This document shows positions 1-64,000 of a stretch of 64,000 nt of DNA, in pieces (within the stretch, counting starts at the first letter, position 1; every line of letters starts with the position of its first letter). Origin of the DNA: an uncultured Clostridia bacterium (lineage in GTDB: Bacteria; Bacillota; Clostridia; Christensenellales; UBA1242); contig CAMRVD010000001.1 in the NCBI GenBank assembly GCA_947054085.1, forward strand, positions 24,676-88,675, read 5' to 3'. The notes beneath the pieces are model-generated. The model was not told where the DNA came from, ran no database searches, and saw nothing but the letters and a program-made list of their open reading frames with translations. A program made the translations under genes and the position numbers.

Positions 1-411
1 AAATTCATCATTAGTAATTTCTGCATTTAGTTTGGGCACTTCTTTTTGGTTAGTAAAATTATCTACAGCATCAGTTTGTTGTGTTGTATCATTAGTTTGG
101 TTTAAAATGGCTGGATTTTGGTTTAATATGCAATTGTCATTTAAAACTGTACTATCTACCTTAGGTAGTTCTTGCTGAATTGTTTGAGGTTTTGATTGAG
201 CACTCTCTTTAGTATTTTGTAACTCGCCAGCTAGTTTAGAATATTCTTGTTCTAGGTAAACAATGCTACCTTGTGGATCTTTTATATAATCGCGTTCGTC
301 AATATCGTCAATTTCCCTTATTAAAAAGTGAGTTTCCGGTAAATTTAAAGTGAATATTTTAGAGCAGATTCTATTATACCTTTCTTGTAAATCTCTTGGT
401 AGTAGTGCCAT
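1..411 (-). CDS. hypothetical protein, 3' end cut by window edge (137 aa visible: MALLPRDLQERYNRICSKIFTLNLPETHFLIREIDDIDERDY...)
   Basis: ATG at 411-409 with GGAGG 7 nt upstream on the - strand. I checked triplets 1-411 and found no minus-strand stop. Absent from the ORF track because it runs off the window. No family recognised. Confidence 0.5.
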   Translation of the reverse strand, partial: MALLPRDLQERYNRICSKIFTLNLPETHFLIREIDDIDERDYIKDPQGSIVYLEQEYSKLAGELQNTKESAQSKPQTIQQELPKVDSTVLNDNCILNQNPAILNQTNDTTQQTDAVDNFTNQKEVPKLNAEITNDEF

Positions 412-532
412 AAGCCGTCCTCCATCTGTCTTTAGTGTAACACAAAAATAACTAAATTACAATACCAAATTTTAGTTTTGCGAAAAATACGTTGTAATAT
501 GTAGTTATTTTATATCAAACTAAATTAAATTA

Positions 533-1867
533 TTAAGTGTTAGTTAAGTTTTCTATTTTATTAACAGATTTTTGCAATTTATTTCGACTTGCGAATCTTG
601 CTATATTTTCTATTATAATATGTGCAAAACCGTTAAGAAGTATCGCATAATAACTAATACACCTAAATAGTATTAATGCCCATGCTATGTTATCCCCAAC
701 CGAATACATACCTACACCAAACAAAAATATAAAACATATTTCCATACTGCCAGTACCCCCCGGTAAAGGTAAGCATGTGCTTACCATTATACATAAGTAA
801 TACTGACACATTGTTACAAGCATGCAAACAATTACGTCTAACGAATTAGAAAACGCAAGGTCGCTAAACGCCATAACTACGCAAAACGGAATAAGCCCCA
901 TTGCTAAACATTCTATAACACTAAGCAAAATAGTAACAAAAAGTGTTCCTTTATTTTTATTAAGATACTTTATGGAACTTTGATATTCCTTAACTTGAGT
1001 AAGCATTTTATCAAAAGTTTTACGATAATTTTTTACAATATGCAATTTGTAGCCTAAGCGGACTATCCATTGTACAAAAGATCTACCAATAAGCTTACCA
1101 TTGCCAATAATAAAGTATAAAAAACATGATATAACAATAACAATCAGTCCGATTGCCCCAAGGATTCTAATTATTGCCATTAAAAAAGTTTGAAGTCCGC
1201 CACTTATAGGTATAAGAGGCACTGCAAAAAAATACAAAAGAACACAAGTTATAGTAAAAACAAAGTTATAAACTATAAGCTTAATAATAGGAACACTGGT
1301 AGAAAGACCTGCACTAAGTCCGCTTTTAGTAAGTCTAATAATTTGCGATGGCTGACCTCCTATTTGAGTGGGAGTAATTGCATCGTAGTATTTACCGACA
1401 CTAGCTAAGCGATAACTTAAAAAGAACTTACGTTTACCCGTTGTCTTTTTAATAAGTGCATAAAAGAAAAATGTTTCGCACAAAAAGAATAAAATAAGTA
1501 ATCCAAAGCCACCAGCAAGCCACCAAAGTCTATTACCTTGAGTTGCAGCAACATCCACAAAACTTCCTGTTGCAGAGTCTAGCAAATTCTTTACTATAAA
1601 CATCATTAAAACTATGTTTATTGCTAAAAATATAAGGTTTGTTATAATGCGTTTTTTCTTTTTTGGCTTTTCTTGCGACTCCACCGCCTCGCTCATAAGC
1701 TTATGGACGGTTTCAGTTTCTAGTATAGTTTCGCCAATAATATCATCTATTGTAATTTGGTTAGGATCTATTTGTGGCTCTGCAATAACTTCTTTATTTT
1801 TTTGCTCAACAAAAACCGGAGGCTCTACCCCATCCATGATTATTTGTTCACTCTTCTTTTTAGCCAT
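533..1867 (-). CDS. flippase-like / lysyl-PG-synthase-TM-type (UPF0104, YbhN-like) integral membrane protein
   Basis: Multi-pass membrane ORF with ...YYDAITPTQIGGQPSQI... and C-terminal PLPGGTGSMEI motifs typical of this family. About 90-aa hydrophilic N-terminus. ATG at 1867 preferred over the TTG at 1873; no clear SD. Confidence 0.7.
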   Translation of the reverse strand: MAKKKSEQIIMDGVEPPVFVEQKNKEVIAEPQIDPNQITIDDIIGETILETETVHKLMSEAVESQEKPKKKKRIITNLIFLAINIVLMMFIVKNLLDSATGSFVDVAATQGNRLWWLAGGFGLLILFFLCETFFFYALIKKTTGKRKFFLSYRLASVGKYYDAITPTQIGGQPSQIIRLTKSGLSAGLSTSVPIIKLIVYNFVFTITCVLLYFFAVPLIPISGGLQTFLMAIIRILGAIGLIVIVISCFLYFIIGNGKLIGRSFVQWIVRLGYKLHIVKNYRKTFDKMLTQVKEYQSSIKYLNKNKGTLFVTILLSVIECLAMGLIPFCVVMAFSDLAFSNSLDVIVCMLVTMCQYYLCIMVSTCLPLPGGTGSMEICFIFLFGVGMYSVGDNIAWALILFRCISYYAILLNGFAHIIIENIARFASRNKLQKSVNKIENLTNT

Positions 1868-2100
1868 TATCAAAAGTATACCATATAAAAAATATATTTG
1901 TAAAGTTTAAAAGTGCGTAGTTTAAACATACAAACCAATATTTATAAATATTATTAAAACTTAATTGTCAAAATATATTATGGATTTTATTATTTTGGCA
2001 TCGAATATGCAAGTTAAATTATAGTGACTGATTTTGCAACATTATAAGCTATCGCATCTAATATTTATACAAAAATAACAATCTTTAATTATACTATCTA

Positions 2101-2132
2101 AAATAAAAAGACCTGCTAAAACATGCAGGTCT
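2101..2132 (-). terminator. intrinsic terminator after lipoprotein gene
   Basis: AGACCTGC/GCAGGTCT stem followed on the - strand by TTTTTATTTT. Confidence 0.7.
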
Positions 2133-2151
2133 GTTTATAATAAAACAAAAA

Positions 2152-3030
2152 CTATTCCGCAGCGATACTAGACAATATTAATTTAACACTACTAATACCT
2201 TTATTGATTACATAAATGCTGTAATCTTGAACCATAGATTTACCAACAGTTAGATTATTAAATTGTGTTTTTGTAAGAGGGTACACGCCATAATAATCAC
2301 TACCATCTATTTGGTCTACACCAGTTAAGCCATAACTGTTTAGTTTTCCATCAAATACTTTGCGAGTAACCATAAAGTCATTTGTATCTAAACCTTGTAT
2401 GTTTATACCAAGCATAGTGTACGGGTTACTAACGCCAACATTATATCCGTTTTCCGAAACAGTTATTGTCGAACCTTGTTTACCCACAACCCCTGTAGCA
2501 TTTATTGTGTTGTTATATTCTGTTAAATTAAGCGAAAATTCTTTGTCGTTAAGCTTAATTTTTGTATTAGCCAAAGTTTCAAAGGCCACTATTGGTGCTG
2601 CTACATAAAGTTTGCTATCTTTAACATAGTATGCTTTATCTACAATTTTATTGTTTAGCCCAATAGAAACTGCAACATTTTGATCTTTAGTAAAACTTAC
2701 ATCTTTAAAAGTTAATTTTATAATTTCAGGTGCATTGCTAAGTGTACCAAGTTGAACATAGTAGCCCAGTTCTTCGCCAAGTTTTTGATTAACTTCGGCT
2801 AGAGTAAATGTTGTTTTTCTTTCTTCTTGCCAGCCTGTTCCTAGTTCTGCATTGTTATAAACCTTAGTTTTTAAACTGTTTATAACATTATCTGCATCCG
2901 CTTTAATTTGATTGTTTGCCATAAAAGTAAATTCGTTACTTGGTTTATCTTTGCAACCAACAAAACTTATAGATAGCACTGCTAAAATTGTAAGTGGAAT
3001 TGCAAGTAAAAAACTTTTAAACTTCTTCAT
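2152..3030 (-). CDS. putative lipoprotein, unknown function
   Basis: Signal peptide ending in lipobox-like SFVGC (MKKFKSFLLAIPLTILAVLSISFVGCKDK). SD AAGGAG-like (AAAAAGGAGAATAATC) before the ATG. Confidence 0.7.
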   Translation of the reverse strand: MKKFKSFLLAIPLTILAVLSISFVGCKDKPSNEFTFMANNQIKADADNVINSLKTKVYNNAELGTGWQEERKTTFTLAEVNQKLGEELGYYVQLGTLSNAPEIIKLTFKDVSFTKDQNVAVSIGLNNKIVDKAYYVKDSKLYVAAPIVAFETLANTKIKLNDKEFSLNLTEYNNTINATGVVGKQGSTITVSENGYNVGVSNPYTMLGINIQGLDTNDFMVTRKVFDGKLNSYGLTGVDQIDGSDYYGVYPLTKTQFNNLTVGKSMVQDYSIYVINKGISSVKLILSSIAAE

Positions 3031-3057
3031 GATTATTCTCCTTTTTATCTTATATTT

Positions 3058-3132
3058 CTTACTTTTGTAAGATATATCTACATAATACTCTTACTAATGT
3101 AAGATGTCAAGTATTTTTATTACAATTGTAAG
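3058..3132. promoter_or_regulatory. three operator-like inverted repeats (C)TTAC-N4-GTAAGAT
   Basis: CTTACTTTTGTAAG 3058-3071, CTTACTAATGTAAG 3090-3103, TTACAATTGTAAG 3120-3132. They are spaced about 30 bp apart in the divergent lipoprotein/XRE intergenic region. Confidence 0.6.
3082..3110 (-). promoter_or_regulatory. sigma-A type promoter of the lipoprotein gene
   Basis: - strand TTGACA (3110-3105), 17 nt, TATTAT (3087-3082). The middle operator repeat lies in the spacer. Confidence 0.6.
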
Positions 3133-3145
3133 ATAATATAATTGT

Positions 3146-3352
3146 ATGGAAAATAATTTTAAAGAAAATTTAAAAACCCTAAGATTAGAACGCGGCATCG
3201 GTCAAGTAGAACTAGCAAATGCTCTTATGGTAAGTAAGGGAGTAATTAGTTTGTGGGAAAACGGGCTTCGAGAACCCGGTATGTCGTCGCTGATTGCTAT
3301 TGCCAAATACTTTGGAGTATCTATAGACTACCTAGTTGGGCTAGAAAAATAA
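3146..3352 (+). CDS. XRE/Cro-family helix-turn-helix transcriptional regulator (68 aa)
   Basis: LKTLRLERGIGQVELANALMVSKGVISLWENGLREPGMSSLIAIAKYFGVSIDYLVG is a textbook HTH_3 domain. No SD before the ATG, so possibly leaderless. Confidence 0.88.
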   Translation: MENNFKENLKTLRLERGIGQVELANALMVSKGVISLWENGLREPGMSSLIAIAKYFGVSIDYLVGLEK

Positions 3353-3371
3353 ATTGCATTTTTTTGCTAAC

Positions 3372-3398
3372 AAAAACACATCGCGAGGATGTGTTTTT
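3372..3398. terminator. bidirectional intrinsic terminator
   Basis: AAAAACACATC-GCGAG-GATGTGTTTTT between the convergent XRE gene and the 3415..4086 ORF. Confidence 0.75.
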
Positions 3399-3414
3399 GT
3401 TTATATATTTATTT

Positions 3415-4086
3415 TTATTCTTTATGATAGATTGCATTTGCAGAACTATGTATTAACGTAGCAGTTTTTATTTCTGCATTCCTCTCTAATTGTATTATTC
3501 TTCGCTGAATTTCTTTTTGTTTTAATATGTCGTCGCTAGAAAGTTTATCAAGCTTTTCAGATTCGGCTTTTACCATTATTTCTGTTATTTTTGTAAAAAT
3601 GCGAAGGTAATCATCGTTGTATTTAACTAAAAAGTCACAATAATTTTTAACACTACCTATAAAATAATCCTGCAAATTTGTTGTATAATTTAAAATTTCG
3701 TTATCATCATCGCTAGTATAATCTAAAATTTCGTTATTATCATCGCGTTCTACTTTGGTTACCATTTTGCAGTTAGTTTCGTTTACATCAAAAATTTTTA
3801 TGTGGTGCTTATTATTTAAGTTAAAATCATATTTTATCTGCAAATAATTAGGATAATAGTAACCATCTGGCGAATACGCGTTTAATGCTTCGCACAATTT
3901 ATATTTATTTTCACAACCTAAAATATCAAAATTATAAAAATTGTACTTATTACTAGTTTTGTTATAAAAACCTACTTTTGCAGTTACAGACTCGTTAGGT
4001 TTTAAATTTTCTAAATCTATATCTAAAATATCTTTTAAAAATAATTTTAAATCTTTTATTGTTACATTACTCTTCACGTTGCACAA
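3415..4086 (-). CDS. hypothetical protein (paralog of 4097..4717)
   Basis: Long ORF, co-oriented with and 10 nt downstream of its paralog. N-termini align (SNVTIKDLKLFLKDI vs SNIKIKAVKNFICDV). Start uncertain (TTG 4086 or GTG 4077). Internal repeat DDNNEILDYTS/DDDNEILNYTT. Confidence 0.6.
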   Translation of the reverse strand: MCNVKSNVTIKDLKLFLKDILDIDLENLKPNESVTAKVGFYNKTSNKYNFYNFDILGCENKYKLCEALNAYSPDGYYYPNYLQIKYDFNLNNKHHIKIFDVNETNCKMVTKVERDDNNEILDYTSDDDNEILNYTTNLQDYFIGSVKNYCDFLVKYNDDYLRIFTKITEIMVKAESEKLDKLSSDDILKQKEIQRRIIQLERNAEIKTATLIHSSANAIYHKE

Positions 4087-4096
4087 ACTCCCTGTA

Positions 4097-4717
4097 TTAT
4101 TCTTCGCCGGGCTGACTATTTTTTTGTAAAAATGCTTCTGCCGCCTTTGTAGACTTTTCTATTTTTTTAGAAGTTATTTTTAACAAACTTTTAACATGTT
4201 CTATATTGCTTCTATAATTTTCTATTTCGGATTCTGTTTTATTATAAAAATACCTATGTTCCTGCTCATTATCTTCTATAAGCGCTTTTGCGTAACCACT
4301 ATCCTGCTCCATAAAATACTTTTGCATTTTTTCGGATAAATTTTCCGCATGCATAGCAACTTGGTCAAAATATCTTCTACCATGAGCATCATCATAAAAT
4401 TCTACTTCTTCGTAACGATAACTACAATATTTTTGATCAAGAACCAATCTTTTTTCTAGTGTTATATTATCATACCCACTATATCTATATATACATTCTA
4501 TTTGCATAGGATGGTCAAACCTTAAATCACCGTTGCTTCCTATTAAGTCTCCCAAAGTTTTACTGTCTTTAAGTTCTAACTCTTCAAATTCGTATCCGCC
4601 ATCATAATAATTGTATTTTGACAAATAAACTTCTGCTTTTTTTAGTTCTTCCTTAGAAATACCAAAAACATCACAAATAAAATTTTTAACTGCCTTTATT
4701 TTTATATTAGATTCCAC
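4097..4717 (-). CDS. hypothetical protein (paralog of 3415..4086)
   Basis: GTG start at 4717 with GGAGGG SD. Consensus promoter directly upstream. No family recognised. Confidence 0.6.
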   Translation of the reverse strand: MESNIKIKAVKNFICDVFGISKEELKKAEVYLSKYNYYDGGYEFEELELKDSKTLGDLIGSNGDLRFDHPMQIECIYRYSGYDNITLEKRLVLDQKYCSYRYEEVEFYDDAHGRRYFDQVAMHAENLSEKMQKYFMEQDSGYAKALIEDNEQEHRYFYNKTESEIENYRSNIEHVKSLLKITSKKIEKSTKAAEAFLQKNSQPGEE

Positions 4718-4746
4718 TTTTTAACCCTCCAAGTTTACTTAATAAA

Positions 4747-4775
4747 AGTATACCCCACCATTGTTAATCTGTCAA
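4747..4775 (-). promoter_or_regulatory. near-consensus sigma-A promoter for the 4717..3415 gene pair
   Basis: - strand TTGACA (4775-4770), 17 nt, TATACT (4752-4747), about 30 nt before the GTG start. Confidence 0.7.
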
Positions 4776-4882
4776 CCCCCAACTTTGTAGAAAATTTTAA
4801 TAAAATACAAACAAAAAGATTGGTAATTAAATAATAGATCAAACTAAATCCCTCAGTCTCGTCACAACTCTTGCAATGTTTC

Positions 4883-4964
4883 TCGCAATTTAAAAACTTG
4901 CTCCTCATTAGCAAGGTTGCTCCTCTCCCCACAAAGTGATACTTTGCGGGGACCCCGTAAATAC
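4883..4964 (+). repeat. X-family repeat, copy 1
   Basis: TCGCAATTTAAAAACTTGCTC ... CTCCTCTCCCCA - hairpin (CCCCACAAAGT/ACTTTGCGGGG) - GGGGACCCCGTAAATAC. Homologous to 9174-9260. Confidence 0.6.
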
Positions 4965-5205
4965 TTGCCAACTCCACTTGCAGGGGAGCCACTAGTTACG
5001 CTAAACAAATTGTTACAAAAAAAGGAAACATGGTGTCTCCTTTTATATAATTATTAAAACAACTTTTATCTTTACCAAAAGCTTTTAACGACAAGAATTA
5101 GATGAAATATAAAGAAATAAACCCCTCAGTCAGCCTCTGGCCGCCAGCTCCCCTTGTGTAAATTGCAATTTTTTTATCACCAGCTCTAAATTGGGGGAGC
5201 CCTTG

Positions 5206-5251
5206 GCAGACGAGGATTTTACTAAGCGTAAATGACGATGTCTGCTTTTTT
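5206..5251 (+). repeat. short copy (A) of the palindromic element: stem + conserved apex + T6
   Basis: GCAGAC-GAG-GATTTTACTAAGCGTAAATGAC-GAT-GTCTGC-TTTTTT. Confidence 0.7.
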
Positions 5252-5299
5252 AGATTTTCTACAACTAGTTATTTTTAATGTAAATAATATTCAAACTCC

Positions 5300-5427
5300 T
5301 TTTAACGGCATAATTTTAGATTAGACGAGAGCATAATAAAACCCCACGATGCGATTTTACTTTGCGTAAATGAGCAGTGTGGGGTTTTATGTATAAACGA
5401 AGTATAACTAAAATTATGCCGTTAAAA
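5300..5427 (+). repeat. full-length 128-nt palindromic element (B), also the tuf terminator
   Basis: 19-bp perfect outer stem 5300-5318/5409-5427. Inner stem AAAACCCCAC/GTGGGGTTTT. Apex GATTTTACTTTGCGTAAATGAG. The right arm ends 1 nt from the tuf stop codon (5429-5431). Confidence 0.8.
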
Positions 5428-5428
5428 A

Positions 5429-6646
5429 CTATTTAATAATTTTAGAAACAACACCAGAACCAACAGTTCTGCCACCTTCACGAATAGCGAAGCGAAGTCC
5501 TTCTTCGATAGCAACAGGAGTAATTAGTTTAACTGTCATGCTTGTGTTATCGCCAGGCATAACCATCTCGGTACCTGCAGGTAGTTCGATAGAACCAGTA
5601 ACGTCTGTGGTACGGAAATAGAATTGTGGACGATAGTTGTTGAAGAATGGAGTATGACGACCACCTTCGTCTTTGGTTAGAACGTATACTTCTGCGTTAA
5701 ACTCGGTATGTGGATGTATAGAACCTGGTTTGCAAAGTACTTGACCACGTTCTACATCGGTTCTTTGGATACCACGTAGTAGTACACCAACGTTGTAACC
5801 AGCAACAGCTTCGTCAAGAAGTTTACGGAACATTTCGATACCGGTAACAACTGTAGATTGTTTAGCTTCTTTTAGACCTACGATTTCTACAGTGTCGTTA
5901 AGTTTAAGAACACCACGTTCTACACGACCAGTAACAACTGTACCACGGCCAGTGATTGTAAATACGTCTTCGATAGGCATTAGGAATGGTTTGTCGTTAT
6001 CACGAGCAGGAGTAGGAATGTAAGCGTCTACTGCGTCCATAAGTTCGCGAATAGCTTTTACATTGTCTGAATCCCATTTGCCAGCTTTAGCATCTTCTAG
6101 AGCTTGGAAAGCTGAACCACGGATAATAGGAGTGTTATCTCCGTCGAAACCGTAGTTAGAAAGAAGTTCTCTAACTTCCATGTCTACAAGGTCTGCAAGT
6201 TCTAAATCTGAGCCTAGTTGGTCCATTTTGTTCATAAATACAACAATTTTTGGAACACCAACCTGACGAGCAAGTAGAATGTGCTCTCTTGTTTGAGGCA
6301 TAACACCGTCGGTAGCAGCAACTACAAGGATAGCGCCATCCATCTGAGCAGCACCGGTGATCATGTTTTTAACATAGTCAGCGTGTCCTGGGCAGTCTAC
6401 GTGAGCGTAGTGACGATTTGCAGTTTGGTACTCGATATGAGCGGTATTAATTGTTATACCTCTTGCTTTTTCTTCTGGTGCTGAGTCTATTTGATCGTAG
6501 TCTTTAATTTCTTTGTTACCTGGGTCGTAGTCGTGTCCCATTATAAAAGAAATAGCAGCACTTAAAGTTGTTTTACCATGGTCAACGTGGCCGATTGTAC
6601 CAACGTTAACGTGTGGTTTTGAGTTGTCAAATTTTTGTTTTGCCAT
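5429..6646 (-). CDS. tuf: translation elongation factor Tu
   Basis: [22 protein letters not shown] and the whole-length EF-Tu sequence are unmistakable. 405 aa. Confidence 0.98.
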
Positions 6647-6681
6647 TGTTTGTTTTCTCCTTATTTTTTTGTGATTTATTT

Positions 6682-8760
6682 TTATGCTTTTTTAGCATTC
6701 TCACCAATTATTTTTTCTGCAACATTGCGTGGAACTTCGGCGTAGTGGCTTGGTTCCATAGTGTAGTTACCACGGCCTTGAGTGTTGCTTCTAAGGTCAG
6801 ATACGTATCCGAACATTTCGCTCATTGGAACTTCGGCACGTATAGTTTGTACACCATTTTTTAGGCTTGTTCCGGTAACACTACCACGGCGTTTAGATAC
6901 ATCGCCCATAACATCACCAAGATATTGATCCGGTACTTCTATTTCTACACTCATGATAGGTTCAAGAATTACTGGGTCGCCCTTTTTCATGCCATCCTTA
7001 AATGCCATACTTGCAGCAATCTTAAACGCCATTTCGCTAGAGTCTACTTCGTGGTAGCTTCCGTCGTATACAGTTGCTTTAAAGTCTACAGTTTCGTATC
7101 CAGCAAGCACACCGCTCATTTTGGCTTCTTGTATACCTTTGTCTACTGCAGGAATATATTCTTTAGGAATAGATCCACCAACAGTTTCGTCTACAAATTG
7201 GTAGCCGCTACCAGGTTCTAGTGGCTCAAAGCGTACTACGCAATGACCGTATTGACCTTTACCACCACTTTGACGAATGTATTTGCCTTCTACCGAAACT
7301 GCTTTTTTAATGGTTTCGCGGTAAGCAACCTGAGGCGCACCTACGTTACATTCTACCTTATATTCCCTTCTCATGCGGTCTACAATAATGTCTAAGTGAA
7401 GTTCGCCCATACCCTCTATAATAGTTTGACCAGTTTCTTGGTCGGTATGGCGTCTAAACGAAGGATCTTCTTCGGATAGTTTTTTAAGAGCATTAGCCAT
7501 TTTTTCTTGGTCAGCCTTAGTTTTTGGCTCTACCGCTAGGCTAATAACTGGCTCAGGAAATTCCATTGGGTCTAGTATAATAGGTTTACTTTCGTCGCAA
7601 AGGGTTTCGCCAGTGGTTGTGTCTTTTAACCCAACTAGGGCAACAATGTCGCCTGCATATGCTTCGGTTTCCTCTGTTCGGCTATTTGCGTGCATCCTTA
7701 CTAAGCGGCCGATACGCTCTTTAGTCCCCTTGTTAGAGTTATATACATAGCTACCCGATGTTAATTTACCCGAATATATTCTAAAGAATGTAAGGGTACC
7801 AAATTGGTCTTTAGCTATCTTAAATGCTAAGCCGCTAAGAGGTTCGTCGTCGCTAGCTTTACGAATAATTTTAGCTTCGGTTTTAGGATCAATGCCTTCT
7901 ACTGGAGGTATATCTATTGGGCTTGGGAAGTAATCTACAACTGCATCTAGTAGTAACTGTGTACCTTTGTTGCGGTAACTTGATCCGCAAAGCACTGGAG
8001 TTATTTGCAATGCTATTGTTCCTTTGCGGATTGCCTTTTTAATTTCGGCAACTGTAAGTTCTTCACCGTTAAAGTATTTTTCTAATAATTCGTCGTCTAG
8101 TTCGGCAACTGCTTCTATAAGAGCAGCTCTGTATTTTTCGGCTTCGGCTTTAAGGTCGGCTGGTATTTCGGTAACTTCTATTTGTTTACCTTCGTCGTCC
8201 TTATAAATTTCTGCCTTCATTTCTACAAGGTCTACAATACCTTTAAAGTTGTCTTCCTTACCAATAGGAATTTGAAGTGGTACTGCATTTGCACCAAGTT
8301 GTTCCCTCATGGCATTTACTGCTGCAAAAAAGTCTGCACCTAGTATATCCATTTTGTTTACGTAAGCAATACGAGGAACATGATACTTATCTGCCTGTTT
8401 CCAAACCTTTATAGATTGCGCTTGAACGCCTTCTTTAGCAGTAAATAGCTCTATTGCACCATCTAGGACTTTTAAGCTACGCTCTACTTCGATAGTAAAG
8501 TCTACGTGTCCTGGGGTGTCGATAATATTAATTTTATGATTTTTCCACATACAAGTGGTGGCAGCAGAAGTTATAGTTATACCACGCTCCTGCTCTTGGG
8601 CCATCCAGTCCATGGTAGCTTGACCATCATGAACTTCACCAAGTTTGTGAGATTTACCAGTATAATACAAAATACGCTCGGTGGTGGTGGTTTTACCAGC
8701 ATCGATGTGTGCCATTATACCAATGTTTCTGATTTTTTCTAATGCAAAATCTCTGGCCAT
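6682..8760 (-). CDS. fusA: translation elongation factor G
   Basis: [28 protein letters not shown]...; ATG at 8760 with AGGAGA SD. The 17-codon extension to 8811 in the ORF track is rejected. Confidence 0.97.
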
Positions 8761-8897
8761 ATAAATAATGATTCTCCTGTAAATTAGGTAAAATGGGCAA
8801 AACTCCCCCATTAACCTATAAGATATTATAATTTATTTGTAAAAAAATGCCAACTATTTTTAAACACTTTTTTATAATTTTTACATGTTTTTAGGCT

Positions 8898-8925
8898 ATT
8901 ATACCAAAAAATATGATATTTGCAA
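8898..8925 (-). promoter_or_regulatory. sigma-A promoter for fusA-tuf (extended -10)
   Basis: - strand TTGCAA (8925-8920), 16 nt ending in TGG, TATAAT (8903-8898). Confidence 0.6.
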
Positions 8926-9173
8926 CGTATATGCGTTGTAATTTACCCAAAACTTAAAATTAAACAGACCATAATGTCTGTTTAATTATTTTTTGTTATT
9001 TAAAAATATGTATTTTATTGCTAATTAATAATAATTTTCGCTTTAAGCGGTTGTAAGTTTTATAGCATATTTTTTGCAAAAATCTTACACCTAACACATA
9101 AAATTAACTATAAATGTAACATATTTTAGGGTGAAATTAGATGCTAGACTTCGTCGTAACTTTGCTTTATTTA

Positions 9174-9260
9174 TCGCAAATTTTAATTTGCTCTTTTTTT
9201 TGCAATGATACTCCTCTCCCCATACAGTTTATTCTAAACTTATGGGGCCCCGTATTTACA
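9174..9260 (+). repeat. X-family repeat, copy 2
   Basis: TCGCAAATTTTAATTTGCTC ... CTCCTCTCCCCA - hairpin (CCCCATA..AGTTT/AAACT..TATGGGG) - GGGGCCCCGTATTTAC. It abuts element copy C. Confidence 0.6.
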
Positions 9261-9295
9261 GATAGGAGCTTGACGATTGCGTAAGTGACTATTAG
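9261..9295 (+). repeat. short, degenerate copy (C) of the element apex
   Basis: GATAGGAGCTTGACGATTGCGTAAGTGACTATTAG. Its ATAGGAGCTT..GCGTAAGTGACTA matches copy G. Confidence 0.55.
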
Positions 9296-9404
9296 TACAA
9301 GGCAAGCATCTGCAGTATAGCACTAATTAATACTCTAAAATCATTTTAGCGTTATGATCCTTAGCAAGTCGGCAAAAATTAGAATTTTACTAAGGCTCGC
9401 CATG

Positions 9405-9452
9405 TTTGATCTCCCGCGATTTTACTAAAGCGTAAATGAGCGGGCGTCAAGC
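9405..9452 (+). repeat. short copy (D) of the palindromic element
   Basis: TTTGATCTCCCGC-GATTTTACTAAAGCGTAAATGA-GCGGGCGTCAAGC. Confidence 0.65.
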
Positions 9453-9496
9453 TTGGCAGTATATTTGCTGTAAGTTTAATTCTAACACAGCAACCA

Positions 9497-9624
9497 TTTT
9501 AGTGCGAGAATTTGATTTGCAGCTAGGCTCTCAAAAATTTAATCGTTAGGAGTTTACATAATTGTAAATGACTAATGATAAATTTTTGTAAAAACAACAC
9601 TGCAAACAAATTGTCGCACTAAAA
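9497..9624 (+). repeat. full-length 128-nt palindromic element (E), immediately after rpsG
   Basis: Outer stem TTTTAGTGCGA..AATTTGATTTGCAG / CTGCAAACAAATT.TCGCACTAAAA. Inner stem CAAAAATTTAATCGTTAG/CTAATGATAAATTTTTG. Apex GGAGTTTACATAATTGTAAATGAC. The right arm ends at 9624 and the rpsG stop is 9625-9627. Confidence 0.8.
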
Positions 9625-10095
9625 TTACCAGCGGTAGCTTGCAAAGGCCTTATTAGCTTCAGCCATTCTGTGCATTTCTTCTTTCTTTTTAAATGCACCA
9701 CCTGCTTGGTTGTATGCATCCATAAGTTCGTTGGCTAAACGCAAAGCCATAGTGCGGTCTGTGCGTTTGCGGGCGCTTGCCACAATCCAACGAATAGCAA
9801 GTGTTTGACGTCTAACTGGGCGAATTTCCATAGGAACTTGGTAAGTAGAACCACCTACACGGCGAGCTTTAACTTCTAGCACTGGTTTAACATTTTCTAG
9901 TGCTTTGTCCCAAACTTCCATAGCAGAAACGCCAAGTTTAGACGAACTTATTTCTAATGCTTCGTATACAATTTTTTGAGCGATTGTGCGTTTGCCGTCT
10001 TCCATAACTTGATTAATAAGTTTGGTTATATCTTTGCGGTTATATACAGTATCGGCAAGAACTTCTCTAACTATTGCAGCATTTCTTCTTGACAT
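9625..10095 (-). CDS. rpsG: 30S ribosomal protein S7
   Basis: 156 aa, full-length S7 sequence (…VKARRVGGSTYQVP…ANKAFASYRW). Confidence 0.97.
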   Translation of the reverse strand: MSRRNAAIVREVLADTVYNRKDITKLINQVMEDGKRTIAQKIVYEALEISSSKLGVSAMEVWDKALENVKPVLEVKARRVGGSTYQVPMEIRPVRRQTLAIRWIVASARKRTDRTMALRLANELMDAYNQAGGAFKKKEEMHRMAEANKAFASYRW

Positions 10096-10155
10096 TGTTA
10101 TTCCTCCATTTAATATTTAACTAAATATTTCTATTGCTTAACAGCACATTAAAAT

Positions 10156-10533
10156 TTATTTAGGACGTTTTGCACCATATTTGCTTCTTGCTTGTTTGCG
10201 ATCCTTAACACCAGCAGTATCTAAGGTGCCACGAACAATATGGTAACGCACACCAGGAAGGTCCTTTACACGACCACCACGAATAAGAACAACACTATGT
10301 TCCTGCAAATTGTGGCCAATACCTGGAATATAAACCGTACCCTCCATTTTGTTAGAAAGCCTTACTCTTGCAATTTTACGTAACGCTGAGTTAGGTTTTT
10401 TTGGAGATGTGGTAGTTACAGATAGACAAACGCCTCTTTTTTGAGGACACTCCTCTAGTATTGGAGATTTATCCTTAACGGTTTTGTCTTTTCTGCCCTT
10501 GCCATGACGGACTAATTGAGCGATGGTTGGCAT
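10156..10533 (-). CDS. rpsL: 30S ribosomal protein S12
   Basis: [15 protein letters not shown]…[10 protein letters not shown]…[15 protein letters not shown]: canonical S12. Confidence 0.97.
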
Positions 10534-10668
10534 ATTTTTACCTCCTATAAGTATAAAACGAACCCTCCAGCCCCATGGAGAAATTCTTGAAATTTTTTAT
10601 AGCCTAAATTTACACACCTATAAAAATTAGACACAAAAAAGCTCAAACACGATAATACATGCTTTGTT

Positions 10669-10697
10669 ATTTTACCAAACTAATAAAAATAAGTCAA
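10669..10697 (-). promoter_or_regulatory. sigma-A promoter for rpsL-rpsG
   Basis: - strand TTGACT (10697-10692), 17 nt, TAAAAT (10674-10669). About 130-nt leader. Confidence 0.55.
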
Positions 10698-10832
10698 TAC
10701 AATAACCAAACTTTTTATCACTTTTTTATAGTTTAGAAATATAAAAATAAAGCAAGTAGGGTATTTATTAAATCTACACATTTACTTTTTTACTTTTGTG
10801 CATCAAATTACTAATTTTTGCTGCCATATACT

Positions 10833-10857
10833 AAAAAAATGAGCATAATGCTCATTT
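10833..10857 (-). terminator. intrinsic terminator after 10861..11382
   Basis: - strand AAATGAGCA-TT-TGCTCATTTTTTT. Confidence 0.75.
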
Positions 10858-10860
10858 ATT

Positions 10861-11382
10861 CTATTTTACTCCGTTTTGCTTTATGTAGCCAATTTTATAG
10901 TCTAACTTTTTAAGTTTGCCAAGTACCGGTGCAAGCTCTACCGAAAGTGTGCTTTCTATCATTGACAATATTTTTCGCTCGTTTTGCTTACTAATATTAT
11001 AACTAAAATCGTACCCTTCTTTTTGTATGTCTACACCAACTAATTTACCATAAGTATAAAGTTTGTTGTAAGTAGAGTTTTTGCGATACTCTTCTACCTC
11101 GTATTTTGCAAGATCCAATATATTTGCAATATTTGCCTCGTCAACATTTTTAGTTAATTTTTTTATTTTTTTATTTAATTTTTTGGGCAATACTTCTATA
11201 ATAGTTTCAAAGGTAGAATAATAATTACTAAAATCCAAATTATCGTAAAGCTTAAGTACATGACATAAACTTTCGATATTTTTTATCTTTTGTATGTATT
11301 CGTAACTAGTGTAGCCATTGTCTTTGTAAACCGCAGTCCACCCCACCATTTGTGCTAAACTATTAAGGTCTATATATTTCAT
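10861..11382 (-). CDS. hypothetical protein (173 aa)
   Basis: Clean ORF, ATG start, own terminator. No family recognised. Confidence 0.55.
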   Translation of the reverse strand: MKYIDLNSLAQMVGWTAVYKDNGYTSYEYIQKIKNIESLCHVLKLYDNLDFSNYYSTFETIIEVLPKKLNKKIKKLTKNVDEANIANILDLAKYEVEEYRKNSTYNKLYTYGKLVGVDIQKEGYDFSYNISKQNERKILSMIESTLSVELAPVLGKLKKLDYKIGYIKQNGVK

Positions 11383-11409
11383 AAAAATCCTTTATTTATT
11401 TTTAAATGT

Positions 11410-11434
11410 AAAAGCACCAACGTAGGTGCTTTTA
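11410..11434. terminator. intrinsic terminator (bidirectional form)
   Basis: AAAAGCACC-AACGTA-GGTGCTTTT. Confidence 0.7.
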
Positions 11435-11461
11435 GATATTTTATATTATTAATCTTTTATT

Positions 11462-11974
11462 TTACTGCCATTCTGTTCCATTATATAATACATTATTTAT
11501 AGCAGCTTCCCTCTCGTTTAATTCTTGAAGCATAGGTGCAAAAGTATTACTATTCCTTGCTGCATCAATAACTTGAGCATAAGCAGATGACGCCATTTTT
11601 TTATATTGTTCAAACAACTTATTATTTTTATAAAAATCTAATATCTTTGATGCATCAAGTTCTACATTAATAGATTTATCTGTTGAAGCTGCTTCAAAAT
11701 CTTTTATATTATATAAATTCTTTTTGCTTACAAAATTGCAATATTCTGCAACAATAGCTGTATTATGATAATAGTCTTTTCTTGGCAAGCTTTCTTTACC
11801 TATTGCAAATCCTTTTATTTTTGTTTCGCCATTGTTAGCAAAGTTAGCCATGCACGCAATTTTGTCCATTCTAGAATTATATACAACTTGCATGCCAGCA
11901 TTTATTGCTTCGCTGATTAAAATCGCTTTAGTTAGATCGTTGTTTGTGTGCGACCCCGTATTTATTAATTCCAT
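11462..11974 (-). CDS. hypothetical protein (170 aa), translationally coupled to the HicB-like gene
   Basis: ATG at 11974, 2 nt after the upstream stop (11977-11979), with AAGGAGG inside the upstream gene's end. The 50-codon extension to 12124 overlaps that gene and is rejected. Confidence 0.6.
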   Translation of the reverse strand: MELINTGSHTNNDLTKAILISEAINAGMQVVYNSRMDKIACMANFANNGETKIKGFAIGKESLPRKDYYHNTAIVAEYCNFVSKKNLYNIKDFEAASTDKSINVELDASKILDFYKNNKLFEQYKKMASSAYAQVIDAARNSNTFAPMLQELNEREAAINNVLYNGTEWQ

Positions 11975-11976
11975 AG

Positions 11977-12312
11977 TTATGCCTCCTTGGATACCAGTAG
12001 TTTGCCAATAAAGTTTTTGTAGTCTTGCTCGTAAGTTGTAAGTGCAAATTCGTCCGAAACTTCGCACGCAGCAAGTAGTACTACGCGTTTTGGGTTTAAG
12101 CTTACAGCTTCCTCGTAAGTGCAAGCACCAGAAACGTCCGACTCCATTTTACCAGCAAAGTCCAAAAACATTTCGAGGTTTTCTAATGCAGACAAATAAG
12201 CTTGTTCTACAGTATCGCCTCTTGCAATTAAATCCAAATCCGGAAACATTGCAAGGTAATTATTTTCCTCGTGGTCCGCGTAAACAACTAATGGATAGAC
12301 ACATTTTTTCAT
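11977..12312 (-). CDS. HicB-like (UPF0150-type) antitoxin-fold protein
   Basis: N-terminus YPLVVYADHEENNYLAMFPDLDLIARGDTVEQAYLSALENLEMFLD matches the HicB N-terminal domain pattern. No HTH/RHH tail recognised. Confidence 0.55.
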   Translation of the reverse strand: MKKCVYPLVVYADHEENNYLAMFPDLDLIARGDTVEQAYLSALENLEMFLDFAGKMESDVSGACTYEEAVSLNPKRVVLLAACEVSDEFALTTYEQDYKNFIGKLLVSKEA

Positions 12313-12408
12313 GGAATTCCCCTTTAGTAATAATTAATACATTTTTATATTAACACGCTAAGAACCAAAAAGTAAAATGTTTTTTAACTTTTAGTTTTGA
12401 CTATTTAG

Positions 12409-12437
12409 AGTATACTACACATTTTTACTTTTGTAAA
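12409..12437 (-). promoter_or_regulatory. sigma-A promoter for the HicB-like operon
   Basis: - strand TTTACA (12437-12432), 17 nt, TATACT (12414-12409). Confidence 0.5.
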
Positions 12438-12498
12438 TACCCTTTTTTAACAAATTTTGACAAAATTTACAAGGAAATTTTTTAACATCTAACATAAA

Positions 12499-12528
12499 CA
12501 AAACGAGGGAGTATTTCCTCGTTTTTTT
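12499..12528 (-). terminator. intrinsic terminator after 12535..14562
   Basis: CGAGG/CCTCG stem flanked by A- and T-runs. Confidence 0.65.
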
Positions 12529-12534
12529 ATTGTT

Positions 12535-14562
12535 TTAAGCTGCCTTACCAAGATTTAAAGTTATTTGTGCTTCGTAAGTATTTACAAACACATCGTACAT
12601 ACTAGTATCCTGCAAAACAGGATTTTTAATAGACGATGCTTTATCGCCAAGCAGATCGCCATCTGCAAACACTGCACAAAGCTGACCTTTAGTGCTGTTT
12701 AAAAAGTAAGTGACTTTATTGTAAGCAGTACTTAACATATTTAAAGTTACTTTTCGGCTTATACCTTTGGTTTCTACCCTAACTTTGCCGCTAAGTTCTG
12801 CAAAGGTAAGATTAATGTCGCTTTCCGAATAAACGCGTACGTCACCTTTTAAATTACTAGCATTAATACTTCCTCTGCCAGTAAATACATCCACACCTTG
12901 AATGTTTGCGTCGCGGTTTATCCTTATATCTGTACTAGAGGCATTTGTAAAATCTATATGACCGTTTGCACATATATTAACTTTGCCGGTAGTGTTTTTT
13001 AAAGTAATATCGCCGTTGCCGCTATTTATTTTAGCTGCACCAACGTTACCAAGTTCGCCCACATTAACATTTCCCGAACTTGTTATTTCTACACCATCTA
13101 TTGCCGCACCTACATAAATATGGCTATAATTAGATGACACTTTTGCATGCCTTACACTCTGTACATTAACTTGCGAGCTATTACTATTAAGTGTAAGGTT
13201 TCCGCCAATAGTAGCTATATTTACAGCACTTGATGATGTGGTAACGGTAACATCTTTTCCGATGCTATTTAGCTTTATTTCGCCACTGTTACATGTTATT
13301 GTTGCCGTACCTTTAACTACTGGCGGAGTATTTCCAAAAATACTGCCACTTTCTGACACAACCAATAAGTTATTACAAGAAACAAACTTAATGTTACCAC
13401 TTTTTGTGTTTGCAGTAAAATCACCATCAATTGCACCAGTAAAAGTAATGTCGCCTGTCCTTGTATTGGCTACCGCATTTCCAGTAACTGCTCCGCACAA
13501 AATATCTCCACTAGCAGATGCTTCTGCATTTAAATTACCAGCAACTTTATTTATGTTAATGTTGCCAGTAGTAGTAACTATTTTTAAGTTATTAACACTT
13601 CCAAGCGTAACGGTAGACCTATTAGTTTGAATATCTAAACTGCCTAAACAACTTTCGATATTAATATATCCTGTGCGGCTGACAATTTTATTATTGTTGC
13701 CACGAACGCTTCCAAGATCGATATTACCACTAGTAGTTGTAACATTTATACTACCTAAAATTTGACCGCTAATTGGTTTTTTAATGCTACCCGAACTTGT
13801 TTCAACATTTAAGTTATCGCAACCTGCAAAACTTAAATCGCCACTGCCCGAATTAAAAGTTATGTCGCCACCAACAATATTTGTTATGCTTAAACTTTCG
13901 TTTGTAAGGTTTGCAATAACATCTCCATTAACTTTTACATTAGAACCTAAACTTACATATCGGTGAGTGTTAATTGTAAGTTGGTTAGTTATAGTAAGAT
14001 TACTATTATTAATATTTAGTCCGCCATTACTACTAAAGCTTAGATTATTTAAGGTTTGATTACCTCCGTTAAAATTAGCCTGGCTTTTTTGCGAATTAAT
14101 ATAAATATTATTATAATTTTCATATTCGCTAGGAAGATTTACATTTAAATAAAATTTTATATTTTCCCTTGCCCAAATAAATTTTTGATACTCGGTAACA
14201 TTAATGTAAACTGCACTATCTTTTGCGGGGTCAAACGTTTGCCCATCTTTGTTGGTGAGTGTTACATTTGGTACAACCTTAGCTTTTGCAAAACCTTGAT
14301 AATACTGTACAAACTCTACACCAAGAGGCGACTGACTGCCACTAAAATTAATATTTATTGGAACTTTGCTAGCGTTTATATATATATCTTTACTAGTAAA
14401 AGTTTGAATTATTGTTTGCTCGTGCTTACCAACCACACCCGAAACATATTTTATACCAAATATCTCTATTCCTGGGGCAAGCATCATAATAACAACTAAT
14501 GCAAAAATGGCGAACAGTATTACTCCTAAAATTATAGATATATAAATAAGTGCCTTTTTCAT
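12535..14562 (-). CDS. membrane-anchored beta-strand-repeat protein (DUF4097 / putative-adhesin-like)
   Basis: N-terminal TM helix followed by about 20 short repeats of the type TSGNIDLG, TTGNININ, ASGDILCG, RTGDITFT, KSGNIKFV, GNGDITLK. Confidence 0.6.
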   Translation of the reverse strand: MKKALIYISIILGVILFAIFALVVIMMLAPGIEIFGIKYVSGVVGKHEQTIIQTFTSKDIYINASKVPININFSGSQSPLGVEFVQYYQGFAKAKVVPNVTLTNKDGQTFDPAKDSAVYINVTEYQKFIWARENIKFYLNVNLPSEYENYNNIYINSQKSQANFNGGNQTLNNLSFSSNGGLNINNSNLTITNQLTINTHRYVSLGSNVKVNGDVIANLTNESLSITNIVGGDITFNSGSGDLSFAGCDNLNVETSSGSIKKPISGQILGSINVTTTSGNIDLGSVRGNNNKIVSRTGYINIESCLGSLDIQTNRSTVTLGSVNNLKIVTTTGNININKVAGNLNAEASASGDILCGAVTGNAVANTRTGDITFTGAIDGDFTANTKSGNIKFVSCNNLLVVSESGSIFGNTPPVVKGTATITCNSGEIKLNSIGKDVTVTTSSSAVNIATIGGNLTLNSNSSQVNVQSVRHAKVSSNYSHIYVGAAIDGVEITSSGNVNVGELGNVGAAKINSGNGDITLKNTTGKVNICANGHIDFTNASSTDIRINRDANIQGVDVFTGRGSINASNLKGDVRVYSESDINLTFAELSGKVRVETKGISRKVTLNMLSTAYNKVTYFLNSTKGQLCAVFADGDLLGDKASSIKNPVLQDTSMYDVFVNTYEAQITLNLGKAA

Positions 14563-14689
14563 AATCCGCTCCCCTTTTTTACATAGATATTATATATATT
14601 ATAATGCCTACTATTATTATTGTCAATATATATGCTTTTTATGGATTGACAGAATTAAAAAAACCTTAACCCGCAATCTTAGGTTGCAT

Positions 14690-14800
14690 AAGCTAAGGCC
14701 ATTATTTATGAAGGACGAGTGCACTATGTCTGCCCACTCACGGATTTTAATTAAGCGTAAATGAATAGTAGCGGGCAGGCATAAGAAAATATAGGATTTA
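14690..14800 (+). repeat. degenerate copy (F) of the palindromic element
   Basis: AAGCTAAGGCCATTATTTATGAAGGACGAGTGCAC..GTCTGCCC..GGATTTTAATTAAGCGTAAATGAA..GGGCAGGC ATAAGAAAATATAGG. Boundaries approximate. Confidence 0.55.
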
Positions 14801-14831
14801 AGAAATTTAAACTCACTTCTTATTGTTATAT

Positions 14832-14961
14832 AATTAAGGCTATTATTTTATGAAAGGCGAGTGCTCAAAAAATGCTAGCGATAGGAGCTTACTTATGCGT
14901 AAGTGACTAGTGCTAGCATTTTTTAGAAAGCGAATTATTTTATGAAAGAATAGCCTTAATT
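14832..14961 (+). repeat. full-length 130-nt palindromic element (G); right arm lies inside the alaS CDS
   Basis: AATTAAGGCTATT 14832-14844 is the exact reverse complement of 14949-14961. Inner stem AAAAAATGCTAGCG/TGCTAGCATTTTTT. Apex GGAGCTTACTTATGCGTAAGTGAC. Confidence 0.8.
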
Positions 14962-16763
14962 CGGCGGACGCCGGCAGAAGAAGCCTCTTCCTTAACAATC
15001 TTAAACTTACCTAAAGAACCGGTATTTTGTACATGCGGACCACCGCAAATTTGAAAGTCGATATCACCAATTTTATAAACGCTGACAACTTCGTCCGCAG
15101 TGCCGTTATAAATACCATATGCACCACTGTTTAATGCCTCTTTATAAGGCATCTCGTGCCTAGTTACTGCAATATTTTGTTCTATAACATTATTAACAAA
15201 ATCTTCTAGAGTTTTAATTTCTTCGGATGTCATCTTATGGTCTAAATTAAAGTCAAAACGCATACGCTCATGGGTTATATTGCTGCCCTTTTGTACCGTT
15301 TTTTCGCCAAACATACGTCTAAGCCCTGCAAGCATGATATGAGTTGCTGTATGGTACGCAGTTTCCTTTTCTCCAGTAGCTGATAGTCCGCCCTTATTTT
15401 CACCCTTATGAGCGGTTCTTGCTAGTTCTTGATGCTCAGAAAAAGCTTTGTTGTATCCGTCCATATCTACGGTTAGTCCTTGTTCTGCCGCCATTTCCGA
15501 AGTAATTTCTACCGGAAAACCATAGGTTTCGTATAGCCTAAAGGCCTGTTTGCCGCTTATAGTTGTTTCTGGCATATAACCTGGGTTAGATTTTGCCATA
15601 AATTCGTTTTTACGATTAATCCCACTAACAACTTTTTCAAACTCCTTAGTACCGGCAATTATCGTTTTTTCAAACTTGTCAGCCTCGGCTTTAATACTAT
15701 CTAGTATGTATTGTTGTTTTTCTACAAGAAGTGGGTATGCTTTATCATAAACTTTTGTAATATAAATGTTGCAAATGTTTAGTAAGTCCTGTGTTGTAAG
15801 CCCTAGTTTACGAGCATGACGAATAGAGCGGCGAAGCAGTCTGCGTAAGATGTATCCGCTGCCGACATTGCTTGGAAGTATTCCGTCTTTGTCGCCAATA
15901 AGCATAACGCTAGTACGCATATGGTCAGCAACGATTCGCATACTTTTGGTTTTTTGCTCGTCCTCGCCATACTTAATGTTTAAGGCGTCTTCCATATAAT
16001 TAATTACGCCCAAAAATAGGTCGGTTAAATAGCCGTCGGTAAGGCCGTTAACATACATAAGTAACCGCTCAAACCCAAAACCGGTGTCTACGTTTTTATT
16101 TTTTAATGGAGTGTAGCCGCTATCGGTTTTAAGATACTGCATATAAACATCGTTGCCGACTTCTACCCACCTGCCGCAATCACAAGTAACATCGCAATGC
16201 TCGCTGCAAGGCTTATCTGTTATTGGATAAAACCATTCGTTATCGGGCCCACAAGGGGTGTTGGTTGTACCCTCTAGCTCCCACCAGTTATCTTTTAGGT
16301 AATAGATATTTTGCGGCTTAACCCCTGCCTTTACTAGGCAATCTACAGCCTCATCGTCTTTTGGAACATCACTATTCCCCGCAAAAACGGTGGCACAAAT
16401 TTTATCTTTGTTAAACCCTATAACCTTTGTTAAAAATTCAAACGACCATTGAGTTTTTTGCTCTTTAAAATAATCGCCCAAACTCCAGTTACCCATCATT
16501 TCAAAAAAAGTAAAGTGACTAAAATCGCCAACTTCGTCTATATCAACCGTACGTACACAGCCCTGAACATTACAAAGCCGAGTTTTTCCGCTTGGATGCT
16601 TTTTACCAAGTAAATACGGCATAAGCGGTTGCATTCCCGCAACATTAAACATAACACCAGTGCTTCCATCGCCAATAAGCGATACCCCACCAATATCGAT
16701 GTGCCCTTTTTCTTTATAAAAATTTAGCCACTTTTCTCTAAGTTCTTTAGAAGTTAATTTCAT
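14940..16763 (-). CDS. alaS: alanine--tRNA ligase, short form without C-Ala domain (607 aa)
   Basis: Class II AlaRS core (…FTFFEMMGNWSLGDYFK…), editing domain (HTATHIM…, CGGPHV). Ends at …SAGVRRIKAILS. Confidence 0.92.
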   Translation of the reverse strand: MKLTSKELREKWLNFYKEKGHIDIGGVSLIGDGSTGVMFNVAGMQPLMPYLLGKKHPSGKTRLCNVQGCVRTVDIDEVGDFSHFTFFEMMGNWSLGDYFKEQKTQWSFEFLTKVIGFNKDKICATVFAGNSDVPKDDEAVDCLVKAGVKPQNIYYLKDNWWELEGTTNTPCGPDNEWFYPITDKPCSEHCDVTCDCGRWVEVGNDVYMQYLKTDSGYTPLKNKNVDTGFGFERLLMYVNGLTDGYLTDLFLGVINYMEDALNIKYGEDEQKTKSMRIVADHMRTSVMLIGDKDGILPSNVGSGYILRRLLRRSIRHARKLGLTTQDLLNICNIYITKVYDKAYPLLVEKQQYILDSIKAEADKFEKTIIAGTKEFEKVVSGINRKNEFMAKSNPGYMPETTISGKQAFRLYETYGFPVEITSEMAAEQGLTVDMDGYNKAFSEHQELARTAHKGENKGGLSATGEKETAYHTATHIMLAGLRRMFGEKTVQKGSNITHERMRFDFNLDHKMTSEEIKTLEDFVNNVIEQNIAVTRHEMPYKEALNSGAYGIYNGTADEVVSVYKIGDIDFQICGGPHVQNTGSLGKFKIVKEEASSAGVRRIKAILS

Positions 16764-16952
16764 GATAATTTCCTTGATATTTTTGTTGATATTATTTACA
16801 TAAGCTTTAGAAAAATAACTTATGTTTTTTTACCGGCGAAAGATTATTGCCTTATAGATAAAAGATCCTTCGACTTGCGTACCGCTCGCTCGAGGACTAG
16901 CTAAAAAGTATTACATTTTATAGATTTTTGTAAGCTTACTCAAAATCAAAAT

Positions 16953-18635
16953 CTAATTTATTGTATTTGGTTTATAACTATCTTTAAGTGATACTGTGCG
17001 GTTAAACACAAGTTTGTCTGCAGTGCTGTCTTTATCTAGGCAGAAGTAGCCCGTACGCAAAAATTGATAGCGGTCGGTATAATTAAATTCTACATCGTCC
17101 TCTGCGTAGCAATTGTTTAAAATTGTTAGCGAATTTGGATTAAACTCGTCGTCCGCCGCCGTCTGCTCCTTGCCGCCAGCAGCATTATCTTCTTTTGGAA
17201 GTGTCAAGTTTTCGAATAGCCTAACTTCTACTTGTTTTGCGTGGTTCTGGTTAATCCAGTGAATTGTACCCTTAACTTTTTTAGTACAGTTACTACCAGA
17301 CTTTGTTTCTGGGTCGTAATCTGCATAAACAGTTGCAACATTACCGCTATCGTCCAAATCGTAGCCCGTACATTTTACAATAAATGCACCGTTTAACCTA
17401 ACTTCGTTACCTACAAAAAGTCTGCGATATTTTGGTGGCGGAGTAATTTCAAAGTCCGAACGCTCTATATATAAATTTTTACCAAAATAGTATTTGCGTT
17501 TAGAGGTTTCTTCCTTTTGAGGGTAATCTGCTAAACTTATTTCTATCTCCTCGTCATCTGCTAGGTTGTTTATAACAAGTTTAATAGGATCGGTTACAAC
17601 CATAACACGCTTAGAGCAATCGTTAAGGGTATTTCGCACAAAGTAGTCTAGCATTGCAGGATCTATAACCGACACTGCCTTACTTATGCCTGCCGCATAC
17701 ACAAAATCTATTAGGCTTTGAGGCAGTATTCCGCGGCGACGAAGCCCTCGGATTGTATAAAGCCTTGGGTCGTCAAAACCGCTAACTTTGCCCTCGTTTA
17801 CTAGTTTTTTTATAAACCTTTTGCCTAGTATTACGCCCTTTATATAAAGGTTAGCGTACTCTATTTGGCGGCTATGATTAGTAAGCCCGCTATTTTCTAC
17901 CACCCAGTTATATAGTGGACGGTGATCCTCAAACTCGGGACCGCAAAGTGAATGCGTTACCCCCTCGATGCAGTCGTCTAGTGGGTGCGAAAAGTCGTAC
18001 GATGGATAAATTTTCCACTTGTCGCCAATGCGTTGATGATGTAAGTATTGTATGCGGTAAATAACCGGGTCACGCATATTTATGTTAGGGTGAGCCATAT
18101 CTATTTTAGCCCTTAAGCACCTTTCGCCCTGCTTAAACTCGCCGTTTTTCATACGCTCAAAAAGGTCTAAATTCTCCTCTACACTGCGGTCACGGTATGG
18201 GCTGTTTTTGCCGGGAGTTGTAAGCGTTCCGCGGTAAGCAGAAACCTCTTCTGCAGAAAGGTCGTCTACATACGCCTTACCCTCTTTAATAAGTTTTACC
18301 GCTATTTGATAGTTTTGCTCAAAATAGTCGGTAGCGTAATAAATATTGCCCCAATTATACCCCAGCCATTTTACATCTTCCTGGATGGCGTCTACAAACT
18401 CTTGACTTTCCTTTTCGGGGTTGGTGTCGTCGTAACGCAAATTACAAACGCCGCCGTATTTTTTTGCCGTGCCATAGTTAAGTACAATGTTTCGTACATG
18501 GCCTATATGCATGTATCCGCTAGGCTCTGGTGGCTGACGGGTTTGAACAAAACCCTTAACCTTGCCCTCTAAAATATCTTTGTTAATTTCGGCTTCTATA
18601 AAGTTAGTCACCTCTATTGGTTTAGATTTTTCCAT
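16953..18635 (-). CDS. glnS: glutamine--tRNA ligase
   Basis: PEPSGYMHIGH (HIGH motif), …FDDPRLYTIRGLRRRG…, GlnRS-type C-terminal anticodon-binding region. ATG at 18635 preferred over the upstream extension. Confidence 0.88.
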   Translation of the reverse strand: MEKSKPIEVTNFIEAEINKDILEGKVKGFVQTRQPPEPSGYMHIGHVRNIVLNYGTAKKYGGVCNLRYDDTNPEKESQEFVDAIQEDVKWLGYNWGNIYYATDYFEQNYQIAVKLIKEGKAYVDDLSAEEVSAYRGTLTTPGKNSPYRDRSVEENLDLFERMKNGEFKQGERCLRAKIDMAHPNINMRDPVIYRIQYLHHQRIGDKWKIYPSYDFSHPLDDCIEGVTHSLCGPEFEDHRPLYNWVVENSGLTNHSRQIEYANLYIKGVILGKRFIKKLVNEGKVSGFDDPRLYTIRGLRRRGILPQSLIDFVYAAGISKAVSVIDPAMLDYFVRNTLNDCSKRVMVVTDPIKLVINNLADDEEIEISLADYPQKEETSKRKYYFGKNLYIERSDFEITPPPKYRRLFVGNEVRLNGAFIVKCTGYDLDDSGNVATVYADYDPETKSGSNCTKKVKGTIHWINQNHAKQVEVRLFENLTLPKEDNAAGGKEQTAADDEFNPNSLTILNNCYAEDDVEFNYTDRYQFLRTGYFCLDKDSTADKLVFNRTVSLKDSYKPNTIN

Positions 18636-18793
18636 ATAATTTCTCTTGATTAATATAATTTTATTTGTTTTTAAATTTTGTTTTAACAATAAGCATTAAA
18701 ATTAATGCGTAGATAAATTTGCTTTATCTTTAAAATAACTAAATTATCTTTTTGTATGTACCTATATGCTAAAAATAGCATTTAAATATTTTT

Positions 18794-20344
18794 CTAGCTA
18801 TCAAAAATATCGTCTACTGGAGGCATTGTGGCCTGCTGCTCTGGTGGAATATCACCGCCAGTATAACTAAATCCGCCGTAATCCGCCGACAAATCGTCAA
18901 AGCCCTTAGGTAGTTCGCTTTGCGGAATATCGCTAAAAATATCACTGACATTGCTGTCGTCTATAACTGCACCATGCATCGCTTCGTAGGCTTGCTCTAA
19001 ACTCTTTTCGTTTTGGTCTTTAGAAAGGTTTACAAAACTTACGCGGTTGCCGTCCCAACCAACATTAACGCTGCCTGGCTGACCATTACGGAATTTTGCA
19101 ATAATAAGCTCTGCAACATAGCTTTCGTTTTTAATTGGCTCGCCTTCTGGCTGATCTTTGCGGTCGATAAATATAATCATATCCGCGTCTTGCTCTATCG
19201 CACCGGACTCTCTTAGGTCGCTTAGCATTGGGCGATGACCTTGTCTGCTTTCTACCGCACGTGATAACTGCGAAAGCACAATTACTGGCACATCTATTTC
19301 TTTGGCTAATATTTTCATGTTACGACTCATCTCCGATACTTCGGTTTGACGATTATCGGTTTTAGAATCGCCCGTCATAAGCTGAAGATAGTCTACAACC
19401 ACTAGGTCTAGTCCGCGTTCGCGTTTAAGCTTACGGCATTTTGCTAGTATTTGCGATGGTTTATTTAAGCTATTGTCGTCGCAATAAATGCTAGCCCCCG
19501 CAAGTTTTTTATGCGCACCCCAAAGCTTAACCCAATCGCGTTCGTTTAACTCGCCCGCTCTGGCCTTACCCATATCTACACCTGCAATCGAGCATAGCAT
19601 ACGCTGTGCAAGTTGCTCTCGCCCCATTTCCAAGCTAAATATGGCACATTTTGCTTTGTCATCTATAGCGGCGTTGCTAACAATGTTCATAGCTAAACTG
19701 GTTTTACCTATGCCGGGACGTGCAGCTAAAATAATTAAATCGGTCTTTTGAAGCCCACCTATTTTTTTATCTAAAGCAATAAATCCAGTACGAACACCAC
19801 GTTTAGTACCACCATCTTGATTAATTTCTTCAAAAATTTCCATGGCGTTATTAAACGCACCACTCATGTTTTCTAGCCCACTAGAAGAACCGTCTTCGCC
19901 AATTTCGTACAATGCCTTTTCTGCATCGGCTAAAATATCTGTACTGTCTGCTTCGTAAGCTTTGCTTGCAACATTAGAACATGTTTCGATTATCTGGCGA
20001 AGAACACTATCGCGTTTTACAATCTCGGTATAACTTGCATGATACGCACTACTAGGCACAGCATTAGTAAGGCTTGTTATGTAGTTTATGCCTCCAACAG
20101 CTTCTAACTTTTCACGTTTTTCTAGTATATCTATAAGAGTTACAAAATCTACTGGTTTTGCTTGCAAATATAAGTCCTTCATAGCCTCAAAAATTATTTT
20201 ATGAGTTTCGCTATAAAAATCCTTAGGCTCTAGCTGCCCCACTATTGTTTCTGCAGCTAAGCTATCTATAAGTGCACTGCAAAGCACTGCTTGCTCTGCC
20301 TCCAAATTATTTGGCATAACCCTTGCTGTAACTTTTTTTGCCAT
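18794..20344 (-). CDS. dnaB: replicative DNA helicase DnaB with about 80-aa acidic C-terminal extension
   Basis: NLEAEQAVLCSALID…, Walker A ARPGIGKTS, …VVVDYLQLM…SQLSR. ATG at 20344 with AGGAG SD. Confidence 0.93.
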   Translation of the reverse strand: MAKKVTARVMPNNLEAEQAVLCSALIDSLAAETIVGQLEPKDFYSETHKIIFEAMKDLYLQAKPVDFVTLIDILEKREKLEAVGGINYITSLTNAVPSSAYHASYTEIVKRDSVLRQIIETCSNVASKAYEADSTDILADAEKALYEIGEDGSSSGLENMSGAFNNAMEIFEEINQDGGTKRGVRTGFIALDKKIGGLQKTDLIILAARPGIGKTSLAMNIVSNAAIDDKAKCAIFSLEMGREQLAQRMLCSIAGVDMGKARAGELNERDWVKLWGAHKKLAGASIYCDDNSLNKPSQILAKCRKLKRERGLDLVVVDYLQLMTGDSKTDNRQTEVSEMSRNMKILAKEIDVPVIVLSQLSRAVESRQGHRPMLSDLRESGAIEQDADMIIFIDRKDQPEGEPIKNESYVAELIIAKFRNGQPGSVNVGWDGNRVSFVNLSKDQNEKSLEQAYEAMHGAVIDDSNVSDIFSDIPQSELPKGFDDLSADYGGFSYTGGDIPPEQQATMPPVDDIFDS

Positions 20345-20581
20345 CAACATGCTCCTATGTATAAAAATATATATAAAATATACTACTAATAAAGCCAAAC
20401 TGTCAAGAACAAATAATAAACCGAGCATACATTGTATAATTTGGTTTATTTAAACAACATGTTCCACAAATTTTATAAATATAATTTCTACTCAAAACAA
20501 AAACACCAGCATAACGCCAGTTGTTTTTTTATTAATATATTTCCTAAGTTTTATGGTTAAACCAAAAAAATTACTATACCC

Positions 20582-20710
20582 TTTAAACGGCGAGAATTAG
20601 TGCAAGATGAGTGCTCTAAAAAAGCCAGCGATGGAAGTTTACTTTGCGTAAATGACCAGTGCTGGCGTTTTTAAGAAAGCGAAATATTGTACTAATTATC
20701 GCCGTTTAAA
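20582..20710 (+). repeat. full-length 129-nt palindromic element (H) overlapping the rpsR stop codon
   Basis: TTTAAACGGCGA/TCGCCGTTTAAA and GAATTAGTGCAA/TTGTACTAATT outer stems. Inner stem AAAAAAGCCAGC/GCTGGCGTTTTT. Apex GGAAGTTTACTTTGCGTAAATGAC. Confidence 0.8.
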
Positions 20711-20969
20711 TTGTTTTGTATGGAAGCAATGCCATAACCCTTGCCCTTTTAATAGCGCCCTGAAGTTCGCGTTGATGTTTTGCACAAACGCCGGTTGTTC
20801 TACGAGGTAAAATTTTACCTTTTTCGGTCATAAATCTACGAAGTTTAGTTGTATCTTTATAATCGATAGAAGCTTTTTCTGTGCAGAAAGCACAAACTTT
20901 TTTTACGCTTTTACGGGTTTTTTTAGGGTTTTTATCATCGCCATCGTTTTTTACGATCTTTTTGTTCAT
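20706..20969 (-). CDS. rpsR: 30S ribosomal protein S18
   Basis: …[46 protein letters not shown]… canonical S18. Confidence 0.93.
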
Positions 20970-21134
20970 GATATATCTCCTATTATTTTTTTCTTAATTG
21001 TGGGCAAAAATTTGCCACAAAACACGCAAAATTAATGCAAAAATCATTAAAAATGCAGTAAATTTTGATGATTTTGGCCTGTTGGCTAACTAATAGCACT
21101 AATTAAAATGGATGACCCTGCTCTTTTATTTTAA

Positions 21135-21554
21135 TTAGAATGGCAAATTGTCATCGTCGATAGGCTCAAACTTATTTACAACATTAGTTGTTGGTTTTTC
21201 GCCTACTTCTGTTTCGCCGTCGTCTTCTGACATAGCCGACTTGGTAGATAAAAATTCTACATCGTCAGCCACAATTTCGGTCATGTATCTTCTTGTACCC
21301 TCTGGAGTATCGTATACTCTAGTTTGAATAGTACCGCTAACAGCTGCTTTGCTACCTTTTTTTAAATATTTATAGCAGTTGTCGGCTGCCCCCCTCCAAA
21401 CGATGATAGAAAGAAAATCAGCTTCTCTTTCCCCGTTAGGGCTAGTGTATCTTCTTGGTACTGCAAGGGTAAATTTACACAAACTTACACCATTTGTAGT
21501 TGTGCTTAATTCTGGATCCTTTGTTAAGTTTCCAATTAAAATTACTTTGTTCAT
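21135..21554 (-). CDS. ssb: single-stranded DNA-binding protein
   Basis: MNKVILIGNLTKDPEL… OB fold; C-terminal tip DDDNLPF. Confidence 0.93.
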   Translation of the reverse strand: MNKVILIGNLTKDPELSTTTNGVSLCKFTLAVPRRYTSPNGEREADFLSIIVWRGAADNCYKYLKKGSKAAVSGTIQTRVYDTPEGTRRYMTEIVADDVEFLSTKSAMSEDDGETEVGEKPTTNVVNKFEPIDDDNLPF

Positions 21555-21578
21555 AATTACTCCTAAAGATTGGCAAAC

Positions 21579-21860
21579 TTATTTTGCAACAATCATATGT
21601 CTAACAACATTTTCGGTAATGTTTAGTAGATCAGATATTGGTTTTATTGCATTAACTTCTGCTTTAAAAGTTAGTAAGCAATAATATCCTTCGGTTGTGT
21701 AGTTAATAGCATAAGCATATTTTTTTACGCCCCATTTATCTACACTTAGTTCTTTACCGCCATTAGCTTCTACAATAGAACTAACCTTATCTACTAATGC
21801 TTGTTTTTGCTCGTCAGAAAGACTTGCATTTATTATATAAAGCATTTCGTAAGATTTCAT
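21579..21860 (-). CDS. rpsF: 30S ribosomal protein S6
   Basis: MKSYEMLYIINASL…; rpsF-ssb-rpsR gene order. Confidence 0.9.
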   Translation of the reverse strand: MKSYEMLYIINASLSDEQKQALVDKVSSIVEANGGKELSVDKWGVKKYAYAINYTTEGYYCLLTFKAEVNAIKPISDLLNITENVVRHMIVAK

Positions 21861-22100
21861 TGATAACTACCTCCTTATGGACTCATTCGGTTAAAGTTAA
21901 TATCTTTAACAAGGAATTGCTAAGTAGGATTATAACATACCGACTATACATAAATCAAGTACTTTACAAAAATAGCCAAGACTATTTATAAACTAAAAAC
22001 ATATACTAATATATATTATCTTAATTAAATACTTTTAGGTTGACAATACATGTTTTTTTGTGTACTATATATACTAGAATAGTTTAAAGTGGAGAGAATT

Positions 22101-24860
22101 ATGGCAAAAAAATCTTTACCAAATCAAGTAAATTTAGACGACGTTTTAAATGGCGGAGCTAAGTCTTCTGCTACCAAAAAAACAACAAAAAGTTCAAAAA
22201 ATGTTGCCAAAAATAACTCTACCAATAAATCTACCACAAATAAACAAAAAACAACTAAATCAAAAACCCAAAACAAACAATACGAGCAAAGTGTAATGGA
22301 ATCACCACTTGCAAAATCAGAAAATGAAGTTGTAATTAAAGTTAATTTAGACGACGTTGCACTTGACGCAGAGCAAAAAATAGAAAAACCTAAAAAGAAA
22401 AACAAAAACGAAACCAAAAAAGACAAATCTTTAAAATCCGATAAAAAAAGAGGTTTACACATTACTTTACCGTTTTCTAAAAAACAAGAGCCCGAAGTTG
22501 TGCCAAAACGTGTTAAACGTGTACGTGCAGACTATAATGTAGGTCTTACTGGCGATCAAGTTCAAGAACGTATAACAAAAGAGCAAACAAATAAAACTCC
22601 AAACCAAAACGTAAAAACCTATAAGAGTATTTTTATAGAGAATATCTTTACATTTTTAAACATTTTGTGTTTTGGTATAGCCATAAGCTTAATGTGCGTA
22701 GGTGCGTTTAGCGATTGCTTAGGCATAATTATAATCCTAGTTAATATTTGCGTAGGTATTTTCCAAGAAATCCGTGCTAAAATTACAATCGAAAAGCTAA
22801 GCCTTTTAACCGCTCCTGCCGTAAAAGTAATGCGTGAAGGAATAGAAACCACTATCTCTACCGACGAAGTTGTTATAGACGATATTATTATGCTTAGCAC
22901 TGGTAAACAGATAGTAGCCGATAGCGTAATTGTGGAAGGCAGCCTAGAAGTTAACGAAAGTATGCTAACTGGCGAAAGTCAGCCTATAAAAAAGAATAAG
23001 GGCGATACAATTTTTGCTGGTAGCTTTGTTGTAAGCGGACACGCTTACGCAAGGGTAGAAAAAGTTGGTAAAGCCAACTACATTCAGCAACTTGCTGGCA
23101 AAGCCAAAAAATATAAAAGACCAAAATCCGAACTTTTTAGTTCGCTTAAAAATATAATTAGAGTTATTGGCTTTATAATTATCCCAGTCGGAATACTTAT
23201 GTATGTTAATAACTATATTCGCTCGGACGGAAGCATTACCACAACAATTACCGGAACTGCTGGTAGCCTTATGGGCATGATACCATCTGGAATGTTTTTG
23301 CTTTGTACTGTGTCTTTAGCGTTATCGGTAATTAAACTTGCCCGCAAAAAAGCACTTGTTCAAGACCTTTATTGCGTAGAAATGCTAGCACGCGTAAATG
23401 TGCTATGTCTAGACAAAACCGGTACTATAACAGACGGCACTATGAAAGTTTATAACTGCTTACAACTAACTGATACCGACTTTACCTTAAAACGCATAAT
23501 GGGTAGTATGTTATCGGCACTGGGCGACAACAATCAAACTAGTCAGGCACTTATTAACTATTTTGGTTACAATAAGGAACTAAAGCCTGTAACTACTCTT
23601 CCGTTTAGCTCTAGCCGTAAACTTAGTGCCGTAACTTTCGAAAATGCTGGTACATATATAATGGGTGCTCCAGAGTTTGTTATACCAAATAATCCAGACC
23701 AAAAACTTAATAATATGGTAGAACAATATTCTAAAGACGGCTATCGAGTACTGTTATTGGCTCATAGTAACTACAGCATTACCAAGGAAAATCCACCAAG
23801 TAATCGTCATGCAATAGCTCTGCTGATACTAGAAGATCGCATCCGTGACGACGCAGTAGAAACCATTAAATGGTTTAAAAATAACAATGTAAATATAAAA
23901 ATTATCTCGGGTGACAACCCACTAACCGTTTCGGAAATTGCAAAACGCGTGGGCGTAACCGGCACAGAAAATTTAATAAGCCTAGAAGGTTTAAACGAAA
24001 AACAAGTTATAGCTGCTGCAAACAAATATACAGTTTTTGGCAGAGTTACTCCAGAACAAAAAGCAATACTTGTAAAAGCTCTAAAAGCAACTGGCAACAC
24101 AGTAGCCATGACAGGCGACGGCGTAAACGATATATTGGCTCTTAAAGAAGCCGACTGCTCTATTGCTATGGCTAGCGGTAACGAAGCAGTTAGAAGTGTT
24201 TCGCATATGGTTCTGCTAGACAGTAACTTTAGCAGTATGCCTGCAACTGTACTAGAAGGCAGACGCGTTATTAATAACATGCAAAAAGCAAGTGCACTAT
24301 TTTTTATGAAAACGCTGTTTACTATAGTGCTTTCGGTTCTGGTGCTTATATGTGGACTAAGTTATCCACTAAGAACCGTAAATATGCTAATGATGGAGAT
24401 GTTTGTAATTGGAATACCGTCGTTCTTCTTGGCATTTTTACCTAACGATAAACAGGTAGAAGGTAAATTTATATTAAATCTATTTAAAAATGCCCTACCT
24501 GGTGCATTAACACTAATAATTAACACCGCTGCTGTTTATATATTCTGCTTAGTTGTAGACGGCTCGGCAGTTGCAGACAATATTGTACCAATCATAACTA
24601 CAATGCTTACCATAACAATAACATTTAGTGGACTTGCAATGCTAGCACGGCTTTGTAAGCCATTTAGAACACTAACCGCTATTATGTGGTGCGTTATGGC
24701 AGCAATCTGCTTAATATTTATTGCTACGATGCCAAGCTTCTTTGGGTTAGTAGCACTGGATTTAAGTCACACATTGTTTACTATAATTTTGGTACTTTTG
24801 TCACCATCACTAATAAACTTAATGTTTACCCTAACTGATAAAATACGATTTAAAGACTAA
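22101..24860 (+). CDS. cation-transporting P-type ATPase (HAD-IC type) with Lys/Thr/Asn-rich N-terminal extension
   Basis: TGESQP, CLDKTGTIT (phosphorylation site), MTGDGVNDILALKEAD. GGAGAG SD then ATG at 22101. Confidence 0.88.
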   Translation: MAKKSLPNQVNLDDVLNGGAKSSATKKTTKSSKNVAKNNSTNKSTTNKQKTTKSKTQNKQYEQSVMESPLAKSENEVVIKVNLDDVALDAEQKIEKPKKKNKNETKKDKSLKSDKKRGLHITLPFSKKQEPEVVPKRVKRVRADYNVGLTGDQVQERITKEQTNKTPNQNVKTYKSIFIENIFTFLNILCFGIAISLMCVGAFSDCLGIIIILVNICVGIFQEIRAKITIEKLSLLTAPAVKVMREGIETTISTDEVVIDDIIMLSTGKQIVADSVIVEGSLEVNESMLTGESQPIKKNKGDTIFAGSFVVSGHAYARVEKVGKANYIQQLAGKAKKYKRPKSELFSSLKNIIRVIGFIIIPVGILMYVNNYIRSDGSITTTITGTAGSLMGMIPSGMFLLCTVSLALSVIKLARKKALVQDLYCVEMLARVNVLCLDKTGTITDGTMKVYNCLQLTDTDFTLKRIMGSMLSALGDNNQTSQALINYFGYNKELKPVTTLPFSSSRKLSAVTFENAGTYIMGAPEFVIPNNPDQKLNNMVEQYSKDGYRVLLLAHSNYSITKENPPSNRHAIALLILEDRIRDDAVETIKWFKNNNVNIKIISGDNPLTVSEIAKRVGVTGTENLISLEGLNEKQVIAAANKYTVFGRVTPEQKAILVKALKATGNTVAMTGDGVNDILALKEADCSIAMASGNEAVRSVSHMVLLDSNFSSMPATVLEGRRVINNMQKASALFFMKTLFTIVLSVLVLICGLSYPLRTVNMLMMEMFVIGIPSFFLAFLPNDKQVEGKFILNLFKNALPGALTLIINTAAVYIFCLVVDGSAVADNIVPIITTMLTITITFSGLAMLARLCKPFRTLTAIMWCVMAAICLIFIATMPSFFGLVALDLSHTLFTIILVLLSPSLINLMFTLTDKIRFKD

Positions 24861-24872
24861 TATTAAAACATC

Positions 24873-24903
24873 AAAAGCCTAGCAGAATTTAGCTAGGCTT
24901 TTG
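24873..24903 (+). terminator. intrinsic terminator after the ATPase gene
   Basis: AAAGCCTAGC-AGAATTTA-GCTAGGCTTTT. Confidence 0.75.
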
Positions 24904-24905
24904 TA

Positions 24906-24933
24906 TTGACAAAATTATTTTTTATGGTAAAAT
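24906..24933 (+). promoter_or_regulatory. sigma-A promoter (extended -10) for 24956..26191
   Basis: TTGACA, 16 nt ending in TGG, TAAAAT; AAGGAG SD follows. Confidence 0.6.
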
Positions 24934-24955
24934 TAAAAGGCGTTAAGGAGATATT

Positions 24956-26191
24956 ATGGATAAAAAAGATATTGACGAATTAAATAATATAATTAAATAC
25001 ATAAATCATGCTCAAGAAACAGACGATACCTTTACCCAAACATTAGCTACTATTTCCAAAACTCTCCCCGAAAAATTGCTATATGTTATGAATAATTGCA
25101 ATAATTTTTTATTAGCAATAAAAAACAACGATGATCTTGTTTGTGACGTTTATGCAACAATTAATAGTGCAGACAGTAATTTACTATATGATTATATAAA
25201 AGATCCACAAATTTTAAATTTTAGTAGTAAAATGACGCAAATATTTTGCAAAAAACTTTTAGCCGACAATAATTTTGATAATAATTATTTAGCAGAGTTA
25301 CTAATTGCAAATAAAAGTAAAATAGGCAAAATTTTATTTGAAAAGCTTTATAATTTAGTGGATTTACAAACTCAAATAAATCTTGCGTTAAATAAAAAAC
25401 AGCTTAGTGGCGAATATCCGTCTTTAAATATGCTTAATAATTTGTCTAATATTGCATATATAAATAACGACTTCGATTTGGCTATAAAGTTATTAGACAC
25501 ATACAAAAATTTATATAATAATATAACGGATTTGAAAGATCAAAAAGTTTTGCAAAATATGTCTGATAATTCGGCTTTACAAACAATATCTTCTGCCAGT
25601 GACTATTTGTATCTTGTAATGCAAAATTCTGCTAATATAAATAATTATAATCAAGCATTGGAGTTTTGTAATAAACTATCAGAACTTAGCATTAATCCAA
25701 TTAATTTTTACTATACATTAGCGAATTTACAAGTAGAATCAGATAATATAAAAGACTACGAAAATTTACTTTTAAAACTAAGCGAATTAAATTTACAAGA
25801 CGATGCTTATAAAATTTTTGAGCAGAATTTTTGTAAATATATAACTGATCCTACAAAGTACGTAAAAGTATTTGATAACCCATGTGCAGACCATGATAGA
25901 TTGATAATGGGGTTTCATTCGCTCACTAAATTTGATAATATTAACGACTATTTTAACGCCGCACTAGAAATTGCAAAAAAAACACATGCAAACAAATATT
26001 TGCAATCTCAAATTTTTGCAACATGTGCAAACCCTAAACTAATTAAGGAATACATTAGCACTTGTAACGACGAAGACATTGCTTATCTTAAAACCCTACA
26101 AAGTCATAATAAATACTTAAAAAAAGTACTTGATAAAGGCGATTTTAAAATAGTGGAGCAATCCATAACCCAGCCAAATACCCTGTTTTAA
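24956..26191 (+). CDS. hypothetical Asn/Leu-rich helical-repeat protein (411 aa)
   Basis: Clean ORF with promoter, SD and terminator. No family recognised. Confidence 0.55.
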   Translation: MDKKDIDELNNIIKYINHAQETDDTFTQTLATISKTLPEKLLYVMNNCNNFLLAIKNNDDLVCDVYATINSADSNLLYDYIKDPQILNFSSKMTQIFCKKLLADNNFDNNYLAELLIANKSKIGKILFEKLYNLVDLQTQINLALNKKQLSGEYPSLNMLNNLSNIAYINNDFDLAIKLLDTYKNLYNNITDLKDQKVLQNMSDNSALQTISSASDYLYLVMQNSANINNYNQALEFCNKLSELSINPINFYYTLANLQVESDNIKDYENLLLKLSELNLQDDAYKIFEQNFCKYITDPTKYVKVFDNPCADHDRLIMGFHSLTKFDNINDYFNAALEIAKKTHANKYLQSQIFATCANPKLIKEYISTCNDEDIAYLKTLQSHNKYLKKVLDKGDFKIVEQSITQPNTLF

Positions 26192-26211
26192 AATATTATA
26201 ATTCTACACAG

Positions 26212-26243
26212 AAAAATCCACTTTTAACTAAGTGGATTTTTTT
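26212..26243. terminator. bidirectional intrinsic terminator
   Basis: AAAAATCCACT-TTTAACTA-AGTGGATTTTTTT between convergent genes. Confidence 0.75.
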
Positions 26244-26310
26244 AATAATAATTTTTACTTTTATTTTATTTTATTTTTAAATTTATTATTTTATCTTGCT
26301 TACTTTAAAT

Positions 26311-26859
26311 TTATTTTTTACTACTACCAAAAAGCCCCGTGCCACGCTCGGAAGATATTTGCATAAGATCCTCGTAGCTAATTTCGTTTATTTGCATTTT
26401 AGGTACTGGTAGCACAATTAATTGGGCTATGGCTTTACTATACGGATAATATATACAACTGTTTGTTTTGTGCTTTTTACCGCCACTTACAAAAGTTTTG
26501 CCAAGTTCCTCTGGTGATTTTTTAGTAATTACCACATCTTTTTTATTTACATTACTAAGCAATATTAGATACTCGCCGCGATAACCGCTATCTATTACTC
26601 CAGCACTTTTTTTAAGCCCAATTTTGCCTGTACTACCGCGTTCTTCTACTTGAACATAATAATCCTTACTAAAAGCACTTGCAACTCCCGTTGGTACAGC
26701 ATAAGTCGTGTGAGCTTTTATAACCAAAGTATCTTCTGCAAAGTCTGCATAAATATCGTAACCCGCATCCTCTTCCCTCTTTGTTGGAATTTTAGCAGTT
26801 GGGCGTACTTTTGCAAAATATATTTGATTATCTTGTTGTGTTTTTAAACCTTTTTCCAT
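26311..26859 (-). CDS. dut: dUTP diphosphatase (trimeric dUTPase family)
   Basis: Motifs AGYDIYA, ERGSTGKIG, GVIDSGYRGE, C-terminal RGTGLFGSS. Confidence 0.85.
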   Translation of the reverse strand: MEKGLKTQQDNQIYFAKVRPTAKIPTKREEDAGYDIYADFAEDTLVIKAHTTYAVPTGVASAFSKDYYVQVEERGSTGKIGLKKSAGVIDSGYRGEYLILLSNVNKKDVVITKKSPEELGKTFVSGGKKHKTNSCIYYPYSKAIAQLIVLPVPKMQINEISYEDLMQISSERGTGLFGSSKK

Positions 26860-26966
26860 AAAAAAGCTCCTAAAATCTATTTTAAATAATTATAGCACAC
26901 ACCATGTAAATATCAAAATAAAATAATGTACATAAAAACTCAACTTGTAATAAATACTAACCGTAA

Positions 26967-28403
26967 ATGAAGTATACACAAAAATTAGTAAATTCCTATT
27001 TTGCAAAAAACAGCGGCGTTACCTGCCGCACTTTAAACGTGCAAAACACCAACATTAACGTATTTTATGTAGATTGTTTAATAGATAAAACTTACCTAGC
27101 CCAATCAATAATAGACCCTATTGTAAAAATTGGCAATAAAGTTTCGCCAGAGGCTATAAAAACTGCAGTTAGTGGCGTGGAACTTAAAAGCTTACAACAA
27201 AAATCTGACATAGTTACCGATATACTTAATGGCTATGCAGTATTTTTTATAGAAGATACTCAAGATGTATATTCGGTTGCTTGCCAAGGGTACACAACTC
27301 GGTCGATAGCCGAACCTCCAACAAGCCAAGTAACTAAAGGTCCAAGAGAAGGCTTTGTAGAGGATTTAAGCGTAAACCTAAGCCTAATAAGACGAAAGAT
27401 AAAATCGCCCGAACTAAGTATAAAAAATCTTGTTGTAGGTAAAGTTACACAAACAAAACTCGCTGTTGTTTACATAGATAACATTGCCGACCATGGTCTT
27501 GTTAAAAAACTAGAAAAACAATTATCTAAAATAGACATAGACGGAATTATCGATAGCTTTTACATATCAACTTTACTAGAAGAAGGCAAACTGAAATTTT
27601 TACGACGCATAGGCAATAGCGAAAAGCCCGATGTTATTTGTAGCCGTCTATTAGAAGGCAGGGTTGCAATTGTAGTTGATGGCTCTCCCATAGTGCTTAC
27701 CGTTCCATTTTTGCTAGTAGAGGATTTACAAAGCCCAGAAGACTACTACTCCATTCCAGCCCGAGCTACAACGCTTAGAATCATCCGATTTATTGGTTTA
27801 ATTTTAGGTTTTACACTGCCAGGCATTTATGTAGCACTACAAAGTTACCAGTATAAAGTTCTACCTTTAAACTTTTTAGTAACGTTGCTTAGCAGTATAC
27901 AAGGTATAAGTTTTCCTCCGCTTATAGAAATACTGTTTGTACTATTTTTATTTGATATTTTAGCAGAAGCCAGTGCCCGAATGCCAAAACTTCTGGGCAT
28001 GGCGTTATCTATAATCGGTGCACTTGTTCTTGGTGAAACAACAGTAAAAGCAGGTATAATTAGCCCTCCAAGTATAGTAGTTGTTGCAATATCTAGTATT
28101 ATGCTTTTTATTGTACCCGATCAAGTGCCACAGGTATCGCTTCTTAGAATGATTTTTACTATTGTTGGAGGAATTGCAGGGTTTTATGGCATGATTATGT
28201 GTTTTGTAGCTCTTACAACTTACTTAATTAGTGCAAATGGTTACGGAGCACCATTTTTAGCTCCGTTTGCACCAAGCGTATCTAACGATAAACAAGATGG
28301 CATTATCAAAAAACCATTAACCGAATTAAAACAACGACCAACAAGTATTTCAACGCGAAATAAAACACGGTATAAACCGGCTGAGGGGGTGGATAATGAA
28401 TAA
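26967..28403 (+). CDS. spore germination protein, GerA (A-subunit) family
   Basis: …EPPTSQVTKGPREGFVEDL…RRKIKSPEL…EGRVAIVVDGSP… typical of the GerAA/KA family. Confidence 0.85.
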   Translation: MKYTQKLVNSYFAKNSGVTCRTLNVQNTNINVFYVDCLIDKTYLAQSIIDPIVKIGNKVSPEAIKTAVSGVELKSLQQKSDIVTDILNGYAVFFIEDTQDVYSVACQGYTTRSIAEPPTSQVTKGPREGFVEDLSVNLSLIRRKIKSPELSIKNLVVGKVTQTKLAVVYIDNIADHGLVKKLEKQLSKIDIDGIIDSFYISTLLEEGKLKFLRRIGNSEKPDVICSRLLEGRVAIVVDGSPIVLTVPFLLVEDLQSPEDYYSIPARATTLRIIRFIGLILGFTLPGIYVALQSYQYKVLPLNFLVTLLSSIQGISFPPLIEILFVLFLFDILAEASARMPKLLGMALSIIGALVLGETTVKAGIISPPSIVVVAISSIMLFIVPDQVPQVSLLRMIFTIVGGIAGFYGMIMCFVALTTYLISANGYGAPFLAPFAPSVSNDKQDGIIKKPLTELKQRPTSISTRNKTRYKPAEGVDNE

Positions 28404-29622
28404 TAGGTTTATGATAACCCGAAAGCAGGCAATAATGTTGTTTTTAATATGCACTATTAGTAGTAAGTTGCAAAAACTGCCTTGTCTTCTTGCATGCGAA
28501 GTGTCTAGCGATATTTGGCAAGTACTGCTTCTTGGGGCATTATTTGATATTGTGTTTATAATTTTAACTATTGCAATAACAAATCTTTGTCCGCAAACTA
28601 CAATAGCCGACATGCTTAATAAAACTTTTGGAAAAACCTTTGGTTTTATAATAGGAGCAATGCTACTATTTTACTTTATCTGTACTTCTCTTATGCCGTA
28701 CCAAGCAGTGCGTGATGTATTTGCAAGTAACTTATTTGATAAGCTGTCGTGGCAAATTTTTTCTATATTTTTACTACTTACCGTTGGATATTTGGCGTTT
28801 TCGGGTATGCGAACAATAGGAAGAACTGCCGAACTATATTTTTGGATAATATCAGTAAGTGTTGTAGCACTAATTACTTTAGGTTTAATAACCTCACCCC
28901 TATCTAACGTACTACCTGCCTTTACCACACCTTTTAACAAAGTTTTACGATGCACAACAAAACATTCTATATGGTTTGGAGATTACTTAATTTTTTATGT
29001 ATTAATTGGACACATTAAGCCCGATAAAACCGCATTAAAATTTACCGACACCTTTTATTATCTTGGTGCTATACTTATATATTCAGCAGCATATGTAGCT
29101 TTTTACGGACTGTATACTGTGCTATTTTCTACCCAAACAAGTCTACTTACAAGTATTTCTAGTTTTTCGCTTTTAGATTTAGATATTGGTAGAGCCGATT
29201 GGTTTTTGGTTTTATTTAGCCAAATTGCCAGCGTAATAAGTTGCTCTACGTACATATATTGTGCAACCAATTGTTTAAATAGATTAACTGGTAATAAACA
29301 TTATGGTTTATGTTTAATTGCATGCCTTTTGGTTTTATATTTTACAGACATTTTTGGTTTTGGAAATATAGATGTAGGTATAACGATGTTTATTCTTATA
29401 ACTAAATGGCCTGCCACTATAATACAAACAATAGTGCCCGTAATCTGCTTTATTTCTGCATTAATTTTATACCGACGCAATAAAAAACAAAGTAGTAATG
29501 GTATAAGTTTAAAACAAAATAATCTAGCTAAAACAAAAACTCTAAATAAAAATTTATCTAACAGCGGAAACAAAGTTAATAGACACTGTAAACCACTAAA
29601 AAAAGCGAGGGAATCATGTTAG
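28396..29622 (+). CDS. spore germination protein, GerAB (permease-like B-subunit) family
   Basis: 10-TM permease-like ORF. Overlaps the A-subunit gene by 8 nt and the C-subunit gene by 7 nt. Confidence 0.78.
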   Translation: MNNRFMITRKQAIMLFLICTISSKLQKLPCLLACEVSSDIWQVLLLGALFDIVFIILTIAITNLCPQTTIADMLNKTFGKTFGFIIGAMLLFYFICTSLMPYQAVRDVFASNLFDKLSWQIFSIFLLLTVGYLAFSGMRTIGRTAELYFWIISVSVVALITLGLITSPLSNVLPAFTTPFNKVLRCTTKHSIWFGDYLIFYVLIGHIKPDKTALKFTDTFYYLGAILIYSAAYVAFYGLYTVLFSTQTSLLTSISSFSLLDLDIGRADWFLVLFSQIASVISCSTYIYCATNCLNRLTGNKHYGLCLIACLLVLYFTDIFGFGNIDVGITMFILITKWPATIIQTIVPVICFISALILYRRNKKQSSNGISLKQNNLAKTKTLNKNLSNSGNKVNRHCKPLKKARESC

Positions 29623-30983
29623 ATTTTATAAAAAAACATTTGTGGTTATTTTTGGTAGTTGCATTGTTGCTATTGTTTCCTCAAAGTTTAACCGACCAAG
29701 CACGACTTAATATGCGTGTTATAATTACTGGCATTGGTATAGACTATAAAGATGACAAATACATTGTAACCTCTCAAATAGTTTTACCCGCAAGCGGCAG
29801 CGAAAGTGGAGGGATTAGTGCTCATATTAACTATATAACAGCCGAGGGTGATTCGGTTAGCGAGGGGGTACAAAAGGTAAGCTATAAAATCGGTAAAGTG
29901 GCAGAACTTTCGCATATCGAATTCATATTAGTTGGTAAAACCATGCAAGATCATAATATTGCCAGTAGTTTAGATTACTTTTTTAGAAATTACAAACTAA
30001 AAAATAGCGTGATGCTATTGGGTTGCAATAACGATGCCAAAGAAGAAATTCAAAAAACTTCTTCTTTGGAACTAAGTGTTGCCCTAGGTATGCAAAAAGT
30101 ATATACATCTAACGAAGCATCTTTAAATGGCATAGCTAAAAGTTATGTAGAGTTTATTAACGATACATACAGTGCATCGGGCACTAGCGTTTTAGACACT
30201 TTGGAAATTATAGCCGGTTCGTCTAACAGTGATAGCCAAAGCGACACAAGTTCGGGCGATGCTTCTGGTGACAACCAAAGCTCGGGTGGTCAAAGTTCAA
30301 CCGGTACAGAAGGTCAGCAAGGTAGTGCAAGTTCGGGCAGTGGCGGACAAAGCTCTGCATCTTCTGGGTCAAGCTCCGGTCAATCCAGCGACTCTGGTAG
30401 CCCTAGTTCTAGCGGAGGATCTCAGGGCGGTAATATTGCAATTCAAACCCCACTACTATTATACAAACGCGGTAATCTAGTAGGTAAAATAGAAGACAAA
30501 GATGCAATTTTAGGATACTACTATACCCTTAAAAATTCTAATACTGGCAATATATTTATTACCGATTTTAGTTACGCAGAAGCACAAAACGCTAACATAA
30601 ACATACAGATAGATCGAATGAAAAAAAGTAATAAAATTAATTTTATAAATGGAAAACCCGTGCACGAGATAAATATTAAAATAACCGAAGCAAAAATAGA
30701 CGAAATAGCAAGCAAAACTTTAAATAATACCGAACTTTACAAAACAATGAAACCCGATATGCAAGCCGAAATTTTAAAGGCGGCATCGCAAAAGATTGAA
30801 AGTTTTGTAACAAAAGCATTTACTATAGCAAAAGAGCAAAACTTTGATGTATTTAATTCTGCAACACTTGCTAATAAGTTTAAGTATGGTGATTATCAAA
30901 ACTACATTACAACTTTTGGCGAAGAAAATTTTGTAAAAGATTTATCGGTAATTGTTAATGTAACATTTGATAATGTTTCTTAA
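29616..30983 (+). CDS. Ger(x)C-family germinant receptor C-subunit with Ser/Gly-rich insertion
   Basis: Third gene of the A-B-C operon; …RVIITGIGIDYKDDKYIVTSQIV… is Ger(x)C-like. 71-aa S/G/Q low-complexity insertion encoded at 30219-30431. Confidence 0.72.
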   Translation: MLDFIKKHLWLFLVVALLLLFPQSLTDQARLNMRVIITGIGIDYKDDKYIVTSQIVLPASGSESGGISAHINYITAEGDSVSEGVQKVSYKIGKVAELSHIEFILVGKTMQDHNIASSLDYFFRNYKLKNSVMLLGCNNDAKEEIQKTSSLELSVALGMQKVYTSNEASLNGIAKSYVEFINDTYSASGTSVLDTLEIIAGSSNSDSQSDTSSGDASGDNQSSGGQSSTGTEGQQGSASSGSGGQSSASSGSSSGQSSDSGSPSSSGGSQGGNIAIQTPLLLYKRGNLVGKIEDKDAILGYYYTLKNSNTGNIFITDFSYAEAQNANINIQIDRMKKSNKINFINGKPVHEINIKITEAKIDEIASKTLNNTELYKTMKPDMQAEILKAASQKIESFVTKAFTIAKEQNFDVFNSATLANKFKYGDYQNYITTFGEENFVKDLSVIVNVTFDNVS

Positions 30984-31098
30984 TTGCAGAATGTACTAAA
31001 AATACTCGACAATATAATAAGAATAAGCAAACACGCATTGCGGGAATAAATTTTTCCCCTAACAAAAACAGGATAATATTTTAGTCACTTAGTATCAC

Positions 31099-31132
31099 AA
31101 AAAAATCTGCCTATCATTTGGCAGATTTTTTT
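31099..31132. terminator. bidirectional intrinsic terminator
   Basis: AAAAAAATCTGCC-TATCATTT-GGCAGATTTTTTT. Confidence 0.75.
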
Positions 31133-31153
31133 ATATATACATTTACCCTTACT

Positions 31154-32608
31154 TTATTTCTTTTTTGTTTTTTTTACATTGGTTTTTGGCTTATCTTCTT
31201 CTACATTTGCAACATAAGCCACCATTGGGGCAGGCTCGGCACTAATTGCAGAAACTTGAGTTGTGCTAATTACATTTATAGTTTCTGCTGCACCGTAATC
31301 CTTGTGAGCATTTTTATTGCGATTAATTTTTTTCCAAACAGGTTTACAAAATGCTCCGATGCACATGGTTAAGCAGTACACAACGGTAAACATCGGGAAC
31401 ATTAACGCACCATCCATAAGCTCGCGTCTGTGTTTTGCCCCTAGTTTTTTATAATCGAACATTACAAGCAGTGTACCTTGTCCTATGCCAGCTAGCAAAA
31501 ATAGAACTCCTAAAATAATGCCTATAAATATCAACTGATTGGTTGCACCCATAGTATTAATACCAACAGCCGTGGCGGCAGCATCGGTAAATAAACCCAT
31601 GCCCCACAAGTATGCAAAGTTATAAATATAATATGCAGGTATCCATGTACAAAGTATTACGCAAATTATATTAAACATGTAGGTTAAAATTTGTTCTATA
31701 TAACTAAAGTTAAATGTTGTAAAGAACTTACCTATCATTTTAAAGGAGTATTTACCAAGCAACCTTACATTTCCTGCGGCAATTCGCTTGTTTCGAGCAA
31801 ACGTGTCTTTAAATGTGGATGGCAAATCTTCGTAAACAACTGCGTCCTCTACAAAGTGACACCTGTGACCCTCTAGCATACGTTTAAAAATAAACTCGGT
31901 ATCCTCGGTAATAGACGTTGTGTCGTAGCCACCAATCTTTTTTATAATGCTGAAGTCTACCATGCTGCCCGGACCATTTACATGGGCGTCCATATGTAAT
32001 CTTTCGCGAACACGCGAACTAAACCTACTATCAAACGAATAATATAGTCCGCAAGCTTTTGTGTATAAGTTTTGTGTCATGTTTAATGCACTTTCGTATG
32101 GACGTGCTATTTTGCAGCCTGCCTGAAAAGCATCGTTCATTAAACTAAAAAATTGATCGTTAGCATGGTTATCTGCATCGAAACGTATAACAAAATCGTA
32201 CTCTTTTCCGCTTGCAAGAATTTGTTCGTAACCATGTTTTAGTGCATAGCTTGCAATGTGACGTGATTTATCGGGGTCGTTAAATTCAAAAACTATAGCT
32301 CCTGCTCTTTTTGCCTCTGACGCCGTATTATCGGTGCAGTTATGAGCAACTACGTATATATCGTACATATCCTTAGGGTAATCTTGTAATTTTTTTAGCC
32401 TATCTACAGTATCAAAAATTACGTCCCCCTCGTTATGTGCAGGTATAAATACACATATTTTACCTTTTTTGTCACTTTTTTTAAACTTCTTTTTTGGTAG
32501 CCAAAATAATAGCAAATATAAAAATTGTAACATAAACGGGATGCCAATAAACATTAGCACTATATTGTTTATAATAAACAATATATTATACATATCTACA
32601 TGCCACAT
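31154..32608 (-). CDS. family-2 glycosyltransferase, membrane-embedded (processive synthase-like)
   Basis: …CVFIPAHNEGDVI…, RFDADNH (DxD), N- and C-terminal TM segments. GGAGGG SD before the ATG at 32608. Confidence 0.72.
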   Translation of the reverse strand: MWHVDMYNILFIINNIVLMFIGIPFMLQFLYLLLFWLPKKKFKKSDKKGKICVFIPAHNEGDVIFDTVDRLKKLQDYPKDMYDIYVVAHNCTDNTASEAKRAGAIVFEFNDPDKSRHIASYALKHGYEQILASGKEYDFVIRFDADNHANDQFFSLMNDAFQAGCKIARPYESALNMTQNLYTKACGLYYSFDSRFSSRVRERLHMDAHVNGPGSMVDFSIIKKIGGYDTTSITEDTEFIFKRMLEGHRCHFVEDAVVYEDLPSTFKDTFARNKRIAAGNVRLLGKYSFKMIGKFFTTFNFSYIEQILTYMFNIICVILCTWIPAYYIYNFAYLWGMGLFTDAAATAVGINTMGATNQLIFIGIILGVLFLLAGIGQGTLLVMFDYKKLGAKHRRELMDGALMFPMFTVVYCLTMCIGAFCKPVWKKINRNKNAHKDYGAAETINVISTTQVSAISAEPAPMVAYVANVEEDKPKTNVKKTKKK

Positions 32609-32752
32609 AAAACCCTCCAAAGCAAGACATTTTTGGTTTTGCTTTATAAAAAATAATCTATAAAAAATATTTTAATAATTGTAGTGTCTTTTATATTTAC
32701 TATACTACAATATTTAAATTTGTGTGTAAACCCTTTTTACTTATTTAGTAAA

Positions 32753-33781
32753 TTAAAAGCAAATTAGTACTGCTATAACGCCCGCAGCAATTGCAGCTAG
32801 TATACTTCCTGCTATTGCCATAATTTTACCTATCGACTTTGGCGACTTACCGACAACTTCGCCTGTAATCCCGTTTATATAGCAATGATAATTTTTACCT
32901 TTATAACTATAATGGTTCATAAATACCGGAAAATATAAATGACTAAATGTAAGGTTTTGCAAACTAGTTTCTGCATGTAAATGTACAATCTCGTCGTACT
33001 TTTCCTTAAGCTTATGCCTAACTATATTTTCGCCAGTGTTAATGCAGCTTTTATTTAAGTTTTCTACAGCTTGTTGTATAGATATATTAGTATTAGCTGC
33101 ACAATATCCAAACAAGTAATCCAGGCTATATGGTACAATATCTGATGGCTCTATTTTACAAATTTTATCAATCAAATCAGAATCTACAACGCTATTAGCT
33201 GACATTACACTATTTTTTATAGGAAGCGTTTCTACATCCCTTAGCGTATGTACAGTACTAAAAATTGTATCTGTGCTGCTATCTGTATGAACCTTTTTAA
33301 CTGTAGCAACGTATCTACTTACCGCAACACCATTTAAATTATAAATAGGAACATAAACGCTACTTATTTTTTTATTGCGTGCCATCACAATTAAGTTTTT
33401 GGGTGCTAATTTGCGTTTATGAAGCCAGTTAAAAAATATTTCCGACGCTTTATCTTTTGCAAACTTAAAGGGAATAATTCCATCTGGTGTATTGGTTTCG
33501 TTTTGGGATTTAACAAGCGTTGTCGCACCGCAACTTGGGCATCGAGTGCTTATTTTATCTGTTTGTACACTGTGTGTAGATTTGCAAGTATTACAAAAAA
33601 ACACACTTTGATTAAAATTATTTTGCGGAGTATAATCACTTTCGTACTTTCTAATAAGTTTTGCGTTTTTGCTGGCAGATATTGGATAGGTACTGTCGCA
33701 ATGGTCACAACATAGCATTTCTTTGTGTGGATTAAACTTAACGCTAGACCCACAATTAATGCATTTGGTAATTTGTTTCAT
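32753..33781 (-). CDS. double zinc-ribbon protein with C-terminal TM anchor, unknown function
   Basis: CINCGS…CCDHC and CNTC…CPSCG cysteine pairs; C-terminal hydrophobic helix. Confidence 0.55.
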   Translation of the reverse strand: MKQITKCINCGSSVKFNPHKEMLCCDHCDSTYPISASKNAKLIRKYESDYTPQNNFNQSVFFCNTCKSTHSVQTDKISTRCPSCGATTLVKSQNETNTPDGIIPFKFAKDKASEIFFNWLHKRKLAPKNLIVMARNKKISSVYVPIYNLNGVAVSRYVATVKKVHTDSSTDTIFSTVHTLRDVETLPIKNSVMSANSVVDSDLIDKICKIEPSDIVPYSLDYLFGYCAANTNISIQQAVENLNKSCINTGENIVRHKLKEKYDEIVHLHAETSLQNLTFSHLYFPVFMNHYSYKGKNYHCYINGITGEVVGKSPKSIGKIMAIAGSILAAIAAGVIAVLICF

Positions 33782-33893
33782 AAATTATCCTTAACAAGAT
33801 TAAAATAACTTTTTTGTATATGATTATTAATTTTACTACAATTTTTACATTTTTGCAATTATTTTAACAATTAAAGACATTGTTTTAAAAAAT

Positions 33894-33920
33894 AAAAAAC
33901 CACCTAATACTAAGGTGGTA
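33894..33920 (-). terminator. intrinsic terminator after the ABC operon
   Basis: - strand ACCACCT-TAGTATT-AGGTGGTTTTTTATT. Confidence 0.7.
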
Positions 33921-33932
33921 TTTATACTGCTA

Positions 33933-35756
33933 CTAATTATTATCTATCAAAAACTGCGAATTATATAACTCGGCGTAACTACCATTTTTAGCAAGTAGTT
34001 CTTGGTGAGTTCCCTGCTCTACAACATCACCATCTTTTAAAAGTAAAATCAAATCGGCGTTTTTAATAGTAGAAAGCCTATGTGCTATTACAAAACTAGT
34101 TTTACCCTTGGACAAATTATCCATAGCCTCTGCAATAATTTCTTCGGTGCGAGTATCTACACTGCTTGTCGCTTCGTCTAAAATTAGCATCGAAGAGTTT
34201 TGCACCATTGCTCTTGCTATGGTAAATAACTGACGCTGACCGGCAGACAAACTAGATTTTTCGTCTATATAGTGATTTAGTCCGTCTGGAAGTGACCCAA
34301 TAAAGTGCCAAATATTGCTAGCCTTACAAGCCGAAATAATATCTTTTTCGGTAGCACTACTATTGCCATACATTAAATTTTCGCGAATAGTCCCGTCAAA
34401 CAACCAAGTATCCTGAAGCACCATTGCAAATTTACTACGAACATCTTCTCTTTTTAAATCTTTAATGTTTACTCCGTCGATAAGTATTTCACCTTCGTTA
34501 TAATCATAAAATCTCATAAGAAGGTTTACAATAGTAGTTTTGCCCGCACCCGTTGGGCCTACAATTGCAATTTTTTGTCCGGGATATGCAACAAAAGATA
34601 AATCCTTAATTATAACTTTATCTTCCGTATAACCAAATTTTACATGTTTAAACTCTACTTTGCCACTAAAATTATCTATTTTTGCAGTTTTAGAACTTTC
34701 ATCCTCTTGTTCCTTTTCGTCCAAAAATTCAAAGACTCTTTCGCTTGCTGCAACAGTAGACTGCAAACTACTAGAAATATTAGATAATTGATGAAGAGGG
34801 TTATTAAATTGTCTTATATAGGTTAAAAATATAGGAATCTGTGCAATAAAAGCAATAGCATTATATCTGCCGTTAATAATTAATATTGCCGATACTACAC
34901 AGCAAAGTACATAGCTAAAGTTTGTAACCATACCCATTATAGGGTGCAATATTCCACCTAAAAACTGACTTTTATATGCACTTTTATATAGTTTACTATT
35001 AGTTTTTTCAAATTTTTGGTTTTCACGTTTTTGACCGTTATATACTTTTACTATTTGCTGAGCCGAATATACTTCTTCTATCTGACCATTAACTAATCCT
35101 AACGACTTTTGTTGCTCCCTAAAGTATTTTTGCGAAAATTTAACAACAATTAATGCCAAAACAATTGTAATAGGTATACTACCAATTGCAAGCAGTGTTA
35201 GTTCCCAACTTATTGTAAACATAAATGCCGGAACAGCAATTATTGTTACAATACTTGTAATTAATGTAGTGATACTACTGTTTAAATTAAACGAAATGGT
35301 ATCTACATCGTTAGTAATTCGGCTTAAAATATCACCGTATGTATTATTATCAAAATAACTAAGTGGTAATCTGTTTGTTTTTTCGCTAATCTCGCCACGC
35401 AGTTTACGACAAATTCTTGCATTAATGTTTGCCATTATAAAATTTTGAATAATACTTAAAAATACCCCGCTTACAATTATAAGCAAAAAGTATATACAAA
35501 GTTCGCCAATTTGGCTTATTGCGTAACTTTTTAGTTCTAATAACTTAGAAATTTTAGTTAAATATTTAGGTGCGTAAATAGTTAAGATTGTTCCTCCAAT
35601 AGCAAGCAATACACTTATTATTATCATTGGCAAAAATGGCTTTATATATATAAGCAATTTACCCAAACTCTTTTTAAAATTTTTAGCTTTTTGCCCGCCT
35701 GGAGCACCTTTAATTGCCATACTTGGCATTTTACCAGCTGGAGATTTATTTGCCAT
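33933..35756 (-). CDS. ABC exporter, fused permease/ATPase (heterodimer partner 2)
   Basis: 6-TM domain followed by GPTGAGKTT, LSAGQRQL, ILDEATS. Confidence 0.9.
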   Translation of the reverse strand: MANKSPAGKMPSMAIKGAPGGQKAKNFKKSLGKLLIYIKPFLPMIIISVLLAIGGTILTIYAPKYLTKISKLLELKSYAISQIGELCIYFLLIIVSGVFLSIIQNFIMANINARICRKLRGEISEKTNRLPLSYFDNNTYGDILSRITNDVDTISFNLNSSITTLITSIVTIIAVPAFMFTISWELTLLAIGSIPITIVLALIVVKFSQKYFREQQKSLGLVNGQIEEVYSAQQIVKVYNGQKRENQKFEKTNSKLYKSAYKSQFLGGILHPIMGMVTNFSYVLCCVVSAILIINGRYNAIAFIAQIPIFLTYIRQFNNPLHQLSNISSSLQSTVAASERVFEFLDEKEQEDESSKTAKIDNFSGKVEFKHVKFGYTEDKVIIKDLSFVAYPGQKIAIVGPTGAGKTTIVNLLMRFYDYNEGEILIDGVNIKDLKREDVRSKFAMVLQDTWLFDGTIRENLMYGNSSATEKDIISACKASNIWHFIGSLPDGLNHYIDEKSSLSAGQRQLFTIARAMVQNSSMLILDEATSSVDTRTEEIIAEAMDNLSKGKTSFVIAHRLSTIKNADLILLLKDGDVVEQGTHQELLAKNGSYAELYNSQFLIDNN

Positions 35757-37485
35757 TTTTTAGTTCCTCCTCGCTTAGTTGAGATAACGCAATTTGTTTA
35801 TATACTAAACAACTATCTAGTAGTTCCCGATGCGTTCCTTTGCCCACAATTTCGCCGTTATCTAGCACTATTATTTGGTCGGCATCTAAAATTGTTCCTA
35901 TACGCTGAGCAACAATTAATTTTGTAGTATCCTTATAATTTTGTTTAAGAGCTTCTCTTAAACTGTGGTCGGTTTTATAGTCTAATGCCGAAAAACTATC
36001 GTCAAATATCAAGATTTCGGGATTTTTGATTAATGCCCTTGCTATTGCTAAACGCTGACGTTGACCGCCCGACAAATTTTTGCCCCCTTGCGAAACCATA
36101 AAGTTTAGCCCGCCGTCTAAGCTTTGTACAAAATCTTTAGCTTGAGCAACAGAAAGAGCCTTATCTATTTCCTCCTTTGTTGCGTCTAGTTTACCATAAG
36201 TTACATTTTCGGCAACACTTGCCCCAAACAAGTAACTTTTTTGCGGAATGTACCCTAGTCGATTATTAAGTGCCCCAAACTTATAATTTTTAATATTTAT
36301 ACCGTCGATTAAGACTTCGCCCTCAGTGCAATCGTAAAATCTGCTTACAAGATTTATAAGTGTACTTTTTCCACTACCGGTAGAACCAATAAAAGCTACA
36401 GTTTGCCCAGTTTTTGCAGTAAAATTAATATCTTTTAAAACATACTCTTCTGCTCCCGGGTACTTAAAACTTACATTTTTAAATTCTACCGTACCAACTG
36501 TATCTGTTTGCGTAGGGTTTAAATCCCCGGATTTTATGCTAGGTACAGTGCTAAGGACTTCGGTAATTCGCTTTGCAGATACACTTCCTCTTGGTAGCAT
36601 TACAAAAAGCATACTTACCATTAAAAAGCTCATAATAACCTGAATTGCATACTGCGAAAACTCGCTTATTTGTAAATACCCAATACCAAGGCTTGGGTTT
36701 AAAATAAGTTTTGCACCAATAAAATACAAAGCAATATTTAAACCGTTCATAATAAGCTGCATACCGGGAAACATAAACGATGTTACTCTGTTAATATATA
36801 AATTCGTGCCAGTTAGCTTATTATTAACATCTTTAAATTTGTCTTCTTGTATTTTTTCGGCGTTATTTGCTCTAACCACTCTTATGCCCGTTAAGTTTTC
36901 ACGTGCAACATTATTAAGTTTGTCTGTTTGTTTTTGCATAACAATAAATTTACGCATAACAAGTAGCATTATTGTAATTACAAACACAAACATAGCTGCT
37001 ACAAAAATAAAAGTTGTCCAAGTAAGTGTAGCGTTTATGCTAGTTATTTTTAAAATTGCACTTACCGCCATTACCGGTGCATATAAAAACAATTTTAACA
37101 ACATAGTTATAACTTGGCTTACTTGGTTAACATCGTTAGTACTCCTTGTTATTAAGCTGGCAGTAGAAAACTTGTTGACCTCTGCCATACTAAACTGACC
37201 AACTTTGTTAAACACTAAACTTCTTAATCTTTTAGCTAAACTACTGGATATTTTACTTGCAATGTACCCGATACAAAGTGAAATTACCGAACTTACAGTT
37301 ACAAAGCCCATCATTTTAAGCCCTTCTGACCAAACCGTCTTTGTTCCGCCACCAATGCCCATAAGTATTTTTACCATATACTCTGGCATTTTTAAATCGC
37401 ATGTAACTTGCATAATAGTTAATCCAACCACTACTAAAACGCAAAGCCATTCGTACCATTTAAGATACTTTAAAATTTTAAACAT
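35746..37485 (-). CDS. ABC exporter, fused permease/ATPase (heterodimer partner 1)
   Basis: 6-TM domain followed by GSTGSGKST, LSGGQRQRL, IFDDSFS. Overlaps its partner by 11 nt. Confidence 0.9.
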   Translation of the reverse strand: MFKILKYLKWYEWLCVLVVVGLTIMQVTCDLKMPEYMVKILMGIGGGTKTVWSEGLKMMGFVTVSSVISLCIGYIASKISSSLAKRLRSLVFNKVGQFSMAEVNKFSTASLITRSTNDVNQVSQVITMLLKLFLYAPVMAVSAILKITSINATLTWTTFIFVAAMFVFVITIMLLVMRKFIVMQKQTDKLNNVARENLTGIRVVRANNAEKIQEDKFKDVNNKLTGTNLYINRVTSFMFPGMQLIMNGLNIALYFIGAKLILNPSLGIGYLQISEFSQYAIQVIMSFLMVSMLFVMLPRGSVSAKRITEVLSTVPSIKSGDLNPTQTDTVGTVEFKNVSFKYPGAEEYVLKDINFTAKTGQTVAFIGSTGSGKSTLINLVSRFYDCTEGEVLIDGINIKNYKFGALNNRLGYIPQKSYLFGASVAENVTYGKLDATKEEIDKALSVAQAKDFVQSLDGGLNFMVSQGGKNLSGGQRQRLAIARALIKNPEILIFDDSFSALDYKTDHSLREALKQNYKDTTKLIVAQRIGTILDADQIIVLDNGEIVGKGTHRELLDSCLVYKQIALSQLSEEELKNGK

Positions 37486-37673
37486 AAATACCTCTAATTT
37501 TAGATTATATATAAAAGAATATAATAAATTATATAATTTTGCTCATAGCAAGTATTATATGTATAGTATTTAAATTTTGTCAAATACTTTATTTTAATTA
37601 TTCTACTTATTACAGGCAAAAAATATTGGCTATATTAATTGCCAACCACATAAAAATATGCTAACTTATTTAT

Positions 37674-38462
37674 ATGATAAAAAACGATCAAATACATAAA
37701 AATCATCGTAATCGAATGAAAAACACATTTTTAGAGCATGGGTTTACAACTTTTACCGAAATTCAAAAACTAGAATTTATGTTGTTTTTTGCAATTCCGC
37801 AAAAAGATGTAAATCCGCTAGCACATGCACTACTTGCCGAGTTTGGTTCACTAAATAAAGTATTGTCAGCAGACTTTGAAAATTTATTAAAGATAGATGG
37901 CGTAGGGACGCATACCGCATTACTACTAAAAACTTTTAAAGCCGTGGCGGCGGAAGTTCCAACGTTAGAGCCCTTAACAAAAATTAGCGGTTCACTAGTT
38001 GCAAAAGAATATTGCTATCATCTTATGCGTCACAGCGATGTAGAAGACTTTTATGTAATTTGTTTAAACGACGTAAACAAAATTCTTAAAACCAAAAAAA
38101 TAAATTCTGGAACAGCCAACAAAGTTCATGTAGAAATCAGCGAAATAACCAAAGTAATAATTACAAACAAAGCTACTAAAGTGATAGTTGCACACAATCA
38201 TCCAAGCGGCAGCATGGAATTTTCGGATGACGACATGCACATAACTAATAATATAATGTGTAATTGTTTACTAAACGATGTGGAACTTATAGACCACGTA
38301 CTAGTAAGCCCAACCGAGGTTATGAGCCTTGCAGAGGACGGCAGGCTAGACTTTGTAAAAAATACCTGCGTAAATTCTTTAAACCTTCCTGTTAAAATCC
38401 CTAGCCCATCCGCTCCTTACGAAGATTATATAGTTTTTGGAAAAGATACAGAAAACAAATAA
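37674..38462 (+). CDS. radC: RadC-like JAB-domain protein
   Basis: N-terminal HRNRMKNTFLEHG…FGSL…, JAMM-like HNHPSGS motif. Confidence 0.85.
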   Translation: MIKNDQIHKNHRNRMKNTFLEHGFTTFTEIQKLEFMLFFAIPQKDVNPLAHALLAEFGSLNKVLSADFENLLKIDGVGTHTALLLKTFKAVAAEVPTLEPLTKISGSLVAKEYCYHLMRHSDVEDFYVICLNDVNKILKTKKINSGTANKVHVEISEITKVIITNKATKVIVAHNHPSGSMEFSDDDMHITNNIMCNCLLNDVELIDHVLVSPTEVMSLAEDGRLDFVKNTCVNSLNLPVKIPSPSAPYEDYIVFGKDTENK

Positions 38463-38536
38463 CCTACCTATCGAATTGTAATATTAATATTAAATTTAAA
38501 ATTAAAAATGTTAATTGCTATTATAAACATTTATGC

Positions 38537-38570
38537 AAAAACCACCAATAAAACTGGTGGTTTTTGTTTT
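38537..38570 (+). terminator. intrinsic terminator after radC
   Basis: AAAAACCACCA-ATAAAAC-TGGTGGTTTTTGTTTT. Confidence 0.8.
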
Positions 38571-38730
38571 GTGCGAGTAATTGTATCGTAAGCTGAGTAG
38601 ATTTTATGTAAATTTTAATCTAATATATTTTGGATTGTGCAATTTAAAATTTAAAATATGTCATACATTTTCTCAAAAAACGACCTTATCCATTAAAATT
38701 GTAGTAGGTTAATTTACAAGGAGAAAGTGA

Positions 38731-39334
38731 ATGAAGGAATTTACTATTAAGGCTAATAAGTTTTTAGAAAAAAAATATTCAAGGTTTTTATAACTGCGAG
38801 TACTTAGGCTACCAAAAACCAAATAACCCAGATTTTTTTAATAGGCTTAAAAATATGTCTGGTCAAATTGACGAATTAAATTTAGTAGAAGATTTTGTTG
38901 ATATTAGCGAAAGATTAATAGAAGATTTTAAAAAGTTAGCACAAAAATATCATAATTATTCTGTCTGCGTTATACCTAGGTCTAAAGCAGATAAAAGTTA
39001 TTCGGCTCGTCAACTTATGTTTAAAAAGGCTGTGTCAAGCATTGCAAATAAATTGGGTTTAACAAATGCAACAGAAGTTATAAAAAGAGTAAAAAATACC
39101 AGAACAACTCATAACTGGCGACTAGAAAATAATTTTGGCAACTTACCTTATGTTGGCATAACAAAAGACACTTGTGAAATTGATATAAACAAAATAAATG
39201 GCAAAAATATCATTCTTGTTGACGATATCTATACTGAGGGGGTAAATGTTGCCGAAGATTGCATTGAAACTTTGTTGGATCTGGGTGCTAAAGATGTTAT
39301 AATGTATGCAGTTGCAAGAACAACAAAAAATTAA
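38731..39334 (+). pseudogene. ComFC-like phosphoribosyltransferase-domain gene, frameshifted in an A8 tract
   Basis: ATG 38731 with AAGGAG SD; that frame stops at 38791-38793. The +1 frame is open from 38768 and carries the PRTase motif NIILVDDIYTEGVNVAED…AVART. The two frames meet in A8 at 38768-38775; A7 would give one ORF. Confidence 0.65.
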
Positions 39335-39406
39335 CTTTTTGACAATTAAGCAACAAATAGCTTATATAAAATTTACTCTATCTAAAAGCGAAAATCAGGA
39401 GTTAAA

Positions 39407-40246
39407 ATGTACTCAAATATTGCATTAAAAATATTTGCAGCCTTGTGCGAAGGTAAAATAAATTCCAGAACTATGTTTTGGAAAAGTTTTGCAGATCAAA
39501 AAATTTTTGAAAACCTTGAAATAGATTTTCAAAAATATATTAATATATTAAAATCTGCGGATTATAATTTAGTTTGCTATTTTGACGAAAACTTTCCTAT
39601 TATAGAACCAAATATCAAACCCGCCGACCGCCCATTTTTATTTGCATACAAGGGTGATATTAGTTTGCTTAGTCATGTGCAAAAAAATATCGCTGTGGTT
39701 GGGGTGCTAACCCCAGTGCAAAATATAGAACAGAGGGAGCAAAAACTTGTTGCCGACTTAGTTGCAAAAAAAGTTTAACATAGTAAGTGGACTGGCCACT
39801 GGTTACGACACTATTGCACACAAATCTTGCCTAGCATGTGGTGGTAAAACTATTGCTATTTTACCAACAACGTTCAGCAATGTTTTCCCTAAAGAAAATG
39901 CTGGTTTGGTAAACGAAATAGTTAATGCTGGTGGGCTGATTATAACCGAATATGTTAGCGAGCCAAAATCTCGTGGAGAACGGATAAATCGCTTTATTGA
40001 ACGCGATCGCTTGCAAGCCATGTTTGTAAAAGCTGTTGTTTTGGTAGCAAGTTATTTGCCCGGTGCGGGAGATAGTGGCTCTCGCCACGCTATGCAAAAG
40101 CAAAAGAATATGGCAAACATCGCCTAGTTATGTATAACCCTATAATTGACTTAGATAGTCCGCTTTTTGGACTGAATAAAAAATTGCTCAGCGAAGGCGT
40201 TGAACAAGTAACAGCAAAGAGTTTAAGGCCTTGGGAGAACCCATGA
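39407..40246 (+). pseudogene. dprA: DprA/Smf-like (SLOG fold) gene broken by two frameshifts
   Basis: …IAVVGV…SGLATGYDTIAH…TIAILPTTFSNVFPKENAGL…FIERDRLQA…GDSGSRHAM. Shift 1 is in A7 at 39766-39772, shift 2 near A4 at 40096-40099. The last fragment ends in TGA overlapping the next gene's ATG (ATGA, 40243-40246). Confidence 0.75.
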
Positions 40247-40782
40247 CTATAATATGCGATCTTGATGACACACTAATTTATACAACACAATTAAACAATG
40301 ACGCATATAATTATGCTTTGGAGCATTTTGGGTATAAACGAATAGATGATACTGATAGAATAATAAGGCAATGCTTAAATTTTATAAATAAAACAGCATT
40401 AGATAAAATAATTGCTTTAAAACAGATTTACTTTAACCAAAATTGGTTAAAATATAGAACAATTATAAACGAAATTTTACTAAACAAACTAAAAACTTAT
40501 GGCAAACAAAATTGTTATCTTTGGACAACAGCAGATAAAACCCGAGTTTCATCAATAACTTGGCACTACCAACTAGACCGTTACTTTTCAGATATTATTT
40601 TTGACCCTAAAACAAATTTTGTTAATTCTCTAGACCTTATCAAGACAAAATGTTGCTTTAAAAATTGCATTATTTACGAAAACAACCCTAACAATTTTAA
40701 CCCGCTGTTTCATCAAATAAAAATGGTCGACCACATAAGTACTAACTCTTTTGACGTAAAAGGGTATATGATAAATTTATAA
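40243..40782 (+). CDS. HAD-superfamily hydrolase-like protein
   Basis: N-terminal motif I DLDDT (MTIICDLDDTLIY). ATGA overlap with the dprA-like reading frame. Confidence 0.6.
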   Translation: MTIICDLDDTLIYTTQLNNDAYNYALEHFGYKRIDDTDRIIRQCLNFINKTALDKIIALKQIYFNQNWLKYRTIINEILLNKLKTYGKQNCYLWTTADKTRVSSITWHYQLDRYFSDIIFDPKTNFVNSLDLIKTKCCFKNCIIYENNPNNFNPLFHQIKMVDHISTNSFDVKGYMINL

Positions 40783-40785
40783 AAT

Positions 40786-40819
40786 AAAATCACTCAGAAA
40801 ATTTTTCTGAGTGATTTTT
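40786..40819. terminator. bidirectional intrinsic terminator
   Basis: AAAATCACTCAGAAA-ATT-TTTCTGAGTGATTTT between the HAD gene and the tRNA-fMet 3' end. Confidence 0.8.
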
Positions 40820-40821
40820 AA

Positions 40822-40898
40822 TGGTTGCGGGAGCAGGATTTGAACCTGCGACCTTCGGGTTATGAGCCCGACGAGCTTCCGAGCTGCTCTATCCCGCG
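40822..40898 (-). tRNA. initiator tRNA-fMet (CAU), CCA encoded
   Basis: The reverse complement reads CGCGGGATAGAGCAGCTCGGAAGCTCGTCGGGCTCATAACCCGAAGGTCGCAGGTTCAAATCCTGCTCCCGCAACCA. C1/A72 mismatch and three G-C pairs closing the anticodon stem are initiator hallmarks. Confidence 0.93.
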
Positions 40899-40929
40899 AT
40901 ATTAAATTATTGACCTTGATTTATTTTTA

Positions 40930-41026
40930 CCCGAAGGTCTTCGGGTTATACTCGGGCAAGCCTCGTGGCGTTCGCTATCGCTCGGCTAAGGAGCTAACGA
41001 ACTATCCAAGCTTACTATCCCGCGAT
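40930..41026 (-). pseudogene. decayed tRNA-fMet-derived segment inside the tRNA-fMet leader
   Basis: ATCGCGGGATAG (41026-41015) and ATAACCCGAAG repeat tRNA positions. They are interrupted by …CTTAGCCGAGC…GAACGCCACGAGGCTTGCCCGAGT. No T-arm or acceptor 3' strand. Confidence 0.5.
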
Positions 41027-41050
41027 ATGCGGCTTTTGCAAAGCCCTTAT

Positions 41051-41079
41051 ATAATATAGCAATATTTAAATATTGTCAA
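41051..41079 (-). promoter_or_regulatory. consensus-like sigma-A promoter for the tRNA-fMet transcript
   Basis: - strand TTGACA (41079-41074), 17 nt, TATTAT (41056-41051). Confidence 0.7.
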
Positions 41080-41128
41080 GGTTATTTAAAAATAAAATAA
41101 TATTTTTTATCTAACATTTTTAAAAAGG

Positions 41129-41157
41129 TTGACAAATGTCTTTTTTTATACTATTAT
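41129..41157 (+). promoter_or_regulatory. consensus-like sigma-A promoter for the tRNA-Met/tRNA-Glu transcript
   Basis: TTGACA (41129-41134), 17 nt, TATTAT (41152-41157). Confidence 0.7.
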
Positions 41158-41264
41158 ACAAAAGCATAAACTTTAAGTTTTGTATTTGTAGCTGCTTAGC
41201 GATAGTATTGCTAGAGTGACTGATTTGTGCCCTGTAGGGTCTACTTGGTACAAATTTACATAAT

Positions 41265-41372
41265 ATTGTGGCGGCTTTGTACAAGATTATTAAAGCATCT
41301 GGTTCCTCAGCCGAAGCACAAAAAGTGCCGAACGCCACGAGGGCTTGCCCAAGTATAACTAGTAGGTCGTAG
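41265..41372 (+). pseudogene. decayed tRNA-Met-derived segment inside the tRNA-Met leader
   Basis: ATTGTGGCGGCTT (= 41413-41425), CTGGTTC, then …CTCAGCCGAAGC…GAACGCCACGAGGGCTTGCCCAAGT, then ATAACTAGTAGGTCGTAG (cf. ATACCCAGTAGGTCGTAG in the tRNA). Confidence 0.5.
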
Positions 41373-41417
41373 AACTACTGGGGAAATGGTTTACTTAGGG
41401 TGCAATTTAATAATTGT

Positions 41418-41494
41418 GGCGGCTTAGCTCAGTTGGCTAGAGCGCCTGGTTCATACCCAGTAGGTCGTAGGTTCAAATCCCACAGCCGCTACCA
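41418..41494 (+). tRNA. tRNA-Met (CAU), elongator type, CCA encoded
   Basis: GGCGGCTTAGCTCAGTTGGCTAGAGCGCCTGGTTCATACCCAGTAGGTCGTAGGTTCAAATCCCACAGCCGCTACCA. The anticodon loop TTCATAC resembles elongator Met; a tRNA-Ile2 (lysidine) identity cannot be excluded. One A/C mismatch in the T-stem. Confidence 0.85.
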
Positions 41495-41508
41495 CAATCT
41501 TTTAATAT

Positions 41509-41583
41509 GGTCCCATGGTCAAGCGGTTAAGACATCGCCCTTTCACGGCGGTAACAGGGGTTCGATTCCCCTTGGGACTACCA
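41509..41583 (+). tRNA. tRNA-Glu (UUC), CCA encoded
   Basis: GGTCCCATGGTCAAGCGGTTAAGACATCGCCCTTTCACGGCGGTAACAGGGGTTCGATTCCCCTTGGGACTACCA. Confidence 0.92.
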
Positions 41584-41587
41584 AAAC

Positions 41588-41616
41588 AAAAGCTGCCTTT
41601 TGGCAGCTTTTTGTTT
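41588..41616 (+). terminator. intrinsic terminator after tRNA-Glu
   Basis: AAAGCTGCC-TTTT-GGCAGCTTTTTGTTTT. Confidence 0.8.
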
Positions 41617-41868
41617 TGTCCTAAATAAGCGAACAGCAACAAGGTTGCAAGGCACATAGCCGAGCAACTTACAGTGTCCCCCCCCCCAACGAGTTTTAAA
41701 ATCAAACTTTTTGAGGAGAGGCACTTATGTTGTAAGCTGATATTTACGTAAAGCAAACCGAAACAAAACCATAAGTGTGAAGACGCCACAAAGAATGGAC
41801 TCAAGTATAACATAAAAAGTTGAGGTAAAATTAATAAAGCCAACTACACTAGTTGACTTTTTATTTTA

Positions 41869-42153
41869 TTATTTTGTTGGTACATAAATTTTATCTCCGG
41901 GCTGAGCAAGGCCTAATTCCTCACGGGCTTGTTGCTCTAAATAGCTGCCGGTTTCCTGAAGTTTAATGTTGTTTTCTAATTGCTTTTGCTGTTGGGTTAA
42001 CGCTATAGACATTTGATCTAATTTTTTAGACTTAGCTTTAAGCACGCCAATTTTTATACACTGATAACTTATTATGCACACAGCGCATAACACAAAAGTT
42101 GTAACCAAAATTGTTGTTAATTTTACTACTCTTTTAAATTTTTGTGGTGTCAT
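41869..42153 (-). CDS. divIC: septum formation initiator (DivIC/FtsB family)
   Basis: N-terminal TM, coiled coil, C-terminal …EEQAREELGLAQPGDKIYV. yabP-yabQ-divIC synteny. Confidence 0.72.
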   Translation of the reverse strand: MTPQKFKRVVKLTTILVTTFVLCAVCIISYQCIKIGVLKAKSKKLDQMSIALTQQQKQLENNIKLQETGSYLEQQAREELGLAQPGDKIYVPTK

Positions 42154-42156
42154 AAT

Positions 42157-42522
42157 TTACCTTAATAATTTACTGCCAAATTTGGTAGTTTTTATTTTGC
42201 TAACAGCTTTAGCAAAAACATTATACACCATATTATAAAATTTTGTAAAGAAAAATCCAATAGAAATTTGTTCTAAAATTATTCCAAGTATGCTTGCAAA
42301 AATTGTGTAAAAAAACACTCTGCCGTTTGTATACTTAAGCAAAAAAACGCAAAAACAAGTACCGATCAAGCTAAAATATATAAATTTTACAACATTTACA
42401 ATCCAAATATTGTTTTTTGTTATAAGTTTTGTAAACTTACAAACTTCGTATAAAAAGCCAAAGCTTAAACCCAAAACTAAAAACCTTAAAAATAAAATTC
42501 CGCTAAATAAACTTTCGAACAT
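42157..42522 (-). CDS. yabQ: spore cortex biosynthesis protein YabQ-like membrane protein
   Basis: Small polytopic membrane ORF located between yabP and divIC as in Bacillus. Called mainly from synteny. Confidence 0.55.
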   Translation of the reverse strand: MFESLFSGILFLRFLVLGLSFGFLYEVCKFTKLITKNNIWIVNVVKFIYFSLIGTCFCVFLLKYTNGRVFFYTIFASILGIILEQISIGFFFTKFYNMVYNVFAKAVSKIKTTKFGSKLLR

Positions 42523-42525
42523 AAA

Positions 42526-42798
42526 CTATTTAAACAACTTTTTAAAGAAATTTTTGCTACTTAGTGTATTGTATTTTATACTATTAACTAAGCCCGATAT
42601 AATCAGTAACTTTTCTTCTGGGGATAGTTTTTCTACCTTTAAATTCTCGCCCGAAATTTCCATTTGACCATCGTAAAGCTTAATGTATACGCCGCCTTGG
42701 GTTGCAGAAAGCACTTCTTGTACGCCGGTAATTATTGTTTTGCTTCGATTTTCCATAGTTACGTTGTGTTGAGGTTTTATTGTTTGTTTAGTTTCCAT
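42526..42798 (-). CDS. yabP: sporulation protein YabP
   Basis: …HNVTMENRSKTIITGVQEVLSATQGGVYIKL…MEISGENLKVEKLSPEEKLLIISG matches the YabP/YqfC pattern. Confidence 0.78.
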   Translation of the reverse strand: METKQTIKPQHNVTMENRSKTIITGVQEVLSATQGGVYIKLYDGQMEISGENLKVEKLSPEEKLLIISGLVNSIKYNTLSSKNFFKKLFK

Positions 42799-42942
42799 AA
42801 TTTACTCCTCTTATTTTATATCTATGCTTAAAAATTTAAAATAATAACCATAACAAAACCTAAAATTAATTGTATTTATAAACTAATTTATGTAACAAAA
42901 AAACACTCTTTTATAAGAGCGTTTTTACTATTGCTATTTATA

Positions 42943-43164
42943 CTATACGTTTAATAGTCTTAGTATATGTTTGTTAAGAATCATTAGAACAAGGTCGCAA
43001 ATCCAAATGATGTTCCAACCAAATACTAGTCTAAGAATTCCGGCAACAATTTTACCATCTTGAAATCTGGTTAATGCACCGCAAATCCAAGAAGTAAATG
43101 GTATTATTGCTAGCACAAGGCTTACAATATAACTTAAACCAAAGTAATCTGATTTATGTGCCAT
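42943..43164 (-). CDS. small two-TM membrane protein, unknown function
   Basis: 73-aa ORF with two hydrophobic helices; GGAGG SD upstream. Confidence 0.5.
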   Translation of the reverse strand: MAHKSDYFGLSYIVSLVLAIIPFTSWICGALTRFQDGKIVAGILRLVFGWNIIWICDLVLMILNKHILRLLNV

Positions 43165-43293
43165 TATACTTACCTCCGTTTTTATTTACTATTTATAGTA
43201 TACTCTGGTTTAATAAATTTTCCAACAAAAATAATAAGTTTTTATTAAAATTTTGAAATTTTTAAATTTTATTGGTAACAATTATTACATCCC

Positions 43294-44688
43294 ATGAGTA
43301 CTAAATCTTATGTTAAATTTTTGTTAATTATTCCAATCGTATTTACAATTGTATTTCTTTTTGGCTGCTCACCAAAATATAACTATTGTACAATAGACAC
43401 ATCCAACTATTCTGCAAATAGCGACTATTTAAACTTGCCCGAAGCCCCAATAATAGAATTAACACCCGAATATCTTCAGTCTTTGCAAGATACGGATGCA
43501 GATTTTTATATATTAAAAAATGATAATCTATGTAACTACGTTATTAATAATGTTTCATCTAAACCATTGGTATTTTTGTCAGATGCTATTGTAACAGTAT
43601 CAGCTAATATCAACAATATAAATAAACCTTTTATTATTAGTATTGCAAACAACTTATATATAAATTTAAACGCGAATATTTTTAGTAATATTACAGAGCA
43701 AATAACACTAAACAATGTAATCCCTGACGACACCCCATCAAATTACATAGTTACTGATGAGTTTGTAAACACTAATCAATCGGAAAACACTTTTAGTCAC
43801 TTAATTAATGGTAAAATCATAAACGTTTATGGAAAAGGCAGAATATCCGAACAGTCTAATGCAATAATTAACTGTAATACTGTTAATATGTGTAATGCAG
43901 ATATAATTCTTTCTAGTTTAAACCCAATTATATGTGATCATGTAAATTTTTATGGTGGCAGTTTTAATATAGTAAATAGCAAAATAGGCATAAACACAGA
44001 TAACATTAATATATATGGCGGAAATTTTAACCTAAATAACTGCAATACCGGAATAAAATGCAACAATGCTAATGTTTATAATGGTAAAATTGATATAAAT
44101 AATAGCAAAAATGCAATAATAGCTACAAGTGTATCTAAATTAGGCGGGTTTATAACAATAGAAAGTACTTATGGTATATTAAGTGAAAGTATTAGCATAT
44201 TAGATGGCTATTTATATGCAAATTGTAAGCAGTATTGCGTTAAAGCAACTAAAGATTTATTTGTAAACGGAGGAACTAATTTACTAATTACAAAAACAGC
44301 AAACTTTTCTGCCATAGAAGCGGAAGCCGCTAAATTTATTGTGAGTGGAGGTTTATTAATTCAAAACAGCGATTACGTATGTACTCCTCAATATAACTGG
44401 CTAGCATTTAGTTGCACCAGCGGAGATATATTGTCGGTTGCCAATAACAGGCAAGCTGTAAATGTGTGCGTATATACATCTGGAAGCATCCTTATAAGCG
44501 GAATTATTAACTATACCCAGTATAGCAATAGTGGCACTATAGTAGACTATAAAGATAACTTTTATGGTTTGCTTTTACAAGCAAAAGTAAATAATTGGGA
44601 TGTTAAAACAATAACCCAAGATCAAAAAAACTATGGTGCTAAAATATTTACTAGTGCCAATAATTATGTAAATGGTCAATTATTTTAA
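43294..44688 (+). CDS. putative lipoprotein with Asn-rich beta-helix-like repeats
   Basis: Signal peptide + lipobox LFGC. Reiterated …VN(F/I)YGG(S/N)FN(I/L)(V/N)N… motifs. Confidence 0.6.
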   Translation: MSTKSYVKFLLIIPIVFTIVFLFGCSPKYNYCTIDTSNYSANSDYLNLPEAPIIELTPEYLQSLQDTDADFYILKNDNLCNYVINNVSSKPLVFLSDAIVTVSANINNINKPFIISIANNLYINLNANIFSNITEQITLNNVIPDDTPSNYIVTDEFVNTNQSENTFSHLINGKIINVYGKGRISEQSNAIINCNTVNMCNADIILSSLNPIICDHVNFYGGSFNIVNSKIGINTDNINIYGGNFNLNNCNTGIKCNNANVYNGKIDINNSKNAIIATSVSKLGGFITIESTYGILSESISILDGYLYANCKQYCVKATKDLFVNGGTNLLITKTANFSAIEAEAAKFIVSGGLLIQNSDYVCTPQYNWLAFSCTSGDILSVANNRQAVNVCVYTSGSILISGIINYTQYSNSGTIVDYKDNFYGLLLQAKVNNWDVKTITQDQKNYGAKIFTSANNYVNGQLF

Positions 44689-44698
44689 TTATTGTAAT

Positions 44699-45184
44699 AT
44701 GCAAAAAAAGTATCTATTTTTAACATTTTTTACAATTAGTGATATTTTTTTAGTAATAATATTTTTTACTGGTTGTACATATGGTCAAATAGTTAATCTA
44801 AGCGAGCAAGTTGCTATTTATCAAAATATGGGGTTTTATAAATACACTAATAACGAGCACGTCAACATAGAAAATATATCTATAAATATAAATTATTTAG
44901 ATGATATAAACCAAGATTTGGCTGTTAATAATCAAGACTATAGCTTACAAGAACTAACCATACTTATAAAACCCACGGAAGATAAAATAGAGGGATTACT
45001 ATTTATTTACAGATTTAATAATCAAGATAATGCTAATAAGTTTTGTAAATTTTATCACATTTCGGCTAATAATTATTATATAATTAGTAATTATGTTATA
45101 CAAAAAGGGCTGGCTTCTAATATTTTAAGCCAAGCACAAAATACTTACTATTTTAATAACTTTTATAAAAGCATAAAAAAATAG
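44699..45184 (+). CDS. putative lipoprotein, unknown function
   Basis: MQKKYLFLTFFTISDIFLVIIFFTGC lipobox. ATG 44699 preferred over 44672, which overlaps the upstream gene. Confidence 0.5.
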   Translation: MQKKYLFLTFFTISDIFLVIIFFTGCTYGQIVNLSEQVAIYQNMGFYKYTNNEHVNIENISININYLDDINQDLAVNNQDYSLQELTILIKPTEDKIEGLLFIYRFNNQDNANKFCKFYHISANNYYIISNYVIQKGLASNILSQAQNTYYFNNFYKSIKK

Positions 45185-45217
45185 ATATTTACATAAAAGT
45201 ATATATCTATTTTTTGT

Positions 45218-45838
45218 TTATTTAATTATTCCTATTTGCTTTAATCCACTTAAAATTTGGTCAAAAACTTTGTCAGGATTTTGTGTTCCGTCTACAACTA
45301 AAAACCTACTTGGATTATCTTTTATAATATTTTTGTAACCAATATAAACTTTTTCCATAAAAGTATTGCCAGCCATTTCTATGCGATCGAGTTTATCGAT
45401 TAGTCTACTATTACGATTTTCGCCAATACTTGCTGGTACATCTAAAAATACAGTACAAACGGGCGAAATTCCTTCGGTTGCTATGCTATTAAGTTTACTT
45501 ACGACATCTATATCTATTCCTCTGCCATAGCCTTGATACGCCAAGCTACTATCGGTAAATCGGTCGCAAATAACTAACTTGTTCGGATTATTTAAAATAG
45601 TATCATGCAAATGTTGATTTCGGGCTGCTTCAAATAATAACAATTCGCAAATATCGGTCATGCTAGCGTTTTCTTTATCTTTAATAACACCCCTGATTTC
45701 TTCGCTTATTTTGCCGCCTCCCGGCTCACGAGTAAATACTGCAGGCTGATTAGTACGCTTTAGATACTCTTCTAGCATTTTTAGCTGAGTACCCTTCCCC
45801 GAACCGTCAATGCCTTCAAAAACAATAAAATTTTTCAT
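45218..45838 (-). CDS. tmk: thymidylate kinase
   Basis: MKNFIVFEGIDGSGKGTQ P-loop, …DRFTDSSLAYQG…. Confidence 0.9.
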   Translation of the reverse strand: MKNFIVFEGIDGSGKGTQLKMLEEYLKRTNQPAVFTREPGGGKISEEIRGVIKDKENASMTDICELLLFEAARNQHLHDTILNNPNKLVICDRFTDSSLAYQGYGRGIDIDVVSKLNSIATEGISPVCTVFLDVPASIGENRNSRLIDKLDRIEMAGNTFMEKVYIGYKNIIKDNPSRFLVVDGTQNPDKVFDQILSGLKQIGIIK

Positions 45839-45924
45839 ATTTCCCCCGATAGTTTTTTGCAAAACTTGCATAAAAATATATTTAATAAAAACTAATTTAT
45901 CTTATTTACAAATAATTTACTTTT

Positions 45925-46419
45925 TTAATCTTCTTTTCTGCCAGTTAAATGACCTATTGTTTCTAGCCCTGCAAAATTATTCTGCCTTAAAGCTTCGTAA
46001 ATAATAATTGCCACACTATTAGACAAATTTAAGCTTCGTAAATTTTCTTTCATTGGTATACGAATACAGTTATTGTAGTTCTGCTTTAGAATATCTTCGC
46101 TAATTCCGTAACTTTCGCGACCAAAGCAAATTGCAACATCACCAGTGTAACTAATATCTGTATACTTTTTTTGTGCTTTGGTGGTAGCAAAGTACATAGG
46201 GATACCCTTCAAAAATTTCCGCAACTCGCTAAAACTATCTACAATAGTAATATTAGATTTATCAAAATAATCAAGCCCTGCTCGCTTATAGTGTTTATCG
46301 TCCAAACTAAAACCAAGAGGTTTTACCATATATAATTTGCTTCCAGTGACCGCACAAGTTCTGATAATGTTTCCTGCATTTTGGGGTATTTCTGGCTCTA
46401 TCAATACAATATGTAACAT
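45925..46419 (-). CDS. trmL: tRNA (cytidine/uridine-2'-O)-methyltransferase, SpoU/TrmL family
   Basis: MLHIVLIEPEIPQNAGNIIRTCAVTG…, C-terminal …LNLSNSVAIIIYEALRQ. Confidence 0.8.
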   Translation of the reverse strand: MLHIVLIEPEIPQNAGNIIRTCAVTGSKLYMVKPLGFSLDDKHYKRAGLDYFDKSNITIVDSFSELRKFLKGIPMYFATTKAQKKYTDISYTGDVAICFGRESYGISEDILKQNYNNCIRIPMKENLRSLNLSNSVAIIIYEALRQNNFAGLETIGHLTGRKED

Positions 46420-46518
46420 AATATCCTTAAACAAAAACTGCAAATTACTATAATTTTTAGGTAATTTTTGCAGTTTTTTTATAATTTTTATTTAAATTTC
46501 TAATATTAAAAAATATCA

Positions 46519-48927
46519 CTAAACAATAAAGTTCAATATTTTTTTAGGTACATAAATTACCTTTTTTATATCACCTGTAACATACTTTAAAACTTCCGTT
46601 ACTTGCAAAGCAATATTTTTAACTTCGTCAGCCGAAGCGTCTGCTGCAACTTTTATAACCGCCCTAACTTTTCCGTTTACTTGTACAGGTAATTCTATTT
46701 GGGTAAGAACAAGTTTGCTTTCATCTACCGTTGGCCAAGTTTGATCTTTAAATTCACCAAAACCACATTCTTCAAAAATTTCTTCTGCAATATGTGGAGC
46801 AAATGGGCTAATAAGTGTAACAAAATTTTTGTACTGGGCTTTTCCTATTTTATTAAGCTTGTATATTTCGTTAGTGCAAGTCATAATTTCGGCAATTGCA
46901 GTGTTAAACTTAATGTTATCTATATCTTCTGTAACTTTTTTAATAGCATGATTAATGGCGTAATCTAGCTCTGTAACATTATTTTCTACCAAAACTTCTT
47001 TCATGTTCCAAATTCTGTTCAATAGTCTAAATGCCGATTTTGTTCCGTCGTCGCTCCAATTGACTGTTTCAAAGTAGTCACCCATAAAGGCTTCCCACAC
47101 GCGTAGAGCATCTGCGCCGTACTGGTTTATAACATCTAATGGGTCTACAACATTACCAAGGCTTTTGCTCATTTTAACGCCGTTAGCACCAAGCACAATA
47201 CCTTGCGAAACGCGGCTATCAAACGGTTCTTTTACAGGACTTAAGCCAATATCGAACAAAAATTTATTCCAAAATCTTGCAAATAGCAGATGTCTTGTAG
47301 TATGTTCGTTGCCGCCATTATATAAATTTACCGGTAGCCATGCTTTAAGGGCGTCGCTACTTGCAAATTCCTTACTATTGTTTGGGTCGCAATAACGCAT
47401 ATAGTACCACGAACTACCTGCCCAACCCGGCATTGTATCGGTTTCGCGTTTTGCGACTCCCCCGCAACATGGGCAAGTTGTGTTTACAAAGCTATCTATA
47501 CGTGCAAGCGGGCTATTGCCCTCTTTATCCGGCTCGTAATTATCTACAATCGGAAGAGTTACCGGTAGCTGATCCTCTGGCACTGGCTGCCAGCCACATT
47601 TGTCACAATACACCATAGGAATAGGCTCGCCCCAATACCTTTGACGCGAGAAACACCAGTCGCTTAACCTATAGTTTTGATTTTTGCGAGCAATCCCTTT
47701 TTTTACTAAATAATCGGTAATATTCTTTTTGGCTTCTTCTACAATCTGACCAGTAAACTGTTCGCTATTAATAAGTATGCATCCTTTGCCAAGGTAATCG
47801 GTTTTTTCAAACGCATGCTCGGTTACATCCCCGCCGCTTATTACCTGAATGTTTCCGCCGATATTATGTTTTGCTGCAAACTCAAAGTCGCGTTGGTCGT
47901 GGGCAGGTACTGCCATAACAGCACCAGTACCATAACTAGCTAGCACAAAATCCCCAGCATAAATAGGCACTTGTTTGCCATTTACTGGGTTGATTGCCAT
48001 AACACCTTTAAGTTGTACGCCGCTCTTATCTTTGTTAAGTTCGCATCGCATAAAGTCAGACTTTTTAGCCGTCTGCTTTTGATATTCTGATACTTCGTCC
48101 CAGTTTGTAATGTATGGTTTAAGCTCTTTTACGATTTTACCGTCTGGAGCTACAACCATAAAGGTTATGCCGTAGATAGTTTCTATACAAGTTGTAAAAA
48201 TGCTAAAATTAACCCCTGCAGTTGTAGCAAAATCTACCTCTACACCCTCCGATCTACCTATCCAGTTTATTTGGCTAGTTTTTATATGAGGCATATAATT
48301 AGTAAGTGCTAAATCATCTATTAGTCTATCTGCATAGTTAGTTATTTTTAGGATCCATTGCTCTTTTGGTTTTTGAGTGGTATCTCTACCGCACTGGCAG
48401 CACTTGCCATCCTCTACTTCTTCGTTGGCAAGCACTCCGCAATTAGGGCAGTAGTTTACAAGCATTTCGCGTTTTTCGGCTAGTCCATGCTTGTAAAATT
48501 GTAAAAATTGCCACTGTGTCCACTTGTAATAATCTGGGTCACTGGTATTAATTTCTCTGCTCCAGTCTACCGATAAGCCTAGTTTTTGAAGCTGCTTTTT
48601 AAAAGTTGCAATATTTCTGGCTACTATTTCCTGTGGTAACTTTTTTTCGCGGATTGCTGTACGCTCAGCCTCTAGCCCAAACGCATCGCAGCCCATAGGA
48701 AATAGTACATTATAGCCTTGAATGCGTAATTTTCGTGCTACTGCGTCCATGGCAGAATAACTGCGAACATGCCCTGTGTGTAGTCCCTTACCACTAGGGT
48801 ACGGAAACTCTATAAGCACATACCTATTTTGCTTGCCGGGCTGATGATTTTGCACTTCAAATCTTTTTTCTTCCTTCCATTTTTGTTGCCACTTGTTTTC
48901 TATTTCGGCTGGATTATATTGCTTCAT
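46519..48927 (-). CDS. leuS: leucine--tRNA ligase
   Basis: MKQYNPAEIENKWQQKW…PYPSGKGLHTGHVRSY…, KMSKSLGN. ATG at 48927. Confidence 0.96.
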   Translation of the reverse strand: MKQYNPAEIENKWQQKWKEEKRFEVQNHQPGKQNRYVLIEFPYPSGKGLHTGHVRSYSAMDAVARKLRIQGYNVLFPMGCDAFGLEAERTAIREKKLPQEIVARNIATFKKQLQKLGLSVDWSREINTSDPDYYKWTQWQFLQFYKHGLAEKREMLVNYCPNCGVLANEEVEDGKCCQCGRDTTQKPKEQWILKITNYADRLIDDLALTNYMPHIKTSQINWIGRSEGVEVDFATTAGVNFSIFTTCIETIYGITFMVVAPDGKIVKELKPYITNWDEVSEYQKQTAKKSDFMRCELNKDKSGVQLKGVMAINPVNGKQVPIYAGDFVLASYGTGAVMAVPAHDQRDFEFAAKHNIGGNIQVISGGDVTEHAFEKTDYLGKGCILINSEQFTGQIVEEAKKNITDYLVKKGIARKNQNYRLSDWCFSRQRYWGEPIPMVYCDKCGWQPVPEDQLPVTLPIVDNYEPDKEGNSPLARIDSFVNTTCPCCGGVAKRETDTMPGWAGSSWYYMRYCDPNNSKEFASSDALKAWLPVNLYNGGNEHTTRHLLFARFWNKFLFDIGLSPVKEPFDSRVSQGIVLGANGVKMSKSLGNVVDPLDVINQYGADALRVWEAFMGDYFETVNWSDDGTKSAFRLLNRIWNMKEVLVENNVTELDYAINHAIKKVTEDIDNIKFNTAIAEIMTCTNEIYKLNKIGKAQYKNFVTLISPFAPHIAEEIFEECGFGEFKDQTWPTVDESKLVLTQIELPVQVNGKVRAVIKVAADASADEVKNIALQVTEVLKYVTGDIKKVIYVPKKILNFIV

Positions 48928-48972
48928 AACATTGTCCTTATATAAAATTTTGTATATATTTTTATTAAAAAG

Positions 48973-49002
48973 ATAGTACCACAAAAGTTCACTATTTGTC
49001 TA
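48973..49002 (-). promoter_or_regulatory. probable sigma-A promoter for leuS (extended -10)
   Basis: - strand TAGACA, 18 nt ending in TGG, TACTAT. Short leader, no T-box. Confidence 0.45.
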
Positions 49003-49025
49003 CTTATTAAAATAATTAACCAATT

Positions 49026-49057
49026 AAAAAGCAAGGAATTTTTCCTTGCTTTTTTTG
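49026..49057 (-). terminator. intrinsic terminator after the giant gene
   Basis: AAAAAGCAAGGA-ATTTTT-CCTTGCTTTTTTT. Confidence 0.8.
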
Positions 49058-49138
49058 AACCTTTTACAGCCATTTAACTAAAATTTAAGCTTAAGTATTT
49101 AATTACTTTTTTATTTCTATCTTAGCTAATAGTTTAGC

Positions 49139-52100
49139 TTAACTTAAAGTTATTGTAATATTGTCAAACTCTACACCATCAGCACCCGAGTCATCCATAT
49201 TAATAATAGGATTATCCAGTTCGCTATCGTTATCGTTAGAGATTTTAATATGGCTATATTGTCCCGCACATGCACCAGTAAAGAAGAATAAGTAACTTTG
49301 AACAGTTCCTGTATTATCTACAGGCACAACACCAATCATATCTATGTTGCAAGCTTTTACATAGCTACCATCTTGCTGGTTAAATATTATACCTGCCCTA
49401 GTAGCATTTTGTATTTGCATACGATAAATGGCTGCACCTTTTTCCTCTGTATTTTCGTCTTTACTTGCAGAGTTTATGTATAGTTCGCCAATTACATTAA
49501 ATAATGTTAGACCTTGACCATCGCCATAATCTATATTTATAGCCGCACTATTTGGGTTGCCCGAATTAAATTTAAGTACGCTACCAGCACTAACCTCGAA
49601 TACACTACCACCAGTGAATGTACCACCAGTTTTTGTAATTTTTAATGTAGCACTGGTACCGTTTGTAGTACCCTCTACTTCGTCACCCGAAACAACTAAT
49701 CCTAAAGTATTGATTGTAAGTTTTATAGGACTACCATTATTAGTCGTTAGCTTAATAGTTTTATTTATATTATAAACTCTACTATTTATACCATCGTTGT
49801 ATAGATTAATTATAGCGTCAGTAATATTATTTTCTACAATCCAGTTGTAGGCAGCCATAAAGTCGTTTGCACAGGTTTCTGTATCGGTTTGTTTAAAGTT
49901 TCCAAAACCTTTATGCTTTTTATAGCCATCGCCATACTCTACCCAAACACTAACAGGTTTCCATTCGCCAGCTAATTTAATATTACCAGCGTCTTTGTTA
50001 TCCCAAAGCAAGATTGTAGAATTATCTCCACCTATGCTTTGTAAATAGCCCTTAAGAATACTAAACTCGTTGTACTGATTTAATGTTCCGTCACTACCAT
50101 AAATAGACCACTCGCCTTGGTTATTTGTGCTATAACCAACCAATCTATAATGCGTTATATCAGCGATTTGATTTAGTGTAAAGTGGTTATAATCCACATT
50201 TCCTTCTGGTATTGTTTGAGTGTATTGTTCTAGAGGATCATCATTACTGTCTGCATAATAGTATATTGTACCATATTTATTAAACTGAACATTAACTACA
50301 ATATTGCGGTTAAATAAATTTTGATTAGTTTCGACTTTAGCCGCTAAGCTATGACCCGCACCGCTTTGATCAGCTTCGCTAGTAATGTTGTAATTAATTT
50401 TACTACCAGTTATAACGCCTTCGTCAGAATGCTGTTCTGTATAAACTTCTGTTAGCTTGTAGAAGTAATAGAAGGTTTCTACCTTTACATCGGCTTTATC
50501 CCAATAGGTTATAAAGTCGCCATGAACAAGTGAACTAAAGCTATTGCCATTTTCGCTAGATATTACCAAATAATTACTACCTATCATAGCGTAAGCAGTT
50601 TTACTAGTGTAACTATTTTGTACTTCTGCACTTAAGTTAGCAATGGTATTATCATATTTAGTTCTGTCTATATTAGTAAATGTCAATAATCGTTCGATAG
50701 CTGTTCCCTTAAACAGTTTAACAGTTATTTCTACCTTAGCTGCACCTTGTTGTAATGATCCGCCAGAATATATATTAATTAAGTCGTTTAAGCTTACGTT
50801 AGAATATATTGGATCACAATCTACTATTGCACCTATTGTAGTAAGATTTCTTGTTATATCACTAAACTGCACAACATATTTTCTGTCAGTACCTTCGCCC
50901 TCCAACTTAATTGATCCAAAATTAATTGTGTTTATAATTATAGGAACTTCTGCAGAACTTAGTAAAGTTTTATTTTCTCCATTGTAAATTGCATCATTAT
51001 TTGCATAATTTAAGATATCATCATGAGGAGTTAGTGTAACTCTTTCGCTTTGGTAAGCAGTTATAACAATATCGTTGGTAAACAATACTTCATCTTCTAT
51101 TCCAGCAAAGTTAGAAGTCGGTACTTTACGAATTACTCTATTAGTAACAGTAAACTGCATTTTATGATACCAATTAGCAGTTAAATTTAGAGTAATATCG
51201 CCAGAATTATTTCCGTTTAAGACAACTACTTCCCAATTGTTATTATCATAAATATTAATACCATTAATATTATCAAACACTAATTCGCCTAACGTTCCGT
51301 CAGCTTTTAGGTTCTCTCTGTACGCAAATGTAATAGCACTACCACCATTAATAGGTGTACTTACAATATTTGCAAGTTTACGAGGACCATTATCTACATC
51401 CTTTAGTAAATCGTAAAGGTCGCTGTTTTGTAAGTTTATTATGTCTTTATACCAACCTGTGACTGTGCCCATAATGCGATTTGAATCGGCATCAAAAACT
51501 TTAAGCGTAATCTTTGCTTGGTTATAAGTAACGGTAATTATATCACCTTGTGCTAGTGGCAAGTACGTTGTTTCGCCGTTTATAGTTGTAGAACAATATT
51601 CGCGACTTATAGTACCTAATATGTTACCTGTTGTTTCGCTATTAGTATTTACATCACTTACATAGCTAATTCCACTTATGTAATAACCATTATTTACTTT
51701 TGCCGTTGCTGTATATTTTATACGATCACCGGCGTAAATAGTTATAGTTTTACGAACCGAAGTATTAATAGTAGCACTAGCAATATCTGCAACTACACTA
51801 TCCGCATAATAGTAATTTAAAGTGCTATCTGCATTATTTACTAATCTGTTGTGTCTATCAAACTCTTCTAAATAATTTATACCTTGAAGTGTAAACTCGC
51901 CAGCATCTGCAGTTATATTATCCAACCCACCAGTATGCTCTGCATCTAACACGCTATCTACATTAATTTGGATTGTCTTTAATGTTAATAGTACAACAAT
52001 GTATATATCGTCACCATTATTTGCATCAAATGCAGGAAGAATTGTGCTATCAGTTTTTTGTGTAATTATAACTTTTCCGCTTGAAGTTATAATAGCGTAA

Positions 52101-55100
52101 CCAAATAGATTGTAATAATCAAATTGTTCGGTATCAGAAAGCCCAAGGACAGAGCCTGTAGCAATACTATTATCAGTTAAGTATAATCCGTAGCTTTGTT
52201 TAAAGTTATAGGTTACACCTAACCTATCTGATAACACTAAACCACCAGACAAATCTGCCGATAGTTGCTCGAAGTCTGATGCGTCTATAGCTATAATTGA
52301 TTTTGCAGGGTTTTCTACCACATTATAAACATTAGCTGACCAAATAGGAGATAATCTTGTACCATTGTTAGTTTTATTAAATGGGTTTTTAAGGTTTACA
52401 GAAGTTTGCGATATTTCTACTTGGTCTTTGCTATCTGCTAAATCAAAACCAGATAAGTGGTAACCAGTTTTTGTGCCAATAATGCTTGTTATCTTATAAA
52501 CATCAGTAGTTTTACCGTTATATTCTGGATTTTGGTTAGACCAATATAATCCAGTATCTGCAAACAATCCATAAATGTTACCAACAGCTGTAGTCGAATT
52601 GTAAACTTCGCCATTAGTACCTGCTATAAAGCTAATATTTTCGCCATCCTTAGCATTAACATTTAAGCTAAAGTATTTTGCCGCCATTGTAGCAGTAAGT
52701 TGTAGCTCACCAGTATATGTATAAGGTTTATCTAAACTATTAAAGTTGTTCATTTCTCCTGCTACTAAGTTATATAGAACACTATTAGAGCTTCCGCTTG
52801 CAGCCACAAACTGATAACCATTATTGGTAGAAACACCACCAAGTGTTACTTCTTTATTTATGTTTAAATTAGAAATTCTGTGAGCAATACCGCTACTATC
52901 TTTTACATAAAGTTCGGTAGAATCAAACTTAATAAATATATTGTCTATATCGTTAAAGGCTTGACTACTACTTGTAATAAATGCACTTAAGTTATCTGTT
53001 GTTTTATTTGTAAAGCTTATATTATATAAATTAGCTTCCCAAATAGCATAAATTGTAAGTTCGCCATCGTATATCCATCTGCCGTCTACATCTGCAAACG
53101 AAGAGCCTTTTACGATTGTTCCAGTTTCGTCAAACACCATTTGACCATCTACAGTGTTACCTGCGGAATAGAATCCTTTAAATGTATATCCATTTACACT
53201 ATAAAGTAATTTTACTGTTACTTTTTGATCGTAAGTAACAACATGGCTTGTTTTAAAGTTTCCTGTTGTATCTGTTATAGGTGTTCCAAAGTAGCTTATT
53301 GTATTATAAGTACTCATATAAACTGGACTATCTGGGTTTGCACTGGCATTTGCGTTAAGTGTTACCGTGTAGTTTTTAGCAGTCCATCTAGCAAATAAAG
53401 TTAGTGAATTTCCATTTGCAGGAATATGTTTCCATACTCCATCTATAATGTAAGCGTTAGTAGTGGTATCTGTTATTGGATTACCATTACTATCGTATAC
53501 AAGCACGCCGTCTTCGCTAGCCCAGCCGCCAAATGTGTAACCAGCAGCCGTTGGGTTAATATACCCCGATAGACCACTTAAGCTATTAACTGCATCGTTG
53601 TATCTAATTATAAACTGAGAAATACCCATCTCTACAGATGTATTTGGTTTGTCTGCATCTGCAGCTTTTGGCGTGTTAGGATTTAGATAAATTGTATAAC
53701 TTTGTGCCGACCAGTTTGCAGTTAAACTAAAGCTTCCCCAAATTCCTGCAGATAGTATTAGATTTTCGCCTTCGGCAATAATGTTCACTTCGCCAAAAGT
53801 ACTATTAACGCCCGTACTATCAACCGACCAACCAGTAAAGTTGTATCCATCCTTTGTAGGATTACTTAATTGTAAAGTCTGCTCGTCTGCATTGTAAGTA
53901 TACTCTTTTGGTGTATTTAAGCCTTCTGTTCCGCCGTCTAAATTATAAGTTATCTGATATTCGCCAGCTGCATAAATTGCCTTAAGGGTAACGTTTCCAT
54001 AATTTCCTTTACCTAAGTGCATGTCTGTTAACTGAGCACCATTTACAAAACTGCCAGATGTTGACATAACTAAATAGTAAGCTAAATTAAAGCCAGGATT
54101 TTTTGCTTTAGGTAATGTAATATCGCTTTCGTAAGTATACTCTAATGGTTCTATTGCTTCGCCGCCATTAGTATCAAAAGTGATAGTATATTTATTAACT
54201 TGCCATTTTGTGTATAGGTCTATGGTAGCATTAGCAGCCGCTGCGTACACCCACTTACCATCTGATATATATCCATTAACATCTGTAACCGCAACACCGC
54301 TGTTTGTAAACAACTGCACACCATTTTCGGTTCTGGAAGTATAGTAACCAAGTAATGTATAACCATTAGCTGTTGGCATACTTGTAATTTGAGCTATGCT
54401 ATTGTCAAATATTACATTTACAGTAGTTGTTCCAGCAGTAATATCACTAGTCATTCCGCTAATTGGAGTCTGGTTTAGGTTAAGTGTATATGTATGTGCC
54501 TGCCACCTAGCATAAAGGTTAACGACTCTTTCGCCATTGCTATTTTCGGCAGCGTCATAAATCCAGTTGCCAGCTTCGCTTACATAAGAGGTTCCAAGAA
54601 CCACTCTTCCATCAGCCCCAAACACTTGAACGCCAGTAGATTGACCCGAGTAGAAGCCCATAAATGTATAACCATTAGCCGATGCCATAGCTTGTATATT
54701 TACACCACCATCAAACCTTACTTGTGGATTTGGTACTTGAACGCCGCCAGATGTAATATTAATGGTTATAGTGCTGCTCATATTAATTGGCTTATTATTG
54801 TTAAAGCTTAAAGTAATGCTATTAGCACTCCAAACTGCATATAAAGTAAATACCTTTGCATTATTTACTACACTTGCACGGTTGTACCACGAGTTAACAT
54901 ACTCGGTAATACTTGCATCTCCGCTATTTGTAGCTGGTATACGATTAGTAGAAAGAACATCGCCATTTGTAGTTGTAGACCAACCCATAAATGTGTATCC
55001 GCTAAGAATGTAATTATTAACAGATAGGGTTAAGCTACTATCGTAAGTCGCAATACTATTTGCTGTATTTCCGCTAATATTGCTGCTTGCACCATTAGGT

Positions 55101-58100
55101 TTGTTGCTATTATATTCCACAATAAATGTATCTGCTTGCCAAGACGCGTACAATTGTACATTTTGACTACTGTTATCTTTTATCCATTTACCATCTAAAA
55201 TATATTCGCCATTTACAACATAGCCATTTTCGTCAAATACTTTTTCGCCGCCTACACTTGCACTATAGTATCCCATAAATGTATAACCGGCAGCCGATGC
55301 ATAACTTCTAATGTTTACAACAGCATCAAAGGTTACTTTGTATTCTGTAATAACAAAGCCTTGCAAATTAGTTACAGTTTTAATAATCTCACTGGTCATC
55401 GCTTTAGAGCCAGTTGGTTTGTTATCATTAAATACTAAATTATAAGTTTTATTCTCCCATACTGCGTAAAGCGTCTTTGTACCATTTTCTTTATACTCGT
55501 CGCTATTAAACCAGCTATTCACCATTGTACTATCTGCAGTAGCACCATTTGTTAATACAACAGCACCATCCGAAGTTTCTGCCCAACCCATAAATGTATA
55601 TCCACTTAAAATGTAAGTGTTTATATTTAATGTTAAGCTTTGATCAAATGACACTACGCTACTTGTCATAGGTTCGGAAGATACACTTGTACTAGCATCT
55701 TCTACTTGGTTAGAGTTGTAAACAACTTCTATTGTATTTGCTTGGAAGTGTGCATACAATGTTAGCCATTCGTCATTTTCGGCATAAGCCCATTTACCTT
55801 CGTCGTTAGTATAGCCTGTTACACCTTTTACAACTGCTCCGGTTTCGTCAAATATTTTTTCGCCACCATCGCTTTCGGTGTAAAAACCTGTAAATGTATA
55901 ACCAAATGCACTTGCTTTTGCACTAATATTAACAGCTAAATCAAAAGTAACTGCATTTGATAACGAGTAAGATCCGTTGGTAATTGGTACTTCATTGCCA
56001 TCTATAATAACAACAATATGACTAGACATATCGCCCTTGTTTGTACTAAATACCAAACCCATGGCTTTGTTAGCCCAGTTTGCATATAAAGTAAAGCTTT
56101 GATCATGTGTTAAATTATATGCATTTTCTACATAATCTTTATCGCCGCTAACCGCTTGTATACCATCAGTTATTGTCCATGCGTTTGGTTGATAACCGTT
56201 TGCAGTCATTGAGTTTGTTTGAAGAATAACATCTTCGCCAAAGACTTTGTAAGTTGCACTAGGAAGCCCAACTGCAGCAGGTACTAATGAGTTTTGAGCG
56301 TATGTAATTATGTATTGCTCTCTTAAATAAAGTGTAATATTAGATTCTTTATTTTCTGCACTACCAGTAGGAAGCCAACTATATTCGATACTATTTGTAT
56401 TACTATTAACAGTAGGAACACTATTAACATCCAAATAATATTGATAATCTCCGTTAACTGTAGAAATTGTAATTATAACTTGGTTTGTTTCGCTATAATT
56501 AGCTTTAATTTGTCCGGTAAGGTTGCTAGCATTAAGAATAAATTCTGTGTCGCCAGCAGAAACTCTAACACCAGTTGCATGAGTTGTTCCTGCGTCTAGG
56601 CTGATATTTAAAGTAATCTCCCAAATCTTCCAGTTAGAATATAATTGTAAATCTGCATTTGCCGAGTATACTGCACCCGAAACATATGTAGGTTCGTCTA
56701 AAATAGCAGATTTATCTGTTACCCAGCCATTAGCACTATAACCGGTAGTTACCAGCGAGTTATTTGCCAATGTTACATCTGTACCATACACCTTGTCGAT
56801 ACTTACAGGAAGTGTACCAGTTACTGGCTTGCCTGCAAGATTATTTAATGTATGATTATAGCTAATTGTATAATGTTTATATGCAGATAAAGTTATATGT
56901 GCATCTTCTGTAGAAATCCAGTTATATGTTGTGCTGTTTAGATCACTACTTGTTGTAATATTGCCATTTGTAGATAGATAATATCCGTCTAATGCAAAAG
57001 TAACAACTACAGGCTCACCATTAAACTCGTGATTTTTTACAATAGTAACACTGCTGCCGTTATAGGTAATAGACGATGCACTAAGAACGCCGCCTTCGCT
57101 AGCTTCGCCCGTTACTGGAAGCACTCCGTATTTTGCGGTAATTAGAGCAATAAGACTATCACCATCAAAACCTGCATCTGTAAAGTCTATGGTTAAAGTA
57201 TATTTATTAATATTACAATTACTTGTAAACGTTACGTTTTTACCATTAAAGGTATTATATAATTCGTTGGCACTAACTTCTTCGTTTTGATTATATGTAA
57301 CTAAGTTGTTAGTTTCTGCACTACCAGTACTCCAAATACTAGTAAGAGCATTATATCCTAAATCTGCAAGTATTATTGGTGTAGTAAATGTTTGGTCGTA
57401 TGTAGCAGTTATGCTATTTACACTAGATGTACCATTATTTACAACCCAGTTGACTTTATATGTATTTGCTGTAAATGTTGCATAAACAATAGCATCACTA
57501 CTATGTATCCACTTACCATCCTTAGTAAACTCAGGAACATTAGATACAATGTTTCCGTTTGCATCAAATATAAGTTTAGCATCTTCGCCACTGGTGTAAT
57601 ATCCTGTAAAAGTATAACCGTTTGCCGAAGCAATAGCTAAAATACTTACTGTTTGATTAAATATAACTTTTGCTTTATTTATACTATGAGATACCTCACT
57701 AGTCATTGTGCTTGGCTTATCAAAAGTAAAGGTAATATTATACTCGTTAGCTTGCCAAACAGCTTCTAATGCTACATTGCCATAATAAGTAGATCCTGCA
57801 ACTGATGCTCCGCCGTTTAAAGTTGTATCTACTTCCCAGTTTCCTGTAGACTGAGTAACCTTCCAGTTAATAAATGTATATCCTGCTTTTGTAGCAGTAG
57901 CTATAGTAATATCGTCTGTATAAATATAGTTTGTTGTATGATCAACAGAAGAAATCACTCCGCCATTTAACTGGTAATTAACTTGGTAACTTGTATACTT
58001 AACATATACAGAACAAGCAATATCTTGATTTACAGTTAATAGAGTGCTGTAATTGGTGGTTTTTTCAGCATCTAACATAATGTAAGGTAAATCTGCTTTA

Positions 58101-61100
58101 TAATTATCTATAGTAACTTCGCTACCTTTTTTAATATAATACTCCGATGTACCCAAAACTTTGGTAGCCTTACCACCAGTAATAACATTTACACTGCTAT
58201 TAGCATCAGACACACTTTCGTTATTAAAGTAGAAAGCCACGTCTAATTTGCTTAATTGATCTATATATAGATAAACTATAGTATCATTATTTGCAGGCAT
58301 AACTATCGAAGTACTAACTTCGGTAGATATGTCGCCGTTGTTTAAATACAACGTATTTTCTAATGCTTTGCTCAAAAAGCTAATATAGTAAACCTTATCA
58401 GAATCTGCAGCTTTAATATACAAACCTACTCTTTCACCAAAGTTTCCATAGATACTAAAGTCTTGAATATCTTCTACAGCCGTCCATTCACTAATGCTGT
58501 TGGTTTTATATAATAAATTAGGAATATCGCTTCCGATAACATTTACCGTAAATTTATATTTAGCAACTTGATATTCTGCTTTTAATGTAATGTCGCCGTA
58601 TTTACCACTACTAATACTAAAGTCGCCATCGCCACTATAAGAAATAATATTATCGGTTAATTCTGCATCCCAGCTATTATTTTGTTGACTAGCAATCGAA
58701 TATCCAATAAAGTCGTACCCTTGTTTTGTTGGAACTGGTAAAGTTATTGTATCATTTATTGTATACTTACTGGTGTAATCACCGTCTACATTGCCATCAT
58801 CAAAATTATAGCTAATAGTATAAGTATTAATTGTCCAATCAATGGTAAATGTTACATTACCATATGCGTTAGTTATTTCTACAGCACCGCTTTCTGCAAT
58901 ATTTGCAAATACTTGGTTTGGTTTAAAGCTACTATCTGCATCTGCTTTTGTAACTTTAAAGCCACCAAAGCTATACCCATTGTTTGTAGGAATACTTAAC
59001 GAAAGACCACTTTCTATAGAATAATCTACATTTGTAGTGTCGTCACCATTAACTATAGTTGCTGTATAGCTATTTAAAGTAAACGTAGCAACAACTGTAA
59101 TATCTCCAAGATAAATATAGGTACGAGTTTCGCTTATGTAGTTAGCATTTTTAACAACGTTTCCGTCTTCGTCAAAAATTTTAACACTAGCATCGTCTTT
59201 TAATACATAGCCGGTAAATGTATAACCATTTGCTACCGCCATTGCATTAAAGTTTATTATGCTATCAAATAGTACACCTTTAGTGGTATAAGTTTGTACT
59301 ATTTCCACACTTTGCGGCATCGAATCTAATCTGCCATCGTTAAAGGTTATGGTGTACCGATTTGCACTCCATATTGCATAAAGTTGTTTTGTACCGTCTT
59401 TGCCAACACCGGCTTCCGAATACCAAGAATTAACAACTTCTTTGTCTATTTTTGAACCCTCGCTAAAGGAAGTTCCTTTTCCGTCTGCTCTGGTATTCCA
59501 ACTATCAAATGTATAGCCCGGTAAAACAAAGTTATTATTACTTAAAACAGCACTTTCACCATAAGTTGCAACTGAACTTTCGGTTACAGAGTCTTGTAAC
59601 TGAGTACTTGCAGATGATGGTTGATTACCGCTGTAGCTAATAGTAAAATTATCTGCTGTAAATACTGCTGCAATGTTACTTTGAGTAGTTAAAATATAGT
59701 CGCTTGTAAGTTCTGCTGTATTTAAGTTAACATTTACATCACCATTAAACCCTTGTAATGTGCTGCCAAATAAAGATCCTGTTATTGCAGTAATCTTATA
59801 AACTTCAGCATTATAACCTACATACTTAGGGTTAGAACTTGCAAAATACAATCCTTTTTGACCATAAATTGCATATAGTGTTCCGTTAGCAGTAATGGTA
59901 TATTCGCTTGCTGTGCTTCCTGCTGTATAAGCAAAATGCAATATACCACCATTAGCATCTATAAATATCTCATAGTAGTTAGCAGCTAACACAATTGTAA
60001 GAGTGTCAGTTGCATCTTTATTATAAACAGTGCTTAAGTTTGCAACATTATCGCTACCAATTATTACACTATTATCTGTAAGATTAGCAGCTGTTAAAGT
60101 AAATCCTGCTTTTGTTATAACTAAGTTTGTTACAGCAACATAATCGTCACCATCTTTAATAAATAATGTTTTGCTATCGTACTGAACATATAGTTTAAAA
60201 TCTGCATTAATTAAATTATCGTTTGCTGTAATGCTAGCACCATTATCGTTAATACTTAAAGCATAGTAATTTGCTGTAAATTTAGCTGTAAATACTAAAT
60301 CTCCATATGTTAAAGCATCTATACTTAATTTTCCATCTACAATGTCAGCACCATTATTATTGCAATCGAACGCTACAAAAGTGTAGCCTGTTTTAGCCAC
60401 AATAATGTTACTAGCTATTAAGTTATCACTTTCGCTTACTGTATAGGTAGTAGGAAGTATAGATTCTGCATTACCACCATTTAAATTAAAGGTTATTGTA
60501 TATGTGTTTCCGGTATATCTTGCGTAAAGATTAATACTTACATCTGTATTTGAAGTGCCAGCAAGATTTAATAGGGTTTGACCAGCAATATAAATTGTTT
60601 CGGTTTCGCCAGCAATTCTAGATGTACCTTGTGTTGTTGCCCAACCAGTAAGAGTCCAGCCACTAATAGAGCTATTTTGCAACTCGTCCTCGGTTAATGC
60701 ATTTTTTGCAGTATCGTATATATAAGTACTTTCGCCAAACAGCACTAAACCATTAAACGAATAGTATTTAATTGTATATTCGTTCGCCTTCCAAACAGCA
60801 TACAATGTAATTTCTTCGCCAGTTTTATCGGTAAGATTTAGTACCTGTTCCTCGTCGTTATATACTTTTGCTCCAGTGCTTGTGAGTGCCCAGCCTGTAA
60901 AAGTATAACCAATTAAACTAAATTGATTTGCACTTAAAGTAGTAGCGGTATCGTATTTATGATCTTGATTAGCCATAATACCGGATACTTCGCCACTGGT
61001 ATTAGCAGGTTTATTACTATTAAATTTAACTTGATACTCGTTAGCTTCCCACTGAGCTACAAAAGTTATATCGTAATAGATATGCTCTACAACTTGACTA

Positions 61101-64000
61101 AGAGTATAATTTTTTTCTGCCTTGTCTGCATCTTGCAAGTTAGGATCATTAATATTTGTAGGTTTGCCTTTAAAGCCAGTGAGAGTCCAACCTGTTAAAG
61201 TAAACATGCTAGTTTCGGTAGGCAATGTTATACTGTTATTAAAATTGTTAGTAAAATTAACAGAACCCTCGCCACCAACAATTACAACATTATTACTTGC
61301 ATTAATTGGTTTATTAGAGTCAAAAGTAACATTATACGATTTTACCGACCAATGAGCATAAAGAGTGATATTTGATTTACCAATCCACTCGGCATTTTGA
61401 TCTTCGCCTGCAACTAAATCTTGGTTGTTTGTAGTTACCAGTCTACCATTTTCGTCTATTACTTTATTGCCACCGTTTATACCAGTAAAGTAACCTATAA
61501 AGTTATAACCGGCAACACTGCAACTTGCAACTGGTGTATTTATAATCAATATGTCATATAAATTAGCACCAAAGTCTACATTTACATTATCTACCGATTG
61601 ACTAGCCTCGGTAACTCCTGCAATTTCCTTATCTGTAAAGTTAGTATCAAAGGTAATAACATAGGTGTTTGCTGTAAACTTAGCGGTTAACGTAACACTA
61701 CCATCGTGTATCCATGTACCTTCATTTACATAACCATCTGCGTCCACTAAAAGGCCATCTTTGCTTATAACAAGCAAAGTATCGCTGTAGTATCCATTAA
61801 ATGTATAACCATCTGCTTCTACTACTATAGGTTTTATAGCTTCGTCAAATACAACCTCTACACTGTTTGGTGCAGTTATTGTAGTGTGTTTTAGGTCTGG
61901 ATTTTGTAAAGTTATAGTATATGTTTTAGCTTTCCAATTAGCATACAAGTTAAGTGTGCTTTCTTTTATAATATTGCCGTCTTTATCGGTAATACCCTCT
62001 ACCGATGCAACAATGTTTCCTGTGTTTGTTATAAGTTTGTCGCCATTTTCGGTAAAGTATCCTAAGAATTCGTAACCCGTTGCAGAAGCGTTTGGCTTAT
62101 CTGTTATTGTTTGCCCTACGTTTACGGTAAGTTTATCTATACTCTGAGTAGCCGCAGAACTACCCGCAAAGTTTAAGTTAAATACTATATCAATTTGACT
62201 AGCTTTCCAAATAGCAAGCAGTGTTACATTGCCGTATTTTCCGCTAATAGGGTTTATAGTATTATTTTCTACATTAAATTGTTCGTTTAATACCCAGTTA
62301 CCGTCGGCAACAATAACCTTATATCCAACCAATACAGAGCCGGAACTTGTAATTATTGGTAAAGTTATATCTTGACCATTAGTGTAAGATAAAGTTTGTT
62401 GACCATTGCCGTCGGTATCTATGGTAATGGTATATTCGCTGGATTTATAGTTTGCGGTAAATACCAAATCCCCGTAAGTATAAGCTGGAATAGTAATTCG
62501 GTTACCATTAATTATGATGTTATCGTTATTAACCGTCCATTTGTCAAATGTAAAGCCTTGTTTAGTAGGAGCAGTTAAAGTTTTGCCCTGACCAGCCGGC
62601 ATGGTTGTATAACTAGACTCGTTAGACCCAACTATCGAACCGCCATCGTAATTATAAGTAATACTGTATGTATTATATTGTAAATCTGCTGTAGCCGATG
62701 TGTTTTGTGTTATTACTATGTCCTCGCCAATGTTTGTTACAGAATTAATATGTAAGTATTGAGGCAATGTAAAACCATAATTTACCGAATTATCACCGAT
62801 TTTTAAGGTACTATTTTTTGCAAATAATGCACTATAACTATTTGCTTTTGTTATAACGTTACCGCCAACAAATATATCGGTAAATATATTGTTTTGATCG
62901 CTAACCATTACACCTTTTAGAGTGGTTGTAAATGCAAACTCGTATAATCTAGCAGAATATACATTTATAGTTACATCATCGGTAATAGTTATATCTCTAT
63001 TAACAATTATCGTACCCGTTCTGCCTTGTTTAGAATAAGGAGTATCTACCGACACATCTTCGGTAAGTGAAATATAATAGTATTCACCCTCAGCAGTTTT
63101 TGCAGATAAGTTTAAGGTTAATAATGTGTTATAGTCTACAGTATAAGTATAAGTTTGTGCAGATATTTTTGTACTTAAGCTTTTTGCAATTCTAGATACA
63201 TTAGGAGCAAGTACATCGTCACCTATCTTAGCTATTAAACCAACATCTAAAAGACCATCTATATCTGTACCGTTAATAACCACTGTAATTGTATATGTTC
63301 TTACTTCCCAAACAGCAACTAAAGTAGCATTACCAAACATATCTTTACCAACATTCATGTCAGTAATTACGCTGGTTATATTTTTCCAAGGAGAATTTGC
63401 GTCTGCATCTTTAACTGACCAACCTACAAATGTATAACCATTTCTGCTTGCTACCGGTAAAACAACATCTTCTCCGTTTACTGGTGGATGCGAATACACA
63501 AGTGAATTTGGTAAAAGTACGTTATCTGTATTACCTTCTGGTAAACCGCTTTCGAAGTTTATTACATAATCGCCTTCTTTTTGTATACCAAACTTAGCAA
63601 TTACGCTAATATCTTGTGAAATGGTGTAACTTTCGTCTATTTTTTGATCATCTGTAGTAAAGTAGCCAATAAATACATAGTTATCGTTAGCTTTTGCTGT
63701 TAATACTTCTAAATAAAGGTTAGCACCATAAACGTTACAGTTTGGTTTTACTTGTGCCGTTCCACCAACTGTGCTTTCTATAAATTCGTTATTGCTTTGT
63801 TCTGTATAAGAAATAACGCTTACACTATATTTAGTACGTTCATACTTAGCACTAATAACCGTACTACCATCACCATTTATTTTTCTTGATGCATCAGTCG
63901 ATATATCAGAAGTGTTCAAATAATACTTAGCAGAATCGCCTAAGTAAGGATATTTTGTTTCTACAAGCTGTTTAATTGTATCAAAAGATACGATTTCGTC
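49139..64000 (-). CDS. giant (>4,950 aa) surface/secreted repeat protein, 5' end outside the window; Listeria-Bacteroides-type (Flg_new-like) repeats
   Basis: At least 28 repeats of about 70-80 aa carrying G(Y/F)TFxG(W/Y/F) and …LYA(V/I/H)W… motifs. The frame stays open from the track's TTG at 63919 to base 64000 (…DEIVSFDTIKQLVETKYPYLGDSAKYY-LNTSDIS…), so the true start lies beyond the window. Confidence 0.85.
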   Translation of the reverse strand, partial: DEIVSFDTIKQLVETKYPYLGDSAKYYLNTSDISTDASRKINGDGSTVISAKYERTKYSVSVISYTEQSNNEFIESTVGGTAQVKPNCNVYGANLYLEVLTAKANDNYVFIGYFTTDDQKIDESYTISQDISVIAKFGIQKEGDYVINFESGLPEGNTDNVLLPNSLVYSHPPVNGEDVVLPVASRNGYTFVGWSVKDADANSPWKNITSVITDMNVGKDMFGNATLVAVWEVRTYTITVVINGTDIDGLLDVGLIAKIGDDVLAPNVSRIAKSLSTKISAQTYTYTVDYNTLLTLNLSAKTAEGEYYYISLTEDVSVDTPYSKQGRTGTIIVNRDITITDDVTINVYSARLYEFAFTTTLKGVMVSDQNNIFTDIFVGGNVITKANSYSALFAKNSTLKIGDNSVNYGFTLPQYLHINSVTNIGEDIVITQNTSATADLQYNTYSITYNYDGGSIVGSNESSYTTMPAGQGKTLTAPTKQGFTFDKWTVNNDNIIINGNRITIPAYTYGDLVFTANYKSSEYTITIDTDGNGQQTLSYTNGQDITLPIITSSGSVLVGYKVIVADGNWVLNEQFNVENNTINPISGKYGNVTLLAIWKASQIDIVFNLNFAGSSAATQSIDKLTVNVGQTITDKPNASATGYEFLGYFTENGDKLITNTGNIVASVEGITDKDGNIIKESTLNLYANWKAKTYTITLQNPDLKHTTITAPNSVEVVFDEAIKPIVVEADGYTFNGYYSDTLLVISKDGLLVDADGYVNEGTWIHDGSVTLTAKFTANTYVITFDTNFTDKEIAGVTEASQSVDNVNVDFGANLYDILIINTPVASCSVAGYNFIGYFTGINGGNKVIDENGRLVTTNNQDLVAGEDQNAEWIGKSNITLYAHWSVKSYNVTFDSNKPINASNNVVIVGGEGSVNFTNNFNNSITLPTETSMFTLTGWTLTGFKGKPTNINDPNLQDADKAEKNYTLSQVVEHIYYDITFVAQWEANEYQVKFNSNKPANTSGEVSGIMANQDHKYDTATTLSANQFSLIGYTFTGWALTSTGAKVYNDEEQVLNLTDKTGEEITLYAVWKANEYTIKYYSFNGLVLFGESTYIYDTAKNALTEDELQNSSISGWTLTGWATTQGTSRIAGETETIYIAGQTLLNLAGTSNTDVSINLYARYTGNTYTITFNLNGGNAESILPTTYTVSESDNLIASNIIVAKTGYTFVAFDCNNNGADIVDGKLSIDALTYGDLVFTAKFTANYYALSINDNGASITANDNLINADFKLYVQYDSKTLFIKDGDDYVAVTNLVITKAGFTLTAANLTDNSVIIGSDNVANLSTVYNKDATDTLTIVLAANYYEIFIDANGGILHFAYTAGSTASEYTITANGTLYAIYGQKGLYFASSNPKYVGYNAEVYKITAITGSLFGSTLQGFNGDVNVNLNTAELTSDYILTTQSNIAAVFTADNFTISYSGNQPSSASTQLQDSVTESSVATYGESAVLSNNNFVLPGYTFDSWNTRADGKGTSFSEGSKIDKEVVNSWYSEAGVGKDGTKQLYAIWSANRYTITFNDGRLDSMPQSVEIVQTYTTKGVLFDSIINFNAMAVANGYTFTGYVLKDDASVKIFDEDGNVVKNANYISETRTYIYLGDITVVATFTLNSYTATIVNGDDTTNVDYSIESGLSLSIPTNNGYSFGGFKVTKADADSSFKPNQVFANIAESGAVEITNAYGNVTFTIDWTINTYTISYNFDDGNVDGDYTSKYTINDTITLPVPTKQGYDFIGYSIASQQNNSWDAELTDNIISYSGDGDFSISSGKYGDITLKAEYQVAKYKFTVNVIGSDIPNLLYKTNSISEWTAVEDIQDFSIYGNFGERVGLYIKAADSDKVYYISFLSKALENTLYLNNGDISTEVSTSIVMPANNDTIVYLYIDQLSKLDVAFYFNNESVSDANSSVNVITGGKATKVLGTSEYYIKKGSEVTIDNYKADLPYIMLDAEKTTNYSTLLTVNQDIACSVYVKYTSYQVNYQLNGGVISSVDHTTNYIYTDDITIATATKAGYTFINWKVTQSTGNWEVDTTLNGGASVAGSTYYGNVALEAVWQANEYNITFTFDKPSTMTSEVSHSINKAKVIFNQTVSILAIASANGYTFTGYYTSGEDAKLIFDANGNIVSNVPEFTKDGKWIHSSDAIVYATFTANTYKVNWVVNNGTSSVNSITATYDQTFTTPIILADLGYNALTSIWSTGSAETNNLVTYNQNEEVSANELYNTFNGKNVTFTSNCNINKYTLTIDFTDAGFDGDSLIALITAKYGVLPVTGEASEGGVLSASSITYNGSSVTIVKNHEFNGEPVVVTFALDGYYLSTNGNITTSSDLNSTTYNWISTEDAHITLSAYKHYTISYNHTLNNLAGKPVTGTLPVSIDKVYGTDVTLANNSLVTTGYSANGWVTDKSAILDEPTYVSGAVYSANADLQLYSNWKIWEITLNISLDAGTTHATGVRVSAGDTEFILNASNLTGQIKANYSETNQVIITISTVNGDYQYYLDVNSVPTVNSNTNSIEYSWLPTGSAENKESNITLYLREQYIITYAQNSLVPAAVGLPSATYKVFGEDVILQTNSMTANGYQPNAWTITDGIQAVSGDKDYVENAYNLTHDQSFTLYANWANKAMGLVFSTNKGDMSSHIVVIIDGNEVPITNGSYSLSNAVTFDLAVNISAKASAFGYTFTGFYTESDGGEKIFDETGAVVKGVTGYTNDEGKWAYAENDEWLTLYAHFQANTIEVVYNSNQVEDASTSVSSEPMTSSVVSFDQSLTLNINTYILSGYTFMGWAETSDGAVVLTNGATADSTMVNSWFNSDEYKENGTKTLYAVWENKTYNLVFNDNKPTGSKAMTSEIIKTVTNLQGFVITEYKVTFDAVVNIRSYASAAGYTFMGYYSASVGGEKVFDENGYVVNGEYILDGKWIKDNSSQNVQLYASWQADTFIVEYNSNKPNGASSNISGNTANSIATYDSSLTLSVNNYILSGYTFMGWSTTTNGDVLSTNRIPATNSGDASITEYVNSWYNRASVVNNAKVFTLYAVWSANSITLSFNNNKPINMSSTITINITSGGVQVPNPQVRFDGGVNIQAMASANGYTFMGFYSGQSTGVQVFGADGRVVLGTSYVSEAGNWIYDAAENSNGERVVNLYARWQAHTYTLNLNQTPISGMTSDITAGTTTVNVIFDNSIAQITSMPTANGYTLLGYYTSRTENGVQLFTNSGVAVTDVNGYISDGKWVYAAAANATIDLYTKWQVNKYTITFDTNGGEAIEPLEYTYESDITLPKAKNPGFNLAYYLVMSTSGSFVNGAQLTDMHLGKGNYGNVTLKAIYAAGEYQITYNLDGGTEGLNTPKEYTYNADEQTLQLSNPTKDGYNFTGWSVDSTGVNSTFGEVNIIAEGENLILSAGIWGSFSLTANWSAQSYTIYLNPNTPKAADADKPNTSVEMGISQFIIRYNDAVNSLSGLSGYINPTAAGYTFGGWASEDGVLVYDSNGNPITDTTTNAYIIDGVWKHIPANGNSLTLFARWTAKNYTVTLNANASANPDSPVYMSTYNTISYFGTPITDTTGNFKTSHVVTYDQKVTVKLLYSVNGYTFKGFYSAGNTVDGQMVFDETGTIVKGSSFADVDGRWIYDGELTIYAIWEANLYNISFTNKTTDNLSAFITSSSQAFNDIDNIFIKFDSTELYVKDSSGIAHRISNLNINKEVTLGGVSTNNGYQFVAASGSSNSVLYNLVAGEMNNFNSLDKPYTYTGELQLTATMAAKYFSLNVNAKDGENISFIAGTNGEVYNSTTAVGNIYGLFADTGLYWSNQNPEYNGKTTDVYKITSIIGTKTGYHLSGFDLADSKDQVEISQTSVNLKNPFNKTNNGTRLSPIWSANVYNVVENPAKSIIAIDASDFEQLSADLSGGLVLSDRLGVTYNFKQSYGLYLTDNSIATGSVLGLSDTEQFDYYNLFGYAIITSSGKVIITQKTDSTILPAFDANNGDDIYIVVLLTLKTIQINVDSVLDAEHTGGLDNITADAGEFTLQGINYLEEFDRHNRLVNNADSTLNYYYADSVVADIASATINTSVRKTITIYAGDRIKYTATAKVNNGYYISGISYVSDVNTNSETTGNILGTISREYCSTTINGETTYLPLAQGDIITVTYNQAKITLKVFDADSNRIMGTVTGWYKDIINLQNSDLYDLLKDVDNGPRKLANIVSTPINGGSAITFAYRENLKADGTLGELVFDNINGINIYDNNNWEVVVLNGNNSGDITLNLTANWYHKMQFTVTNRVIRKVPTSNFAGIEDEVLFTNDIVITAYQSERVTLTPHDDILNYANNDAIYNGENKTLLSSAEVPIIINTINFGSIKLEGEGTDRKYVVQFSDITRNLTTIGAIVDCDPIYSNVSLNDLINIYSGGSLQQGAAKVEITVKLFKGTAIERLLTFTNIDRTKYDNTIANLSAEVQNSYTSKTAYAMIGSNYLVISSENGNSFSSLVHGDFITYWDKADVKVETFYYFYKLTEVYTEQHSDEGVITGSKINYNITSEADQSGAGHSLAAKVETNQNLFNRNIVVNVQFNKYGTIYYYADSNDDPLEQYTQTIPEGNVDYNHFTLNQIADITHYRLVGYSTNNQGEWSIYGSDGTLNQYNEFSILKGYLQSIGGDNSTILLWDNKDAGNIKLAGEWKPVSVWVEYGDGYKKHKGFGNFKQTDTETCANDFMAAYNWIVENNITDAIINLYNDGINSRVYNINKTIKLTTNNGSPIKLTINTLGLVVSGDEVEGTTNGTSATLKITKTGGTFTGGSVFEVSAGSVLKFNSGNPNSAAINIDYGDGQGLTLFNVIGELYINSASKDENTEEKGAAIYRMQIQNATRAGIIFNQQDGSYVKACNIDMIGVVPVDNTGTVQSYLFFFTGACAGQYSHIKISNDNDSELDNPIINMDDSGADGVEFDNITITLS

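Follow-up and report, generated by a model that had tools for sequence, protein, structure and literature searches.

The window analyzed here, a stretch of 64,000 nucleotides from an uncultured Clostridia bacterium, carries two divergently oriented tRNA genes with a CAU anticodon, each preceded by a leader that contains pieces resembling tRNA. What are these leaders, how did they arise, and do they have a function? The original prediction held that each leader is a decayed copy of its own tRNA, interrupted immediately after C34 of the anticodon by a shared module of ~40-50 nt. It suggested that the module may be the stump of an intron or of another insertion into the anticodon loop or, alternatively, that the leader may be an RNA with a regulatory or decoy role. 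The explanation we favor, to which we give roughly an even chance of being right, is that the leaders are young, lineage-specific debris of pseudo-tRNA and repeat rearrangements in a tRNA-gene hot spot.

Organization of the Locus

A gathering-threshold Rfam scan of the whole window found three tRNAs only: tRNA-fMet on the minus strand and, on the plus strand, a second CAU-anticodon tRNA (hereafter tRNA-Met) followed by tRNA-Glu (Table 1). tRNA-fMet and tRNA-Met are only 71% identical. The two predicted sigma-70-like promoters form a divergent pair, and their positions define leaders of ~146 nt (minus) and ~254 nt (plus).

Table 1. Features of the tRNA locus, in window coordinates. D and I numbers denote direct-repeat and inverted-repeat families; L001 and L002 are further assemblies of the same species.
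Feature	Position	Strand	Evidence or remark
Intact tRNA-fMet (CAU)	40822-40898	-	ARAGORN; Rfam tRNA model, 63.7 bits
AT-rich spacer S2, directly upstream of intact tRNA-fMet	40899-40928	-	Identical in L001 and L002
Fold-back CCTTCGGGT, reverse complement of tRNA-fMet positions 38-46	40929-40937	-	Inverted repeat I16
ATAACCCGAAG, identical to tRNA-fMet positions 35-45	40939-40949	-	Repeat family D11, 100%
Module copy 1: CTTAGCCGAGC / GATAGC / GAACGCCACGAGGCTTGCCCGAGT, 41 nt + ATAAC	40945-40990	-	nhmmer E = 2.6e-11
Pseudo-tRNA-fMet 5′ half (positions 1-34, D-arm region changed)	40991-41024	-	Alignment to tRNA-fMet
Sigma-70-like promoter (predicted) of minus leader and tRNA-fMet	41051-41079	-	TTGACA-17-TATTAT, 11/12 matches
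Sigma-70-like promoter (predicted) of plus leader, tRNA-Met and tRNA-Glu	41129-41157	+	TTGACA-17-TATTAT, 11/12 matches
Pseudo-tRNA-Met copy A, near full length, no module, mutated anticodon region	~41191-41267	+	Repeat families D1, D2; alignment to tRNA-Met
Pseudo-tRNA-Met copy B, whole unit	41270-41417	+	
Copy B 5′ part: GGCGGCTT, changed D-arm, TAAAGCATCTGGTTC up to C34	41270-41305	+	Repeat families D6, D7
Module copy 2: CTCAGCCGAAGC / ACAAAAAGTGCC / GAACGCCACGAGGGCTTGCCCAAGT, 49 nt + ATAAC	41306-41359	+	Alignment, profile search
ATAACTAGTAGGTCGTAG, 16/18 bases of tRNA-Met positions 35-52	41355-41372	+	Repeat family D3
Fold-back CTACTGG, reverse complement of real tRNA-Met CCAGTAG	41375-41381	+	Inverted repeat I19; hairpin in folds
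Copy B decayed 3′ tail, homologous to copy A tail	41388-41417	+	Alignment
Intact CAU-anticodon tRNA	41418-41494	+	ARAGORN (label Met; elongator Met or Ile2), Rfam
tRNA-Glu (UUC), gene and terminator hairpin	41509-41611	+	Gene part 41509-41583 by ARAGORN, Rfam
Spacer S1 AAGCGAACAGCAACAAGGTTGCAAG, then decayed module 5′ box CATAGCCGAGCAAC	41628-41668	+	Homologous to S1 of L002, in 94%-identical BLAST segment
Decayed module 3′ box GACGCCACAAAGAATGGACTCAAGTATAAC	41782-41811	+	~114 nt from 5′ box, i.e., a longer module version
Module 28-31-mers GAACGCCACGAGGCTTGCCCGAGTATAAC and GAACGCCACGAGGGCTTGCCCAAGTATAAC			

Pseudo-tRNA Copies in the Leaders

Each leader does hold a decayed copy of the 5′ part of its own tRNA. 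In local alignments, the minus leader matches tRNA-fMet with a score of 26 (maximum among 500 shuffles, 25) and the plus leader matches tRNA-Met with a score of 33 (500 shuffles, 14.6 ± 2.1). Both matches are significant, while each leader compared in the same way with the other leader's tRNA stays at chance level (500 shuffles). The repeats named in the prediction proved exact: CTATCCCGCGATAT at 40889-40902 and 41015-41028, ATTGTGGCGGCTT at 41265-41277 and 41413-41425, and CTTCGGGTTAT at 40853-40863 and 40939-40949; the segment in family D3 is 89% identical to tRNA-Met.

In the minus leader, the first 5 nt of the resumed tRNA-fMet segment overlap the ATAAC end of module copy 1, and the fold-back that follows forms a hairpin with this segment in all folds. 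Spacer S2 was considered as a decayed fMet T-arm and rejected, its similarity to tRNA being non-significant (p = 0.28). The plus leader, described earlier as a single tRNA copy, contains two pseudo-tRNA-Met units: copy A, which has no module, and copy B, which has one. The tail of copy A aligns with the variable-loop and T-arm region of tRNA-Met, and the tail of copy B aligns with that of copy A at a score of 29, a value reached by 0/3000 shuffles (13.7 ± 2.9). Neither the T-arm nor the 3′ acceptor strand is intact after the module, as proposed, but copy B retains this decayed 3′ tail. Direct repeats surround the extra units, measuring 14 nt and lying 126 nt apart for fMet (D4) and 13 nt and 148 nt apart for Met (D7), as expected for slippage or unequal crossover.

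A Local Repeat Module in the Anticodon Loop

The module shared by the two leaders after C34 was confirmed (41/49 nt; local alignment score 52, shuffles 16.4 ± 2.1). The two in-leader copies are ~85% identical, and the core words of the module occur only at these two leader sites within 64 kb. Two boxes are conserved, CTYAGCCGARGC on the 5′ side and GAACGCCACGAGG(G)CTTGCCCRAGTATAAC on the 3′ side, and the hairpin between them varies, measuring 5, 6, 12, ~66, or ~114 nt depending on the copy. On its left, the module joins both tRNAs at one and the same point, C34|A35, and tRNA sequence restarts after the module at position 35, running to position 45 in fMet and 52 in Met. The ATAAC that follows the module is probably part of it, because a decayed copy (41783-41811) ends AAGTATAAC|ATAAAAAG with no tRNA behind it; the 3′ junction in the Met copy would then be ambiguous over positions 35-39. 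The insertion-like layout, with one left junction in two tRNAs, is the part of the earlier insertion interpretation that stands; the intron stump, discussed below, is not.

The module is also not confined to 40930-41372, as first thought. A further copy, split and decayed, lies after the tRNA-Glu terminator (41655-41668 and 41782-41811). The pattern ACGCCAC-N9-17-AAGTATAAC has 2 matches against 0.00 expected, and the copy at 41782-41811 is weak when taken alone (nhmmer E = 13 when left out of the model). Spacer S1 resembles the module 3′ box (p = 0.002); as a decayed tRNA 5′ half it was rejected (p > 0.25). A module-like match at 54628-54655, inside a giant ORF, was judged to be chance (nhmmer E = 0.4-0.7), and all credible copies within 64 kb fall inside 40945-41811. 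A spread of the module over many non-tRNA sites, which would count against the prediction, is partly borne out, in that copies lacking a tRNA 5′ half exist. The two in-leader modules are inverted relative to each other (families I2 and I7, arms of 14 and 18 nt, 94-100% complementary) and bracket a ~355-nt segment with both promoters.

A derivation of the module from local tRNA was rejected after comparison with tRNA-fMet, tRNA-Met, and tRNA-Glu on both strands (p > 0.1). In a free-end global alignment, the 3′ box resembled the reverse complement of fMet positions 14-34 at p = 0.011, uncorrected for 8 tests, and a whole-window scan did not rank this site above background. The real tRNA 5′ halves are as complementary to the module as to shuffled modules (z ~0).

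Polymorphism of the Locus among Strains and Relatives

Three assemblies of one species, which are all the assemblies spanning the locus (n = 3), present three arrangements of it, with a DivIC protein that is 100% identical and flanking DNA that is ~99% identical. L001 has the window layout plus a 209-nt extra unit, and its pseudo-fMet half is 'fresh', matching tRNA-fMet positions 1-29 exactly. In L002, the intact fMet gene sits directly behind the minus promoter (kept in both L001 and L002), copy B is missing (41278-41406), and only one module is present, with spacer S1 on its left instead of a tRNA half; Tandem Repeats Finder detected no array in the L002 spacer. Copy A is present in L002 but ~25% different from that of the window, and the segment from the promoter to copy A is 89% identical (~11% different), with patches that match the real tRNA. 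In comparison with L002, the segment that extends from the promoters to S1 lies inverted. Colinearity restarts at the first base of the module, window position 40990, and L002 6256-6284, the 5′ part of the module, is matched by inverted and colinear L001 segments alike: module copies lie at the inversion breakpoints.

Over most of their alignment, the window and L001 are no more than ~1% apart, with 8 changes clustered within 19 nt of the pseudo-fMet half, where L001 equals the real gene. Together with the copy A patches matching the real tRNA, we take this cluster as a signature of gene conversion. The in-leader modules differ from each other by ~15%, far above the strain differences, which makes them older than the rearrangements among strains and means that they have persisted.

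Similar rearrangements affect tRNA-Glu, whose 3′ end is duplicated in L001, L003, and L007-L009; in L001 and L003 it forms a direct repeat of no less than 19 nt around the extra unit. In these same strains, the module 3′ end, TTGCGAGT, adjoins A58 of tRNA-Glu (G57|A58, in the T-loop), and truncated or expanded module copies, again lacking a tRNA 5′ half on the left, occur as well. Modules with no preceding tRNA 5′ half are found at S1 in L002 and in the window, and at the site after the tRNA-Glu terminator. Among relatives, a sister species (L044, DivIC 77% identical) has the L002-type left side, while a more distant one (L046, DivIC 62% identical) has plain short leaders with no pseudo-tRNA and no module. 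The interval between DivIC and the tRNA cluster carries strain-specific cargo: a NUDIX and a 212-aa protein, a lipase with 517-aa and 191-aa proteins, or none. Homologues of the HAD (~45-50% identity) and NUDIX (65-68% identity) proteins in relatives lie in other gene contexts with no tRNA, and exact look-ups of neighboring proteins gave no match, or contigs ending before the tRNAs.

Beyond the species, exact-pattern scans for the module found no real copy in GTDB representative genomes (25 matches, all fortuitous and within coding regions of genomes that are unrelated and mostly GC-rich), 0 matches in JGI metagenomes, and 0 matches in IMG/VR viral contigs. Two further viral patterns gave 0 matches and 2 chance matches in coding sequence, respectively, and blastn against phage and plasmid records returned nothing relevant. 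The fold-back arrangement ATAACCCGAAG-N0-3-CCTTCGGGT was rejected as a recurrent signature, since it retrieved 6 unrelated metagenome hairpins with no tRNA near.

Proposed Origin of the Leaders

In the explanation we favor, local segmental duplications of tRNA-fMet and tRNA-Met would have placed non-functional 5′ fragments behind the native promoters and joined them to copies of the module, a repeat dispersed at this locus. Module copies in both orientations within ~900 bp would be substrates for homologous recombination, giving inversion, duplication, and deletion, and gene conversion from the real tRNA genes nearby may rewrite the ends of the pseudo-copies time and again. Such conversion, as proposed, would account both for the resemblance of each pseudo-copy to its 'own' tRNA and for the identity of the terminal 13-14 nt. 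At the RNA level, the stretch would be transcribed as a long 5′ leader and removed by RNase P at the 5′ end of the intact tRNA; the leader sequence would have no sequence-specific function and would not be an intron.

Several points run contrary to this explanation. Random illegitimate recombination is not expected to strike tRNA loops three times, and the shared loop junctions may instead go back to a single initial event, later multiplied by duplication and altered by conversion of the flanks. At 71% identity, fMet and Met are poor partners for gene conversion. The in-leader modules, ~15% divergent, predate the strain rearrangements and have nevertheless persisted. The complementarity between the pseudo-fMet half and the module (described below) could be the product of selection for a hairpin. 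Lastly, no complete stepwise path between the L002-type and window-type arrangements emerged, and the comparison covers only three spanning assemblies.

Two known processes resemble parts of the proposed history. Quasi-palindrome template-switch mutagenesis is said to have been described by Ripley in 1982 and by the Lovett laboratory. As in such template switching and in gene conversion between nearby repeats, the 8 changes in 19 nt have one state equal to the nearby real gene and another that is more complementary to the adjacent inverted partner. The statistics here are modest (p ~0.014 against shuffled modules and ~0.10 against random 8-substitution variants), and either direction of change is possible. 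Invertible promoter segments flanked by inverted repeats ('invertons') have reportedly been found in gut bacteria by Jiang et al. in 2019. Here, too, inverted modules flank a ~355-nt promoter segment and a larger inversion separates strains; however, no invertase gene is nearby, the strain inversion ends at other module copies, and flipping a bidirectional promoter would switch nothing off.

Alternative Explanations

The debris explanation has to be weighed first against a site-specific mobile element. A possible, if doubtful, alternative is that the module is the cargo-less remnant of a small mobile or integrative element that recombines with 7-nt tRNA loops, its 5′ and 3′ boxes being the element ends, its interior the remains of cargo, and the pseudo-tRNA pieces att-type junctions. 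The conserved ends around an interior of variable length would suit such an element, as would the occurrence of all three kinds of module-tRNA junction in tRNA loops (fMet C34|A35, Met C34|A35, and tRNA-Glu A58) and the strain-dependent cargo of the DivIC-tRNA interval, a pattern typical of integration hot spots linked to tRNA genes. Tyrosine integrases that target tRNA genes classically cross over in the anticodon loop or the T-loop (Williams 2002, cited in PMC9897764; PMC4383910). A bolder version, which we regard as unlikely, makes the module the minimal form of an undescribed insertion element, site-specific for C34|A35 of CAU tRNAs and G57|A58 of tRNA-Glu, with a recombinase encoded elsewhere and copies that drive the inversions and duplications of the cluster.

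Against such an element, Pfam scans of the window neighbors and the strain-specific cargo found RadC, DprA, HAD, ABC transporters, LeuRS, NUDIX, and lipase, and no integrase, transposase, HUH, or invertase gene. Terminal inverted repeats are lacking. The tRNA resumes after the module exactly where it broke off, without any duplication of the target site, and the bases to the left of the module copies are CTC, TTC, or GCG. Judged by sequence, the module ends and the tRNA loops do not appear to share the overlap on which a tyrosine or serine recombinase depends. The left neighbor of several copies is spacer S1 instead of a tRNA, and neither the rest of the 64 kb nor any collection searched yielded a copy beyond the locus. 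MITEs and IS200/IS605-derived elements carry terminal inverted repeats or subterminal hairpins together with a target-site duplication or a fixed target word, a combination that the module does not show; its ends, CTTAGCC... and ...CCCGAGT, do not form inverted repeats.

A close parallel is provided by integration-derived tRNA gene fragments, as outlined in the Williams 2002 scheme, the Islander work (PMC4383910), and van der Gulik et al. 2023 (PMC9897764). In both cases, fragments adjoin an intact gene, direct repeats of tRNA sequence flank extra DNA, junctions lie in the anticodon loop or T-loop, and the cargo of the cluster varies by strain. Unlike integration scars, the fMet and Met fragments are 5′ parts, the opposite of the usual bacterial attR fragment, and lie upstream of the intact gene inside a transcribed leader; the 'inserted' DNA measures just 126-148 nt and has no integrase; and one ~45-nt repeat stands at every junction. 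A displaced 3′ tRNA part at the far end is seen only for the tRNA-Glu fragment of the other strains.

That the leaders are functional RNA, modulating the processing, stability, or expression of the CAU tRNAs or acting as decoys or sponges after release, is in our judgment very unlikely. The idea draws on several features: strong promoter-like sites are predicted to drive both leaders, the two modules have kept ~85% identity although they predate the strain rearrangements, and the anticodon-stem 3′ strand and its complement form a hairpin after both modules. In addition, the window minus leader folds as a long imperfect hairpin (z = -2.5), and three C-to-T differences from L001 each add a base pair. 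The window pseudo-fMet half is complementary to the module at -29.1 kcal/mol, against -20.0 ± 3.5 for shuffled modules (p ~0.014), a value that becomes p ~0.10 against random 8-substitution variants. On the other hand, the leaders are dispensable: L002 has no copy B, with fMet directly behind its promoter, and the leaders of L046 are short. The RNAalifold consensus across copies reaches only -2.1 kcal/mol with inconsistent helices, shuffled sequences fold as well as the plus leader and the versions in L001 and L002 (z -1.1 to -1.8), no Rfam match was found, and the scans of GTDB representative genomes and JGI metagenomes gave no occurrence outside one species. They show neither the cross-species conservation nor the covariation-supported structure of structured cis-regulatory leaders. 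The suggestion of a regulatory or decoy role thus found no support, given that the Met-leader copy is missing in L002, the whole feature is missing in L046, and there is no consensus structure.

The weakest reading makes the module the stump of a group I or other intron. Bacterial group I introns occur in the anticodon loops of tRNA-Leu(UAA), cyanobacterial tRNA-fMet, and Azoarcus tRNA-Ile(CAU), and are marked by a conserved P3-P9 core, by a U-G pair in P1, and by a G at the 3′ end of the intron. The module likewise intervenes in the anticodon loop of CAU-anticodon tRNA sequences, and the last exon bases could pair with it (GCTC/GAGC in fMet, TTC/GAA in Met), a difference that would amount to one compensatory change and bears a loose likeness to a P1 helix. 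This reading is essentially refuted, however: among 29 Rfam matches at E ≤ 10 in 40500-41800 none is a group I or group II intron (and none a tRNA model match within the leaders), the ~114-nt longer copy likewise has no intron match, the 41-49-nt module lacks a ribozyme core and is ~5x too short, the base before it is C34 where U is required at position -1, its last base is T (GAGT|A, AAGT|A) where G is required, the 'exons' lack the T-arm and 3′ acceptor strand so that their ligation restores no tRNA, and some module copies have no tRNA half to their left.

Significance

At present, the locus amounts to a curiosity in a single uncultured, Clostridia-like species of the gut. It offers an example of a tRNA cluster that acquires transcribed pseudo-tRNA leaders together with a local repeat that keeps reshuffling the locus, and it cautions against taking such debris for introns or regulators. 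The finding would gain in importance if the loop-specific junctions were the footprint of a new tRNA-loop-targeting element, or if the long leaders measurably affected the supply of initiator or elongator tRNA-Met.

tRNA Genes and Divergent Promoters

Three tRNA genes in the window are called by both ARAGORN and Rfam. Two back-to-back, divergent sigma-70-like promoters are located between the two CAU tRNA genes and, if used, would give tRNA-fMet a predicted 5' leader of ~146 nt (the minus leader) and tRNA-Met one of ~254 nt (the plus leader).

Features of the tRNA cluster and its surroundings in the window
Feature	Position	Strand or leader	Remarks
tRNA-fMet(CAU)	40822-40898	minus	ARAGORN and Rfam
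tRNA with CAU anticodon	41418-41494	plus	ARAGORN and Rfam; Met according to ARAGORN
tRNA-Glu(UUC)	41509-41583	plus	ARAGORN and Rfam
Sigma-70-like promoter	41079-41051	minus	11/12 consensus positions
Sigma-70-like promoter	41129-41157	plus	11/12 consensus positions
Pseudo-tRNA-Met, copy A	about 41191-41255	plus	without module
Pseudo-tRNA-Met, copy B	41270-41417	plus	module-bearing
Fold-back CCTTCGGGT	40937-40929	minus leader	
Fold-back CTACTGG	41375-41381	plus leader	
Spacer S1	41628-41651		part of split module copy
Split module copy, 5' box	41655-41668		two mismatches
Split module copy, interior			about 114 nt
Split module copy, 3'-box-like sequence	41782-41811		runs ...AAGTATAAC, then ATAAAAAG; no tRNA sequence following

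The genes around the tRNA cluster encode RadC, a split DprA, a HAD hydrolase, DivIC, YabQ, YabP, LeuRS, and ABC transporters, a set that therefore marks the host as a spore-former-like Bacillota bacterium of low GC content. Among homologues of the neighbouring proteins, only one is named: a NUDIX hydrolase (59% identity) from a 'Candidatus Caccovivens' MAG. DprA is encoded by two overlapping ORFs (39407-40127, plus strand; 123 and 121 aa), which points to a frameshift or a pseudogene. DprA gene calls vary in other strains; one of them, a 238-aa product in which Pfam recognizes a DprA (DNA_processg_A) domain, is 93% identical to the window HAD-like protein over 55% of it. A single ORF of 4926 aa spans 49139-63919 on the minus strand.

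Pseudo-tRNA Copies and the Module

The original prediction held that each leader contains a decayed copy of its own tRNA, split after C34 by a shared module. The strings it quoted were all found where it had placed them, and the observation proved real in local alignments against 500 shuffles: the minus leader scored 26 with tRNA-fMet (shuffle maximum 25) and the plus leader 33 with tRNA-Met (shuffles 14.6 ± 2.1), with chance-level scores for either leader against the other's tRNA. The module, 41 or 49 nt long, is likewise common to both leaders (score 52; shuffles 16.4 ± 2.1).

The plus leader holds two pseudo-tRNA-Met units, copies A and B, and the latter keeps a decayed tail (41388-41417) homologous to that of copy A, at a score reached by 0/3000 shuffles. 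Each module is followed by a tRNA-like stretch and then by a fold-back, the reverse complement of the anticodon-stem 3' strand. The tRNA had been predicted to resume directly after the module; the tRNA-like stretch is present, but ATAAC probably belongs to the module, as its end, and not to the tRNA, because the 3'-box-like sequence of a third copy runs on into ATAAAAAG with no tRNA behind it.

Alignment of all copies divides the module into three parts: the 5' box (CTYAGCCGARGC) and the 3' box (GAACGCCACGAGG(G)CTTGCCCRAGTATAAC) are conserved, and the interior between them (GATAGC, GTAAGC, or ACAAAAAGTGCC) varies and forms a small hairpin of its own. The extra copy, decayed and split, lies 3' of the tRNA-Glu terminator. 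Its 3' box, weak when taken alone (nhmmer E = 13), is credible because of its position after S1 and a 5' box, and the pattern ACGCCAC-N9-17-AAGTATAAC gave 2 matches against 0.00 expected. S1 itself resembles the module 3' box (p = 0.002), and derivation of the module from any of the three tRNAs was not detectable on either strand. The 250-nt gap between the tRNA-Glu and DivIC terminators (41620-41835, plus strand), which holds S1 and the split copy, folds better than 200/200 shuffles (-47.1 kcal/mol, z = -3.2) and matches no Rfam family; a homopolymer at 41678-41687 varies in length among strains (10 C in the window, 9 in L001, 8 in L003).

Exact-pattern scans for the module, which demand identity at 19-22 specified bases and thus miss diverged relatives, returned 0 matches in IMG/VR viral contigs, 0 in JGI metagenomes, and 25 in GTDB representative genomes, all of them chance matches in coding DNA of unrelated genomes. 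Two further viral patterns matched only by chance, in coding sequence, and blastn against phage and plasmid records found nothing relevant to the module. A weak module-like 29-mer antisense in the 4926-aa ORF (54628-54656; 21/29 identical, nhmmer E ~0.4-0.7) was also judged to be chance. Protein searches suggest that the genus is sparsely represented beyond ENA and Logan assemblies.

Variation among Related Strains and Species

A DivIC 100% identical to that of the window occurs on 20 contigs, two of which (L001 and L002) span the tRNA cluster. L001 has the window layout with three differences. Its pseudo-fMet half equals the real tRNA up to position 29, and it carries an extra 209-nt unit made of the tRNA-Glu 3' end, the terminator, S1, and a module with a 66-nt interior, whose 3' end (TTGCGAGT) adjoins a tRNA-Glu fragment beginning at A58, in the T-loop. 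In L002, the minus-side promoter is followed directly by an intact tRNA-fMet and then by the NUDIX gene and a 212-aa gene. Its plus leader contains copy A alone; copy B (41278-41406), bracketed in the window by a 13-19 nt direct repeat, is missing. After tRNA-Glu and its terminator, L002 continues with S1, one complete module, ATAACCCGAAG and its fold-back, the AT-rich spacer S2, and a second tRNA-fMet adjoining the HAD gene.

By BLAST, the window and L001 carry the stretch running from the promoters to S1 as an inverted block relative to L002. The colinear part picks up again precisely where the module begins (40990, its first base), the final base of S1 (41651) closes the inverted part, and L001 has the module 5' part at both ends of the inverted block. 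The NUDIX-terminator-fMet side of L002 is probably ancestral, since the sister species L044 (DivIC 77% identical) has the same order. In the more distant L046 (62%), the promoters are followed directly by fMet, Met-Glu has a plain 35-nt leader, and the locus contains neither pseudo-tRNA nor module.

The interval between DivIC (41869-42153) and the tRNA cluster is strain-variable: it is empty in the window, encodes the NUDIX and 212-aa proteins in L002 (4291-5680), and encodes a GDSL lipase with 517-aa and 191-aa (P-loop-like) proteins in L003 (4353-7500), L004, L007, and L010; a lipase and two further genes lie there in L003 and L007-L010. The L044 contig breaks off within tRNA-fMet, at its anticodon loop (4290-4328; ...CTTCGGGTTA), which could be an assembly-graph branch marking a second junction at that point; low coverage is an equally good explanation. 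In a related species (L037-L042, about 3850-6500), the DprA-HAD pair is adjoined by DNA that resembles a small integrated element, with a rolling-circle Rep gene (PF23343 REP_ORF2-G2P), an antitoxin-like gene, and small ORFs.

Origin of the Leaders

We favor, with about even confidence, the view that the leaders are a transcribed by-product of a rearrangement hot spot. The tRNA genes, pseudo-tRNA pieces, and module copies would serve as short inverted and direct repeats recombining with one another, and the real tRNA genes would repeatedly convert the ends of the pseudo-copies. From what is generally known of tRNA maturation, the leaders would presumably be lost at the RNase P cut, leaving mature 5' ends. 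The identical C34/A35 junction in two tRNAs only 71% identical is a residue outside this explanation; it may have arisen once and then been duplicated, with conversion of the flanks.

A rival account, in which the module is a mobile element, seems rather unlikely. Three junction types located in tRNA loops, and module copies with conserved ends and a variable interior, speak for it, but no recombinase gene was found among neighbouring window genes or strain-specific cargo, the DivIC-tRNA interval included. Moreover, the module has neither target duplication nor terminal inverted repeats, its ends share no overlap sequence with the tRNA loops, and the fMet and Met duplications consist of 5' fragments.

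That the leaders are functional RNA is improbable, and the regulatory role offered in the original prediction found no support: the species can do without the structures and a relative lacks them, the copies have no common structure (RNAalifold -2.1 kcal/mol), and most leader versions fold no better than shuffles (z -1.1 to -1.8). The exception is the window minus leader, which folds into a long imperfect hairpin (z = -2.5) and whose pseudo-fMet half is significantly complementary to the module (-29.1 kcal/mol versus -20.0 ± 3.5, p about 0.014). Differences between the window and L001 amount to no more than about 1% across most of the alignment, yet eight changes are crowded into 19 nt of this half, including three C-to-T differences that each make a pair with a module A; against random eight-substitution variants, the complementarity reaches a p of only about 0.10. 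The cluster could mean that the real gene acted on L001 through gene conversion, that a templated (quasi-palindrome) change took place in the window lineage, or that selection favored the hairpin. The proposed intron stump in the anticodon loop is scarcely credible and failed on every testable feature: no intron family appears among 29 Rfam matches at E <= 10, the base before the module is C, not U, and its last base T, not G, the length is 41-49 nt, the flanks are unable to form a tRNA, and some copies have no tRNA half on the left.

Partial tRNA genes that remain next to an intact one at integration hot spots are the nearest known parallel (PMC9897764, PMC4383910). In contrast to those, the fragments here are 5' parts within transcribed leaders, the extra units measure only 126-148 nt and come without an integrase, and a single local repeat lies at every junction.
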